A DNA stretch of 57,374 nucleotides, filler included, from Jimgerdemannia flammicorona (lineage: Eukaryota): assembly GCA_003990765.1 (NCBI GenBank). It is 3 parts of 3 records of this genome, joined end to end, with 100 filler letters (N's around TTAATTAATTAA, not from the genome) between each part and the next. Parts side by side here need not be neighbours in the genome. Positions count along the whole stretch, not along the records: positions 1 to 19,061 come from RBNJ01002038.1; 2 more parts are not named here. One strand, given 5' to 3'. Both the position numbers and the translations under genes were made by a program. The notes beneath the pieces are model-generated. The model was given only the letters and a program-made list of their open reading frames with translations. It did not search any database and had not been told where the DNA came from. Shown piece after piece: positions 1 through 57,374 of this stretch (within the stretch, counting starts at the first letter, position 1; every line of letters starts with the position of its first letter).

Positions 1-40
<40 letters not shown>

Positions 41-82
41 TCTCTGTCAGGAGGTCGCAATTCGTATCGTGTAACTACGAAC

Positions 83-378
83 CTTGCCGTTATTCGACGT
101 AACTTGTGTGCTCGGCAGATCTGCATTGGCCATTATTGGTATGGTGATATCTTTGCGCATGATGGACCGCTTGTAATTGGTATTTGTATTCTTCTGAAAG
201 TGGCCCTCTTTACTGAACAGGATCTCGTAATTGACCCCAACCGCAGCGACCATCGGAATTGAGGCACTCACGGCGCCCGGGGCACACCACTTGTTGTAGG
301 CGTTCTCGATATCAATGTTTTGATCACGATCATACTTGATCCATTGCTCTCCTTTGTAGTGCTGAGGGTCAGAATTAT

Positions 379-418
<40 letters not shown>

Positions 419-944
419 CGGAGGATGTGTAAAAGAGAACGCAGTTGTTGGTATAAAACACACATCACGAGCACTTACTTTTCCTCTAACATCCTCCTTC
501 CAGAACCACTGGTATGGGAGAGATTGGAATGTTGGCATGGCAGGAGTGGGATTCTGAATACGCAGAAAAACATTCCGTATTAGTATGCCATCAGTGTCAC
601 AGGAGATCACAATTCGTATCGTGTAGCCGCAAACCTTATTACTCGTGGGCTCAGCAGATCTGCTTACCGTTATTGGTATGGTGATATCTTTGCGCATGAT
701 GGACCGCTGGTAATTGGTACTTGTATTCCTCTGAACGTGTCCCTGTTCACCGAACAGGATTTCGTAGGTGACCACAGACGTGACACCGCCGACAATTTTC
801 ACCGAAGTAATCACGGGGATTGAGGCCCTCGCGGGGCCCGGGGCACTCCACTTGTTGTAGGCGTTCTCGATAGTAATATTTTGGTCACGATCATACTTGA
901 TCCATTGCTCTCCTTTGTAGTGCTGGGGGTCGGAAATTTAACGA

Positions 945-977
<33 letters not shown>

Positions 978-1110
978 TTTTAAAAAAAAAAAATTAATCA
1001 GTAAAAGAGAATAAGGCCGTCGTTGGTATGAAGCACACTCCACGAGCACTTACCTTTCCTTGAACATCCTCCTTCCAGAACCACTGGTATCGGAGAGGTT
1101 GGGATGTTGG
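83..1110 (-). repeat. Tandem duplication of a WWE exon-intron unit (~560-575 bp), each copy with an intron at the same position
   Basis: Near-identical blocks, e.g. ccttccagaaccactggtat at ~495 and ~1071, and tccattgctctcctttgtagtgctg at ~340 and ~901. The introns carry (TA)n at ~383-413 and (TTA)n at ~946-977. Confidence 0.9.
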
Positions 1111-4100
1111 CATGGATAGAACGCTTGAATCACCTAGACCCGTGGTAATCTCATCGTTTTCTATTTCTTTCCATTTCTCCGAGAGCACTTTTCTGAGTAT
1201 TCGATATACTTCCGTCGAATTCTGTTGATTGACACCCTCGAGATTAACACCTTCTCTATCCTTTGTCGGTGCCCCTTTCACCGCCTGTTCGGGCTTAAAG
1301 TCGATGATGCGCACTTTGTGAATCTGCGTTTTCGGCAAAGTTCGCATGACGGCATTCACAATGATCTTTGCGCCCTTCTCATGTGGAAATCCAGAGAGGC
1401 CCATGCTAATGGGCGGCAGGGCAACAGTCTTGCACCCTTTCGTGTTTGCCAGCAACAGGGCGTTGGTGATGGCCGCGTGCAGGAGCTCTTCCTTCTTTTT
1501 CGTACCAGAGGACCACACGGGTCCATTGACGTGTATGACGTATTTCACGCCTTTCGTTTGCAAGTCGCCGGCCGTTGTTACGATCGCATGCCCTTTCGTC
1601 ATAGTGCCGTGCTGCGCAATGTAGTTCTTGCATTCGTCGCGAAGTTGCTGACCAGCGGCATCGGCGATCACTTTGGCAATGCCACGCCCATGTTCGAGCC
1701 TCGCGCTAGCCGAGCTCACGATCGCGTCAACGGCTTCGTGAGCAATGTCTCCATAGACGAGCTACCAAACGCGATACAAAATGACGAAATAGAGCAATGT
1801 GAGCGAATTGCAATACCACGACGTGACTGGTTTCGTGCGTGCGATAGATAAATCTAGTAAATCAACTTTACCAACCTCGATAGCTTGATTAGTTGCCGGG
1901 ATTATCACACCGAAATCCATTTCCGGAGGAAGGATTTCGACGCAGTGTTGTTGTTCAATTTTCGTAACCTTATCTCTTTGCGCCAAAATGATCTCTGCCC
2001 GCTGACGGTCGATTCGTACTGGAGACGATTGCAACTCAGATATAACCTTGTCAGCATATGTCTTGAAACTGGCAAAAGCCTTGTCGATAGTGTTGCGTGC
2101 GCCAGAAATTTTGTATGAAAGGCAGTCGTCATTCCTTTCTGGTTTGATGCTGTGAACATAATGAATATTAATTAAATAGATGAAGATAGTTTCACATTAT
2201 TTCCGTTCATCATTCAAATCATGCACACAAGAGACCCGATCACAAGATTACACTTACCGCATATTATGCTGCATGGCGATCGCGTCGATTTCTTTTTCAT
2301 CTTTCCGTTTCTCAAACCATAAGCTGTAGCGGACGTCAGGAAACGTGTATGATCGCGAGGCACTTTCATTTTCCAGCAAAGTGGCCACGTTGACCTTGTC
2401 TGACACATCAACCACCTCATCTTTAACACCAGGGCCCACAACTGAAATGCCGGCGCTGATGCTAGTCCCGATGCCCGAAGCAACCACACCGGAGACGACA
2501 CCGGAGACGACAGCGGAACCAACAGACTTGGTAACATCAATGGCACCGGAGCCAACGGTGACGACACCAGAGCCGACAGCGGAACCAATGGACTTGGTAA
2601 CATTAATGGCATCGGATCCAACGATGGCGACACCAGAGCCGACGACCTTGATTTCATCATAGGCAGTACCACGAACGAACTTGGCACCATCGGCGACACC
2701 GTGGACGGCACCGGATGCGACACTGCCCCCGGCAACGGCGACCCCACCGACAACACCAGCAATAGCACCGAACCAGCTGCCGTCGGACTTGGGCATATCC
2801 TTCTGGGCAATAGCGACTCCGCCTACGATTTCAGCCGTCTTCTCTTCGACAATATCGGCTTCCTTAATGATCTCGGTGACGGACGTCCCACTACCAGATC
2901 CGATGATGATGCCACTAGGGCCAGCAACGTCCACCTTTTCTGCCACGATGTCAACTTCCTTGACGATGTCGATCTCCTTGATGATCTCGGTGACGGAGGT
3001 TTCGTTGCCAGATCCGATGACGACGCCACGAAGGGCAGCAACATCCACTTTCTCGCCGACGATGACAGTTTCTTGCCCGACCTCTCCGATATCGACCCCC
3101 TCCTTGTCGCCGAGGCTAACACCGAGCTCCTCGACGGTGGTAATGGTATCGGTCTCGGTTATCACTTCGACGATTTCTTCGACCTTCTTCGTGCTCGAGT
3201 CACCACCGACGACGACGTCTTCTTCCTCCACCTTGACAACCTCGGTTTGGCCGATAGTAACGATTTCCTCCTTGGCATCTGTTACAAAGAAGTATGCGAT
3301 TTTAGAATGAGTTATTTGGCACTGTAGGTTCAACGGAAGAAACCCCCCGGGATACGCAATATTAGAAGATAAATTACATACCCGTCAACGACAAGATCTT
3401 CTCATTAACCTTCCCTGCGGCACCCTTGCCGAGCTTGACAGCGCCGACCGCGGCAGCTCCAGCAGCAACAGTTGTGATGATAGCGGCGTCACCAATAACT
3501 CCAGCGGTATCCTTGAGAACGGTGCCAGCAACATCGCCAGTCTTGACAACGGCACTTCCAGCATACGTGGCACCATGAACAAGGCCGACGACACCTTCCT
3601 TAACGAGATTGAGATTGCCAGCGCCAATAGCACCATCCTTGGCCAGGATACCGGCGCCAACAGCGCCCGCAACGACGGCACCTCCAATAGCGACGGCAGC
3701 ATCCTTCTTCTCGGCTTCGGCGATAACAACAGTAGTCGCGGTGGCACCGACAAGATCGGTAGAGGATGGAACGGATGTCGAGGGCTTCTTCCTACCTTTG
3801 CCCTTCTTCGGAAAAATAGGAACCAGGAAGGTCCAGTGGCACTCGGGGTGCTGCTCACGGTGCTCCTTGGGCTGCTTCACCTCAGTAAGGAAAATTTCGA
3901 GCGAGGTCTTGCCGCCCAGAACGAGGTCCTTCGGGGTCAGACACAGGGACTTTTGGGTAAGCGAGAAAATGTACTCTTGGGGGTTGACTCCCCAGCGCTG
4001 GAAGACGCGGTCGCCGGCCTTGGCGGGGTTTTGGATCAAAGGCCAGTACGACTCCTTGTTGTCTAAAACATTGTTCAAATAATAAATAAATGTTAGATTA

Positions 4101-4631
4101 CCGTGCGAACAAAGATGGGGGAGAGGAATTAATTACAGGCGACAAAAACAAAAAGTATTTACCAGCGCACACATCAATGACCAAACGACTCTTCAAGTTT
4201 ATTATGTAACCTTTGCGGTAAGTCCAAAGCTGGCTAGCATAATCTTCGGAGCGCAGGCAGGTTAGGACGACCTCGGCACCAGCGTGCGTGGAAGAGTTTT
4301 GCACGTCGAAGACGAAGCCGTGAAGGGCACTCTTGATGAAGAACCATCCTTTGGGGAAATCGTTGGTATCTTGGATTTTCTTGTAGCGCCAGACGCTCCT
4401 GAAGCCATTGGGAAGGGCTCTCTCTTCGGCAGCGCTGATTAGCGGGGTGGTGAGGAGGACCTCTTCGCCGGAATCTGAATACGAGAGAGATTATTTCTTG
4501 TTTGTAGTGGCGGAATCGAGAGAAAAACAGCTTGTATATTGTCAAATGAAGCGGTTCCACTCCAAAAAAAAAAAAAACGTACCAGCTTCTATCTTGAACC
4601 TTTGACGTTTGGTGGTGGTGCTAGTGCTCAT
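83..4631 (-). CDS. Multi-exon ricin-B lectin - G/A/V-rich linker - KH-like - macrodomain - WWE - WWE protein (PARP14/PARP9-like architecture); 3' end lies beyond the window
   Basis: Phase-consistent GT-AG exons 4631-4583, 4474-4163, 4062-3382, 3278-2258, 2149-1876, 1761-1054, 922-635 (or 668), 553-479, 361-83. Ricin-B: FPKGWFFIKSALHGFVFDV..SQLWTY..FQRWG. Macro: IELVYGDIAHEAVDAIVSSASARLEHGRGIA..TTAGDL..YVIHVNGPVW..VALPPISMGLSGFP. WWE x2: YQWFWKED..WIKYDRDQN..IENAY..Y.RSIMR. Donor GTTCGT at 82 opens an intron that runs off the edge. Confidence 0.85.
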
Positions 4632-4780
4632 TATTGTTACGACAATGGACTGTGGGTGGTGAAGAAGGACACGGGGAGAAGAGGTAGTGTGGGTTGTGGG
4701 GAATGCGGGTGAGTTTTGGAATGTACAAGGAGGGTGCGGGTGGGTATATAAACAAGGGTGCGGTGGTGTATAGGGGGTAT

Positions 4781-4838
4781 CCAGGTGTCAAGATTGGGGG
4801 TGTCCAGGTGTCAAGATTGGGGGTGTCGAGGTGTCAAG
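4781..4838. repeat. ~2.5 copies of a 23-bp unit ccaggtgtcaagattgggggtgt upstream of the lectin-macro-WWE gene
   Basis: Direct repeats at 4781-4803 and 4804-4826, partial copy at 4827-4838; TATA-like tttatata on the minus strand at ~4745-4752. Confidence 0.7.
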
Positions 4839-5008
4839 CTTTTGGCTTTTGGAATCATACTGCGCATTGCTATATACCGTCTTATAGCCAGAGTGACGTA
4901 CGCCACAGCTGCGTCATTTAAGTGATGTATATATCCTCAGAAGCAATGGCTTTGATGGATTTCCTCAGCTCACGCGTGACGTTTGTAACCTAGCTGCCGT
5001 CAAAGTTT

Positions 5009-5058
5009 CATTGGCTAGCTGCTGCCATTGGCTAGTTGCCGCCACAGTTCCATTGGCT
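5009..5058 (-). promoter_or_regulatory. Three clustered CCAAT boxes (cattggct on + strand)
   Basis: cattggct at ~5009, ~5026 and ~5051, about 400 bp upstream of ATG 4631; function inferred. Confidence 0.4.
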
Positions 5059-5204
5059 TTGCTGCCATTTTGTCCCAGTTGATATAGGCGTTAATTATAG
5101 GGGTGTGACTCCTACTTGTGATTGCTTTGTTGTAGATAAATAAGCTTATCCCTTAGTCTATAAATGAGAATGTCGCTAAGTAGGTGATGAAAGAAAAAAA
5201 AAAA

Positions 5205-5560
5205 TTAGTTACATTTCAAAATCCAAATTTAACTATATTATAAAATAATAAATAATTAAATATAATTAAACTTATTAATATGTTAGTAATATTTTTAACT
5301 ATATTATTAATATTTAAATCATTTAAATTATATATATTATTATTTTATAATATAATCAAATTTGGCTTTATAAATTTAACTTATAAAATAAATAATATCA
5401 TCAAGAGTTTCAGAAATTTTGAGCCTAATGATAATGATTAAGTATAAAATAACCATAATAACTAAGTGACTTCTAGTTATTGTAAAATATTTCCTGAATA
5501 ACTTTCTAAGATATAAAGATTCAATTACTTCATTGCAGTAAGATGTAAAGAGGTAAAGAG
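5205..5560. other. Very AT-rich tract, probably a terminally decayed repeat
   Basis: Almost no C/G and no CpG; same texture as 28020-28440, 41100-41590 and 42715-43376. Confidence 0.5.
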
Positions 5561-6849
5561 GTTGTAGGGAGAGGGAGTGGGAGGAAGGATAATTATAGCA
5601 GTTTGTCAGAAGGGTGTAGAGTGTAGATTGAGAGAGAGAGGGGAGGATGAAGGAAAAAGTGGCGCATGCCAAGAGGTATATAAGTTGCATGGCGTCCATG
5701 GCACGTGAAAGCCTGATGCAATTAAATACTGTATATACTTATTTTTTCAACTAGCAAATTTGCTACCAGATACCAGATACACATTGATACACGATAGTGC
5801 TGATACGCCTGGAGCAGATACCAGAAACTTTTCATGTGATGTAACTACGACCCTCCACTTAGTGGATTCCTTAGCAAACGCGTCATCCTAATTAGATCAG
5901 ACTACAAACGGCCCCTTTTATTACTGTGAACCTCATAGAAACCACATGGCCAAGGCAACGGCTTACCCGAAACGATTGGCACCCGAACTACAACATAAAC
6001 CGCATCGTATCACTGTACAATACCAGAATTTGTGATGTAAACGACTTCCCTGACTTCTGACGTAAGCACCTGACAGATAGCTAAGCTGCGATGTTTATTG
6101 ATATAAATATTTTTCTTCATTTGCAATGGCAAGTAATGTAGGTATAAAGGCAATGCAATGAATATGGACAAAATGACTAATATTTGACAAAGCATCATAG
6201 CAGAAAATTCTTCAGGAATCATCAAATTGCAAGCTTTATCCAAAATATGTCAATCTGGAATTTATCCGAAATGGAATGCTGTAGAAGCAGATGTACTGGG
6301 TTCAGAATGCTGTAGAAACAGAATGCATCAATTTTGAATGTTGTAAAAGAAGATGCATTGAATCATAATGCCGTAGAAAATGATGCACTCATAATACTTC
6401 CACTCCAAATGTTGCTGAAGACGAATACACCAGAATGCCTAGAATGTCATAGAACCAGAATACATAAGGTGAGAATGACAAAAATATTTTGTGATGACGA
6501 ATTTGGACAAACCAGCAAGAAGACGCGGAATCCAAGGAACTATGGAACTTGGAAGAAGAAAGCCATAGTCCATTATCAGCAAAAGACGACAGGTTCATTT
6601 CCAGGCTTGACAGGTCGCCTTACGAAGTTTTATTTAGGCAAAAGCGTCGCGATAAATCCGACTTTTGCAGGCAAACGACCGCGACAAATTTCAAGTAGAA
6701 TTCACAGATGCCTGTTCCTTTGGGTCGCGAACACTGGACACGCAAAAGCCGTTCGAGAAATGCAGCCACGAGGAGCTTCAAGCTCTCTGGTATCGAGCCT
6801 TATGACAAGGAGCGTTATGAGCTGGTGGGACACGCTCTAGTTACTGGAC

Positions 6850-6891
<42 letters not shown>

Positions 6892-7055
6892 TTATCTGAA
6901 AACTTTGGGCGATGTTTTCAGGATTGTGTGGAAACATTCTCTCCAGTGACTTTATTCAAAATCGTCTTGGTTTGATTTTGGAGTTACACAAGTCACCAGT
7001 CACCATTTAAAAATTGATTACTGCGGTCTTCCTTTTTGCATTACAATCCCATCCT

Positions 7056-10000
7056 ATGGATATCGCAAGCGCGAGCAGAACCACCCACACGGAGAATGCC
7101 ATTTCTGTACACGACTGTATGTTTTGGACATGCTTGATGTTTGAGAGCGTGGCACGTAAAGACACTGAACTGTTTTTTTTGCTAATGCTTGCAGACGAGA
7201 GGATAACGGCAAGGATACTGCCTAACCTAGGCCATGACGTACACGATTTTCAAGTCTTCCATTGGAAAATCAAAAGTTGGCGTGCACTGACGGATAGGAC
7301 GCTCAGCCCGGAATTTGAGGCGGGCGGTTGGAAATGGTATGCATGCTGTCAATGTATTCGCACTTGAACTATCAGCCTGAGACAACTGGGGTTTTAACCG
7401 TTTTTTCCGCACATGCAGGAAGATTATGCTCTACCCTTTTGGCAACGGCCAGAACGAAAATTCCTCTATATATCTTCAATTCGCAGACCCCGGGGCGGCC
7501 GAGCAGGGAATGCATTCGTGCGTTCAGTTCGCGCTGGTGATGTCCAACCCGTTCGATCCGACCCAATGGGAGTATTACAATGCTCACCACCGATTTTGTG
7601 CTGACGAGTCTGAATGGGGGTTCACTCGATTCTACGATATAAACAAGATGTTTCAGCCAAATCACAGGCGCTCGCATCCCTTGATTGACGATGACCAGAC
7701 TACCATTTCTGCTTTCGTGCGTGTCGTAAAAAATCCTACTGGGGAACTGTGGCCCAACTTTGTTAGGTGAGTGTGCCTTGTGAGAAAATGTAGCGAACCC
7801 ATTCCTTGCGATTGTAAATGTAGCACACTGTTTGGGATCTTTTTACTTAGCTACGACTCCAAGAAGGTCACTGGTTTTGTTGGTCTCATAAACCAGGGAG
7901 CGACAGGTTACTTGAACACGGCTGTACAATGTTTATACATGATAAAACACTTTCGTAAAGCCGTCTATAAGATCCCAACGGAATCCGATGTACCCACCAA
8001 GAATGTTGCCTTGGCTCTACAGCGCGTGTTTCATAACCTCCAGTTCTCGGAAGTACCTGTTGGTAGGTAGGCGCTAGGATGCTAAGTACCGGAAAGAGTG
8101 CTGGAACGTCTTATAAGTCAGCCAATATCATTTAAATGTAGGTGGAGGTTTTGAATCCGCTCGGCTGTTTGGCTAACGAACAACGAACAACGATTCCGGT
8201 ATGCTTCATGTATGATTAGGTACAATGGAGCTAACAAAGAGTTTCGGATGGGGTTCTCTCGAAACGATCATACAGCACGACGTCCAAGCATTTACCCGTA
8301 TTTTGCAGAACAAGCTGGAATCAAAAATGAAGGTGGGTAGTAAATGCTAAATTATGCGCCATTTGATGCCAGATACTATGCTACAATACGTCTATCTGAT
8401 GATATTTTGCCATTTTTAGAACACACCGGCTGATGGCAACATGAAGAAACTATTCGTCGGCAAAATGAGAAGTTATGTCAAGAGCATTATTACCGATTAC
8501 GAGTCCTCGCGCGTGTATGATTATTATGGTAGGCCGAAAAAGCGCTTCTTTCGAATCACCAATGCAGATAAATATTGATTCTTGACTTATTCTGATTTCG
8601 CAATATATTAGATATTCAACTCGATGTGAAGGGGTGCAAAAACCTCTATGAATCTTTTGTGAAATTTGTGGCTCAGCACTCGGAGAAACAACAGATCGAA
8701 GGCCGCGGTTTGCAAAACGTCAAAAAGGGTGTTTATTTCGAGAGCTTCCCGCCCGTGCTATATATACAACTGAACCGGTATGAGTATGACATTTCAAAGG
8801 GTGCTATGGTCAAGGTGGGTCCAAGATATGAATAGGCGCATAGTTTCGAATAATTAATCGTCCGTCTTTTAGAAAATAATTAATGCCTTTGGTGTTTAGA
8901 TTAATGACCGCCATGAATTTCCATTGGAGATCGACCTCGAAGAGTTTCTTCCTCTGGCCACTGACAGCAACAGACCGCACAAATATCTCCTTCACGGGTA
9001 AGAGTGCTTGATCAGAAAAATAACGGCCAATGAGAACACCCCGCACATTGTTTGCATTGCAGGCTGTTGCTGACATTTCACTTTTTCATATTCAGCGTCC
9101 TAGTACATAGCGGTAGTCTTCACCGTGGCAAATACTTTGCTCTTCTGAAGCCCGAAAAGGACAGCACATGGTTCAAGTACGACGATGACCGTGTTACTCC
9201 TGTAACGGACCATGATGTGTTTGAGGATAACTACGGGGGTGAGGCGCCCAACGCCAACCAACTCATGGCCCTGAGACCACAAACGGAGGCAAGCAAAAAG
9301 GTTACGAGCGCGTATATACTTGTATATATTCGTGAGTCCAATGTCGACGAGGTGCTCGCGCCAATGGCACCCGGTGATATTCCACCCCATTTAAGTGCGT
9401 ATCGTTTCTTATTTTTCCATTTTTTTTTTTTTTTTTTTTATTCTTTCTATTGGGTTGTCTGCTCGGAGAACCTGGAAGCAACAAAGTTTTGTGGTGATTA
9501 GGAAAAAAACACATGGTTGTCATATTACAGAACTTTTATTGTTAACTTGCTGGTCTGAACGATTCACTAAGAAAAACATGTTGACGAGAAGGACCTGCAG
9601 GAAAAGTCTCTGACTGCCAAGGTGAGCTGCATTCAGCAGTTTTCGCGTAATATATGATTCCCTTGTTACAATATCTAATACATGTGCGATCATTTGCTCC
9701 AGGTCATGACAGACGAGACGTTGAAGGTACATCAAGGTTTCGATCTGGCGAATTTCAACGATACGACGAAGCAGTCAGAAATATCATCCTTCCTCGTAAA
9801 GAAGGGGGAGACGTTTGCAGTTTTCAAACAATCAGTCGCAGACCATTTCCAAGTCCCAGTCGACAGATTCAGGCTGTGGATTCTTGTCACCCGACAAAAT
9901 CGGACGGTCAGGCCTGACCAACCGATCCCGGAGACAGAAGCCAATTCGTGTGAGCGTTGGGATATTTATTTTATTTTATTTTATTTATTGAATTTCCTTC

Positions 10001-10809
10001 CAAATAAAATCGGATGTTGTTCAATGGTGTCAGGAGCCATAAAATGCCTGTACTAACATAGTATTTGTTAAACCACTGGTTTGTAGCAATGGAGGTCATA
10101 CAAAACGAAATGAATGGCAACCAGAGCACACTGCGGCTCTATCTCGAGGTGATTGATCAACCGATTAACGGTAAACTCTGGCCTCCCAAGGGTACATTCG
10201 CCGGCTCATATCCGATGATCTTTATCAAGTACTTTGACTTGGAGACACAGAAAATCGAGTTAGTAGAGCTTTTATATTATGATGTTGCTACTTTTCTATA
10301 GTTGTGCCGAATCACTTAATCAGATATGGCCGGATATGTGTGTCGACAGGAGTTGCGGAAAGCTCTATGTGAGCCTGAACGGGAAAGTTTGCAATATCAT
10401 TCCGATCTTGAAGAAGAAGAAGGGATTCCCATCGAATACTAGGCTGAAATTGTTCGAGGTAGGCCAATTTGATGAGTGGGACGTGCCCTCAGTATGGCTA
10501 AGTAATGCCTCAGCAATTGACATATATATTACAAATTAAAGGAAATCAAACCCACCATGATTGAAGCCATGAAGATAACAGCGACATTCCGGCAGTCCGA
10601 AATTCAAGATGGAGACATTATTTGCTTCCAGAAGGAGATTTCTGAAACAGAGTAAGTAACATGGAAATACTATTGAATTTATTCTTCTGTTACTCAATGT
10701 AATTATCCTTCAAAATTACATCAGGGCTGCCGAATATCGGTCGCAAGGTTATGCGGCTACCATAATCGAATTCTTCGAGCAGATCATCATCGCAAAACTA
10801 AATCAGTGA
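7056..10809 (+). CDS. USP7/Ubp15-like protein (MATH + USP + UBL1-2), catalytically dead and C-terminally truncated, ~785 aa, 15 exons
   Basis: MATH: FHWKIKSW..SPEFEAGGWKWKIMLYPFGN..HHRF..EWGFTRF. Cys box: GLINQGATGYLN. Also ELTKSFGW..QHDVQ and FPPVLYIQL. His box: VLVHSGSLHRGKYF..WFKYDDDRV. UBL: HQGFDL..RQNRTVRP..EIQDGDIICFQ. Stop TGA at 10807-10809. The frame can be kept through all exons (two AAG acceptors needed). Confidence 0.88.
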
Positions 10810-10904
10810 TTTGTGTCTGGGTGTTCTGTCCCTGCTATATACATAATATCTGTGAATTATTCAATATCAATATAGTAAGACTTGTGTTTTGTTTACATAT
10901 ATAG

Positions 10905-13900
10905 TGATGATATCTTTGAAACCAGTAACATCAGAATTCGGAAGACTGTCTTGACTTTGCAAGCCACTAGTTGCAAGTTGCAACTCAATTGTGACTCATC
11001 TTGATCAGAAGATGATTTCTATCTGAATTCATAATAACTCATGATGAGTCCAATAGTATACTATCTCAAATCAGATAACTCTACCCTCTGGACCAAAGAA
11101 AAAGATCCTCAAGATATAAAAGAAGTATCAAGAGAAGAAGTACAAAACATCAATTACAAATAAGAGACTTATTATAAAATAAAATATATATTATTTGCCA
11201 AATAGTAAGGCCAAAGAACTACTTAGATCCATTAGTTCAAGAATGAATATTTTCTGATATCAAGAGAGTAATAAGATTGAGTACAAGAAGAACTCCTAGT
11301 CTGAACCTCTATTTTTTTTTTTTTTTTAATAGACTCAAAGTCCTGCAGATTTTTATTGAAAGAGAACCTAGACTTTATAGACCAAAACCCTCTCCCACTA
11401 CTCATCAAGCACTACTTCTCCATTAACTTAGGCTAACTATTATCTAGCAGCTCAACCATGCCAGGTGCAGTAGGGTCTATATTGGCCTATATCTCATTCT
11501 GTACACCATGCTCTCCCTATCACTAGGGAGAACTCAGCTATTACTAATAACTGAAAGTATATATCCAAAATCTCAACATATATACAAGACCACACTCAAG
11601 CTGAATAGAATAGCCCCTGCCACCCTAAAGAGAATGACAGATAAAGAAAAACCCTCATCAAAGTACATCATAGTAGATAGGACCTGATTCTCTCAGATGA
11701 GATAAGTAGAGGACTTATATATGAGGTAAGAGGAGACCCCTAATACTCTACTACTCAAGTCTATAGGTCTTGATCACATTGCTATATCAGCTCCCAGTTT
11801 TAGTTAAATGCAGCCAAGATGCCTGAAATGGATAGCCTCAGGCCCCCTGACCCCCCCCCCAATGATCAGGGCCCAACCTGTCAAATTGTTAAAAGAAGCT
11901 GAGAGTGATATCTACCACCTAACCACTCTGCACTAATTAAAAGATCTCACCAAAGCCCAGCCTAGTACTCTACTGGTTTACTATAATCACCCTTCCTCCT
12001 ATCTATAATGGCCATCTCTCCTCTCATCCCAACAATACCCAAAAAACAATTATCTATACCAGAACTATACTTACTGGGAAGCTTGCCAAAGCCAGAGGGC
12101 CCTACCACAAGTACTGAGGACCTATAGGTAATCTATACTGGGTATTTGATGCCTAAGGTTGGCCAACTTTCTATGTAACCTGTAATGTACCAAAACAGTA
12201 CCTTGTTGGTGATAGCAAAAGAAAGAAAGTACTACACCAAAATGAATGCACTCTAGATACAGCCAAAGGTACCAGAAACTATGAAAAAGTGGAGAAGACA
12301 CTGATTGAATATTGATAAAAGAGCAACTCATCACCATTGCCTCCCTCCTACTGCTCTGCAACAGGTACAGTAAACCAATCTGAGATAGAGGAGGTAATAA
12401 TTGTAGAAAGTAGACTTAGAAGATTGCTTACTAAACTATTGTAACTGGTAAGGTAGTAGAGAAAGAAGTGGTCTGAATCTTTATATAAGAGACTCTTACT
12501 ACTATACTCTTAACTGTCAAGAAATAGAATCAAGAATCACTACTGCTGCTATGTTTTTAGATATAATAAGAATGAGATAGAACATTACTTCTATTAAGAA
12601 TTCATATAAGTTAGCTCTTAAGAAATTGCAGATACTATATATATAGATGAGTATAAATAGAAATTATTTAAAAGAGTCCATCTAGTACTTTCAAAAAATC
12701 AAATCAAAGGTCTAATTTAATTTGAAATTTGATTTGAATAACTCTCAATTTGATTCAATTCGAATTGATTTAATTTATTTGGGAGTACTAAGTCTGCCAG
12801 ATCTTCAGATATATACTCTGGATTATTCTCAATCTAGAATATGTCAAAGTCTCTGATATTTAAGAACTAATAAGCTACTATACAGACTACTTTAAAGAAA
12901 TAGTTATAGAAGAGGCCCAATCTACTATTATAGTTAAGAGTGATGAAGTTCAAGACCTTTGGAACTCTATCCTAGAGAACAATTCAGACCAATTCATCTA
13001 TAGCCTGATTGTACTATTTCAAGACTCTCTCTTGAGAGTTTACTATCTTCAGAATTCTACAGATATTTTCTACTTCATAAATAACAATACTATTGACTAG
13101 TGATCTCAAGAGTAGAATAACTATGTACTCTTTGGTGATATTATCAATAATGACATCACTCTCTCAAACAACTTAGAGAATAATGGCAACCCACTTATCC
13201 TACTAGAAGATGATATTAACAACTTTCTTTTCTCACTCTCAGAGCCTACCACTATCCTCAGCACAATTGTGGGGGATGCAGAAAATGATTTGTTCAGACT
13301 CTCTGAAGAAAATGAAGAAGAGGATAAGAATGATATAATTCTAGTCATATAAATTTTAAGATATATAAAAACAGCTCTATTAGTCAAATTGAGTAAGTTA
13401 GTTAGTTATATAAATAGTGACTGCATATTAACTAGCCAACTTTATTACAAATATAAAATTAGTCTTATCTAGTTAGTTAGTCATCCAAATTTCAAAAGTA
13501 TGCTAAATATTATCTTTTAGTAATTATGAGTTATATATAACTAATTATCTAGTCTTATATATACATAGTTTGAAAACTATATAAATATCTCTTGATCTAT
13601 AGTAAATAAACCTCAGTCAATTAGTTTTACCAACTTAAGTTCTAAAAGAGAGTATAAGAACTTTGGAAAAAGACTTCAAGAGTTGAAGAATTACTCTTGC
13701 TACTGTCTCAGAAATCAAGTCCAGTTAGAAACTTAAGAATAATATATAAATAAGTTAATTAGATTGCTGTTGATTGATTTATAATACCAACTTAAGTTCT
13801 GAAAGATAAGAGAAGTCAAGTGCAAGAACTTTGGAAAAAGACTCCAAGAGCTAAAGAACTACCCTTTGCCACTACCTCAGAACTCAGATATCATAAACCT
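10905..13900 (+). mobile_element. Decayed, divergent relative of the LTR of the 43377-52162 element, interrupted by a LINE fragment; boundaries approximate
   Basis: Alignable blocks: caagaagaactcctagt (11284) vs 43718; cagatcttcag..gatgaagttcaagacctttgg (12798-12962) vs 43948-44112; strongly CpG-depleted. Confidence 0.65.
11312..12470 (-). mobile_element. 5'-truncated LINE 3' end with poly(A) tail and 13-bp TSD
   Basis: Poly(T) at 11312-11327; AATAAA upstream on the minus strand; TSD gtctgaacctcta (11299-11311) vs gtctgaatcttta (12471-12483); homologous to 41595-42702. Confidence 0.85.
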
Positions 13901-14100
13901 CAGAAATTAGATATAAGACTCTAAAACTTAAGAGATATAAGTCAGTCAGTTAAAGCTGCTACAGAAAATTATTACAAAACTCAAGATACAAGACCACAGA
14001 AATTGGATATAAGATTACAAAACTCAAGATATAAGTCAGTCAGTTAAAAAATTACTACAGAAATCAGAAACAAGATTAGAAAATACTACTATAGTCAGAT
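13880..14100. repeat. Degenerate short tandem repeats (~21-bp core such as aaactcaagatataag / cagaaattagatataag)
   Basis: Repeated gatataag-containing units; gtcagtcagttaaa occurs twice (13940, 14036). Confidence 0.55.
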
Positions 14101-14710
14101 AAAACTATCAGGAAACTCAGTTTAGGATACCAGAATAACTACCAATATACCAGAAAACTCAAGAATAACATATAATATAAATAATCACCCTTTTGATATA
14201 AATGGCCAGTTATATAACTAATGACTCAAGATATATAAATTCTAACTTGATATGAATGAGAACAAATTAAACAGCAGATAAAGTAAATATTAAGTCAGAA
14301 GTATTATTGGAAAACAAATAGGATATAGTATAGACAATTCAGTAGTATATTGAGCCATATATATCAGCAAACCAGATATACAAATCATATAGAACATTTT
14401 GAGGGCTCAATCAGGAAATTTTTCTAAAGACTTGACTATTTAACTTAAGAGCCCAACAGTTATCTATAGTGGATAATTTAGGTGAAGCTAGCCAGCAGTA
14501 AAGTCAGAACTAATATCAGCCCACTTTTGAAAAAGAAGCCTATACTATTGTCAAGATAATTCTCACTCTGTTCAGAACCAGTAGTCAAGAAACTAAGTTA
14601 GAAGAAAGATTATAATTTATCAGGCACCTTTCTCCTATATAATTCATGTTACACCAACTTCAAGCAATGGTTTTTCGACATAACTTAGAGAAAAGGTATT
14701 ATAATAATAT

Positions 14711-17700
14711 CATCAAGCAAGAGTTCTGATGGGTGTGCTGGGTCAGGTGGACCTGGGGCTTTTGGCTGGCAGAATGTGGAGAGGGGTTATGGCCTGGAGA
14801 TGGGGGCCTTTGGAGGGTCGAAGGGTGCCAAGGGCTCTGGAGGTAGACTGGTGTCTGGTAGTCATATGGAGAGGCCTGGCCCCCCAAGCTTTGCAGATAA
14901 GGTGAAGGAGAGTGGGTGGCCAGCTGGATCTAGAGCTGGTGCTGCTGTAGGGAAGGGCAAGGCAAGCCTAGAGAGGGGGAGAGGTACTCAGGTTGGGGAT
15001 GCAAGCATAGGTGCTGGAGGTGCTATGGCTGGGGATGGGACTGCTGATGGAAGTGTGATGGGGAATCAGAAAAAAAAAAGAGATGTAACAGCTGATGGCG
15101 GAGTGGGGCAGGGGTTCTCAATGTGAAAGGGGAATCTGGCCGATGGTGTAATGGAGCTGGTGATTGCACTGTTACTCAGAAAATTGATCTCAGAGTTTGT
15201 AGTGACACTGTGCTTCTGAGGCTTAGCAGTGACAATGAGGATGGTCTTGGGGCTTATCTCGAAGCAGGTGGCTGGGGCCACATTGGTGAAGTTCCTGAAG
15301 GGTCTGGAGGGGGTTGAGGTGGGCTTTGAGAAGGCAGGCCCCCTGGAAGAGGCTCTGAAGACTGGAGTGGCTGTTGGGGAGGTAGTAGTCCCCATGGTGC
15401 ATTGTCTGAGGTGGGACCCCAGGGTGGTACAGCTGCTAGTGAAGGGGGTACCTATGGTGATGAAAGAGGAGACTAGGAGGAGGGTAGAGGAGGTGATAAT
15501 GGAGTATGGCAATGTGGTGGATGTCAGTTTCTAGGTATGGGAGAGGACCTCTATCAGGACAGATGATATAGATGTAAGGATTAGACTGGCTGAAAGAGAG
15601 GCCACAGGGAAGATGAGTGACTGGCCCTCAGTGTTGATGTGGGGGGCTTTTGTCTGTAAGGTGTCAAGGGTGAGAGAGAGTGAAGAGGAGGAAGAGAACT
15701 TTTTAGAGGCTTTGAAGAAGTTGAGTGGTGCTGTTGAGAGGAGGGTAAAGGCTTGGAAACTGTATGAGGAGTCAACACATCTGGAGATTATTGATAGGAA
15801 GCATATTCATACTGATAAGAGATAGTAGGAGAGGGCTCAAGGGTGCAGGAGGCAGAGGGAGTTATTGGCAAGCATGAAAGATAGGGTTAAGATGATAACT
15901 GGGGGCCTTGCGAAGTCTGGGAGAGTAATGGCAAGTGACTGGGCTAGCTAGAGAGGTAGTGATAGAGAGAAGGGCCTGGAAGGAGCTGAGAAGGCACTAC
16001 CCAAGGACCTGTTTGCTGATGGTACTTTTGAGGTCTGGGACCTGGTTGTTAATGACACTCCCCCTCTGATCAGGAGGGGTCCAGCAGTGAGAAGTTGGGT
16101 GGCAGAGGATGAGCTGATGCAGGGTGCTCAAAAGGTACACTTTGGGGTTCCTGACATGACTAAGGGTAGACAGGTGGTGGTCATTAGTGAGGATGAGCTG
16201 GTGGTTGTCCCCAAGGAGGGATGGGATGAGACTGCTAGTGTAGGGGCTGATACTATGATGCTGGATGCTGGAAGGCCAGGGATACCAGGAGGGAAGGAGG
16301 TGGGGAACCTGCTGTAGATGAGTAAGATAATAGATAACCTTGTAGCTGAGGAGCTGGGGGAGGTGGACCTGCAAGTGATGAGTGAGAAGTACTGGGCAGA
16401 GATTCTGAGGGGAGAGAGAGTGATGGGGGCACTGAAGATGGAGATTCTTGCGATTTTCATAGAGAAGGAGGGCTATGAGATTGATAACGAGTAGGAGGCA
16501 GAGCTTATGGTGGTTGCTGGTGAGAGGGCTGCCTACTGTTGGACTGAGCGACATGGTTTGCAGCTCTGGCAGGAGGTGTGTCTGGAATATCATGAGGACT
16601 TTGAGGAAAAGGAGGATGGGGCAATAGCTGAACTTCTGGAAGGGTTGGAAGTATGGGCAGCTGAGGAGAAGGTGTTGGCTGCTGAACATGACTTGGACTT
16701 GGCACAGGAGGAGTTGAATGCAGATTTGTAGAGGCTGCAATTGATATCTAACATTATTCCTAATGAACAGTACAACTAACATTTTCTCTCAGAACGTGAA
16801 TGGATTACAGGGTACTGGGCAGTGTAAGAACATTTTTACTTAGCTGAAGGGATTGGAGGTGGACCTCTTTTTAATACAGGATATATGGTGTGAGGATGAG
16901 ATAGATCAAGTAGAGTGGACTAGAGAATAGGGAGGAGCTACTGCTTGGAATGGCAAAGTGGCAATTCTGGTAAGGAAGGATAGAGGGGACTTGAGTGGAA
17001 TTCAGAGCTGGGGTGACTGTTTGATCTGAGGAGATTGGCATCAACCTGGGTGGGAATTAGTGAGAGTTGGCTCCTACTACTGTCCTACAGTTAGGAGGGA
17101 GCAGATTGAGTGGATTAGGGATCTGTTAGAGGAGGGTGTCTTCTTGGAAAAAGGTGTCAATGTTCTGGGGAATGACTTTAATATGGTAAGGGATCCACAG
17201 CTGGATCGAACTGATGGAGGGAGGAGTGCAGGTGGAAGAAGTGGTGGACTAGATAAGTGGGAGGAGGTGGAGACCCTTAGCTCCTTAGAAGATATGGGCA
17301 GAATATGGTGGGGTGACAGGAGGGTCTATACATACTGGGTAAATGGACTGGGTATGAGGATTGACTGGATTCTGATGGCCAAATGTTGGGGTATTGATAT
17401 ATGGAGGACTTTGACAGTAGAGTGGTGCCCTTGGTCTGATCACTAGGGGCTATTGGGGCAGGGACAGTTTGGGGGGAGCGGAGATGGACCCAGATATTGG
17501 TACCTTAACTCCTCTCTACTGGCTGAGCAGGGTTTGTGGGACTCATGGATGGCAGATATCTAAGTGAAGATTGCCACCTAGATAAGTGAGGGTGCATCTG
17601 TGGATATCTAGTGAATAAGACTGAAGGAGGCTACAAGGGTTTATTGAGAAGAAGCTAGTAGAGAGGCTGTGAGGCAGAGAAGGAAGTGAGTGAGGTGTGC

Positions 17701-17861
17701 TTCCAACAGGCTGATTAGATTGCAGATAGAGTAGACTGAGTTGCTTTGCTCTAAAGAGGTGGAGGATTGGAGGTTGGAGCAGGTGAAATTGGAGGTAATG
17801 GAGCTATAATATATATTGTGAGCTGAGGAGGAGATATATATAAATGGAATGGCTGCCAGAC
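14711..17861 (+). mobile_element. Decayed L1/Tx1-like LINE: ORF1 plus APE endonuclease of ORF2, cut by an LTR insertion
   Basis: ORF2 from ATG 16763: NIFSQNVNGL..DLFLIQD..NDFNMVRDPQLDR..YTYW..RIDWIL..WSDH..YWYLNSSLL. Upstream ORF1 has in-frame stops. G-rich sense strand, CpG-depleted. Confidence 0.85.
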
Positions 17862-19016
17862 TGTAAGAGGGTTACTTTCTTAGGGAAACCATTACATAGT
17901 TCTGAAAGGGTTTTTCTGGAAATTCTGGATATTCTGGAAGACTGTTTTCTTATGGTCAAGATCAATTTTGTATGAAGTATGTCCTCTACACTTATTGATT
18001 TCAAGTTCAGGTTGACATCTCAACCAAATCCTTTTTCGGACTAGTTCTGGATGTTCAGGATTTTCCATATTTCAGGAAGTTCAAGAAACTAAGACCAGCT
18101 TAGTTGAATTGGCATATTGCTGCAGACAATACCCAATTAGGAAATTTCATGATGTGGTTAGAAGTGAGACCTAACAGGGGGTGGATTTACTTAAGAGTAG
18201 TTGGAGGGTTATTAAATAGGTTTATTCGCTATTCATGCTATTGCTATACTAGGAGTAGTTGTGTGAAGGGATATTGTGGGGAAGTGCTTAGGAGTTGTTG
18301 TGTTCAGATTGTTCAGGTCTGAGATTCTGAGGTCTGGGGGAGGGGATATTTATACTAGTGAGAGGCTATCTGGACTATGCTGAATATGGATGTAGCACTA
18401 AGTGCCTTGCTGAGTTGGAATGCAGTCACATAGTACAAGTATGATCTGACATGTAAAGAGATCGTCTGACTGCTGAGTCAGTTCACAGTCATGTCATATA
18501 AGGCTAATCTAACTATACTATGACTACTAGACTATTTATAGGTTTAGGCACTGTCTGGGTAGTCTTCGATGATATCACCATCAATTGCATTATCTCTGAT
18601 AAAGTAGTCATCTAGAAAGAGTGGTGCGCAGATTACTTCTCCTTGTTCACTAAGGTAATAATACATTGGAACTTCATCTCCATCCCACAAGATTGCATCA
18701 TCAGTCTCGTATGCAGGGTAAGGTGTTGGTGGGTGAAAGAGGGGTGCATCATCTTTACTTTTATTGGTTTTGCTATCTGCATATCTTCTATAGGTTACAG
18801 CACTATGAGTCGCGGGGTTGTAGTAAGCTGATAGCTGTGATTCATGTCACTCATACTCAGGTGGTAGAGTGGTTGGTTCAATCTTGAGGGTTGTCTAGAG
18901 GTATAGATTGTGTTCTCTAGTCTCTTCATTGTAGTTGAAGTAATCATGGGTGAATGTGGGTTGGTATTCGTGCCAGTGGTCATTGTCCCAATAAGTCTCA
19001 TATGCTGTTATGAATT

Positions 19017-19017
<1 letters not shown>
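17862..19017 (-). mobile_element. LTR of the 52938 family, reverse orientation, 5' part lost at contig end
   Basis: Reverse complement of 17862-~18600 matches 53680-54417 including the ...ctcttaca terminus; no PBS follows, so it is a solo or 3' LTR. Confidence 0.88.
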
Positions 19018-19061
<44 letters not shown>

Positions 19062-19161
19062 NNNNNNNNNNNNNNNNNNNNNNNNNNNNNNNNNNNNNNN
19101 NNNNNTTAATTAATTAANNNNNNNNNNNNNNNNNNNNNNNNNNNNNNNNNNNNNNNNNNNN
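19062..19161. other. Artificial contig linker (44 N + TTAATTAATTAA + 44 N)
   Basis: Six-frame-stop spacer flanked by homopolymer contig ends; identical to 38221-38320. Confidence 0.97.
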
Positions 19162-19203
<42 letters not shown>

Positions 19204-20248
19204 AGCAGAGCGGAAGAGTTTGAGTCAGATCCTCCCGTGTAAGCCACATTCTCCACGTGCGCAGGATTCATAGCTTCTAACTTGTCTTGGCAATAGCCTT
19301 TCACAACCTAATATATGGTGCATGAACAGACATACCTCTGGTGAGGGAACGGCGTCGCCAAGAGAATCCACAGAAAATATCTGACCTATACCGCACATTT
19401 GTGAGATAGTAGTCGATACCAACGAAATAACCCGAGTATAATCAATCTCTGGAAGTTTCTTCTTTTTTTTTCTAAAAAAAATAAAAAGGGAGGGAGTATT
19501 ATTGATGTCCTGTGGCTAGAAAGAAAACTAAAGTACTAGTAATACGAGACACGTGACCGGACACACAACGTGCACGAAGAACGAGGGCTTTTGACGCGCC
19601 CGAGGCTAGGGTTGAACGGATGGCGTGATGGGGTGCGGCGGGTGTGTCGTTTATGGCTACTATAAGTGCCAGCTTTTGGAGTTTGTGGTTGCTATGGGGT
19701 GCTGCTATAAGTTCCCTTGCAATGATAGGTACGGGGCAGGTGAAGGTATACAGTGCGGAGGATTGCATGCCGCTACGGACTGATAATGTATGTACCTTTC
19801 CGTCGTTCGTGATTTGAGTGGGAAGATCTTTTTTTGGGCGCACGCAATCCCACTCAATCACTTAATTTGGCATTCCCAAACGCATTGAGCGGAGACCATC
19901 TTGCTACACAGCAGGAGATGAGGGCTATATCACACGGAGGGCAAGGTCATCTGGGCATGTGATCCGCCGCGCCGCACTCCAAATCAGAGTGAATGTTGGC
20001 TGGAGGGCTATGGGCGATGATTGATGAAGGTTTGGGGTGATTGGGAGGGTCTCATCTGGGTATGTGGTGAAGGGTGGGCTCAAAAGGGAATTTGGCAGTT
20101 GCTAGGTGGCACTCGGAACATGTTCCCCATTATAGCCGCAATCGACAAATCCAGCCGTGACGTGACAAAGCCAAGCCCCCTCCCCTCCATAAATCTGGGA
20201 CTGCCACGACTTCTTCCTTTAATCCCCCCCTCCCACCCCCATCCCCAT

Positions 20249-22935
20249 ATGCACCACCACCATCACCAGCAGGACTCCTCTTCCGTCCAGGTCTACAACA
20301 TGGCCCCCGTGCCAGACCAGTCTGACAATTTTGATTCTGACGGTTCCAACGACGACCAGGCCGATAACAGCAACACCGGCAACGGCGGTGGCATTGACCT
20401 CGACCTCTCTGCAAACCCTGACCTCCGCAAGCTCGCCATGGAATCCACCGAAACCCTCGAGGCCCTCGCGGCCAAGACGAATTCGGCTGCACCTGGTGCC
20501 GCGGCCGATAAGGCGAGGTCGCTGTTTGTCACGACATGGTAGGTTTTTTGGGCTGAGATGTCTCCGACTCGCTATGCAATGCGCGTCAACCCGCGTCAAC
20601 CCGCGTCAATCTTATACACACACACACACATATATATATATATATTACAGGCTCTTTGAGAATTACGAAGTCGAAGAGGATCATAATGTCCCGCGAAGCA
20701 GCATGTACGCACACTATAACAAGGTCTGTCAGCAACAAGGGGTGCGTCCCGTCAACTCCGCAAGTTTTGGAAAGTTGATCCGTACTGTCTTCCCGATTTT
20801 GAAGACTCGGAGGTTGGGAACAAGGGGACAGTCAAAATATCCTTTTTTTTTATTCTCATACGCGGGGCGAGAACCACCGCGAGGTTTACCAAGATGTTTT
20901 TCCCCCCTAGCCATCCGTTATTCCTTGACTTACTTTTTCACACGTACCATTACTGCGGCATCCGCATAAGGAACCCGGCAAACCCGGTCAGGAGGTCGGG
21001 CGCTCCACAACGATCATTAGACCTACCCGCAGGTCCTGCACACATGCTGTCGATTGCCAAGTACAAACCCTCCATATTTTTACAGTGCATCCTTCTACCG
21101 CCTTCCAAACCGCAACCCCCACCTAGATAAACCCGTCTCACATCTTTTTTACATTCCTCCACATCAGCCACGAACCCCCCCTCTCGATCGACGGGCAGCC
21201 CTCGAGCTTCACCTCTCTGGATCAGCAGAGCCTGTACGCGCACCCATCCCTGTCCTCGGGCGGCGCGCACGTGGTTCCGTCGGCACACCATTTCCAGTCT
21301 GCCAACCCGGATGACAAGGAGGTGGTACGGCTGCCCGAGTTCTCGCCCGTGCTGGAGACCGGGCCGCCGCAAGGCGTTTCCATCAGCGCTGCGCAGCAGT
21401 TCATACATCAGTACTACCGTGTCCACTGTCAACAGATCCTGGAGAAGATTCAGATGACGAAATTTTTGGAGGTTCGACGGACGCGTCGTCTTTGGGCGTG
21501 CGGGTGGGATGTGGATGGTGTATGCGTATGGCATTGTTTTTGGAGATGGTCAGTTGATGTGCCTTTTTCCCGATGATTTCCAGGTGGAATCGGTCATCGA
21601 GCGGTACTGGCAAGACTTGCCACACGAGCAGCGTGAGGTTGCCGATACACCAGAAATGATTGAACATATATGCCGTGCAGATTCCGTCTTGTACGAGGTA
21701 CGCCTCATACAATTTCTGCCTGTTCAGAAAAAAAGGTCATGTCGTTAATCGAAGTTTTGTATGTCAGTACTTACTGATTGGCGCAATATGCTCTCCGCTT
21801 CCACGTTCATTCTTTGGCCAAACAAGACCGTCATGACATCGCTCTTGCCCAGTGTGCTGCACATGATGCCCATCAACCTTATTCAGACTGTCCGGCACTT
21901 TGCTCGACAGCTTGAATTTTGGATAGCCACCGCCACGACGAGCTACTCCCAGGAGCTTCGCTCGGGTAAGGGCCAAGGTATGTTGGATTGTTTCGAGTTC
22001 AAACCATGGGGGAGAGATATATAAGGACCATCACAGCTCATCAATTTCTACGGTTCGATTAATGCGAACTGAACAATGCGAACTAAACGCACCTCTACCT
22101 CTTTCTTGCCCTTGGCGAACACAACAGTGGCCCACGTGTTTACGCAGCAACTCCGGCGACATACGTCGCTCAACCACTTGGCACAGGCAGCGGCGGCGGT
22201 GCTGGAGAGTCCCGAACAGATGACGGCGATGATGATCGACTGGGGTCGAATCGACTTTGAAAATATCCGTGATCAGGCGTCGTGGGTGTGCGAATGCCAC
22301 AAGAACGATATCATGCAGAACAGTGAGTGTCGACTTGTTTTTGGGTTCTTGCGCAGGGGTTTATGCGTGATCCGTCTCATGGGGCAGTCGTTCTCTTGAT
22401 AAATCAAACGTCGCCGTGCTCATATGCTCTTTCAACAGTGGAGGTCGACTTCAAGCATCTGCTGAAGAACGGGGTCAGGTTGGAGAACTGGACAAACTGG
22501 CTGGAGGGCGTCGTCGCGCGTTATTTGGATGAGGTTAGTGTTATCTGAAGATTGTGATTGAATCCCATTTTGGCATGATGACGTGAGGCGTGCATCATGA
22601 CTGAAACATTCGCGTCCCATACATGGAATCTTGCATATAGAAAGAGACACCGCGCTACGTGTACAACGCGCGTCAGTTCCTTATGAAATGGTCCTTCTAC
22701 TCGTCGCTGGCCATCCGCGATTTGACGATGAAGAGCGCGAACAGTTTCGGTATGTCATTTTTGCGCTCTTGGTTCCTTTTTGAAATTGATCTTTTGGTAT
22801 TGAAATTTCTTTGCTTTCCTCGGACTCGTCCCCCAACCAGGCTCATTCCACATCATGCGCCTCTTCTTCGACGAGTACATCTTCTACCTCGTGGAGCAGC
22901 GCATTGCCGCGGTCAACACGAAGCAACAGTTCCAC

Positions 22936-23000
<65 letters not shown>

Positions 23001-23022
23001 GGGTTCTTCAAATTTTGTGTGA
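20249..23022 (+). CDS. RFX: RFX-family winged-helix transcription factor (Sak1/Rfx1-like) with dimerisation domain and poly-Q tail
   Basis: DBD [54 protein letters not shown]. Also LRRHTSLNHLAQAA, ARQFLMKWSFYSSLAIRDLTMKSANSFGSFHIMRLFFDEYIFYLVE. Stop at 23020-23022; start ATG uncertain. Confidence 0.93.
20837..20943 (+). other. U12-type (minor spliceosome) AT-AC intron
   Basis: 5' site ATATCCTTT, branch TTCCTTGAC (20921-20929), 3' AC; removal restores GQSK-YHYCG. Confidence 0.92.
22943..22998 (+). repeat. (CAG)n tract encoding poly-Q in RFX
   Basis: CAG run with CAA interruptions in the last exon. Confidence 0.9.
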
Positions 23023-23819
23023 AAGTAATTTCAGCGAGGACGACTGGTTTTGCTGGTCTCACATTGCATGACAGGGTCATGATGTTGTACAGATTTGTCA
23101 TTTTTGCCTTTCTCCTTCCTGGATTTATTTGTCGTTTCTCATCCACGTTCGTAGAAGTCAGCAAATAAGTATCTTGCAATCGCCTCCTTCACCACCTTTT
23201 TTTTTTTTTTCCTCTCCCCTTTTTTTTTTTTTTTTTTCCTCTCCCCTTTTTTCTTCTTTATTTTCATTCGAATCTTCATTGCCCATATGCGCAAATAGTT
23301 GAAAATAATGATGTATTGGAATATGTGTGAAATGATGCAAGTTGTTTTCTCTTCCGTACGATGGGAGGCCATTTTTGCCGAGGCGCATGTCGCTGCCGGA
23401 GACGTACCAAGCTAATCCGCGGGGTTTGAAAAAGTCGAGCGGACAATCTTACGGGAGTCGAGATCGTTTATTTTTGGAATTGTTCTCGATCTGTGGCATC
23501 AGTAACACGATCGATTATCGACCAACATTATATAACTATGAATGTCCAAAAACGACTTAATTAGTCCTAATCCCAACAAATATATATATATACTTCATTT
23601 GAAAGGAAGAAGGAAAAAAAAAAAAAATCATCTATAATCAGCGAAAAACTCGTACCTGAAACCACACTACCCTCTCACAAACATGCGAGATCTCATGGAC
23701 TGTGACTGGGACTTGTGCCGAGGGCAGGGAACGCCGCAATAACTCGATCTGTCGGGCTGGCGTGGGCAATTCGATATGGAGTATTCTCACAACACCAAGC
23801 GCCTCAGCTCACAATACCT

Positions 23820-25397
23820 ACCCACAACTCATAGAGACCTATTAAAAGCAAAGCAATTAAATTAAATTGGTAGGTAATAATTTTCCGTTTTCTCTGACAG
23901 ATCAGATCGCCTCCGTTCTCCCCACCCACATAACTGTCTTTACTCACCAAATGTCCAACGCCCGCGACGACCTTGGCGGAGGAGCGTGGCGTTCGGCTAA
24001 CAAGGAGCATTGCAAATTCAAATGGGCTTTTTCATTTACCAAAAGGCACGGGAAAGGAAGCATTAAGTCTTGGTCTCCGGTCGGAGAATTCTCGATAGAT
24101 TTGGAGGGAGAAACGTGGGACCTCGGGAAACACTCACTTGACCGCGGATTTCTCGCCAAATATGTACGATACGTAGACCTGCACGGTGGGCAGGTTAACG
24201 AAGGCGTCGAAGAAGGATACCTCGTCGCACACGGGCGATTATTGGGGGAGTGTGAAATTCGTGACTGCATCTATTTTCTAAATTCTCATCACGCAATATA
24301 GTGGAAATGAAGGGTTCAAATGAGAAGCGGTAGCCAAATGAATTGCTGGACAATTTCAAGCCCAGCGGTTCGAATTCAAACATCGAATGATGATGCACAA
24401 GGGCATCCTTACCACATAGAGATGCACCATCTCTGGATCCCAAGTTTGATAGAACTTGTTATTGAAGAAGGACTCCCTCGCGGCTTCGCTATATTTGCAA
24501 AACATTGGAAGAGTTGGAAATATGGCGATTGGGTGGTTGAAATGAATGTCATTGCAAATCGGCAAGAGAGTGTTATATTTTAAGGCAAGCCGAACGAGGT
24601 GCTCTCCCACCGGTCGCGCCTCTTCAGGGATGCCTTGGCGACGACGAAATCCCTGCCCGTCCTGGGTTTGAACATGGGCGAGCAGATGACGGGGTCGACG
24701 GCGATGACGGTGGTGAAGACATTGGGATGGAGCTGCGCGGCGATGACTCTGAGAATGAATGCGCGATACAAAGAAAGGGGAGGGGATATTGGTTCTAGCA
24801 CAATTTGGGAAGGGAGTCTGTTCTGAGAACTGAAATTCCCAGGGTTATAGTATCACCAAATGTTGGGGGGAAAACCATCAATGATGACCGGGGGGGATGC
24901 TCACGCTCCAGTGGCGCCGAAGCTGTGGCCGACGCCGACGACGTGCGCGGCCGTGCTGTGCAGATCAAAGTGCTCAACGATCTGAACCAGGTCGAGGGCA
25001 TAGTCCGTCCAGCTAACTGTGATCCGGAGGAGGAGGAGGAGGAATTACAATGAATTTATGAACCCGAGTGCCGCCTATAAAACGCGAAGAGTACCAAACC
25101 AAGCGCAACCACTCACAACAGTCATCCAACACCTTCTCGTTCACCATAGCGCTGTCGCCCTGGTTTCTACAATCCAGCGCCCAGAACTCGAGCGCTGATG
25201 GCAAAAGATCTTCCGAAGCTGGCGCATGATGGGATGCCAGATTTCCTTGCTGTATCCGTTGGCATGGGCGAACACGACGGCGATGGTCGGCCTGTCACTG
25301 GGGTTCGGATCGGCGTAGCGGTTGACCACTATTTTTTGCTCGGACGCGCGGTGCGTCGACGGATCACGTAGGTCGCGGTCGGGACGAAGGCAGACAT
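23820..25397 (-). pseudogene. Alpha/beta-hydrolase (Abhydrolase_6-like), frameshifted
   Basis: FAHANGYSKEIWHP, WALDCRNQGDSA, VGVGHSFGA nucleophile elbow, VDPVI, GVGHL. One-base shortfalls at ~25361 and ~25204. An internal exon after HLYV cannot be found. 3' end approximate. Confidence 0.65.
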
Positions 25398-25556
25398 TGT
25401 TCGTGTGGGAAAGTGCGAAGTGCCGGGAACCATTTAGATTAAAGTGAAAATTGCCAATTCGGGAATCGCGATCTGAGATACCTAGATTCGAGCAGATATG
25501 GACCACTGGGCAGTGGTTTATTAGAATAGTAGATTGGAATAGGCGAGGAAGAAGTG

Positions 25557-25633
<77 letters not shown>

Positions 25634-25937
25634 CAAAACAAATGCTACTCTACATACATGTGTATGCTTGCTTGGGAAATACATGCTAGAAAGAGTCCCA
25701 AGTAAAAGGAGTATGAAGATATTCTTCGCAAATACATCAAAAAAGGTGCATGACAATTGAACCTCAGCAAACCTCCCTTTAAATTTTCTCGCTCATTGCA
25801 CATCCCAGTCATTCTTGCGCTAAATGCAACCGTCTGAACCGTCCATCTCAGTGGCAAGCCCGCCTTGTATCTACCATCTATTATACTACTAGTTATATTC
25901 TTTTCAACCAAAACAAGACAACGCAGCATTCTCAGAT

Positions 25938-27897
25938 CTATTTCCCAGTCCCGCTACTCGCTCCGCTCAACCTCTTCCATAACAGCCACGCCACGCCAAT
26001 CACCGCCCCCGTCGACACTACCGCCGCTGCCGTCACTTTCCACGCCATCCCCTCGTCACCCCTAGACCTAGACGCCTTAGATCGACTCTTCTTCCGATGC
26101 TGGGACTTTTTCCGCTTCATCTTGCCCCTCTCGGTGGTCGCCGCGGACTCCGCCGGCAACGACTCAACGCTGGACCCGGCGCCCTCGTCGTCGATCTCTT
26201 CGCCAGGCCTCTTGGCGTCCCATTCGACCTCGAGCGTCTCCGGCATGCTGGCCCTCAAGCTCCCCTCGACATCGAGCTTGCGCGCGCGCGTGAACCACCG
26301 CGCCGCCTCCCACCGGTCCGGCATATCCATCCCGTTGCCGTTCAGATGCATGATGCCCACGTTGAAAGCTGACTGTGCGTGCCCAACGACTGCAGAACGT
26401 CGCCAGTACTCAATAGCCATAACGGGGTCCGCAGCGATAGACTGGGATGTCTCGTCCAGTTGGGCGTCGTCGGGAGTTCCCTCTAGGTAAATGAGGCCGC
26501 TCTGGAAAGCGGAGCTGCAGAAGAACCGCTCGGTGACGGTCTCCGGAGGACGGTTACGCGGGGTGGGGGCGTCGTGATCGCCAATATCGAGGAAAGGGAC
26601 CGTCAGGACCATAGCGCGGTTGAAGTAGCGCAGCGCCTGGATGTAATCACGGGCAATCCCAGCCTCGAGGACGCCGGTAACGTAGGTCATGCCGACGATG
26701 TAACAGGCCTCCGGGTCCGGGCCCGTCGTGCCGGATTCAGGGTCGTTGGAGAGGTCGGCCGCCCGCTTGTGCCAAGAGAAGGCGAGGCGAGGGTCGCGTT
26801 CCGGGTAGACGGGAAGCAGGGTCAGGTTGTCGATGGAAGCTTGGTTGCCGATCTGACGGATCGAGGGACGTAAGGGACGTGATTGCAATGGTGTTATATA
26901 TGGCTGGATCACAAGGAGTGATGCGTGTGAATCATAAATATAATACGAAAAATCATACCTCGTACATAGCGGCAACTTTGAGCATTGATTTCGTGTGCCC
27001 GTGCTCAGCGGCGTGTAGGTAGAACTTGTACGAGTTCTACAAAGAGATCAAGTTGGATGGTTGAGTAATTGTATATAAAGTGTCAGGGAATCCAGAGCTA
27101 GTTGTTTGACCAAACCCCAGTGTTCGGCTGACAAGCTATGCACAAACATTTTTCACTATCCGCATGTTTCATTTTTCGCACGAACATTCAACAGTAACCT
27201 ATATCTACTCACCTCTGCATCCCTCTGGCTCTCAAACATAACACCCAGATGGTACGCGCTCGTCGCGTCTAAATCCATCCGCTCCGTGATTCCTGATGTG
27301 ACGAGCATAGGCCAGATCACGTCGTCGCCCTTCTCCAGATGTATTGTCACGACGCGAAACCGGTGCGATGCCCGTCCAAGAGGGGACATATTGATACTAC
27401 CGCTATCGCTGCTTTCCGGCGGCAGATCCATGGCCGGCGGCGGGAGGATCAGCGATGTGTTGGGCGAGAGCGGCGGGGTTATAAAGGCGAAGGAGGAGCC
27501 GGAGGAGGAGAGCGCAGGAGAGTTGGCGAGCGAGGACAGTGCAGAAGAGGGTTTGTCAAGCTGCCATAGAGATTCCTTGGGGCGGATGGTGGAGTAGAGT
27601 TTGCCCTACGGAATGGATTAAACGCGCAAAGCCAGTTTGCCGCAAAGTTTCCTCTGTGAGCGAGCTTAGAATCTCGGAACGCCAAGCGACACAATACACC
27701 CATCGTACCTTCACGACAGGCTCCTGCCCTCTGACGCCGGCTTTGAGAAGCGTTGATTCGATGGTGACCTCCATGTCCTTCGCCCTGAAGTGGTCAAGGA
27801 CCAGGAACGAGACAGTGAGCTGGTCATCGGTTTGAGACCAGATGTAAGTGTTTGGGTTTGAAGGATATAAGTCCTCGTCCTGTAGGGGGGAAGCCAT
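25938..27897 (-). CDS. CS/p23 (NudC-like) domain + Sel1-like repeats + C-terminal transmembrane anchor
   Basis: YIWSQTDDQLTVSF..GKLYSTIRPKESLWQL..VVTIHLEK..WPML. Sel1: AAEHGHTKSMLKVA, SAVVGHAQSAFNVGIMHLNGNG. Tail VTAAAVVSTGAVIGVAWLLWKR. GT-AG introns. Confidence 0.82.
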
Positions 27898-28019
27898 TGG
27901 GGTGGAGTGTGGGGAAGGGTTGTAAATGCACTTTGAGTCTCGGCCCCAAGAACTTGTGACCGTCAATAGCACACAACGTCACTTTGTCAGTCCAAATGAA
28001 TTTACTAATATCCACCATA

Positions 28020-28440
28020 TATAGATATAAATTCTATCAATTACTTTCTTTTAAAATATAATAGGATTTATATATTTTATTTTAGATATTTAATATAATA
28101 ATTTTAAATAATAACAATTTAATTTTTTTTTTTGTTAATTAATAAATTATCTTTTATAATATTACTTAATTATATAAATTTTATAAATGATTATTATTTA
28201 TACGATAATAAAAATTAAAAATAAAATATTATTATTAAAGCTCTAATTAATTTAATTCCAACTTAACTAAAACCAAAATTTATAAATAGTAACTTTTTTT
28301 TTTTTTTTAAAAAAAAAAATCTTTTAATTTTATCAAAATCATAATAGCTCACATTATTTATTCTATACCTTCTGTATATAATTAGATCTCAATATTTATA
28401 TTCAATAAAAGCCACAATCAACTATAGAAAAGCACTTCAA
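28020..28440. other. Very AT-rich intergenic tract
   Basis: Composition only. Confidence 0.5.
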
Positions 28441-28666
28441 ATAACTGAAACTTCTATATTTTCAAGATTTGATGACTTGTCATACACATTCTATATCACT
28501 TCTTCAGGCAAACTTCGTGCAGACGTAAAACTCCAAAAATGAAAACAAACAAACAGATTATTACATTCTAACAAAGGGCATCAACATTTCATGCTCAAAA
28601 TATGTAATGGCCCCAACACATGACATACACACATCATCCATCTGACCTCGCATCCACTCCTTCCCG

Positions 28667-30463
28667 CTAATAACTCTTGTGATGTACCACCGACGGTCCA
28701 GACTCGTTGTAATCAACTTTGCTGATATAATTCGTCGGGTTTGGGAAGACGAGCTTGAAAACAAGCACGCGGAACATCAGTGTCAGCCAAGATTATAATA
28801 CACACTGCTCCCAAATACGCAATTCTGCTCATTTCTAATCTATATCGCCTCCCAAAAAATATAATTCTCCTCCTACACTACACCCTCCACCCTCACCTTG
28901 GCCACGATCTCTCCTCCTAACCACGCGGAAAACCGCTGGAAGTGCGGCTCCCTGAGCACGGTGAAATAGTCCGGGATCCGGAGAAACTTGATATCGCGTG
29001 ACTGCGTGTCGCCAGCGTTATCCGAGACAGGGAGGTAAGGGAGGAGCTCGGCCTTGATGCGCTCCTTGATTCCTTGTAGCGGTCGTGTTAAGTTATGCGG
29101 AGACGGTTTGAAAATTACACAAGAGATCAGACATGGCACGGTGAAAGAACGCCCGCCCCAATATTTGTTGTACCAAAGCGTCATTGGAGGCCCCAAAACG
29201 ATAATAATATCAATGATGAGACCGACCTGCAATCAGCGCCCCTCCGCCCGTCACCACGAGATTCTCCCACAACCGTAGCCGAATTTCGGCGGGTTCGCAA
29301 GTCATGACGGATAGCTTGATGGCCTCAGCCAGGCCCGTGAGGGTCGTCCGGCCGATGAGGGTAGGATCAAATATCGGGTTGTAGAGGCTGTGGCGGTAGG
29401 AGCCGATGGTGACCTAGATGGAGGTTGGGATTTGAATGAGGATGGACAAGATCGGGGATTATGTGATGGTTGATGAGAGAGTATGAGATGACAGCATCAT
29501 GGAGTTTCTCTTGAATTACCTTCCTCCCATTATATTCGAGCTCCGCCCTCTCCATCGGCGGGATCACGGGCACCTGAGTCGTCGGCGGCGCGGCAGCCGC
29601 GACGGCGGCCACGCCGGGGACGACCTCCTTGCTCTCCTCGGTGGTCATCTCAACCTCGTATCCGACGGACACGTCGCACACCCCGGGGGCCTCCTTGACG
29701 AACCTCGCGAACTCCAAATCCAGCAGAGTATCGACGTCGTCACCAAACTCTGCTCGGAGCTGTTCGTCTGCGCGTAGGTGGGCGAGCAGGTGCTCGTCAG
29801 CCTCGCGGCCAGCCACGTCCAGGGTCTGGATACTGTGATACACGATCAGGCTATCTACGATCGAGGTGACATTTGTGGTCTCATGGCCAATGTCGATGAC
29901 CACGCCCGAGACCGAGCCACAGCCATACAGAGACATGAGGGGCTGCTCGGCCACGTAGAGGCCCGGGACGTTGAAGGATTCGAAAAAGATCTGGGTGATG
30001 CGCTCGTATTCTTCTTTGGTCCAGGAGGTAGGGACGGAGAGGAGGACGGGCGACTCGTTGCGAGTTTTTTTTATAGGGAGTTCTTTGAAGAGAATCTGGC
30101 GCCTGATTGTGCGGGAGTACTGGAAGGATGAGAAGAAAAGTTTTTTTTGGAAAGCGAGGATGAAGAGAGGGTAATGTAGAAACAAGTCTGTACCATAACG
30201 TCTCCAGCTCCTCCCAGTTGTTGATGCGTTCACATTTCAGCGGAGTGCCGATTTGAGAGGTTTGGTAAACCTAATGAGATAGGAGGCGAATTAAGAGGCA
30301 TTGCTGGATGGGCAGCTGGCTCCTGGCAAAGACAGAGTTGGGCAAAATGTGTCATTACCACGGAGGGCGGCTGGTTCGTGTCGTGCACACCCATGCCGGC
30401 CTTGATCTCATAGGAGCCATTGTCTATGACGACAAAGTTCTCCTCGCGAAGGGTGAAAGACAT
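28667..30463 (-). CDS. Actin-related protein, probably nuclear Arp9-like
   Basis: VVIDNGSYEIKAG, QIFFESFNVPGLYVAEQPLMSLYGCG..GVVIDIGH, LRIPDYF, SAWLGGEIVAKL..YISKVDYNESGPSVVH; stop at 28667. Confidence 0.88.
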
Positions 30464-30609
30464 ATTTGAGGGGTGGTCGCAGACAAACGCGTGACGCGGG
30501 GGGTGACGCGGGGTTGGGGTGGGAAGGGGAAAAGCACGAGTGTTTTGGGTGGCTTGGAGTCAAGTGACGTCTTTAACCCTTTGTCTGTTCTTGTCCTTCC
30601 GTGTTCACC

Positions 30610-31605
30610 ATGAGAGCCCGTCTTTTGAAGCACAGTCTCGAGCACAGTCTCGAGCACGCCCCCCACTCCAGTGAGGACCCCGAGCTCGACTATCTAAACT
30701 CTGCTTATCAAGATCCCAATGACTTGAACTCACCTACTGGTCGGCACTACGTCCTCTTGCGCCATTTTCTTTTTCTTTGGAACTTCTCGAAATACACAAT
30801 CTTAGATGTCGTCGCCTTCTTTCTTCAACCCGCAGGGACTCTTTACTCCGAAACTTTTGGATCCGAGTCCAGCGATGAGTATGATACCCCTTCACCCTCA
30901 TCGAAAGCAATTGGATCAGTCCCGACAAAGGCATGTTGTTACATGTCATTAACCTGCCTATTCTCCCCATTTGAGTTTCTAACACCCAATCTGCCATCTT
31001 TACCAAACAATAGATTGCACCATTAGGTGAATATGAACCTCTATAGATGCGCGTTTGAAGAGCAGGTCTGGTTGGAAATGTGATCTGATGCAGCGTGGCT
31101 CTTATTCGAAGCACAGACCAATCTCCTCTGAGTCCCGACAAGGTCGAATTAATCAAAGAGACTTTGGAAGAATTCCACGAGGGTACGTCAATAACGAATC
31201 TCTCCTCATACCCATTCCTCGACCCCGACTACAATTTCATCCGATTACAACTCCCAATCCAAACAACACTGCATCTCCGCAGCCTGCCTCGACGAGCTCC
31301 GCCGCCTCACACGAGCACGTTGCGACCTCGATTCCCACGGCGAGCTTATACAGGAGCAACTGGAACTACTCAGTGGGTTGCTGGTAGAGCAACGGGGTAG
31401 AGTCAAGGGGCTGAGCGTGGAGAGGCGGCGCCGGCACTTGATCCGCACGGGGCTGGGGCATACATTTACCTTGGGAAAGCGGCCTAGGTGGGGGGCCCCA
31501 TCTAGCGAGGATGTGGAGGTGGACGAAGAAGAGCAGCTGGTGCTGCGGCAGCGACAGGAACGGGGGAGCGTGGGGCGTGTGACGAGCGACAATGGGGGCA
31601 GTTAG
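30610..31605 (+). CDS. Hypothetical spliced protein (acidic N-terminus, helical/coiled C-terminus)
   Basis: Divergent from the Arp gene. Phase-consistent join EEFHE|ACLDELRRLTRAR..GGS*. 5' exon structure unresolved. Confidence 0.5.
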
Positions 31606-32394
31606 CAAGGGCGATGCATCGACGGGTTCATGAAGCTAGGTGCAAGAAATTTGGATTATAGTATGTACATGTTGAGCCATGTAACGCACACCAATAGAAA
31701 GTTCGAATAATTCTTTGCCCTTTTATTTATGAAAACAATACCGTGTCTTAATCCGTGACACTGTGACCATCCACTCTGATCGTTTGCATGCCAGCATGGG
31801 ATCAAGGGGCAAAAGAGTAGGGTCGGCCGGCCCCATTGCGACAGTCATCGCGATAATAGGTACAGGAAGGCCTCGACGGGCTCTTATCGCCATTTCTGGC
31901 ATCGAGGTCGAGGTCTCTCTCGCATGATGACTGGTGGCGCCAGCAACGATTGCGTTTCGTCGTCCATCGTTCCGCAATCAGAGACGAGAATCGCCGTCCG
32001 AGGATCGCAGGAACAAAGGAAAGTCATGGGTCGTTATGCCTCGCACTAGTTACACTTGTGATTGAGAGTAGGGTAGACGAACGTGCACAACACACGATTA
32101 CATCTTGGGAATAAATTTGACATCCCAGTCGAAAATAATGCTTGAAAGTTGGTGGATGGAGAATATTTTGGTCTTCCCCCATTTGGCAGAGTTCGAACTA
32201 TTACAGCAAATATATATCTAAACAAACATATATGGACGAATTTACCAAACTCAATCAAGCAACCAATGAGAAAAAAATGAAACCATTGTCTAGGGAGTAA
32301 TCTCGAGGATCACGAATCTCTCCATTACCCAATATTCTATTCACCTATTCCCTAGGCCGGGCCTAAATAACGCTTTCCCCTCTCACCATAGTCT

Positions 32395-34160
32395 TTAAAG
32401 CGGCACTCTCTTGATCGCGTGCATGATCCACAACGAGCTAGTAAGTAGCCCGAGCGCGCCTGCCTGATGCGCGGAGGCGAGCTCGATCGGGACCATGTAG
32501 AGCAAGGTGGAGATACCTAGAGTGACCTGGACGAGAGCGACGCCCATGGTGGTGTTGACGGCCACGCGTGCGTTGGGAGGGAGAGGGAGGCGCCGCGCGT
32601 ATAGCCAGAGCGCCGTCACTGCTAGAAAGGTGAATTCGGCCTAGGCGGTGCGTGGTGAATGGCACAGTCGATAGTTTTAATATTTATATGACCGAATCCC
32701 ATGAGGTCAACAAGCTGGATGTGCCACATTTCTTATCTCACCCCGTCCCCCTCACGTCCAACTTACCATCACGCGATGATCGAATTGCACGAGAACGGGG
32801 TTTTCGAGCGCGTTCCTCAGCTTCGTGCGATCGCCCTCCTTGACGTAGTGGTCGGACCAGAGCTCCTCGGAGCTTGGCACAATCCGGCCACCCATGAGCG
32901 GGAATTCGTTGTAGATCAGCCCGGCGTCCAGCCCGGCCACCAGGCCACCGGACATGGCCGTGAAGAAGATGAGCATGGTAAGATAGTGTGCGTAACGACG
33001 GAATGAGGCCAGAGCAGGATTGCGGAGGGCTTCGGCAACGGCCTGAAAGTTTTGGGGGATGGGGTGAATTGAGGATCCCCCTTAATACATATATCCGCTG
33101 CATTTCGCCCATATAATAATATCCAACACCCACCTTAGGATATGATCCCGCAGCAATCTTTGCGTCCCTCAGGATTCGCGCGCCGACCATGACGGTCGCA
33201 GTATAGATGGCGAAGGCAGTGGCCAGATGTGCAGTGAGCCGGTACTGACTCACGCGAGGCACGGCACCCGGTTGCTCGAGGAGGGCCTTCGCAAGCCCGG
33301 ATTTGACCATATACCAGCCCATAAATCCCTAAAAGCATTGATGTTCGTTCCGTGTCTCAGTATCCACAAGAGGCGATAAACCAGATAATGCCGCTGCCGT
33401 CTTACTTGAAATCCGACCAGCGCCGTGATACCAAATACAACATTCTTGGTGGCCGGGCTCATGTAACCGCGGGCGGCGAAGTAGAGACCCGGGACGATGA
33501 AGGAGACGCCGATGAGACGGCCGATCATGCGGTGCACCCACTCCCAGTAAAAGATGGACTTGAACTCGTGGAGCGTCATGTGGCGGTTCAGGCTGGGTGG
33601 GTGTATTAGGACGTGTCAGAGTTTTGTGGAGGTGAGATAAGTGGGAATAGACACAAATCACGGGCCGACATACGAATACGAGCAACGGAAAGCATCAAGG
33701 AGGACCCGTTTGCTTACATCTTGTACTCGGGGAACTGCTTGTATTTGTCAAACTCCTCTTCCCACTCCTGCTGTGACCTAGGCGGCTTCATTCCGGAGAT
33801 GACGTTCCACTCGGTGATAGACAGTCCGCTCTCCGTCAGACGCGTCAGCCCGCCGACAACGACGATCATAAAGGTCATAGCGGCGTTGAAGTATAGCCAG
33901 TAGCCAACGATGGGCCGCGTGGTCGCGGCGGCGTCGGCACCGAGGGTGGGGGTGACAGCGCTGTAAGCCCTAGCGAGAAGAGGTCGTGCGGACGCGAGGG
34001 GCGACGCACGGAGGGTGGTGGCGACGCGAGGGAGGATTGGGGGGCTGCGGATAGATAGGCGCGAAGAATGGCGGGGAACGCATAGCGAATATCCGGCGGG
34101 CGATTTGAGGAAGGCAGTTGCCAGCAGACGGCGGGTGGCTCCGCATTTCGCGATGTTCAT
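32395..34160 (-). CDS. COX15: Heme A synthase COX15
   Basis: VVVGGLTRLTESGLSITEW, FYWEWVHRMIGR, GWYMVKSGL, PRVSQYRLTAHL, GLVAGLDAGLIYNEFPLMG, VQFDHR, LASAHQAG; mitochondrial-type presequence. Confidence 0.97.
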
Positions 34161-34507
34161 GATTGGGGGTGTTGCGTGTTGGGTTGGAAGAGAAGGACAT
34201 TTGCAGATCGGGGCGACTGCTTTTTGAACCATGAACCCAATTTGGTCATGGCATCATGCCACTTTTTTTTTTTTTTTTTGGCTAATAGTCCGCGGATATG
34301 TCTGCAATAGGTTCAGTTAACAGGATGCGTGAATCTTTATAATTACATCAGTTGCATTGGTTACATAGTCACGGAATGGTCCGAGCTGGCAGCACCATTG
34401 TCGTATGTTAGTTCGTCATGATTGTGGAAGGGGGCCCGTATTGTCGTTGGATTCATTTCAATATGTTATTTTTCACAGCATGTTTAAAATTGAGTACCAG
34501 TATCACT

Positions 34508-35439
34508 TCAAACAAGACAAATTGTTCCAATACTCCTATTATCAACACTTTCAATATCATCGCAACCTTGTCCCACCATCTTTCCGTTCCTCAATCTATC
34601 CCGAGCTGCCTCCAATTTCCCTCTCGTGGATTCGCACATTTTTATGAGCTAGTTAAAATGTTAATTGCGGAATCCGAATATAAAAATTAGCAACACACGC
34701 AAAATTCTCCATAACGACGAAACCTGGTTGAGCACCTACCGTCTCGTCGTGGGTTTTTTTTGCGAATGTGCGTTGCTTCCGGATGATGCGCACAGCGGTC
34801 TTGAGCATCCCGACCCCGATGCAGTCTTCGGCGTAGTACAGCCAGCACTTGGATTCCTGCACAGGGTCACGCATCAGTTGCGCTAGCTTGATCTGCTGGA
34901 GAGCAAGCTCACCGGCTTTCCTGGCCTGCGAAGAAATTCAATCATTCGGGGCGATAGTGCAATAATAGGTTGTTCAATTAACGGACAGCCAGGCCTAGTT
35001 TATGCGAGCGTTTCCGAAGAATTGGATGCGATTCGAGGGTTCGGGAAGAATACGTACGTATTTCTCCTTGTACTTCCCTAAGGCACTGTATGCGCCGCCT
35101 AAAACGGCGATGTAAGTTCCTGTAAAGCCATACCGAATTTGCAGGGCGGCGAGCGTGTATAACCGCTTCGACCTGTAAGCGGATGGCAACGCGGCAAGAT
35201 CGTGAGCGTCCTGATCATGAGATGCCACACCGCGCTGCAAATACGATACTCAAAGTTATAGGATACCAATCGAAATCGGGCAACGGGCGGAAGCCAGAGC
35301 TCCTGTCGTCCAAAACAAGGTTCAATTCGAGCCACCGAGGGAACAGCACGGCGCGTGGTGGCGTGTCTGACGGGGTCGCGCGAAGGCAGCCGGCCACGAG
35401 GAGACTTAGGCAATTCCACAGAGACTTCGAGTTTTCCAT
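34508..35439 (-). CDS. Conserved hypothetical protein, DUF4807-like
   Basis: DW|SKRL..VLGGAYSALG..AGELALQQIKLAQLMRDP..KCWLYYA..AVRIIR..LIKMC. Family recalled from motif memory; start uncertain. Confidence 0.6.
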
Positions 35440-36019
35440 CTCCGAGACTATGACGTCCAATATCGTACGTGCCGGTTCGTAGTGCCGGAACAGGATTGTC
35501 GCGTAATATCTATGGCGGGCTTTGCGAGATAGGGGGACGCAGAATACGCGGTTATCACGGAGGGAGAGGTGGAGGTCACCTATCCTTCGGCAACCTCGGA
35601 TGGCGGAATGTAATCGAACGCTCAGCAGAACCTCCGGCGCGTCTAATGAATGAGGTTACGTGGAAAGCAATGGTAAATAACTGATCTGACGCTTATTCGG
35701 CAAGGGCCACTTATACGACAGACCACGTATATACCATGGAGGCTTGTGAGCGAATGTCCGAATGAGAGCAGGCCGTTCTGACTCAACAACATTGAATAGC
35801 TGGTCGTCCAGTGATACCGCGTTACGATGGAATGTTTTTGTTGTAGCGAACAAGAGCCCCCATTCCATTCCATCGAACGAGCAAGCGTACGAACGAAGTG
35901 CTCTTTGCAATGCATTTCCAGGTCCCAACCCTGCAAGTGACGGCCATTCCCCGTGACCACCAAGCCACCCATCCCTTAACCCGCCCTTCCCGTCCCGAAC
36001 CTCATACTACTACTTCGCC

Positions 36020-38181
36020 ATGTCTTCAGCATCCATCGAAACGCTCCCCATACCCACCCCAAACAAGCGGGTTGACGTCGACGCCCCGCCGCCTCCCTAC
36101 ACTCCGGGCAAAATTCGCGCCAAGAGCGTGAAATCCCCACCCCCCTCTATCATGGAGGAGAGCCTGGACGACGGAGACCTGCAACAGCAGCGCGTGCTCA
36201 ACAAGTTCACACTGTACGAGACAAAGACGGTGGGGCTCAAACACCGCTCGTATACTGTGTTTGCTTTCTTCCCCCAACATGCTTCCTCGCCGTCCTTACC
36301 CATGCGTCCTCCCATTTCCTCAGCGCTATTATATCGTGGGCTCGAATCAGTCTGATACCGGGTTCCGGGTACTCAAGATCGACCGCACCTCGCCCAAAGA
36401 GCTTTCTGTGATTGTAGACGATACCCTGTACACAAAACAAGAGGTGGTGGAGCTGCTCAGGATGATTGAGTACGGGAACGTCAGCTCCGGAGGGCTAAAC
36501 CAGGTCGTGACCGCTGCGTGGGGGATTATTGGTGAGTTTGCGTTTTATATTTTTGTTTTGGAATTGGGTTATTCTGTGATGATAGTGGAAGACGGGAGGG
36601 GCTCATGTGGCTGCTCCACTTTCACACAACTACATCCAACATGTCACTCTTAGGCTTCATTAGATTCACGGAAACCTATTACATCTCCCTCATTACGAAG
36701 AAAAGCGTGGTGGCTCTGATTGGCGGGCATTACATTTATCACATCGACGAGACTGAGCTGTTACCCATCGGACAACCGTCGAAACTCGAGAAGAATTCGG
36801 AGGAGGCAAGGTACGTGGTTTGATAATTGGGTAGGACGAGGAGGAAGGTTTTTTTTTTTTTTTTGCAAGCAGCTGTTTTTCGCAACTAAGATGATGAAAT
36901 TCGACTTTCGACCTCATATTCCATTTCCTACCCAACAGATATCTCAACACTTTCAAGAACGTCGATCTCACCAAGAACTTCTACTTTTCCTACACCTACG
37001 ACATTACGCACACGCTCCAACACAATATGACCCGACCGCTGCCCACCGCTGAGGATTCTGGTAGTGGTGATGGCAGCAGAGACAGTGGAATGCCCTACAA
37101 CGAAATGTTCATGTGGAACCATTACCTACTCAAGAATGCCTTCACCAACTTCAAGAACGAGTCTGATTGGATTCTGCCCATTATTAGTGGGTTCGTGGAT
37201 CAGGCTAGTAAGTATGACTGTTGATTGGGTTGTTTGGTTTAGGTTTTATTGTTGGACTTGATCTATCGTGGAGCTTCAATTGCCATTTTCGGAAACTAAC
37301 AACCTGGACATTGTTAATAACGAATGCATGCCACCTGCAGAGATATCTGTGTACGGTCGCAACGTATTTCTCACCCTGATCGCGCGCCGATCACGACACT
37401 ACGCCGGTGCGCGTTTCCTCAAACGTGGTGTTAATGACAAGGTAGTTATTTACCACATCTAATATGACAGAACAAAAATACCACATCAAGCCCTCGTATA
37501 TACCACTCGTTAATTCACTCAAGACAACTCCACCGCACACTGCAGGGCTACGTTGCCAACGACGTGGAGACGGAGCAAATTGTCTCCGAGATGAGCACGA
37601 CCTCGTTCCACACGCAAGACCGGCTCTTCGGCAACCCGCGCTACACCTCCTACGTCCAACACCGCGGATCGATCCCGTTGAACTGGTCGCAGTGGTCGCA
37701 GGATAATTCGACCATGTCGCCCAAACCGCCTATCTCGCGTACGTCTTTAGCCTTTCACGTATCTGTTTGTGTAATTTTCTTTACCTCATTTTTGGGTCTC
37801 TTCACACGCATACACTTGTGAGTCCACAGTCACTTGCATAGACCCGTTCTATTCCGCAACGGCGCTCCATTTTGACGACATGTTCAACCGATACGGCGCA
37901 CCCTGCATTGTTCTCAATTTGATTAAGGTGTGACTTAACCTGTTTCTACGCGCCGCCACTTTGTGTGCCAAATCTATGCCTTTCGTGCCGAATCTTGATA
38001 TACACTTGGGAATTTGTTTTCAACCACGTTTACCTATTCAAAAATAGCAAAAAGAGAAGAAAGAACGAGAGTCGATCCTACTGGGCGAGCTGTCGGGGGC
38101 AATCGATTATCTAAACCAATTCTTGCCGGAGGGGAAATCAATCGAGTATATCGCCTGGGATATGTCCCGGGCTTCAAAAAG
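36020..38181 (+). CDS. FIG4: SAC-domain PI(3,5)P2 phosphatase FIG4, 5' part (truncated by contig end)
   Basis: [104 protein letters not shown]. Confidence 0.95.
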
Positions 38182-38220
38182 GTGTGATAGCGCCCCTCTT
38201 TTTCTTTTTTTTTAAAAAAA

Positions 38221-38320
38221 NNNNNNNNNNNNNNNNNNNNNNNNNNNNNNNNNNNNNNNNNNNNTTAATTAATTAANNNNNNNNNNNNNNNNNNNNNNNN
38301 NNNNNNNNNNNNNNNNNNNN
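38221..38320. other. Artificial contig linker (44 N + TTAATTAATTAA + 44 N)
   Basis: Same spacer as 19062-19161. Confidence 0.97.
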
Positions 38321-39252
38321 AAAAAAAAAAAAAAAAAAAAAAAAAACTTGAAGTCCCGTTTCACACCGTTCGCCCGTATTGCATAAATTTATTTATTTTA
38401 ATGGAACACATTATAGTACTAAGACCTTCAGAACGGGGCTACTATCATTTGTAAAAATCTGTATCATCGGGTATATTTTTTTAACAAAAACTTTTCTTCG
38501 GCAGTTGCATCTGGCGAGATGGGAGGCGTCTGTCATAACCTTTGTAGATGGCGGCATGTCAGGGGCAATGATGTCGAGCATATCAATTCTCCTGCATGTT
38601 GATGTAACATTTGCTACCACAGGTCGCAGAAACGGGCACCAGACGATCGCTATAAATTCAGGGAGAATATATTTATCATGAAGTGACCGATTGACAGGTC
38701 TTAGAAGTGCTTCGGTTCGTTGTAAGCACGGTTGGAACAATTCTCGTTTGTTTCTGCAGGGTCGTCAATGGGTGGCTGCAGATGCTTTGGATAGTATGCA
38801 ATGACTCGTAAGTAAATTTCTAATTTACGATGCCCCTTTACTCTGCGATCGACTTGGCTCCTTTTCTCCATAACTCCTTGTATTAAATTATGATGAGCAC
38901 ATGCCAAAACAGTTCTGAAAATAATACTCACTCTATTTGAAAATGATGTATCCCAACAACTTAAAAGTTCCATTTCAACTTTTTTCAATGCTACCCCGTA
39001 CCGTCATTCTGGTCCCTTCCTATCTTCCCAATTCACCATCCAAACTCCTGATAGTAACATTACTATCTCAGAAAGCATTGCCGTCGTACATGTTAGGAAG
39101 CCATCGCCATTTGACCTTACCGCGCTCTATAGCCCATTTTGCTATGTCTGTTGGAACGGAGCCAATCATTTTCTCCTTCAGCTGGGTGGTTGGGAAGACT
39201 CGCGACTTGAGGGAAGCTATTATGCCAGCCACACCGAGTATGCCTCCAACGA

Positions 39253-39434
39253 CGGCTGGCGCCTAACATTCTACCCGGCGGCTGGCGCCTAACATTCTAC
39301 CCGGCGGCTGGCGCCTAACATTCTACCCGGTGGCTGGCGCCTAACATTCTACCCGGCGGCTGGCGCCTAACATTCTACCCGGCGGCTGGCGCCTAACATT
39401 CTACCCGGCGGCTGGCGCCTAACATTCTACCCGG
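39253..39434. repeat. Minisatellite: 7 x 26 bp cggctggcgcctaacattctacccgg
   Basis: Seven head-to-tail copies, one C->T variant at 39331, no spacers. Confidence 0.97.
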
Positions 39435-39526
39435 CAAGTCAATAGTGCACTCCAGCGTCTCCTTTTCTTCCTAATTAAAACAATTAGTTTTGGCATTCTC
39501 ATGTTTATATCGCCCTACAGCGCGGA

Positions 39527-40439
39527 ATGGCTGATGCCGAAGCCGGGTACATGTCGGCATATCTTGTTGCCGAAAGGCGAAACCTGATGGCCTTCCGCGT
39601 TCGCCAAGCTGTCGAGGCCATCTTTTTCTGTCGGGCGGCTACATCGAAGCGGTTGTTGATAGAGAGACCCATGTCTCGGTCCGATTTTGTTACTGACAGA
39701 GATAATTGGGGTAAGTACCAAACAATACAAGGCATCCTTTGATTTAACACACACTATCTTCGCTTGCTTACACTCGTTTTTAATACTTTTACGAGAGGAA
39801 GGCATTGGTTAGAGCTCTCAAAAATGAGGAGCTTATTCTTGAAGTCAAGATGACGTATCAAATGCCTGTCGATACCACACCCGAAACTCTTTTTGAACTG
39901 GCAATGAAAAGACCTAAAGAATTAGACGTATACTTCAATGTCTGCGGTCACATAATCAAGGCGAACAAGGCCGTCATCACTAGGAGGTTAGGAGGTGTGA
40001 TTATTTTGACGCCATGTTCAACAGCAGTATGATAGAAAGCCAGAAACACGGCGAGGGCACGACCATCAGGATCACTGACACAACACCATCTTGCTTCAAG
40101 ACAATGCTCTGGTTTCTCTACAGTGGCTACCTAGACCTTGAAAGATTCCCGGGCTCAACCTTACGCGGTGTTTACTGTCTCTCGGATAAGTACCAGATTG
40201 GCGATCTTACGACGGAGGCCGGAAAGCAAATCCTACAGGATCTAACATCGGAGACCGCGCTTCGGACCCTATTCGATTACGCCTACTCCTACCCTTCCTT
40301 AAAGAAACCCATCGTTGAGCATATTATGGATAATGCAAATGCTGTACTCAAGGCAAAGAATTTCAAGAGGATCATGAAAGGGTGCAAGCGTATCGAGATT
40401 TTCAGGGATATATTGACGGAAATATTGATGGCGATTTAA
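39527..40439 (+). pseudogene. MATH-like + BTB/POZ (SPOP-like) gene disrupted by an 8-bp duplication
   Basis: BTB: DVYFNVCGHIIKANKAVITRR/CDYFDAMFNSSMIES..ITDTTPSCFKTMLWFLYSG..SDKYQI. The frame break coincides with TAGGAGGT x2 at 39981-39996. MATH assignment is weaker (YMSAYL..NWG). Confidence 0.78.
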
Positions 40440-41594
40440 ACGGACGCACATGGTTACATAGACATTACAATATTATAGGATTGAGATTACAATGCTGTGG
40501 AGTTGTGCACGAAGATTTGTTTCCTGCCGATAAAGTAAAATAAAATCTAATCCCCCTTTTCACCTACGAATTTGGGGGGTTGGACAAACGAATCCGAAAT
40601 ATGGATGGAGATTGCTTCTGCTAATATTGAAGAGGCCGATGAGTGACTTTCATGCTTCCGCCTCTTCCAGTGCTCGCCTTCTGCCCCCACACGACCTGGA
40701 CCCTCGGTCTTGAGCATACGAAGGGATTTTGTCCCTTGGGGAAATGTGTGAGGGGTGTCATGTGCTACGTCCTTGCTAGATGCTCGTGTGCGAAATGTAT
40801 TGTAGGTTTTTCAGGCATTATGAAAATTGTGGAAACGTGTACCGGATTGGATGGTTATGGTGGTTCTACCAGTGGAGGGACATGCCGAGCTGCTTATGGA
40901 GCAATGCACGAATTCTCAATAGAGGGGCACAGTAATCACGAAGGCTGCGACTAAGGAAATAACGAATGAAACGAACCCCAATGCACAGATTCTCAATTAG
41001 GGAGGCATAATCATCATGAAGGCCATAAGGGAAAACAATGCAAACACCAATATACAAATTCTCAATAAAGAGGTATTGTCAATATTGCAATTGTTACTTA
41101 TGGAGCAACATATAGATTCTTAATGAGAGAGATAGTAAATTATATGATTTGTATCCTTTGTACTTCTAGCATATGTAGCTTAATATACTACTTGGTAGAA
41201 TACTTAGTAGTAGTTTCTAGACAAAGTTTTATTTAATATCTGTTTGATTTATTCTTATAATCAAGTCTCTTAATAGCTTTCTAATTATATAATTTTTTTA
41301 GTAATAAGAGAGATTCTTTAACTTAAACTCTGAGCTTCTAATATTCAAATAGTTATTTTATTCTTTAAACTTTTCTAATATCTTAAAGTTAGTTATTTTT
41401 TTATTTTATTTTTTTCTGAACTATTAACTGAGATTTATTTTCTCACAATATTGATATTATTTATATAAGTTTATTATATTATAATATAATTAAGCTAAGT
41501 TAACTAATAAAGATAAATATAAAGCTATTATTTTTATTAATTAAGAGTAATAATTACTAGTTATTATAACTAGTATATATAAATAAGTATAAAA

Positions 41595-42624
41595 AGGACA
41601 TAGTGAGAGAGAGGCAATAGTGATGAGTTATCTCTTTATTAGTTTCAGATTGGTGCTTTCTCTACTTTTTTGTAGTTTCTGATATCTTTGGCTATATTTA
41701 GAGTATATTCATTTTAGTGTGGCCTCTTTTTCCTTTTACTGTCATTAATAAGATATCATCTTGAGTATTGGCTAACCTTAGATATCAAGTACCAGTATAG
41801 ATTATCTGCAGATTCTTAATATCTGTAGTAGAGCTCTCTGGGCTTTGGTAAGTTTTCTAGTGAGTGTAGTACTGATATAGGTGACTGTTTTTTAGGTGAG
41901 GTTAGAATGAGAGAGGAGATGGCTATTACAGATAAGAGAAAGAGTGATTATAATAAACTAGTAGAGTGCCAAGCTAAGGACAGTTATCAGAACTGAGACA
42001 GGTGCTGCATTGGTGAGACCTTCTAATTAGTGAAGGGTGGTTAGATGATAGATATCCCTCTTAGCTACTTTTGATAATATATAAAGTTGAGCTCCAGTTA
42101 TTAGAGGTAGTCAGAGGGCCTGAGGCTACTTGAATCAGATGTCTTAACTACACTCAACTGAAACTGAGAGCTGATATAGTAATATGATCAAGCCTCACAG
42201 ACTTGAGTAGTAGAGTATTGGAGATCTTTTCTTATCTTATATATAAGTTCTCTACTTACCTCATTAGAGAGAACCAGGTTCTACTCACTATTCTGTACTT
42301 TGAGGAAGGAGAGTTTTTCTTTATCTATTACTCTTCTTAAGATAGCAAAGTTATACAAATTGGCTTAGATATGGTCTTATATATATATTGGGGTTTTGGG
42401 TGTATACCTTTGATATATAGTTATTACTCTCTAGTAGTAAAAAGAGTATAGTGTATAGAATGAGGTATAGGTAACTTTACCCTACTGTACCTAGTATAGT
42501 TGAGCTACTGGATAATAGCTAGTCTAGGTTTAATAGAGATATAGTACTCATTAAATAATAAAAGAGAGTTTTGACCTATATAGTCTAGGTTCTTTTCCAA
42601 TAAAAATCTATAGGACATTGAGTC

Positions 42625-42665
<41 letters not shown>

Positions 42666-42671
42666 AATAAA

Positions 42672-42702
<31 letters not shown>
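41595..42702 (+). mobile_element. 5'-truncated LINE 3' end with poly(A) and ~11-bp TSD
   Basis: AATAAA at ~42599; poly(A) 42629-42702; TSD taagtataaaa at 41584-41594 and 42704-42714; homologous to 11312-12470. Confidence 0.85.
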
Positions 42703-42704
<2 letters not shown>

Positions 42705-43376
42705 AAGTATAAAATAGTTAAATAATAAGAATAGTAATTAACTTAATAGATAAAATTAGTTATAATAATATACTTTACTATTATAGTAATTATACTCTTT
42801 AAATTAATAATCTTTAATCTAATAACTTAAAGATACTTATATATATTAGATATTCTTAGCTTGAGAAAGTAGCTATCTTAATATCTAAGTATTATCTATT
42901 ATATTTATAATTGATCTAGTCTCTTTCTAGTAGACCTTGGTAACAATTTAGCAATTATAGACTTTAGTTTATATCTTTTAGTATATCCTCTTTTAGATAT
43001 AATCTAGGTCTGAGAATTTAATATATTCTTTAGAGTTCAAATATTTATAAAGTTCAGAATATCTAATTTTAGATATAGTCTTATTTTAATTATTTCAAGG
43101 ACTTATTTATAAATTAGAGAACCTAAGTTTTAATTATTTATTTAATTTTGAGAAGAAAATAATTCTGAGATTTATTAAGTTATATTTCAGAGAGTATTTA
43201 TATATTTTTAAGATCTTTTGAATTTAGCTAAATATTGGCTAAGAAATATAAGATACAAAGTTACTTAAATATAATATAAAGTTTATATTATAATAGTATC
43301 ATTATTAATTTATAATAATGCTATTTAATAATAATATTTTTATATATTAACTATGAGATAAAATTATAATATATAT

Positions 43377-44929
43377 TATAATAGTGACCCCAGAATGATG
43401 ACATCAGTACAGGAGACAGTCTTTTCTTGCAAGTTACCAGATCAGAGCACATAAAGATCATATGGTATATGAGATAAGCAATGATGACCAACTGTGAGTC
43501 ATTGTGACCACAGTTGAGTATCTTGAGGAATATAAAAGAAGAATTAAGGAACTACAGTAGCAGCAACCAAAAAGACCCACCAATCTCAAAATAGCTCAAA
43601 AACTTACCATAAACAAAATACCTACTGCTTGCCAAATCTCAAGGTCAAGGAACCACCAAGGTATCTCAGTTGAAGAAAAGATGTTCTAAGACATCAGAAG
43701 AGCCATGAGAACCTGCTCAAGAAGAACTTCTAGTATTAACCTGGGTACTGGTGACCCTTATCATTATATTCTCTACTGCTGTGAAATGGAAACAAGGATC
43801 ACCATTACTACCGAATACCTCCAAATGTGGCAGAAGTATGAAATAGGAAATATTCTCTACTAGGAGTTCCTACAGACCAGCACTCAAGAGCTATAAGATA
43901 CCACTCCTATGAATATATGTGAAACAAGAACAGCTAAGAAGATCCATCAGATCTTCAGGCATGCATCATAGTTGATTCCTAACTTGGAGTATATTAGAGT
44001 CTCAGATTTCAGAGACCTGTTATCCCGCTGTATCAATATACTAGAAGCCAGGGTGGCCACAGAAGCCTAGTCTACTATCACTCTTGATAGTGATGAAGTA
44101 GAAGACTTCTGGCATCTTATTCTCCAGGATAACTCAGATCAATTCCTACAAGGATTGAGCTCAGTATTCCAAGGCCCAAGCATCCAAGTTAGACCTCCCC
44201 AAGACCTCATATTTGTTCCCTATTTTGTAGAAGAGAACCTCATAGACTAGAGAGCTTCAGATCTCCTTGTTCCTGCCACCACTGCTGCCAAATGTGATGA
44301 CATCATCAGTGATGACATCATCCTGCACAACATATATGAAGCATGTAAAATATGTGAAACACATGACCTATGCAATAATGATAATGAGACAGATGAGATA
44401 TTCACAGACCTCATCTCCTTTGAAGACATCCTGACCTCTGATGAGGATGAAGTCTCTATGGTCTTGAACATTCTGCTCTAAGTCCCTTGGTTATACTGAA
44501 TAATGCCAGTACTGATATTCTGATATAACATTGAATAATGCCAGCATTGGTATTCTGAACCTATACAACCATTAGTACTAACTCTGGAACTTAGCAGTTT
44601 TTCCTGTCCTAGCATTTTATTTTAGTTATTGGAATTTATGTATATTTAGCTTTATATCTTAGCAATTATTGAATTATATTTTATATAAATACCCCTTTTA
44701 TTTTCTCTGAAATAAACTCAGTCTATTTAGTTCCAGTTCACTTATACACAATCTCTTGCAAGCAATCTAAGAGATAACAAGACAGTTAAAGATAAGAAGT
44801 TTGAGGACTATAAGATCTTAAAAAGGTACTCCAATAAGAACTTGCTTATAACAAACTTGAGTTAGTCTAAAAGATACACCTTGAAGAGAATCTGGCATAT
44901 TTGAAGGACTCAACAACCACTACATGACA
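43377..44929 (+). repeat. 5' LTR of element 1 (1553 bp)
   Basis: Colinear with 50625-52162, differing mostly by transitions. Confidence 0.93.
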
Positions 44930-47139
44930 ACTTAGTGCCCATTGGCTGGTGATTTAAGATGAATCCCTCACTCTTAAGCTGAAAAATGAACAACTCCCAC
45001 AACAACTACCCTATCTACAAGAGTCACCCCTATAAGAATTCAAGATAAGATAAAAATGCATCCCCCCATATTCTATGGATATACTACTGAAGAATCAATC
45101 CTGACCTTTATTGAAGACTTTGAATAATTCACTGCTATATGAGCCCTTAGTGTGAATGCAAAATTGGTCCTTCTATCAGTCAGCCTTAGAGGATCTACTA
45201 GAGATAAGTTTAATGCAGCCACTATTGCTAATAATAGTGCAGCCAAACTTGCCAACATGAAGGCCTTCCTTAGAACAACATACTATACTGAAGAGATCAA
45301 GCAAGCTCTCAAGGATCAACTCAATATTATCTGCCAGAGACTTAGTGAAGATTTCAACTTATTCTATATCTGAATCTGCTACCAGATTGTCTTGGCTGGC
45401 TATGATGATGCCCTCAAGGAACAAATAGCAGATTCAACCTTCCTCAAAAGAGTTCACTCTGAAATTACTCTAGCAATCTGGTCTATCTCAGCTGCACTGA
45501 CCCTTGATCAGAAAGTGGTCTTTACACAGAGATATTAGACTGCCAGACACCCTGCTGAGCACTCAATGGAGAAAATAACTGGTATCAAGATAGAGCCATC
45601 AAAGCCAACTAGTATCATATCTGCCATAGTTGTAAACAGACAACCATTTCCACCTACCCCCAAGACAGCCAAAGCTGACCCAGTGGAGAAACTCACTAAG
45701 TAGTTTACTGAGATGACTACATACCTTGGTGATGTTTTTAGAGAAGTCCAAAGTACCAACAGGAGACCAGTGCAGAGATTTGCAGCTGCTATAGAAGAAT
45801 ATAATATCACATGCTTCAGATGTGGAGAAGAAGGCCACTATGTAAAGAATTGTATGACCAAAACAAGATATAAAGCCAAACTAAGCAATGCTAGCAGATC
45901 TAGAGAATAAACCAATACAGTAGTCATCGAGGAGATTGGTGATACTAATGATGAAGAATACTATAAGGAGCTTAAATTCTACTCTGCTACTGAAGGTACC
46001 AGAACTCAGTCCAAGCCCTATGATAAGAAGAGCAACAGCAAGCCAGTTGGAAGACTAAAAAAGACCCCAGCTATTACTATTCAAAGCAAGACTCAACCTA
46101 AGGAGATTGATCAAGACATGGAGTTAGATGAAGCTACCTGCCAAATTATTGAAGGCACTACTCCAGTCTCAGGAGAAAGTAAAAGCAAGAAGAAACAGAA
46201 GCTGTACAAGACCAAGATCCACTAGTATAATATCTACAAGGACCTCAAGGAACAGAAGATCAATGCTACTTTTGGACAGCTAGTCAAAGTCCCTACCTTC
46301 AGATAGCAGTTGAGAGTAGAACTTATAACTACTACTAAGAATCAAGAGTACAAGATTGTAGAAGCTCACAATGTACAGGAAGAATCTGAAAACTCAGGTA
46401 AAGAATTCAAAGACCAGCACAAGACATCAGCCTATACTCCATGTCAGATTGAAGACTGTAGCTTTAATGCTATCATTGATACCAGTGCTGGAGGATACCT
46501 CATGAGCAAGAAGGCAATTGACTGCCTAGGCTGAGATATTGAAGAGTCCACCAAGATAGTCTATGTTACAGCAGATAGTATATGAGCTACCCCCCTTGGC
46601 AAAATCTGAGAAGTCTCCATCAAGATAGAAGGAGCTACCATCCTAGTAGATGTGATTGTTATAAGTTCCACCAACTATGACATTCTCATTGGCAACCAAT
46701 GGCTTCATAAGGCCAAGGCTATCATTGACCTCAATGTCCAGAAGATGTAGATCAACTATAGAGGAAAAAAGGTATGAGTCTCTATCAATGTCCACAAAGG
46801 AGTTCTACCAGACATAGAGGAAGGAGATGAAGAGAATACAGAGGTCTTCATGCACTCAGTGAACAAGAACAAGAACAAGATACCCAAGCTCACAGATGAG
46901 CAGTAGTACAATAAGATCATCAATAGCTATACCTCTCAAGGAAGATGCCCCTATAGTACTAGGATGTACTACTCTGAACACCTGAATGACTGCTGGTCCT
47001 ATATCAGTAAAGTCAGGAAAATCCACCAATAGAAACACAAGCAAGAAGCCACTGAAGCAAAAAGGAAAGCTGAAGAAGATGACCAGCCCTCTGAGCTTCA
47101 GACTGACAGTGATAATGAACAGAAACAAGAATCAGACAT

Positions 47140-47556
47140 CACCCTCAAGGTCAAGAATTTTCACCCCAAAGCTAAGATCCCAGAATATAAGACTGAAGGA
47201 GCTATAGAAATGAACCTTGTCAGCATTCAAGATGCTACCCTTGAACCACAGACCACCACCCTACTTGGCACTGGAATTGGAGTTAAGTTGCCAGAAAACC
47301 ATACCAGAATTATCAAGACCAGGAGCAGTCTGGCCAAAAGCGAAATCTCAGTTAAAGGAGGAGTAATTGACCCTAATTCCACTGGCAAGATCTTCCTCAT
47401 AGTCAGGAATCACAACCCCACCACCCCATTCAAAGTCAAGAAGCATAACAGAATTGGCCAGATACTGATCTATGAAATCAAGAAACCCAAGATCACTGAA
47501 GCCATTAAACTCATCAAAACTAAGAGAGAAGAATAAGGTTTTGGATTCACTGGAAG
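47140..47556 (+). pseudogene. dut: dUTPase domain between protease and RT in element 1
   Basis: GTGIGVKLP..KTRSSLAK..VKGGVIDP..GKI..RIGQILI..R..GFGFTG. Confidence 0.9.
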
Positions 47557-49064
47557 AGGAGCCTATGCTACCATCAAGATTACCAAACTTGAGTACAAGA
47601 AAGATAAGGACCAGAATAAGTACATATGTACTATTGGAGAAAACTTTTCCCTGGAAGAACAACTTCTCAAGATCCTATACCAGAATGAAGGAGTACTTGC
47701 TACAGACTTCAGGGATATCCACAATCAAGAACCCAAGTACTACCATGAAGTTGACACTAGCAATACCAAGTCTATCTACTAGAAAGCCAGACCCATACCA
47801 CCTGCCTACAGAGAATGGCTGCAAGTGGAACTCAAGGAAATGGAAGAAGCTAGAATCATCAAGCAAGCTATCAGTCTCTGGGCTTTACCCATTGTTCTTG
47901 CCCTAAAGAAAGGAAGCAAGCCTGGAGAGTTTGCACTAAGACTCTGTATTGACTACAGGAAGCTCAATGCTATCACCAAGAAGGATAAACAGTCCTTGCC
48001 AAATATTCAAGAAATCCTTACTACTCTTGGAAGTGAAGCCAAATACTACACCACCCTGGATCTGTTCTCAGGCTTCCATCAGATTGGTCTCACTCAAGAT
48101 GCCAGTGAGAAATCAGCCTTCATCACACCTGATGCTACCTATATCTATCTACAAATGCTATTTAGAATGTGCAATGCCCCAGCAAGTTTCCAGCAAATGA
48201 TGAATAGAGTCTTTAGCAATGAGATTGGAAAATGGCTCTTTGTCTATGTTGATAATATGATAATCTTCAGCAACACTATACAGGAATATGTCAATCACAT
48301 ACAACTAGCTCTCAAGAAGCTCAAGGAGCATGGCCTTTACATCAAGCCTAAGAAATGCAAGTTTACAGCTCAAGAAATCACCTATCTAGGACACATCAAC
48401 CAGACTGGAATCCACACAGACCCCATAAAGATTGAGGCTATTGCAGCCTACCTGAGACCCAGAACAACCACAGAAGTCCATGCCTTTCTTGGACTGGCCA
48501 GCTATTACAGAAGATTCATCAAAGGATACTCCAACATTGCAGTATCTATCTACAAGCTACTGAAGAAGGAAACCAAATTTGAATGGACCAAGGAATATCA
48601 AGAAATCTTCAATGAACTCAAGACCAGGTTGACCCAAGCATCTATCCTCAGAAGACCAGATTGGAACCTAGAATTTATCCTGCAGACAGATGTGAGTACT
48701 ATAGAACTTAGAGCAGTCCTAGCTCAGAAGAAAGATGGACATGAATATATCATCTCCTATACAAGCTGAGGTACTCATAAAGTAGAACAGAACTATGAGT
48801 TATATAAGCTCAAATACTTAGCAGTAGTTTGGGCAGTAGACAAGTTCCACTACTACCTAGCCAGGAAACACTTCACTATTCAAACAGACTATTCTGCTCT
48901 TGCCTGGCTATTCCACACTCTGAACCCCAAAGGAATATATACCAGATAGATCTACAGACTGCAAGAGTATGACTGTACTGTCAAGCACCACTCAGGAAGA
49001 ACCAACACCAATTCTGATGCACTCTCAAGGACACTTCAAAACACCCCCATCAAGACTATTCAAC

Positions 49065-50260
49065 ATGAATAAGGAGTTATACTATGAATTAATTAGCTAT
49101 CTTAGGTAGCAGAAGATGCCCAACCACCTCGAACCCTAGACAATCACCATCATCAACTGGACTTGGAAACAGTTTGAACTAGACAACACTACACTCAGAA
49201 AAGGAGAAAAGCTAGTAATACCCAAACATAAGAAGTATCAAGTAATGAAAGAAGTACATGAGCAAGGATACTTAGGAGGAATCAATATATATGATAAGGC
49301 AAGAAGAATCATATGGTGGTCCAAGATGGAAGAAAACCTGTGCCAATTTATCAAAGAGTGTGACAAGTGCCAAAACAGAGACAAGATCAACAAGACCAGG
49401 CATCTAAGTCATCAAGAATTGAGTCTATCCCCTTCCACCACATCACAATAGATATCATTGGGCCACTACTAGTAACACTATCAGAAAACTGCTATATTAT
49501 AGTTATTGTAGACCTTTTTACCAAATGGATAGAAGCAGGAGCATTACAAGAAGCCAATGTCCTCTCTATAGCTGACTTCCTGTACTGAGAAATCATCTGC
49601 CACTATAAGACACCAAAGCAAATTACAACAGACCATGGTACAGAATTTATCAATAGATTCTATAAGATAATGTATCAGAAATATAAGATCCAGTATATCA
49701 AGACCACCACATATCACTCTTAAGGAAATGGACAGATAGAGAGAACCAACAAAACCCTCAAGAACATCCTAGTGAAGACCTCAGAGATATATGAGAATTG
49801 GGATAACTATCTCCCAACTGTCCTCTCTATCCTACAAGATATATAATCACAGAGCATATACTTTACCCCAAGAGAACTGCTCTTCAGAGAAAAAGGTTCT
49901 GATGGAACCTCAGCTACAAATCTAAACCTAACTTGGAGATAGGTCCATATATAAATTTAGAGACTATACCAAATCAGGAAGAAAGCTGAAGATTATATTA
50001 TCAAGTTACAAGCACTAACAAGAAAGAATGCAGAAAAGAATCACAAGACCCTAGAACTCATCCAAATTGGAGAAAAGGTCCTACTGTATCGAAATATGAT
50101 AGAAGTCTCATGATCATGAAAACTGGAGCCCAAATAGGAAGGATCCTTCTATGTGCAAGATATCAAAGGAACTATCTTCTGGCTTAGAAAAATCTCAGAG
50201 ACCATACTACCTACTACAGTATATAGGAACAGACTCAAGAAGTACCACAAACCTATATAA
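49065..50260 (+). pseudogene. Integrase of element 1 (decayed), in a different frame from RT-RH
   Basis: Zinc-binding region EVHEQG..ECDKCQ, core IDIIGPL..VDLFTKWIEA..TDHGTEF..GQIERTNKTLK, C-terminal G(S)F..HRNRLK-like; no chromodomain seen. Confidence 0.88.
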
Positions 50261-50322
50261 GAGAAGTAAAACATAATAACCACCCATGAGGTTCTAGTCT
50301 GTGAATTGTAACAGTATGTCCT

Positions 50323-51729
50323 ATGACCAGCAGGCTATCTGTCTGGACCATTCTCTAAGAGATACAACACTAGCAACTACTTATCTATGAGACTTTTGAA
50401 GCCAGAGGAGTTTGAACCATCAACTGATTGATCAAGATCAGAATCAGGTCCTTGCTCTATATGAAGGGAGTAACTCTTCACCATTATACCAAAATACAAA
50501 TAGAAGATACCAGTCCATAAACACCACTTTTTGACCCCTTACCAGAGGTTATGAGATCAGCAAATTTTTCAGAACTGGACCAATAAATAAGAATGCTCAA
50601 GAAGATCCTTATTTAGGAGGAAGATATAACAGTGACCCCAGAATGATAACATCAGCACAGGAGACAGTCATTCCTTATAAGCCACCAGATCAGAGTATAC
50701 AAAGATCATATGACATATAAGATGAGCAATAATGACCAACTGTGAGTTATTGTGACCACAGTTGAGTATCTTGAGGAATATAAAAGAAGAATCAAGGAAC
50801 TGCAGTAGCAGCAACCAACAAGACCCACCAATCTCAAAATAGCTCAAAGACTTACTACAAACAAAATACCTGTTGCTTACCAAACCTCAAGGTCAAGGAA
50901 CCATCAAGGCATCTCAGTTGAAGAAAGGATATTCCAAGACATCAGAAGAGCCATGAGGACCCACTCAAGAAGGACTCCTAGTGTCAACCTGAGTACTAGT
51001 GACTCTTATGATTATATCCTCTACCACCATAAAATGGAAACAAGAATCATAATTGCTACCAAATGTCTCCAAATGTAGCAGGAGTACAAAATAGAAAACC
51101 TCCTCTGCTGGGAGTTCCTACAGGCCAGCACTCAAGAGCTACAAGATGCCACTCTCATAGATATATGCAAAACAAGGACAGCTAAGAAGATCCATCAGAT
51201 CTTCAGATATGTATCATAGTCAATCCCTAACTTGGAGTATGTTAGAGTCTCAGATTTCAGAGACCTGTCATCCCACCATATCAATACACTAGAAGCCAGG
51301 GTAGCCACAGAAGCCTAGTCCACTATCACCCTTGATAGTGATGAAGTAGAAGACTTCTGGCATCCCATTCTCCAGAACAACCCAGATCAATTTCTGCAAG
51401 GATTGATCTCAGTATTCTAAGGCCCAAGCATCCAGATTACATCTTCCCAAGATCCCACATTTATTCCCTATTTTGTAGAAGAGAACCTCAAAGACTGGAG
51501 AGCTCTAGATCTCCTTATTCCTGCTACTGCTGCCACTGAATATGATGATGTCATCAGCAATAATGTCATCCTATATGATATATATAAAGTATATGAAGTA
51601 CATAAAATATGTGACCTATGCAATAATGATGACAAGACAGATGAGACATTCATGGACCTTATCTCCTTCAAAGACATCCTGACCTCTGATGAGAATGAAG
51701 CCCCTATAGTCTTGAACATTCTGCTCTAA
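50323..51729 (+). pseudogene. ORF3 of element 1: ~468-codon frame crossing the PPT into U3 of the 3' LTR; unknown function
   Basis: Single frame with no net indel. Internal stops are compatible with C->T/G->A decay and some are sense codons in the 5' LTR. Ends ..VLNILL*. Confidence 0.7.
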
Positions 51730-52162
51730 GTCTCTTGGTTACACTAAATAATGCCAGCACTGGTATTCTGATGTAATACTGAATAATGCCAGCATCCTGA
51801 ACCTGTACAACTATCAGTGCTGACTCTGGAACTTAGCAATTTTTCCTGTTCTGGCATTTTATTTTAATTATTGGAATTTATATTTAGCTTTATATCTTAG
51901 TAATGAATTATATTTTGTATAAATATCTCTCTTATTTTTTCTGAAATAAACTCAGTCCATTTAGTTCTAGTTCACTTACACACAATTCCTTACAAGCAAT
52001 CTAGAGATAACAAGATAGTTAAAAATAAGAAGTTTAAGGACTATAAGACCTTGGAAAGGTACTCTAATAAGAACTTGCTTATAACAAACTTGAGTTTGTC
52101 TAAGAGATATACCTTGAAGAGAATCTGGCATATTTGAAGGACTCAGTGATCACTACATGACA
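50625..52162 (+). repeat. 3' LTR of element 1 (1538 bp)
   Basis: Direct repeat of 43377-44929, preceded by PPT. Confidence 0.93.
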
Positions 52163-52192
52163 ATATATACTATATATAGTATAACTATATAT

Positions 52193-52937
52193 TATCATAT
52201 AGTGGACACTAAGTTCTCCAAGTATATCAGATTTTCTTCAAGGTATATCTCTTTGACCAACTATAAGTTTCTTATAAGTAAGTTCTATTGGAGTACCTTT
52301 CCAAGATCTTATAGTTCTCAAACTTCTTATCTTTAAACTGTTCTGTTATCTCTTAGATTTGTTTACTTGAAATTGAGTAGAGGACTAGAACTTCTATACT
52401 CTTGAGTGATTGAGTGTTTTGAATACTTAACTACTTAATTACTGACTTTATTTCAAAAGAAATGAGAGGGGTATTTATATAAAATATAATTCAATAGTTG
52501 CTAAGTTATAAAACTAAATATAAATTCCAATAACTAAATAAATGAGATTCTTGAATATAGAAAACTTCAGTTATAAGTATAAATTTGAGTATCTGTACAA
52601 TTGGTTATATAAGATCAGAATGCTGGAATAATTTCTGACAGTTATGTAAGATCAGAATACTAGAAGAATTTCAACAGTTATACAAAAAAACTCAGAACAG
52701 AATGTTCAGAACTCTGGAGACTTCATCTTTATTACTATCATCAAGGCTAAAGGTTAGAGATAGGATGTCTTCAAAGAAAATGAGGTTAGCAAATATTTCA
52801 TCCATTTTACACATATTATGTATTTCATATATTTCATATATATTGTCAATTAGCAAGATGGTGTCATTACTGATGACATCATTATGGATGACATCATCAT
52901 ATTCAGTGGTAGCAGAGAGAGCAAGGAGATCAGAGAC
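52193..52937 (-). mobile_element. Inverted partial LTR of an element-1 relative, cut by insertion of element 2
   Basis: Reverse complement matches 44250-44929 (FEDIL..DEVSRVLNILF*, terminus actatatgata). Confidence 0.85.
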
Positions 52938-55900
52938 TGTAAGCACACAACCTCCAAGCCACCAAAATTGCATGACATCCTCAGAACTAATTTGGAAACT
53001 ACATGTGAGACTACAAAACAAGAGATCATCTGGTTACACAAAATATACCAGCAAGCATGGGACCCACCACCAAGATACAAGAATACTAGAAGAAGTACTA
53101 CAACTATAAGACAACTCTGAACCGCTATAACTAGTTTGGTATACTGTACTATTACAAAAAGAAACCAAAAGTACCAAACTCAAATTAAGACAAGAAGAAC
53201 CCTATCTCATCTACCAAAAGGTTCACAAACTGCACTTATCAACTCAAGACCAAGATATACTGCAACTATATAAGACCTCATTACTTAGCAGAAGTAAAAT
53301 GCATTTGAACAACTCTGTTTGCTCTATCTGTGTCACCTCCATTGGAGAGTGATGGATGCTTCATCTGAACTCAAGAAAACTGACATCATCAAAACCAATC
53401 TCAAGCCATCCATGTGACAGATATTACTACTAGAAATTGCCTCGAATTACAGAAAATATCATTTCCAAGAGGTTTGAACCCCCAGCCATGACATTGGGAG
53501 CCCTCACCCTAGACAAGAATGGCCAGTCCTCACAAATGCACTAGTAGACCAAAAAAAAAGAGAACCAAGACCTATTATCCTTGTACAACCACCACCACCA
53601 AGAACAGCCTTAATCTTGCAAGAGATAGAAGTGATGACACCTTAAAACTAATAATATCAGAAGTCAGAAAACTACTCAGACTTTACCAGCAATGATGTCA
53701 TCAATAGTGATGTCATCAAAGACTACCCAGACAGTGCCTAAACCTATAAATAGCCTAGCAGTCATAGTATAGTTAGATTAGCCTTATATGATGTAACTGT
53801 AAACTGACTCAGCAGTCAGACAATCTCTTGATATGTCAGATCACACTTGTACTACATGACTGCATTCTGACTTAGTAAGGTACTTAGTGCTACATCCATA
53901 TCTAGCATAGTCCAGATAGCCCCTTACTAGTATAAATACCCCCTCTCCCAGACCTCAGAATCTCAGACTCAAATACACAAGAATATTCCCAAACACTTCC
54001 CCATAATATCTCTTCACACAACTACTACTAGCATAGAAATATCATGAATAGCAAATAAACCTATTTAATAACCCACAAACCACCCTTAAGTAAATCTGCT
54101 CTCTGTTAGGTCCCAATCCTAACCCCATTATGAAATTTCCTAATTGGGTATTGTCTGCAGTGATATGCCAATTCAACTAAGCTGGTCTTAGTTTCTTGAA
54201 CTTCCTGAAATACAGAAAATCCTGAACATCCAGAACTAGTCTGAAAAAGGACTTTGGTTGAGACATTAACCCAATCTTGAAATCAATAAGTGTAGAGGAC
54301 ATACTCTATATAAAATTGATCTTGACCATAAGAAAATAGTCTTCCAGAATATCCAGAACTCTCAGAAAACCCTCCCAGAACTATGTAACAGTTATCCTAA
54401 AAAGCAACCCTCTTACAACTTGATAGTAGCAGTTTACAATCCAATTCTGCTTCAAGACACTTCCTCACCCTGCTATAAACCCTTCTGAGAATTCCTACAA
54501 GTTGGTATAAAGCCCAACCTCTGAACTGGAATTTATCCTAAACCATCTGACAATCTGGAGAGAATTGAACCTGATGTACAAGGACAATTTGACCTCCACA
54601 CTTGCAATAAGTGGGACAAACTTCATTCAAAGAAAGAAGTACTCCAGTTAAACCAGCAAATAGGTGAAACTCTATTTACTGAACTCCTTACACTACACCC
54701 AGCAAGTCAAGATGAAGAAGGTCTTATTGAAGCCTTCTTTACTCTTCTCAATAAGAGTTTTATCAGCTCCACAAATCTGAGTGACCTAGGACAACCAGCA
54801 GCAGTCTTCCTAGCCTTAGTTCCTCATGAAGCCCAAGCCTCTGTAGCCAAGTGGCTCAACTCTACTGACTTTCACCATACCAGGACCAAGACTGCACTAT
54901 ACCACCAATTCCAGAACAGCAAGGTCTACCATATTCTTAAAGAAGAAGCAAGAGAAACTCTTCATCAACTACCTGACCCCAAATCTGAAGCAGGCCCTGC
55001 TACAGCCCTACCTGAATCTGAAACCAATACCAAACCTGAACTTGACTTTGAATTAAGTCTATCCGAAATCAGATATATAACTGATTCTGTCTACTTTGAT
55101 GCTGAGCAAACCCAATTACATGGGGACCAAACCAAAGAAGAGGAGGAGTATCTCAGTGAATTCGATCCTGGATACACTACTGAAGGAGACGCACTTCCAT
55201 CAGGACAGAATACACCTACACAGCAACAAACAGCTATCTATCAAGCCCTTACTCCAGATCTACAACTACTACTCCAGCAACTTAAACAGACCCAAAGAAC
55301 CCCACCACACTCTGTACTAGTATCTCAAGTAGTATCAGTAACACCACTACCAGCAGTCCAACTGCCTCCAGTAAACAACATGGCAAACCAACAGATTCTA
55401 GACCTCACAGCCCAGGTAGCCATAATGGTAGCAACCATTACTGCCTTAGCGGAACAGACCCAACCTACCAAAAATCTGAGCCTACCTACCTTCAATGGTA
55501 CTGCACAAGAAGTCCAAAGCATCATTAGTGTAGTTGACACCAACTTCGAAGCCAATTAATGGACTAATGAGCAAGTTGCTGACCACATTCTGACAAACAA
55601 TCAAGACTACACTCTGGAACAACTCTTTGCTACCACTACAGCCTATGTCCACCAAGTTGTTACATTCTTCCAAGGACCTACCAAAGAGTGGTGGCAAACC
55701 CTTCCTGAAAAACCCCTCACATGGGATACCTGATCTGCAGTAGTTGCTCAGAATGCAGCAAACAATGTCCCAGAATATAGAGCCCACCCTACAGCTCCTG
55801 GACTCAAACAACTCATGATTGCTCAATACTGCAGCAAAACCATGATTGCCAAATCTTGAGTAAAACTCCACAACCTCAAATTTGATGTACATGGCAAAGA

Positions 55901-57374
55901 AGAATTTGAAACCTTCTATACAAAACTCGAGTCACTCCTGAACACTGTTGGCCTAGGATACATTGCCAATAATGAAGCATGAAATGGTATAAGAGCAGAC
56001 CATTTATTCGATACACTGCCAGAATGGCTTACTAGAAAAATCCAAGAACAAGGCCACCCAGTTGGTTGTGATCACCAACAATGGTGCCTGGCAAGAATCA
56101 AGACTATGATCAAGCAAATCCTAACAGCTGGACCAATTCTGCCCTGAAGACAATTCAACAACAAGGAAAAGACTTGGACCAAGAAAGAAGAACCCAAGCA
56201 TGAAGCATCCCAAGCTCCCTCCACATCCACCTCTTGGACACTCAGAAATCATGAACTCACCCAACCAAGTACCTTCAAGAAACTCACTGAAGGCGAAAGG
56301 AATGAACTTTGAAGAAGTGGAGCATGCTTCTATTGCCGAAAGACAGGACAAATGGCCAGTGCCTGCCCTAACCAAAAACCCCAAACAGCAATATGAGTAA
56401 CTGTTACCACTCTGCACCACCTCAACAACCTGACCACCAGAACACTAGACTTTGTCAAGTTAAGACAAACTGCTAAGACCCCAATCAAAGGAAGTCAAAA
56501 AGCAGCTGGATATGACCTATATGCAGCTGAAGAAGCTACAGTTTCCAACTGAGAAGTCAAACAAGTCTACACAAGAATCAGCATCCAAATCTCTGAAGGA
56601 CATATTGGAAGAATATGCTATTGCAGCAGCCTAGTATTTAAAGAACTCTCAGTAGAAGGAGGAGTTATCGATAAAGATTACACAGGCGAAATCATTGTCC
56701 TCATTCGAAACCACAGTTGGACACTCTTCAAGATCTCTATAGGTTTCTGCATTGCCCAGATTCTATTTGAAAAAATCGAGTCAACCCTGACAGTCAAGGA
56801 AGTCCCTGAACTACTGCCCACCATCTGAGGATCCAAAGGATTTGGCTCATCGAACAAGGCCCCAGCCCAACCTACCATGAGCAAAGAAGAACAATTCTAC
56901 AAGAAGATCAAAGACAGATATATACCAAGTGGCCAATGCCCTCATGGCATTGAAATGTACTCTTCCCAAATGATTGATGATTGCTTCTCTTGTGTCAATG
57001 AACTAGCTCAAAGAAGAACCAATAGAAGGAAAGCTCCTACAACTGAAATCACCACCATTGGATCAGACAAACTGCTCACACTTAAGGCTTTTGTCAACCG
57101 AGCACCTGTCAAGATTATGATAGACAGTGATGTCTCAGGCAACTTCATCAGTAAAGAAACAGCCAACAGACTTAAGGTCTTCACCTCTCCAGTACAGCAA
57201 ACTCAAGCAGTTGCTACAGCTGATGGAACCTCACATGTTATTAGCAAAGAAGTATGCAATCTACCCTTCTGAATTGGTGACTACTGAGTACATGTTACTC
57301 TCCAAATCATACCACTTCCTGACAATGAAATCATCCTTGGGACTCTATGGTTAAAACAAGAGAACCCCATGATC
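52938..57374 (+). mobile_element. Decayed Ty3/gypsy-like element 2 (5' part): LTR 52938-54417, long gag frame, zinc knuckle, dUTPase, CHCC module, protease
   Basis: LTR termini TGTAAG..CTTACA. PBS-like tgatagtagcag (decayed TGGTAGC.., iMet-type). CFYCRKTGQMASAC knuckle; protease VKIMIDSDVSGNFIS..EIILGTLWL. Confidence 0.88.
56448..56852 (+). pseudogene. dut: dUTPase domain between gag and protease in element 2
   Basis: GSQKAAGYDLYAAE..HIGRI..SSL..VEGGVIDKDYTGEIIVL..IAQILFE..GSKGFGSS. Confidence 0.92.

Follow-up and report, generated by a model that had tools for sequence, protein, structure and literature searches.

To our knowledge, nearly all work on PARP14-like macro-PARPs concerns animals, where they are interferon-induced antiviral enzymes. 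Perina et al. 2014 (PMC4245714) placed the origin of the PARP14 type early in the unikonts, with fungi unnamed for this type in the available part of that source; for Rhizaria, they reported clade 3 PARPs that carry H_lectin or transmembrane domains. A split KH domain has been described for PARP14 in PMC10450202, and the words 'fungi' and 'fungal' are absent from a 2026 PARP14 review. Human PARP14, a clade 3 macro-PARP, carries RRMs and a KH array at its N-terminus, three macrodomains and a KH8-WWE-ART arrangement.

Lectin-enzyme chimeras, of which MOA is another example, are the second group of relevant proteins. PSL1a, MOA and Mtx/pierisin are effectors, either small or secreted, whose enzymatic part is of the ARTC type or a protease, and the toxins of the Mtx/pierisin type combine an ARTC (R-S-E type), cholera-toxin-like ART with secretion or delivery features. 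Mtx consists of an ART plus ricin-like lectin domains (PMC9503650), and the mushroom lectin PSL1a of a lectin plus a protease.

The gene described here is located in a window, the whole stretch of 57,374 nucleotides (filler included) analysed from the Jimgerdemannia flammicorona assembly GCA_003990765.1. It shares type I KH modules, a macrodomain and WWE domains with human PARP14, in the macrodomain-then-WWE order that, with KH modules, typifies PARP14-like proteins; likeness and placement of the ART domain come from the best long homologue, the 1420-aa hypothetical protein BC937DRAFT_89291 of Endogone sp. FLAS-F59071 (P0001), 58% identical over exon 6. The macrodomain directly follows the KH-like segment, as in the split KH arrangement of PARP14 given in PMC10450202. 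In contrast to PARP14, there is one macrodomain rather than three, there are two WWE domains, and a ricin-B lectin and a low-complexity region stand where PARP14 has its RRMs and KH array; Pfam returned no RRM match in the window or the Endogone protein, the spliced N-terminus being scanned by exon rather than whole. The Endogone protein itself has KH-like modules between WWE and ART, in place of KH8-WWE-ART. Like PSL1a and Mtx/pierisin, the gene joins a ricin-type lectin to a (here predicted) enzymatic module; unlike them, it has the lectin N-terminal to a PARP-type signalling array with reader domains. The traits of Mtx/pierisin-type toxins are absent, the Endogone ART being of the PARP family and the present gene having no signal-peptide-like N-terminal segment. 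The rhizarian clade 3 PARPs are an earlier case of such enzymes carrying lectin or membrane modules, although they differ in their H_lectin fold, belong to another eukaryotic supergroup, and have no KH-macro-WWE context reported in the available part of PMC4245714.

Gene structure and transcript evidence

The exon structure of the gene, its splicing and the identities of its domains are established, the ricin-B domain through its relatives and the KH fold on the Endogone orthologue. On the minus strand, from 4631 to 83, nine exons share a single reading phase, all introns are of the GT..AG type, and the frame is uninterrupted for at least 1218 codons.

4631-4583, minus strand: exon 1, start ATG at 4631-4629, joint 4474/4583 in X1 and X2
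4474-4163, minus strand: exon 2
4062-3382, minus strand: exon 3
3278-2258, minus strand: exon 4
2149-1876, minus strand: exon 5
1761-1054, minus strand: exon 6
922-668, minus strand: exon 7
553-479, minus strand: exon 8
361-83, minus strand: exon 9, final base 83
553/668, 1761/1876, 2149/2258, 3278/3382, 4062/4163 and 4474/4583, minus strand: joints seen in RNA contigs X1, X2 and X3

The RNA evidence comprises contigs from three public runs (X1, X2 and X3), in which six of the eight in-window introns are removed at the predicted bases (CT..AC ends, equivalent to GT..AG on the minus strand). The two unlisted joints, 361/479 and 922/1054, belong to introns with internal repeats that were skipped in the RNA comparison, X3 covers 2356-4396 only and X2 has no cover in 3298-3925; none of these gaps is evidence of absence. 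The nine phase-consistent exons of one spliced ORF that the preliminary description had proposed are borne out by the model and these joints, as is its claim that a signal peptide is lacking: the N-terminus is hydrophilic, without a signal-peptide-like hydrophobic core, and the first hydrophobic 19-aa window does not occur before aa 241. Intron 5 uses the donor GTTGGT at 1875, which keeps the frame and is also used in the RNA contigs; GTAAAG was rejected as its donor, the frame being broken. The 5' UTR extends past 4700, and the loose end of an RNA contig at 4686 is the window's own sequence.

Several contigs, none of them end to end, cover the gene and cannot prove one molecule. The most informative is X1 record 3 (928 nt), in which exon 5 is spliced to 890 nt of exon 4 (to 3147), across the proposed architectural breakpoint; this bridge is contrary to the division into a lectin gene and a KH-macro gene that had been named as the outcome opposing the preliminary description. 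X2 record 8 spans exons 6, 5 and 4, and X3 record 16 passes the exon 3/4 junction in phase with 0-1 differences. The exon 2/3 joint (4062/4163) is found only in variant contigs (X1, X3) with 5-12 differences from the window. A contig of X2 diverges from the window above 2366, near the start of Endogone homology at 2403, and one X1 contig passes at 2160 from exon 5 into a diverged intron 4 copy.

Contig depth is ~13-19 for the window-like X1 contigs versus thousands for variant contigs, a contrast that hints at other expressed copies and, since depth cannot rank genes, carries no claim about expression.

The lectin head and the low-complexity region

The preliminary description had named a ricin-B domain, a long low-complexity linker, a KH-like segment, a macrodomain and tandem WWE domains, and each of these has been recovered, the first of them through its relatives and a cross-junction alignment.

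3818..4415, minus strand: ricin-B-type beta-trefoil, aa ~37-202, identified from relatives, interrupted by intron 2 (4063-4162)
2401..3748, minus strand: low-complexity region, aa ~226-640 (~415 aa), defined by composition, interrupted by intron 3 (3279-3381)

A threefold QxW pattern is the hallmark of the ricin-B-type beta-trefoil, and QxW-type motifs occur in the model at the expected spacing (QLW at aa 98-100, QRW at aa 142-144 and a degenerate CHW at aa 195-197). Scanned as unspliced exons against the Pfam ricin-B families (PF00652/PF14200), exon 2 alone stayed below the cut-off (20.8 versus 25.6 bits) and exon 3 gave no match by itself; an Atlas search with exon 3 gave only low-score beta-trefoil leads (0.77-0.79). 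Exhaustive phmmer with exon 2 retrieved 218 relatives at E<=1e-3 (best E 4.6e-92), including in-range relatives missed by a word-index search among longer proteins, which had found none for exons 2 and 3. Ricin families are present in 83 of the 88 relatives scanned with Pfam, mostly above the cut-offs, and residues 37-202 of the spliced model align to the ricin domains of relatives across the exon 2/3 junction (E 4e-27). These relatives have many enzyme partners, including astacin, beta-lactamase-fold and amidase_2 domains. When the macro, WWE, KH and low-complexity segments and the Endogone ART were compared by local phmmer with 150 listed ricin relatives, the sole match was that of the Endogone KH array to a second J. 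flammicorona protein (P0103).

The ricin domain ends and the low-complexity region starts within exon 3, with a basic linker between the two. The low-complexity region is rich in V (19%), G (16%), A (13%) and I (9%). It includes hydrophobic stretches of G, A and V as well as 38-aa and 22-aa internal repeats; the signals at lags 22 and 38 are plain tandem repeats. It has no Pfam family match, and Atlas gave nothing usable; exon 4 alone, modelled with AF2 without an alignment, reached a mean pLDDT of 34, in which disorder and the missing alignment are not separable. Several frames are open on both strands, which makes the open frame weak evidence of coding; the region is nevertheless indicated to be coding because all eight length differences between RNA contigs and window, namely five indels (21, 6, 6, 6 and 3 nt) and three larger skips (net 105, 135 and 93 nt), are multiples of three. 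An 11-residue periodicity, which would point to synuclein- or perilipin-like amphipathic repeats, is weak at aa 226-345 (z 2.5, reached by 27 of 2000 shuffles), and amphipathic repeats there are a lead only. Homology to the Endogone protein starts inside exon 4, away from the exon edges; the proposed architecture breakpoint lies in this exon at ~2366-2412.

The PARP14-like module

2008..2358, minus strand: KH-like module of type I topology, aa ~655-735, from Endogone homology, split by intron 4 (2150-2257), joint 2149/2258
1876..2007, minus strand: segment between KH-like module and macrodomain, aa 736-779, conserved with the Endogone protein, low-confidence model
1360..1719, minus strand: macrodomain of MacroD/PARP14-macro1 type, by Pfam, joint 1761/1876
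668..1095, minus strand: WWE domain 1, by Pfam, end of exon 6 plus exon 7, intron 923-1053, joint 553/668
134..520, minus strand: WWE domain 2, by Pfam, end of exon 8 plus exon 9, intron 362-478

The Endogone protein is 52.6% identical to aa 640-1040 of the model (E 4e-128), and no alignment was obtained to aa 1-640. Pfam scans of the exons found no KH match in the KH-like segment, which is 44.7% identical over 161 aa to the orthologous Endogone segment (homology from residue 548 on). AF2 modelling of that Endogone segment, with window rows in the alignment, gave an E-H-H-E-E-H topology for residues 17-93 (block-mean pLDDT 62-92, at least 76 from residue 21), and among the Foldseek PDB matches listed nearly all are KH domains (best E 5.8e-3, none at 1e-3). 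On this model the module is a type I KH fold (strand-helix-helix-strand-strand-helix). The GXXG loop between helices 1 and 2 of a KH domain serves nucleic-acid binding; it is absent from both sequences checked, the window reading '..FEKRKDEKEIDAI..' and Endogone '..FEKYKDEKKLYEI..'. By analogy with PARP14, the conserved aa 736-779 may form the initial portion of a split KH domain.

The macrodomain scores above the Pfam cut-off of 22 bits (PF01661, E 2.3e-32, 111.8 bits). Its best solved relative is PARP14 macro1-2 (3vfq, E 6e-30), followed by DR_2288 and YmdB, which, together with the PARP14/15-like ART of the Endogone protein, upholds the earlier comparison with PARP14. In the alignments the window has Ser at two positions (VSSAS, GLSGFP) which we take to be important for MacroD-type hydrolysis, where YmdB chains have VNAAN and GVYGYP, PARP14 macro1 has VNASN and GVFGFP, and the Endogone macrodomain keeps N and Y; both the hydrolase-type Asn of the 'NAAN'-like motif and the aromatic of 'G-x-[YF]-G' are missing, while the Asp of 'VDAIV' is retained. 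The domain is probably more an ADP-ribose binder than a hydrolase. A 'reader plus eraser' is disfavoured by these two Ser residues, and also by the catalytic domain being seen only in the Endogone protein, its counterpart in the present gene lying beyond the window.

Pfam WWE (PF02825) matches two stretches (E 7.1e-15, 55.6 bits; cut-off 21.1). A tandem duplication of ~540-575 nt accounts for the pair, WWE domain 2 lying in its second copy; the copies are 84-88% identical in alignment with their introns included.

Continuation beyond the window

77..83, minus strand: end of exon 9 and donor GTTCGT (82-77), at the loose end of an X1 contig, followed by an exon outside the window
1..36, plus strand: poly(A) run, the first bases of the window, inside the last intron

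That the gene continues off-window, as had been claimed, is supported by an X1 contig with a loose end at base 83 that splices into an exon beyond the window. The 27 letters past base 83 read NPTPVDYKY in phase and match '..SLVDYKYW' just after the WWE of the Endogone protein; were the donor left unused, the frame would end at TGA 49-47. The poly(A) run is probably an assembly break point. The next exon is represented by its first nine residues, and evidence for an ART comes from the Endogone homologue, whose C-terminal end is a PARP catalytic domain (PF00644, E 2e-13; PDB PARP14, E 2.8e-13) with PARP14, PARP15 and PARP12 as nearest solved relatives. Two metagenome scans, with a 38-nt exon motif and a macrodomain alignment, found no relative. 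Most likely the transcript beyond base 83 would encode more KH-like modules and a PARP14-type mono-ADP-ribosyltransferase domain.

Related architectures

The Endogone protein contains Macro, weak WWE, weak KH_1 and KH_PARP14_6 and PARP catalytic domains. It resembles the present gene in its KH-like module, macrodomain and WWE and in the residues after the WWE, and differs in having an N-terminal KH-like array and proline repeat, without ricin-B or G/A/V-rich region, and a single WWE instead of two.

The other informative relative, J. flammicorona BC936DRAFT_144793 (667 aa, flagged 'LOW QUALITY PROTEIN' in the database), likewise has a ricin-B domain, a basic linker after '..W.FLVP.F', a low-complexity repeat and then PARP14-like KH modules (KH_PARP14_6, E 9.3e-5), the array being homologous to residues 317-492 of the Endogone protein (E 9e-22). 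Because it combines these elements, the ricin-B/KH fusion recurs in the order. Its repeat is acidic (T/E/D/I/V) rather than G/A/V-rich, it joins at a different KH module (equivalent to Endogone 317), it has an additional partial ricin domain upstream, its ricin domain is only ~35% identical to that of the present gene, and its model, known from the database protein alone, stops before any macrodomain. The preliminary description had held the fusion to be unknown from any described protein; the literature search found no description of a ricin-B and PARP14-like fusion, but a similar join already exists in this database protein. The combination appears rare and not unique to the present locus.

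Proposed function and alternative explanations

On balance the locus is rather likely to be a single transcribed, spliced gene, in a fungus of the Mucoromycota near the Endogonales, for a chimeric clade 3 PARP14-like protein, in which a lectin head with a predicted glycan role targets an ADP-ribose writer/reader module. Ricin-B, basic linker and G/A/V-rich region would have replaced the N-terminal KH-like array of the Endogone homologue, with the last KH-like module, one macrodomain and the WWE (tandem-duplicated here) retained from a PARP14-like ancestor. The protein would remain cytoplasmic because it lacks a signal peptide, and the lectin head may take over targeting from the lost KH array, carrying the writer/reader module to glycan-bearing ligands, with ADP-ribose read by the macrodomain, which probably binds rather than hydrolyses it, and by the WWE pair. 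As the present gene and its Endogone and Jimgerdemannia relatives show, the KH-macro-WWE-ART layout is kept in an early-diverging fungal order and actively remodelled there through WWE duplication and differing join points, a nucleic-acid- or protein-binding head being exchanged for one predicted to bind carbohydrate. Should ADP-ribosylation be directed by the lectin head, the gene would offer a simple natural experiment on macro-PARP targeting, and in a fungus related to mycorrhizal ones it could connect the recognition of glycans with ADP-ribose signalling.

The role in glycan sensing, and possibly immunity, that the preliminary description proposed is conjectural. It is a tentative and rather doubtful extension that an Endogonales family of lectin-headed PARP14-like enzymes acts as cytoplasmic ADP-ribosylation sensors triggered by glycans, for example to mark endobacteria or ruptured endomembranes exposing glycans, with the glycine-zipper-like hydrophobic stretches of the G/A/V-rich region tethering or condensing the protein on membranes. 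With their different sensing head, such enzymes would parallel animal PARP14 immunity in fungi.

It is unlikely that the protein is instead a defence chimerolectin or toxin, whose lectin would attach to glycans in the gut or on the surface of fungivores or competitors and bring in an enzyme that ADP-ribosylates or processes ADP-ribose, the mode of action of fungal lectin-enzyme chimeras and of lectin-bearing ADP-ribosylating toxins. Fungal defence lectins are, as far as we know, cytoplasmic and without signal peptides, this ricin domain has relatives in fusion with many enzymes, and Mtx (PMC9503650) and PSL1a set precedents for a ricin-type lectin plus enzyme. Here, however, the lectin is joined to a large array of signalling type (KH-like, macro, two WWE, then probably also KH and a PARP-type ART) that descends from a lectin-free, PARP14-like ancestor, and the Endogone ART is of the PARP (ARTD) kind rather than the cholera-toxin-like kind of Mtx and pierisin.

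Equally improbable is a young chimera without selected function, in which a recent rearrangement put the ricin/low-complexity 5' part on a PARP14-like paralogue that is transcribed and drifting. The intron-inclusive WWE duplication is a recent structural change, Ser stands at two positions where Endogone keeps N and Y, the 24 listed differences between window and variant contigs lack third-position bias (hand count), and variant contigs suggest several related copies. Against drift stand the frame, intact over nine exons, and the frame-keeping length differences of the low-complexity region; moreover, the other J. flammicorona fusion, with only ~35% ricin identity, points to an old, retained architecture.

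The preferred reading, a single chimeric gene, leaves very little room for two transcription units (a lectin/low-complexity gene and a separate KH-macro-WWE gene) or an assembly artefact: the several open frames of the low-complexity region, the homopolymer at the window end and the X1 contig running into the intron 4 copy at 2160, possibly from a transcript of a related copy that was left unspliced or started internally, are outweighed by X1 record 3 across the breakpoint, the in-phase splicing of exons 3 and 4, the ricin end and low-complexity start shared by exon 3, and Endogone homology that begins within exon 4.

Gene structure and transcription

Recognisable protein pieces occur in stop-to-stop frames from 47 to 4631 on the minus strand and can be joined into one model of nine exons.

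Exons of the canonical GT..AG model
4631-4583, minus strand, exon 1
4474-4163, minus strand, exon 2
4062-3382, minus strand, exon 3
3278-2258, minus strand, exon 4
2149-1876, minus strand, exon 5
1761-1054, minus strand, exon 6
922-668, minus strand, exon 7
553-479, minus strand, exon 8
361-83, minus strand, exon 9

GTTGGT, the intron 5 donor after 1876, preserves the reading frame and yields a canonical start of the macrodomain; an alternative donor, which breaks the frame, was rejected. With the donor GTTCGT, located directly after base 83, the model comprises 1218 residues within the window and continues beyond it; read on to the in-frame TGA at 49-47, it comprises 1229 residues.

Parts of the stretch are represented in three public sequencing runs: X1 and X2, which share one organism label and were presumed to be RNA, and X3, a root metatranscriptome. 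In comparisons of their contigs with positions 1-4700, six of the eight introns predicted within the window are removed at the exact bases, with CT..AC ends (GT..AG on the gene strand) at joints 553/668, 1761/1876, 2149/2258, 3278/3382, 4062/4163 and 4474/4583, and the runs thus contain cDNA. Joints 361/479 and 922/1054 are not among the contig joints; the comparison passed over simple repeats (369-423 and 938-1000) situated inside these two introns. Record 3 of X1 (928 nt) extends over 2258-3147 of exon 4 and into exon 5, record 8 of X2 crosses exons 6, 5 and 4, and record 16 of X3, with 0-1 differences, spans the junction of exons 3 and 4. The exon 2/3 joint occurs only in contigs that carry several differences from the window. 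The gene is not covered end to end by any one contig, and contigs cannot prove one molecule; two overlapping transcription units are a less probable reading. Contigs and window differ in length at eight places in the low-complexity part, all by multiples of three, as fits a coding region; five are indels of 21, 6, 6, 6 and 3 nt, and three are longer skips (110 nt replaced by 5 nt, 135 nt and 93 nt). The nine phase-consistent exons in one open reading frame proposed in the preliminary description are upheld by the in-phase model and the RNA joints. This is one spliced, in-phase, transcribed gene with a lectin head, of a PARP14-like lineage of Endogonales-type fungi.

Many X1 and X2 RNA contigs are only 90-99% identical to parts of the gene (window 1257-4396), including pieces across the KH-like exon and, in the macrodomain, a 44-nt island (1292-1335) bordered on both sides by unlike sequence. 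Several related gene copies seem to be expressed by the organism. In one X1 contig, exon 5 adjoins a diverged form of intron 4 (2150-2160 and beyond); this contig could represent an unspliced transcript or a related copy with a transcript start there. Directly upstream of the gene, window 5000-5600 is a strongly AT-rich block (GC 0.19-0.25), and the 5' leader contains a 23-nt tandem repeat at 4773-4838 (2.9 copies, 95% matches), within the stretch covered by an X1 contig past 4686.

Continuation beyond the window

One X1 contig agrees with the window as far as base 83, beyond which 27 letters differ and, read in phase on the gene strand, encode NPTPVDYKY. The closest long homologue, P0001 (hypothetical protein BC937DRAFT_89291 of Endogone sp. 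FLAS-F59071, 1420 aa), reads '..ANKPSLVDYKYWKEK..' directly after its WWE domain. The likeness of this in-phase loose end to P0001 bears out the earlier claim that the gene continues off-window. Window bases 1-36 form a poly(A) run inside the intron after base 83, and the assembly probably broke there. No relative was found in two metagenome scans. The missing 3' part would encode a PARP14-type ART. The first four residues of exon 8 and of the off-window exon are identical.

The ricin-B head and low-complexity region

Exon 2 alone scores 20.8 bits for RicinB_lectin_2, below the Pfam cut-off of 25.6. Searched exhaustively with phmmer, 1.84 billion representatives yielded 218 relatives of exon 2 at E<=1e-3, of which 42 reach E<=1e-10 and 13 reach E<=1e-30; the named relatives among the matches listed belong to the Mucorales and Jimgerdemannia flammicorona. 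Pfam scans of 88 of the 150 matches listed identified ricin families in 14 of 15, in P0103 (J. flammicorona BC936DRAFT_144793, 667 aa) and in 68 of 72 of the relatives scanned, and Macro, WWE or PARP domains in none of the 88. Model residues 37-202 align with the ricin domains of the relatives, unbroken over the exon 2/3 junction (39% identity over 173 aa with Apophysomyces P0009, E 4e-27), and the ricin-B assignment is supported through these relatives. Reading of the model and hydrophobicity windows revealed no hydrophobic core at the N-terminus, in agreement with the described lack of a signal peptide. Relatives P0039 and P0063 have a GTPase-like N-terminus (MMR_HSR1 / Dynamin_N matches) joined to the same ricin subfamily, which in other relatives is joined to astacin, amidase_2, lamin tail or DUF3759 domains; this lectin module is promiscuous.

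The long low-complexity linker was also correctly recognised. It covers residues 226-640 (V 19%, G 16%, A 13%, I 9%), has no match in Pfam or Atlas, and is internally repetitive, with 38-aa (z 6.0) and 22-aa (z 4.3) units. The mean pLDDT of an AF2 model of exon 4 alone, computed without an alignment, is 34. Four zones of 19-aa windows exceed a Kyte-Doolittle value of 1.6, and two stretches are transmembrane-like in hydrophobicity:

Hydrophobic G/A/V stretches with charged flanks
3634-3699, minus strand, aa 241-262, Kyte-Doolittle peak 2.12
2707-2775, minus strand, aa 516-538, Kyte-Doolittle peak 1.79

KH-like segment, macrodomain and WWE domains

The macrodomain (Pfam E 2.3e-32) and the tandem WWE domains (two Pfam stretches, E 7.1e-15) are as previously described. 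The best solved relative of the macrodomain is human PARP14 macro1-2 (3vfq, E 6e-30), followed by DR_2288 and YmdB. Serine replaces Asn in the window's VSSAS (VNAAN in YmdB chains, VNASN in PARP14 macro1) and Tyr/Phe in its GLSGFP (GVYGYP and GVFGFP, respectively), whereas P0001 has kept N and Y at these positions. Residues at these two positions matter for MacroD-type hydrolysis. The macrodomain may lean towards binding over hydrolysis. The WWE-coding segment (40-1125, minus strand) is a tandem duplication including introns, with a unit of ~540-575 nt and 84-88% identity. Copy 2 is missing 24 nt (8 codons) present in copy 1, as well as the GTAAGC donor at 667 used by copy 1.

The KH-like segment of the window has no Pfam match and is 44.7% identical to P0001 548-708 over 161 aa. 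P0001 545-692 was folded with AF2, with the window exon pieces added as alignment rows, giving block-mean pLDDT values of 62-92 over residues 17-93 (at least 76 from residue 21) and a strand-helix-helix-strand-strand-helix topology. A Foldseek search of the PDB with this model returned no row at E<=1e-3; nearly all matches listed are type I KH domains, including hnRNP K KH3 (E 5.8e-3), MEX-3C, BICC1, PCBP, vigilin and NOVA, with target TM-scores of 0.6-0.7. The predicted topology and KH neighbours of the P0001 orthologue support the KH-like nature proposed for this segment. The GXXG loop is absent from both the window and P0001 sequences, as in the KH-like modules of PARP14, PARP9 and DTX3L, which the title and highlights of PMC11080071 link to protein-protein contacts.

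Fusion of the lectin to a PARP14-like protein

A search with the macro exon, limited to proteins of 414-2000 aa, found one close homologue, P0001 (58% identical), and three distant macrodomain proteins. P0001 contains a Macro domain, a PARP catalytic domain (E 2e-13) and weak WWE, KH_1 and KH_PARP14_6 matches in Pfam, its catalytic domain being closest to PARP14, PARP15 and PARP12 among solved chains. It aligns with the model only from aa 640 on, indicating that the lectin and low-complexity parts occupy the place of the P0001 KH array, which the lectin may have replaced as a targeting module. An X2 contig follows the window sequence up to 2366, beyond which 255 letters differ. This departure adjoins the start of P0001 homology at 2403, placing the join inside exon 4; the lectin/PARP14-like breakpoint is thus likely at 2366-2412 (minus strand), within an exon.

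When the 150 ricin relatives listed were searched by local phmmer with the macro, WWE, KH, low-complexity and Endogone segments, a single match emerged, that of the Endogone KH array to P0103 (E 7.9e-20). In P0103, whose database entry is flagged 'LOW QUALITY PROTEIN', ricin-B is followed by a similar basic linker, nine repeats of the TETDITIVD type and KH modules that correspond to P0001 317-492 (38% identity, E 9e-22; KH_PARP14_6 E 9.3e-5). This architecture is thus rare in databases, yet with P0103 not unique to the window. The claim that the fusion is known from no described protein is consistent with the literature, in which searches pairing PARP14 or macrodomain with fungi, Mucoromycota, ricin or Jimgerdemannia turned up no publication describing one, but not with the databases, given the ricin-B and KH modules of P0103.

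A PARP14-like ancestor has been placed early in unikonts, and rhizarian clade 3 PARPs with H_lectin and transmembrane domains are described (passages of Perina et al. 2014, PMC4245714); section 3.1.5 and further passages of that paper make no mention of fungi in connection with the PARP14-like type. The words 'fungi' and 'fungal' are absent from a 2026 PARP14 review. PARP14 itself is described as having eight type I KH domains, one split by macrodomains (in part of Suskiewicz et al. 2023, PMC10450202), and the combination of an ART with ricin-like lectin domains has a precedent in Mtx (a passage of PMC9503650).

The protein would be cytoplasmic and, hypothetically, could act as the glycan sensor wired to ADP-ribose signalling envisaged in the preliminary description, possibly in innate immunity against bacteria or viruses. 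Beside the reading of a PARP14-like protein with a lectin as its targeting module, a defence chimerolectin has lower odds, as does a young chimera without a selected role.

Other open frames in the window

Pfam matches on open frames elsewhere
9034-9498, plus strand, UCH
20223-23165, plus strand, RFX DNA-binding and BCD domains
25941-27047, minus strand, Sel1 repeats
29370-30236, minus strand, Actin-like
32741-34253, minus strand, COX15
47033-48766, plus strand, retroelement with dUTPase and reverse transcriptase / RNase H

Follow-up and report, generated by a model that had tools for sequence, protein, structure and literature searches.

A USP7/Ubp15-like gene of Jimgerdemannia flammicorona is predicted to encode a pseudo-deubiquitinase lacking both catalytic residues and the activating tail

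The window analysed here, a stretch of 57,374 nucleotides joined from three records of the Jimgerdemannia flammicorona genome, carries a gene that resembles the deubiquitinase USP7/Ubp15 with a damaged active site. The question raised by this locus is whether the gene is a decaying duplicate, an enzyme of unusual chemistry, or a protein retained for binding. The first-pass annotation favoured the last, describing the loss of catalysis with retention of the docking surfaces.

A 15-exon model predicts a 785-aa protein from a CDS of 2358 nt, with GT..AG at all 14 introns, intact splice dinucleotides at 28 of 28 sites, no in-frame stop in the 785 codons, and a single terminal stop. The annotated claim that 15 exons stay in frame therefore holds. 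At the acceptor 9571/9572, where a frameshift had been considered, the junction sequence is identical to that of two J. flammicorona paralogues; the joints listed include no cDNA joint for this intron. The predicted protein contains MATH, USP core and UBL1-2, in that order, followed by the stop, and per-exon Pfam searches matched MATH_2, UCH and USP7_ICP0_bdg. The protein deposited at this locus (P0155) is a 113-aa chimera. The features of the gene are given below, where X1 and X2 are public runs whose contigs were compared with the window.

7056–10809 (+): whole coding span of the predicted USP7/Ubp15-like pseudo-deubiquitinase gene (gene model, per-exon Pfam, spliced contigs)
7056–7116 (+): exon 1, start ATG at 7056 (junction sequence agrees with canonical fungal copies in the alignment; intron 1 joint absent among the joints listed)
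7195–7336 (+): exon 2, start of MATH (model; joint 7336/7419 in X1 and X2)
7419–7766 (+): exon 3, MATH domain, EWGF at 7612–7623 (MATH_2 E=4.4e-7; model, alignment)
7851–8062 (+): exon 4, Cys box NQGATGY (UCH E=3.4e-11; aligned to human USP7 205–275)
7906–7908 (+): GGT, Gly203, at the site of human USP7 catalytic Cys223 (phmmer against PDB; X1 contig)
8220–8332 (+): exon 5, switching-loop region, QHDVQA, with Ala278 as GCA 8288–8290 (aligned to human USP7 276–312; joints on both sides)
8420–8528 (+): exon 6 (model; contig joints)
8612–8814 (+): exon 7, fingers, with a 4-residue deletion near 8682/8683 (alignments; contig joints)
8900–8997 (+): exon 8 (model; contig joints)
9096–9394 (+): exon 9, His box HRGKY, retained Asp, end of the USP core (UCH E=3.2e-11; aligned to human USP7 453–539)
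9130–9132 (+): AAA, Lys441, at the site of catalytic His464 (phmmer against PDB; X1 contig)
9181–9183 (+): GAC, Asp458, kept equivalent of Asp481 (phmmer against PDB; alignment)
9572–9621 (+): exon 10, linker about 11 residues shorter than canonical (model, alignment; joint 9621/9703; acceptor 9571/9572 from homologue continuity only)
9703–9949 (+): exon 11, UBL1 (Pfam, model, alignment)
10087–10258 (+): exon 12, first part of UBL2 (USP7_ICP0_bdg; joint 10258/10350)
10350–10458 (+): exon 13, UBL2 (Pfam; an X2 contig spans 10350–10456; one X1 contig joins 10434 to 10540 instead)
10542–10651 (+): exon 14, UBL2, acidic ligand loop SEIQDGD at 10596–10616 (USP7_ICP0_bdg E=4.6e-13)
10725–10809 (+): exon 15 and stop TGA at 10807–10809; the protein ends where UBL3 would begin (model, alignments; X1 contig contiguous over 10725–10979)

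The USP core (UCH, PF00443) is most like that of USP7, and the best PDB matches of four exons in phmmer searches were all USP7 chains (E from 2e-20 to 6e-8). In these alignments, Cys223 of human USP7 lies opposite Gly and His464 opposite Lys, and Asp481 is kept. The catalytic triad Cys223/His464/Asp481 of the active enzyme reads Gly/Lys/Asp, confirming that both catalytic residues were correctly annotated as lost. Of 121 rows examined, 116 showed the His-box pattern, and in these the Lys is the sole non-His residue at this site. In exon 5, Glu298 lies opposite Ala, so that QHDVQE becomes QHDVQA, and the fingers region lacks 4 residues compared with human USP7 and also with fungal canonical copies; both changes had been described in the first-pass annotation. 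Among canonical rows, 71 of 72 have an unaltered QHDVQE, compared with 10 of 26 among rows in which Cys or His is replaced; one of these 26 is an alignment artefact. A deubiquitinase fold is thus present without its catalytic residues, as expected of a pseudo-deubiquitinase. Residues of the ubiquitin channel are retained, comprising the Tyr after the Cys position and the equivalents of His294, Asp295, Val296, Gln297, His456 and Tyr465, with the channel taken as named in an excerpt of PMC6188144. The equivalents of the oxyanion Asn and Asp481 are retained as well. These last two might suggest a protein that is still an enzyme with non-canonical residues, of the kind that has been claimed for USP39 and USP52 according to the excerpted text of PMC10919355. 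Such an activity is most improbable here: the nucleophile and the general base are both replaced, the activation module is absent, and the Cys site of the paralogues is variously Ser, Asp or Gly, which leaves no common substitute residue.

The C-terminus was also annotated as truncated, with the activating tail deleted and a stop just after UBL2. The exons of the gene gave no Pfam match to USP7_C2 (UBL4-5). The C-terminal halves of six canonical copies, searched by tblastn against the contig of the gene (1–19061, RBNJ01002038.1), returned nothing better than E=1.5, and tblastn against the window gave no match beyond 10652. Similarity to full-length fungal USP7 stops at reference residue 784 of 1115. 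One X1 contig continues without splicing from 10725 past the stop, as far as 10979. A loose end in X2 carries the sequence of a paralogue whose stop falls at the same position as in the gene of the window. The truncation was therefore upheld, with no USP7_C2 match in the exons, no UBL3-5 similarity in the window or the 19-kb contig, and no further UBL exons spliced downstream. UBL4-5 and the activating C-terminal tail, both present in the active enzyme, are missing.

The docking modules were examined in the same way. Exon 3 alone matches MATH_2 at 30.6 bits, just below the Pfam cut-off of 32 bits, and the region aligns with fungal USP7 copies over the entire domain, which assigns it to the MATH/TRAF-like domains. 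The MATH exon gave 0 phmmer matches against PDB at E up to 0.01, so the MATH groove is described here without human numbering. The MATH motif EWGF of the window reads DWGF in the canonical copies aligned; the change E133D, listed for X2, would turn EWGF into DWGF. The UBL1-2 platform is recognized by USP7_ICP0_bdg, of which positions 1–150 of 241 are matched over exons 11–14. UBL2 exon 14 likewise gave 0 phmmer matches against PDB at E up to 0.01. Its loop SEIQDGD was matched by motif to human 758-DELMDGD-764, with the equivalents of E759, D762 and D764 kept. In human USP7, each of these three residues is required for the ICP0, GMPS and UHRF1 peptides (PMC4457826, in excerpt). By this motif match, the loop of the window's protein has the three residues needed for KxxxK ligands.

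Identities by domain differ between the modules. The USP core shares 64–66% amino acid identity with canonical copies, versus 77–80% among canonical copies. The corresponding values are 49–57% versus 62% for MATH, 45–54% versus 55–56% for UBL1, and 48–52% versus 48–61% for UBL2, and the extra divergence is thus located in the catalytic core. With the UBL2 loop intact and MATH, UBL1 and UBL2 diverging at approximately the canonical rate, whereas the USP core diverges faster, the annotated retention of the binding modules is supported.

Expression and splicing were assessed from the contigs of X1 and X2, which were taken as RNA from their spliced contigs; the library type is not on record. Both runs have contigs with GT..AG joints for at least 9 of the model's 14 introns, an outcome in favour of the first-pass annotation, which had named expression and splicing as a check. 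Among the joints listed there are none for introns 1, 3, 9, 11 and 13, and those five junctions agree with homologue sequence continuity. The Gly and Lys codons are both present in cDNA-like X1 contigs: the piece 7847–8061 differs from the window at 8032 only, and the piece 9095–9394 at 9216 only. X1 also carries Trp265Arg in the switching loop. The contig comparison sees only stretches at least 90% alike, and its contigs may represent a mixture of alleles, isolates and close paralogues. In one X1 contig, position 10434 is joined to 10540 with ends that are not GT..AG, giving an mRNA 22 nt shorter than the model, which would shift the frame inside UBL2. Its 3' UTR is not identical to the window's either, so it may represent a damaged close copy or allele, or a mis-assembly. 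Exon skipping was considered for the joints 8062-8418, 8481-8620 and 8525-8620. It was dropped because their ends are not GT..AG and letters may lie between the two sides, and also because the loose ends there read a paralogue of the P0036 type (see below).

Selection on the gene was estimated from the same contigs. The substitution count covers 40 of 83 differences, with X1 and X2 contigs pooled. The coding differences listed (n=34) comprise 21 synonymous and 13 non-synonymous changes, over 498 synonymous and 1857 non-synonymous sites, giving a crude pN/pS of approximately 0.17 (binomial p = 3e-7 against a synonymous share of 0.21, and 1e-4 against 0.30). By region, the listed synonymous and non-synonymous differences are 12:4 in the N-terminus and MATH, 8:8 in the USP core and 1:1 in UBL2. 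As a point against constraint, the differences from the window common to both runs are 4 synonymous and 4 non-synonymous. The ratio is not near 1, the value named beforehand as pointing to decay, and expression is combined with purifying selection, as expected of a pseudo-deubiquitinase, albeit on a partial list of differences. In a neutral simulation (2000 runs), the frame stayed open in 0.15% of runs at 0.1 substitutions per site and in 0 at 0.2. The branch of the gene from the duplication node is approximately 0.45 amino-acid changes per site in the tree.

These results bear directly on the possibility that the gene is a decaying partial duplicate, that is, a segmental duplication covering the first two thirds (5') of Ubp15, now without function and drifting to a pseudogene with residual transcription. 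The loss of the catalytic residues and of the C-terminal third would fit such a copy, as would a USP core evolving faster than in canonical copies and the frame-shifting junction of one X1 contig. The genome is also repeat-rich, with a gypsy-like element in the window on a different contig from the gene, and the deposited models of relatives are fragmentary. Despite the length of its branch, however, the copy in the window has no stops, frameshifts or lost splice sites, and its substitution pattern is non-neutral. An intact frame is very unlikely under the neutral simulation, the listed differences show a synonymous excess, and spliced transcripts occur in two runs, all bearing out the earlier claim that this is not random decay. 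Several diverged copies share the same architecture, which also originated independently in Thelephora. Decay is therefore quite improbable as an explanation.

The gene belongs to a small family, with at least four diverged copies among the J. flammicorona proteins. In the tree, the window's protein groups with three J. flammicorona copies that are Cys-less or eroded (support 100), and this Cys-less clade is sister to the canonical Ubp15 of J. flammicorona (support 97–99). Canonical Ubp15 coexists in the same lineage, represented by P0001 and P0154, which were compared as proteins. The three copies (P0036, P0057 and P0121, deposited as 'hypothetical protein' or 'TRAF-like protein') are 64–82% identical to the window's protein by domain. 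Their deposited models are partial or read through introns. The family shares the Cys loss, the 4-residue fingers deletion and the shortened linker; the two deletions are seen in P0036 and P0057, and P0036 ends at the same point after UBL2 as the copy in the window. The Cys position is occupied by Ser in P0057 and by Asp in P0121, compared with Gly in the window. P0036 keeps the His (GGHY) where the window reads Lys, and P0036 and P0057 read EHDFLL where the window reads QHDVQA. Judged by locus tags, these three copies are paralogues, not orthologues, of the window's gene: P0199, a fragment of the P0036 type, shares the prefix BC938DRAFT with P0155, which maps onto the window.

Taken as a whole, the locus is probably best explained as a pseudo-deubiquitinase gene. 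The product would be a lineage-specific USP7/Ubp15 paralogue unable to hydrolyse ubiquitin, transcribed, spliced and under purifying selection, that binds Ubp15-type clients without cleavage; we hold this reading with reasonable, not high, confidence. The catalytic residues and the activating tail are lost, yet the gene is transcribed, spliced and selected, and the protein therefore probably acts as a non-enzymatic binding protein. Its MATH groove and UBL2 acidic loop would recognize the kinds of short linear motif that Ubp15 also binds, and leave the ubiquitin on. It could then compete with active Ubp15 for clients, or hold and insulate them, as a natural dominant-negative or an adaptor; we infer this role from the domain content. 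The dead USP core would then be chiefly a folded spacer, binding ubiquitin weakly at best.

A different use of that core would be as a shield or trap, in which it grips ubiquitin on clients and protects the conjugates from other deubiquitinases, the proteasome or readers. The core is still 64–66% identical to active enzymes and retains the channel residues. However, the catalytic domain of USP7 alone has poor affinity for ubiquitin, which is raised by UBL4-5 (PMC6335408, in excerpt), and UBL4-5 is the part that is missing here. QHDVQE is eroded in most of the rows with Cys or His replaced, the paralogues read EHDFLL, and the fingers are shortened by a deletion. A ubiquitin-driven trap is somewhat disfavoured by the absence of UBL4-5 and by the eroded ubiquitin-tail channel, and we regard it as unlikely.

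The protein might instead assist active Ubp15, or some other enzyme, as an allosteric or scaffolding partner, by analogy with pairs of pseudo-deubiquitinases and active deubiquitinases. We regard such a partnership as improbable; known pairs of this kind belong to the JAMM family, and none is known to us in the USP family. The coexistence of a canonical copy in the lineage would allow it, and pseudo-deubiquitinases are often allosteric activators or scaffolds (PMC10919355, as excerpted from section 4).

Compared with human USP7/HAUSP and fungal Ubp15 (MATH-USP-UBL1-5), the window's protein has the same N-terminal order of MATH, USP core, UBL1 and UBL2, and keeps the UBL2 acidic loop. It differs in having Gly for Cys223, Lys for His464 and Ala for Glu298, in lacking 4 residues of the fingers and approximately 11 of the linker, and in ending without UBL3-5 and the tail. 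Because of these replacements and losses, it is a homologue of USP7 and not an active member. USP39/Sad1 and USP52/PAN2 likewise adopt the USP fold but lack the canonical Cys and His, and have been kept for roles other than catalysis, as described in the excerpt of PMC10919355, where the inactivity of USP39 and USP52 is itself reported as debated. They are ancient, widely conserved, associated with other partner domains and not derived from USP7, whereas the window's protein arose from USP7 more recently and is lineage-specific. The open-access literature searched contained no report of a naturally occurring, catalytically dead USP7 paralogue or USP7-derived pseudoenzyme.

Relatives of the window's gene were searched for copies without Cys or His, as the first-pass annotation had proposed, and Cys-less copies were found both as J. 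flammicorona paralogues and in other fungi. Paralogues from Rhizophagus, Pisolithus, Melanogaster, Thelephora, Mycena, Galerina and Rickenella have Gly, Ser or Asp in place of Cys, where the window has Gly. Several have also lost the His (to Gln, Tyr or Asp) and show an eroded QHDVQE; Lys at the His position occurs in none of them, unlike in the window's gene. The Rhizophagus and Boletales copies are full length, in contrast to the truncated copy of the window, and the Thelephora copies end at reference residues 784–814 of 1115, the same boundary after UBL2. In a search without word bias, the best 150 cluster representatives included 13 whose Cys position holds Gly, Asp or Ser alone, and another with both Cys and Ser. 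An earlier list selected by shared 5-residue words favours Gly copies and was not used as a frequency. UBL4-5 was undetected in 6 of 8 Cys-less versus 14 of 60 Cys-bearing representatives (n=68, 700–1400 aa; Fisher p = 0.006).

In the trees, the Cys-less USP7 copies nest inside Rhizophagus and Basidiomycota clades, and parsimony gives 8 state changes over 39 rows. The Rhizophagus Gly copies were considered as orthologues of the window's gene and rejected, since the trees place them within Rhizophagus. On this phylogenetic placement, the origin of Cys-less copies is separate in Rhizophagus and in several Basidiomycota. USP7-derived pseudo-deubiquitinases may thus be a recurrent fungal invention, an idea we put forward tentatively. 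Ubp15 would have been duplicated and killed at least three times, and up to eight by parsimony, with the same Cys-to-Gly/Ser step recurring and at least two cuts at the same boundary after UBL2. The products would be natural dominant-negative regulators tuning the access of the active enzyme to MATH- and UBL2-type clients. A plant-associated lifestyle and an expanded genome are shared by many of these hosts (Endogonaceae, Rhizophagus, Pisolithus, Thelephora, Melanogaster), so the family may be part of the lineage-specific signalling expansions in fungi of this kind.

USP7 is among the most studied deubiquitinases, and a selected combination of MATH, dead USP core and UBL1-2 would amount to a natural separation-of-function experiment. 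Both client-docking platforms are kept, and catalysis is discarded together with the activation module that only catalysis needs. A repeated origin, twice with the same truncation, suggests a general route from ubiquitin-system enzymes to regulators, and offers the pseudoenzyme field independent replicates to compare. Public annotation mislabels such genes, with relatives called 'cysteine proteinase' or 'ubiquitin carboxyl-terminal hydrolase' although they are without the cysteine.

The window joins three contigs of 19061, 19059 and 19054 bases by artificial spacers at 19062-19161 and 38221-38320, each composed of 44 N, TTAATTAATTAA and 44 N, so the true context of the USP7-like gene is window 1-19061 only. 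The gene was modelled as 15 exons on the + strand from 7056, with GT..AG ends at 14 of 14 introns (73-177 nt). Its CDS of 2358 nt encodes 785 residues and has a single stop (TGA, 10807-10809), in agreement with the 15 in-frame exons of the first-pass annotation. Pfam scans run exon by exon identified the following domains.

Exon 3, + strand: MATH_2
Exons 4, 7 and 9, and weakly exon 5 (E=0.13), + strand: UCH
Exons 11-14, + strand: USP7_ICP0_bdg, profile positions 1-150 of 241

USP7_C2 had no match in the scans of these exons, and similarity to P0017, a full-length fungal USP7 reference of 1115 aa, ends at reference residue 784, as expected from the annotated stop just after UBL2. The 8.2 kb 3' of the gene contains just AT-rich sequence, a 96-nt tandem repeat (1.9 copies, 13881-14063) and ORFs without Pfam matches. 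Long poly-T tracts lie just 5' of the gene (6856-6890) and within intron 9 (9424-9440).

Catalytic positions were assigned by phmmer against PDB sequences. Exon 4 corresponds to human USP7 205-275 (E=3e-20), with Gly (GGT 7906-7908) opposite Cys223, giving the NQGATGY reported for the Cys box. Exon 9 corresponds to residues 453-539, with the reported Lys (AAA 9130-9132) opposite His464 and with Asp481 retained. Exon 5 corresponds to residues 276-312; Ala replaces Glu298, producing QHDVQA as annotated, and the positions of human Glu286, Phe291 and Met292 are also altered. The short fingers deletion is a 4-residue gap in exon 7 relative to both human USP7 and fungal copies. Every element of the first-pass observation was confirmed in place, and its interpretation as a retained non-catalytic protein rather than a product of random decay is supported.

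The 99-aa His-box exon retrieved fungal USP7/Ubp15 proteins, the best being a J. flammicorona protein (71% identity). The J. flammicorona copies compared with the window protein are as follows.

P0001: looks canonical, with HGGHY and QHDVQE
P0057: Ser at the Cys position
P0121: Asp at the Cys position
P0036: His kept, EHDFLL; terminates where the window protein does

In P0036 and P0057, as in the window protein, the fingers lack 4 residues and the linker is shortened by about 11. In two trees, the window protein, P0036, P0057 and P0121 form one clade (support 100), with P0001 as its sister (support 97 and 99). P0155, a deposited partial J. flammicorona protein of 113 aa, agrees with exon 9 in 65 of 66 residues; the N-terminal stretch, which corresponds to 4663-4839, is joined to part of exon 9 (9175-9372), and thus this public model of the locus looks like a chimera that misses the 785-aa gene. 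Because P0199, a P0036-type fragment, shares its locus-tag prefix (BC938DRAFT) with P0155, and because P0036-type transcripts are present among the loose ends of sequencing run X2, the window protein and the P0036-type copies are paralogues in one genome and form a small expressed family. The two Cys-less copies P0057 and P0121 both give 23257 bases as longest contig and may adjoin as a tandem pair.

Expression and splicing were examined with contigs from two public runs of one organism, X1 and X2, in which 34-38% of the words sampled from the stretch occur. The records do not give the library type; the contigs, aligned to 5500-13500, are spliced and were therefore read as cDNA. Introns 2, 4, 5, 6, 7, 8, 10, 12 and 14 are skipped exactly in both runs, with GT..AG ends, confirming at least 9 of the 14 predicted introns among the joints listed (eight more joints exist beyond these). 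At the five junctions without a listed joint, the sequence is continuous with homologues. These include the AAG acceptor (9571), where a frameshift had been considered: across 9571/9572, the window protein reads PPHL-K-KHVDEK and its paralogue P0057 PPHI-K-RHLDGEK. X1 pieces are nearly identical to the window over exons 2-9 (1-4 other letters per exon piece listed) and carry the same Gly and Lys codons. Further UBL exons downstream had also been considered. One X1 contig extends unbroken past the stop, from 10725 to 10979, indicating a transcript without splicing to further exons there, and a search of the gene's contig for UBL3-5 with six canonical C-terminal halves gave a best match of only E=1.5.

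A contrary result came from an X1 contig with a 10434/10540 junction that lacks GT..AG ends. The mRNA it implies has 22 nt fewer than the model, and the reading frame would change within UBL2. Since the 3' UTR of this contig differs from the window by 10-nt and 2-nt insertions and several substitutions, the contig may derive from a related allele, a closely related copy or an assembly error. An X2 contig spans 10350-10456 normally. X1 also has C for T at 8249, changing the switching-loop Trp265 (human Trp285 position) to Arg, and a change at 8264 (Thr270Ala). X1 depth reaches 655 at 6568-6834 and 186-307 at 11107-11640, versus about 20-50 over the gene; these flanks, with many loose ends, probably represent repeats or other transcripts of high abundance.

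Window and X1/X2 contigs differ at 34 coding positions among 40 listed of 83 differences, 21 synonymous and 13 non-synonymous. Checked crudely against a dN/dS near 1, these listed differences give a pN/pS of about 0.17 (498 synonymous and 1857 non-synonymous sites); the binomial p is 3e-7 if the synonymous share under neutrality is taken as 0.21, and 1e-4 for a generous 0.30. The counts are small, pool two runs and cover only stretches at least 90% alike.

Listed coding differences (synonymous, non-synonymous) by region
N-terminus and MATH: 12, 4
USP core: 8, 8
UBL2: 1, 1

Amino acid identity of the window protein to canonical fungal copies, and among canonical copies
USP core: 64-66%; 77-80%
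MATH: 49-57%; 62%
UBL1: 45-54%; 55-56%
UBL2: 48-52%; 48-61%

The extra divergence of the window protein lies in the USP core, normally the most conserved domain. Since the duplication node, the lineage of the window protein has accumulated about 0.45 amino-acid changes per site. In neutral simulations on the gene's CDS, the frame stayed open in 0.15% of 2000 runs at 0.1 substitutions per site and in none at 0.2. Decay of a duplicate is accordingly a remote prospect, and we hold with high confidence that the window protein is a selected dead paralogue.

The binding modules claimed to be retained, MATH and UBL1-2, are under constraint. The MATH motif is EWGF (7612-7623) in the window protein and DWGF, the USP7 form, in the canonical copies aligned; the listed X2 change E133D would turn EWGF into DWGF. 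The UBL2 loop is SEIQDGD (residues 740-746, 10596-10616). The human loop is 758-DELMDGD-764, and the passages of PMC4457826 on this loop describe E759, D762 and D764 as each required for binding ICP0, GMPS and UHRF1 peptides through a KxxxK motif; equivalents of all three are present in the window protein.

Within USP7, the relevant passages of PMC6335408 describe UBL1-3 as a binding platform and, as the first-pass annotation held, UBL4-5 and the tail as required for full activity; on its own, the catalytic domain is described there as a poor ubiquitin binder whose affinity is raised by UBL4-5. Judged from its sequence, the window protein, which lacks a nucleophile, a general base, UBL4-5 and the tail, cannot act as a USP7-type enzyme; residual non-canonical catalysis, for which the retained Asp481 might be cited, is very improbable. 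Nor is it likely that the protein binds ubiquitin strongly, and a role as a shield of ubiquitin conjugates, which would use the remaining USP core, is doubtful. Section 4 of PMC10919355 considers about 13% of DUBs inactive, often serving as scaffolds or allosteric activators, with the status of USP39 and USP52 under reconsideration. An allosteric or scaffold partner would follow that precedent; we regard it as improbable here. Since catalysis and the activation module are lost and the docking modules kept, a non-catalytic client binder is favoured. With two client-docking modules kept under constraint, it would compete with Ubp15 or insulate Ubp15 clients. The specific competitor mechanism is put forward tentatively, at somewhat less than even chances; the whole statement, a selected dead paralogue acting as client-binding competitor or insulator, is moderately probable. 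The window protein belongs to the USP7/Ubp15 family by homology but has neither the intact triad nor the activation module that define the enzyme, and fits the pseudo-DUB concept. No USP7-derived pseudoenzyme was found described in titles and abstracts of the open-access literature searched.

The interest of the gene lies chiefly in the independent recurrence of this dead, often truncated design across fungi. Among matches listed in the His-box exon search, the Cys-box pattern was found in 63 of 120, including four Rhizophagus NQGATGY, one NQGATDY and P0057 (NQGTTSY). Of 121 rows, 116 showed the His-box pattern, and among these the window protein alone has Lys. The Cys-box exon search favours Gly copies, being biased because candidates were chosen by shared words; its listed matches include Cys-less USP7 paralogues in Pisolithus, Melanogaster, Galerina, Rickenella, Thelephora and several Mycena species, some also with His replaced by Gln, Tyr or Asp. 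In Thelephora copies, similarity ends at reference residues 784-814, matching the boundary in the window protein. Of 72 rows with both Cys and His, 71 keep QHDVQE, compared with only 10 of the 26 in which either is replaced; P0036 falls among the 26 through an alignment artefact.

In a 39-row tree (quick search, LG+G4), Cys-less copies nest in their own taxa beside canonical copies; parsimony gives 8 state changes, with at least three origins on starred branches (Endogonaceae, Rhizophagus and Basidiomycota). A word-unbiased HMMER search over 1.84 billion cluster representatives returned, among the best 150, 136 with Cys, 7 Gly, 3 Asp, 3 Ser and 1 mixed at the Cys position. Among 68 representatives of 700-1400 aa, UBL4-5 were undetected in 6 of 8 Cys-less versus 14 of 60 with Cys (Fisher p = 0.006). 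Because detection relied on a single reference (E up to 1e-5) and some gene models may be incomplete, the association of UBL4-5 loss with Cys loss is suggestive only. Four cluster representatives of 1821-2916 aa (P0232, P0233, P0268 and P0289) match the 70-aa Cys-box exon four to six times each and may be fused models of tandem USP7-like arrays; the four catalytic positions of P0233 hold Ser, Cys, Ser and Ser.

Other features of the window are as follows.

50-1761, - strand: upstream on the gene's contig, ORFs with WWE (E=7e-15) and Macro (E=2e-32), ADP-ribose-linked signalling modules
20223-23165: RFX transcription factor, first of the ordinary genes on the other two contigs
25941-27047: Sel1-repeat protein
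29370-30236: actin-like protein
32741-34253: COX15
36898-37818: SacI-domain phosphatase
39984-40436: BTB protein
47033-49448, + strand: third contig, retroelement ORFs with dUTPase, reverse transcriptase, RNase H and integrase zinc domain, of Ty3/gypsy type

Follow-up and report, generated by a model that had tools for sequence, protein, structure and literature searches.

Does a decayed retrotransposon of Jimgerdemannia flammicorona carry an extra gene at its 3' end and, if so, where does this gene begin? The question is raised by a stretch of 57,374 nucleotides (assembly GCA_003990765.1; hereafter the window), for which a preliminary description had proposed a nef-like accessory ORF of about 470 codons running from an ATG at 50323 through the polypurine tract (PPT) and into U3 to a TAA at 51729. 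The window consists of three pieces; artificial linkers, each made up of 44 N, TTAATTAATTAA and another 44 N, occupy 19062-19161 and 38221-38320, and the element sits in the third piece. Elsewhere, the window contains eukaryotic host genes with macro, WWE, Sel1, actin-related, COX15, BTB, RFX and UCH domains. This gene set, the dUTPase-bearing gypsy element and the restriction of the family to soil-metagenome runs tentatively point to a soil fungus. As detailed below, an extra gene of ~288 codons is present in each 1.54-kb LTR of the element as a single copy, complete but decayed, and this gene begins inside the LTR and not upstream of the PPT. The features are compiled in Table 1.

Table 1. 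Positions of the element, its LTR-borne ORF and related copies, counted along the whole window
Feature	Position	Strand	Remarks
Divergent LTR on another piece (copy 3)	11091..13629	+	60-67% nucleotide identity in four blocks
Ty3/gypsy element, decayed	43377-52163	+	LTR pair and Pfam domain order
5' LTR	43377..44930	+	Aligned with 50625-52163: 86% identity over 1557 columns
Upstream TATA box TATAAAAG (P1), 5' LTR	43531..43538	+	Sole TATAAAAG of this LTR, 87 nt before the start position
LTR ORF, second copy, decayed	43618..44481	+	Within the 5' LTR
gag, decayed	45056..46090	+	CCHC zinc knuckle at 45806-45856; Pfam zf-CCHC E 1.1e-05
Aspartic protease	46439..46708	+	Pfam gag-asp_proteas E 1.3e-07, RVP_2 E 1.5e-07
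dUTPase domain	47168..47554	+	Between protease and RT; Pfam PF00692 E 2.6e-19
RT and RNase H	47933..48970	+	RVT_1 E 1.3e-26, RT_RNaseH_2 E 2.4e-27, RT_RNaseH E 5.5e-25
Integrase	49218..50267	+	Integrase_H2C2 E 5.2e-12, rve core E 2.1e-09, C-terminal tail
Upstream 181 codons, not coding	50323..50865	+	11 stops, chance density
Polypurine tract AGGAGGAAGA	50615..50624	+	Purine run; LTR alignment starts at the next base
3' LTR	50625..52163	+	Pairs with the 5' LTR (43377-44930)
Upstream TATA box TATAAAAG (P1), 3' LTR	50779..50786	+	Candidate promoter of the LTR ORF; motif match
Conserved start-codon block	50846..50872	+	28 nt, 89% identical to L001 355-382
LTR ORF, decayed	50866..51729	+	288 codons including the stop; wholly within the 3' LTR
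Downstream TATAAATA (P2) and the LTR's only AATAAA (51945)	51918..51950	+	Candidate genomic promoter and poly(A) signal; motif matches
Inverted partial LTR, related subfamily	52192..52930	-	67% identity to 44297-44930; tail to tail with the 3' LTR

The element is an old, inactivated Ty3/gypsy retrotransposon. We assigned it to this class because direct LTRs enclose, in this order, gag with its zinc knuckle, protease (PR), dUTPase, RT, RNase H and integrase (IN), as recognised by Pfam; a PPT-like purine run abuts the 3' LTR. A single frame change separates the H2C2 domain of the integrase from its rve core, and a chromodomain was absent from the integrase at Pfam E<=0.01. The PR-dUTPase-RT placement is shared with elements of the PosPlaTy3-5 type; a dUTPase between PR and RT is described for fungal Ty3/gypsy elements such as PosPlaTy3-5 of Postia placenta, and a figure legend in the same source assigns to some elements an 'add. 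ORF' whose function is unknown (PMC2864245). No tRNA-complementary primer-binding site was recognisable after 44930 and no tRNA genes were found in the window; a target-site duplication is not readable because AT repeats flank the element.

Every gene of the element is interrupted by stops; in the translated gag region (45053-46423), for example, six of eight stops fall inside gag itself. Transitions account for 187 of the 197 substitutions between the two LTRs, and the observed/expected CpG ratio of the LTRs is 0.04 and 0, respectively. Classical RIP was considered as the cause and rejected: because CpG is depleted without enrichment of TpA, the pattern is that left by deamination at methylated CpG.

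The frame from ATG 50323 to TAA 51729 is indeed present, with 15 internal stops in 468 codons. Its coding signal is confined to the distal 288 codons, since only there do the stop counts stand out. Over 50809-51729, the frame contains 5 stops in 307 codons (terminal stop included) compared with 13-30 in the other five frames; two premature stops are common to both LTRs in this frame, compared with 8-25 common stops in the others, and with the terminal stop included the count is three, compared with 10-25. Upstream, the 100 codons of the single-copy segment 50323-50622 contain 7 stops, compared with 3-8 in the five remaining frames, and the 61 codons of segment 50626-50808 contain 4, compared with 1-6.

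The extent of the gene was defined by alignment with P0006, an intact predicted protein of 271 residues. Residues 1-271 matched 50866-51726 in a single frame at about 62% (61.9%; E 1.6e-105) and 43618-44478, likewise in a single frame, at 62.5% (E 4.8e-102). Because each alignment covers the whole of P0006 without a change of frame, we define the gene as 50866-51729 together with the copy in the 5' LTR. The LTR's 5' end precedes the start of the gene by 241 nt. The copy in the 3' LTR carries four premature stops and the copy in the 5' LTR six, all of which coincide with sense codons in relatives, and the start position reads ATA in both. As had been pointed out, the 5' LTR has sense codons in place of the stops at 51076 and 51418; the peptide quoted in the preliminary description, by contrast, turned out to be a mix of residues from the two LTR copies. 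As CpG decay predicts, both copies have His, Cys or Tyr at positions where relatives have Arg.

Relatives were found in several collections. A search with the distal part of the frame (X at stops) yielded four predicted proteins of 174-271 residues (E 5e-50 to 6e-101) that are 57-70% identical to the window ORF; a profile search of 1.84 billion representatives gave five matches, and a family-profile search of a larger collection twelve. Altogether, the relatives amount to thirteen distinct database proteins and one metagenome contig of 1535 nt, denoted L001, which was found by a scan with P0011 and contains an open ORF of 291 codons. The database proteins are automatic predictions on short contigs (567-4848 nt) from JGI or ENA, where only open copies get called. 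A metagenome scan with the family alignment gave no match, nor did a search of viral contigs; one 15-residue match in the genome contigs of a bacterial MAG (L002) was taken as chance. The relatives fall into three groups with 23-54% identity between them. Pfam gave nothing for the window frame or the relatives; for 12 members at E<=10, it gave nothing except a weak ATG5_HBR match (E 0.088) in two of them. No library searched had a name for the family. Judged by these similarities, the gene is a member of an unannotated family of proteins, which the present searches found in metagenome-derived sequences only.

The relatives also decide where the gene starts. Six sequences, drawn from all three groups, open with MPxxR at the position matching 50866, and in L001 the frame is closed by a stop 17 codons before the ATG. 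Moreover, the upstream DNA of L001 is collinear with the window (z = 4.6), and the alignment contains gaps that are not multiples of three. A nef-like ORF of ~470 codons beginning at ATG 50323 can be read in a single frame to 51729 once stops are ignored, but this requires passing 11 stops in the first 162 codons, a density like that of the other frames, and all four stops in 50626-50808 are common to both LTRs. Longer fused forms of the family were not found among 8000 candidates, which is weak evidence in the same direction. We therefore regard a start upstream of the PPT as highly improbable: of the ~470-codon ORF originally proposed, 50866-51729 stands, whereas 50323-50865 has stops at chance level. 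An alternative placement of the L001 ORF before a PPT, suggested by a purine run and TG after its stop, was also rejected (z = -0.3 against shuffles).

It might be argued that there is no gene at all, that a long LTR happens to contain a chance or relic open frame, and that the database proteins are artefacts of gene callers on repeat contigs. All of these proteins are automatic predictions on short contigs and lack a name and a Pfam domain. Against this, the ORF frame of L001 has 1 stop compared with 6-22 in the other five frames (P of being open by chance about 8e-7 for L001 by itself). In addition, the three groups, in spite of their divergence, share the start, the motif blocks and the C-terminus over open frames of 271-342 codons. 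The composition of third codon positions (43% C in the L001 ORF) also favours coding, as does the distribution of substitutions over codon positions. Between subfamilies (window copy versus copy 3, 12798-13097), the differences at the three positions number 47/26/54 (p=0.007); the underlying alignment spans 300 nt without gaps, and translation in this frame gives 45% amino-acid identity, compared with 26-30% in the other two. Between the 5' and 3' LTR copies, the differences are spread evenly (34/28/29, p=0.71), which is what neutral decay following insertion would produce. The preliminary description had named retained stops and a lack of codon-position bias between subfamilies as arguments against its ORF; relatives open over 50866-51729 and the bias just described speak for the distal part, while 50323-50865 fails on this account. 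The absence of a gene is thus very unlikely, and the retrotransposon family very probably has, in the distal ORF, a genuine accessory gene.

The window contains further copies. Copy 3 is interrupted by about 1.16 kb of inserted DNA (11309-12470) and retains remnants of the ORF at 11181-11309 and 12798-13220, with 45-48% amino-acid identity, without gaps, over 100 codons. The inverted partial LTR retains the C-terminal 70 codons of the ORF (52695-52928); here tblastn gave 42% over 85 columns in a single frame, whole-codon gaps being inherent to the method. The recurrence of homologous sequence reported earlier was thus recovered, at 11178-11309, at 12798-13097 and, inverted, at 52695-52928. The suggestion that the ORF spreads with LTRs also found support, as it is present on a divergent LTR copy without a nearby homologue of this element's pol and on an LTR fragment.

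The net charge of the encoded protein is between -20 and -28; its N-terminus is mildly basic, its C-terminal third strongly acidic, and all five members examined have the acidic C-terminal tail. None of the five has a hydrophobic stretch, signal peptide or TM segment (maximal 19-residue hydropathy 0.6-1.1), in agreement with the earlier view that the product is not env-like. A conserved core of ~120 residues is followed by the acidic tail, which varies in length and keeps DLIxF and LNF. The conserved blocks of the family are WxEYEI, AKKIHQxFRHxPW, LExxVAxE, WNPxLQDNPDQ, FxGPPI and PQDP..IPY; the N-terminal basic patch is not kept between groups. A PDB sequence profile gave 0 matches at E<=10, and neither this profile nor Pfam revealed a recognisable DNA-binding domain. 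Atlas matches were dismissed as evidence, both for P0006 (best score 0.83, own model pLDDT 0.35) and for P0018 (best score 0.89, Closter_coat cluster, 130 shared features). Kinship to the element's own gag was likewise rejected (hhalign probability 0.1%).

How might this gene be expressed? The LTR contains two candidate promoters. The upstream motif TATAAAAG (P1) occurs once in each of the four DNA copies, at -87 in both LTRs, at -66 in copy 3 (11115) and at -80 in L001, whose 1535 nt contain no other TATAAA. The conserved start-codon block is the sole significant blastn match between L001 and the window DNA, the remainder having diverged beyond detection. The downstream motif TATAAATA (P2) forms a pair with AATAAA 27 nt further on (51918/51945 in the 3' LTR, 44684/44711 in the 5' LTR), which is kept in copy 3. 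In both LTRs the ORF lies upstream of this pair, and we infer from this position that it is part of U3. Motif placement leans slightly towards an ORF that sits in U3 and has its own promoter. In such an arrangement, the conserved TATAAAAG, 66-87 nt before the start codon, would serve as the promoter of the LTR gene, and the mRNA, about 1.15 kb long, would end at the LTR's poly(A) signal. The second TATA box (TATAAATA) would set the start of genomic RNA, which would have a short R; the AATAAA would then be read at the 3' end only, because genomic RNA would start right where it lies. The LTR would be a self-contained gene cassette, doubled with each insertion and still expressible from solo LTRs.

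Alternatively, the ORF could be real but, as is usual for retroviral accessory genes, translated from a spliced sub-genomic RNA made off the main 5' LTR promoter, in which a leader is joined to an acceptor shortly before the start codon, with TATAAAAG being enhancer-like or present by chance. As the 3'-most frame of genomic RNA, the ORF would be placed like env, nef and sag, and the 28-nt conserved block up to the start codon could serve as an acceptor region. There is also a precedent in Cer1, a Ty3/gypsy-type retrotransposon of C. elegans, whose novel regulatory protein CERV, encoded beside gag and pol, is described as being made from a spliced mRNA and acting in nuclear export of genomic RNA (PMC10309623). 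This route is nevertheless rather unlikely here: TATAAAAG is found at a similar distance in four copies although the flanks have diverged beyond recognition, and a pyrimidine tract before the start is absent in L001 and in the window.

A third possibility is that the upstream TATAAAAG is the main promoter, which would give an R of >1 kb and make the ORF the first frame of genomic RNA, before gag. The conserved TATA box near the 5' end of the LTR and the presence of the ORF also in the 5' LTR are what one would expect of such an arrangement. Yet a TATA box closely followed by AATAAA is the usual layout of a promoter with a short R, and precisely this layout, TATAAATA and then the sole AATAAA 27 nt on, is kept in both LTRs and in copy 3. 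Furthermore, an upstream ORF of 288 codons would impede the translation of gag. We consider a long R improbable.

Returning to an ORF with a promoter of its own in U3, the layout resembles that of sag/naf of mouse mammary tumour virus (MMTV) more than that of nef, as an analogy of design in which the use of the promoter is presumed. In HIV/SIV, nef overlaps U3 as an accessory ORF at the 3' end; its start precedes both the PPT and U3, and its expression depends on spliced RNA. The LTR ORF, by contrast, has its start well within the LTR, and the reading frame that crosses the PPT is non-coding. We liken the ORF to the MMTV design because it lies wholly in the LTR, before a second TATA box and AATAAA. 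The U3 of MMTV is described as holding the ORF for Sag and Naf, driven by a second LTR promoter, in a virus that also has a dUTPase (PMC9412291). The likeness comprises an ORF within the LTR and a dUTPase in the element, and would include a second promoter. The differences are that MMTV is a mouse betaretrovirus, whereas the present element is a Ty3/gypsy retrotransposon without env, and that MMTV Sag is a membrane glycoprotein, whereas the product of the LTR ORF is acidic and has no membrane segment. Homology to Sag is not detectable, as no Pfam family matched.

A second parallel is provided by foamy viruses, in which tas (bel1) is described as an accessory gene 3' of the structural genes with its own TATA-box promoter; the Tas protein combines a DNA-binding part with an acidic activation domain and exerts feedback, first on the promoter of its gene and subsequently on the LTR (PMC3798896). 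The LTR ORF would resemble tas if its upstream TATA box serves as a promoter and the acidic tail of its product as an activation domain. In foamy viruses, however, the promoter lies in env, and tas, unlike the LTR ORF, is not doubled together with the LTR; sequence similarity between its product and foamy-virus Tas was not found.

Additional ORFs (aORFs) of LTR retrotransposons include the env-like ORFs of Athila and Bagy2, the antisense ORFs of Grande, RIRE2 and Retand, and brtn of Boty; the accounts cited describe them as conserved, as present in most copies of a family and as having no relatives outside the elements and no known function (PMC7264820; bioRxiv 10.1101/2021.04.13.439636). Their described location is internal, in most cases between pol and the 3' LTR (PMC7264820), whereas the present ORF lies inside the LTR itself. 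Because of this location, there are two copies of the ORF per element and one per solo LTR. The layout of a gene in the LTR is otherwise known mainly from MMTV; open-access full text on ORFs in retrotransposon LTRs yielded only the MMTV review, which is weak evidence that the layout is unpublished, Repbase and subscription journals lying outside this search.

Composition and motifs alone furnish the proposal for a function. With its conserved core followed by an acidic tail that bears bulky hydrophobic residues, the protein has the look of acidic transcription activators. By analogy, we tentatively suggest that the product may be a soluble protein acting in trans for the element, the likeliest role being that of a regulator of the element's transcription or silencing, in the manner of foamy-virus Tas or MMTV Naf, although we would not assign this role with confidence. 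A fuller model, equally speculative, is that the LTR could be a full cassette with an early promoter, a 290-codon ORF and a shared poly(A) signal, whose product would switch on the genomic promoter. The genomic promoter would then be nested within the 3' UTR of the ORF, and the product would act as an activator or anti-silencing factor, that is, as a trans-acting switch. Every solo LTR might stay a working source of the factor for the whole family. Such a circuit, with an early and a late promoter as in foamy viruses or MMTV, would have evolved independently in a Ty3/gypsy element of a soil eukaryote. Overall, the data are probably best explained by an LTR-borne accessory gene that may have its own promoter; a trans-acting regulator as its product is a much more tentative suggestion.

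Extra genes of LTR retrotransposons are usually internal, and a conserved gene inside the LTR alters how the element works. Such a gene is copied twice per insertion and outlives the deleted element in the form of solo LTRs. If it does have its own promoter, it could be expressed independently of genomic RNA, and a large dispersed pool of trans-acting factor could result; the design of a gene in U3 with a second LTR promoter, as in MMTV, would then have arisen independently outside retroviruses. LTR-borne genes would be systematically missed, because annotation pipelines mask LTRs as non-coding.

The copy in the window is a decayed member of an abundant family. Small shares of the element were found in soil-metagenome runs, four in number, all of DNA and none of RNA; at 80% likeness, they contained 5870, 1091, 58 and 18 pieces, respectively. 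These four DNA runs hold many copies of the family, which differ from the window copy mainly by A>G and T>C.

A second, different Ty3/gypsy element lies at the end of the window (see table). Its CCHC gag, which is preceded by a long open stretch (frame of 52902), is followed by a dUTPase (56472-56918) with 33% identity to that of the first element, the decayed Ty3/gypsy retrotransposon, and the protease lies downstream of the dUTPase. The position of the dUTPase thus varies between two elements of one genome. An inverted repeat pair, found on two different pieces, probably represents the LTR of this second family of elements; tblastn revealed no homologue in this pair of the LTR ORF, the decayed extra gene of the first element's LTRs.

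Coordinates of the second element, the repeat pair and the linkers
Feature	Window position	Remark
Second, different Ty3/gypsy element	54340-57374	Extends past window end
Inverted repeat pair, 87-90% alike	53680-54372 and 17909-18605	On two different pieces
Artificial linker (44 N, TTAATTAATTAA, 44 N)	19062-19161 and 38221-38320	Joins three separate pieces

The divergent LTR copy is split by ∼1.16 kb of inserted DNA (11309-12470), a portion of which (11312-11956) matches at 75%, in inverted orientation, a stretch (42007-42644) lying ∼0.7 kb upstream of the first element's 5' LTR. The repeat common to both sites adjoins long poly(A) tracts (42620-42700). At the other end of the first element, the end of the 3' LTR and the partial LTR in inverted orientation together make up a 685-nt imperfect palindrome (51858-52542; 73%) centred on an AT-repeat (52163-52201). 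This palindrome is two related LTRs arranged tail to tail.

Metagenome contig depth over the first element's LTRs, determined at 80% likeness, falls at 44284-44604 and 51346-51987, where the LTR ORF encodes its acidic C-terminal tail. In X1, a soil-metagenome DNA run containing the family, depth over the tail was 25.7 versus ∼450-900 nearby. The drop is consistent with the tail's many in-frame length differences among relatives. In L001, the metagenome contig carrying an open relative of the LTR ORF, a 28-nt motif (170-197) from the region homologous to the LTR 5' end recurs at 1481-1508 (86%), 230 nt past the ORF stop; the two copies may represent LTR borders or an assembly loop.

The 'perfect inverted repeats' I4-I21 of the window correspond to the artificial linkers, and the neighbourhood across these joints is not real. 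Poly-T and poly-G runs occur at ends of the pieces. Directly upstream of a BTB-domain gene, a GC-rich 26-nt unit is repeated seven times in tandem (39224-39460). Finally, the segment 14001-18000 displays a strong GC skew (+0.37 to +0.46) and, on its minus strand, low-complexity long open frames.
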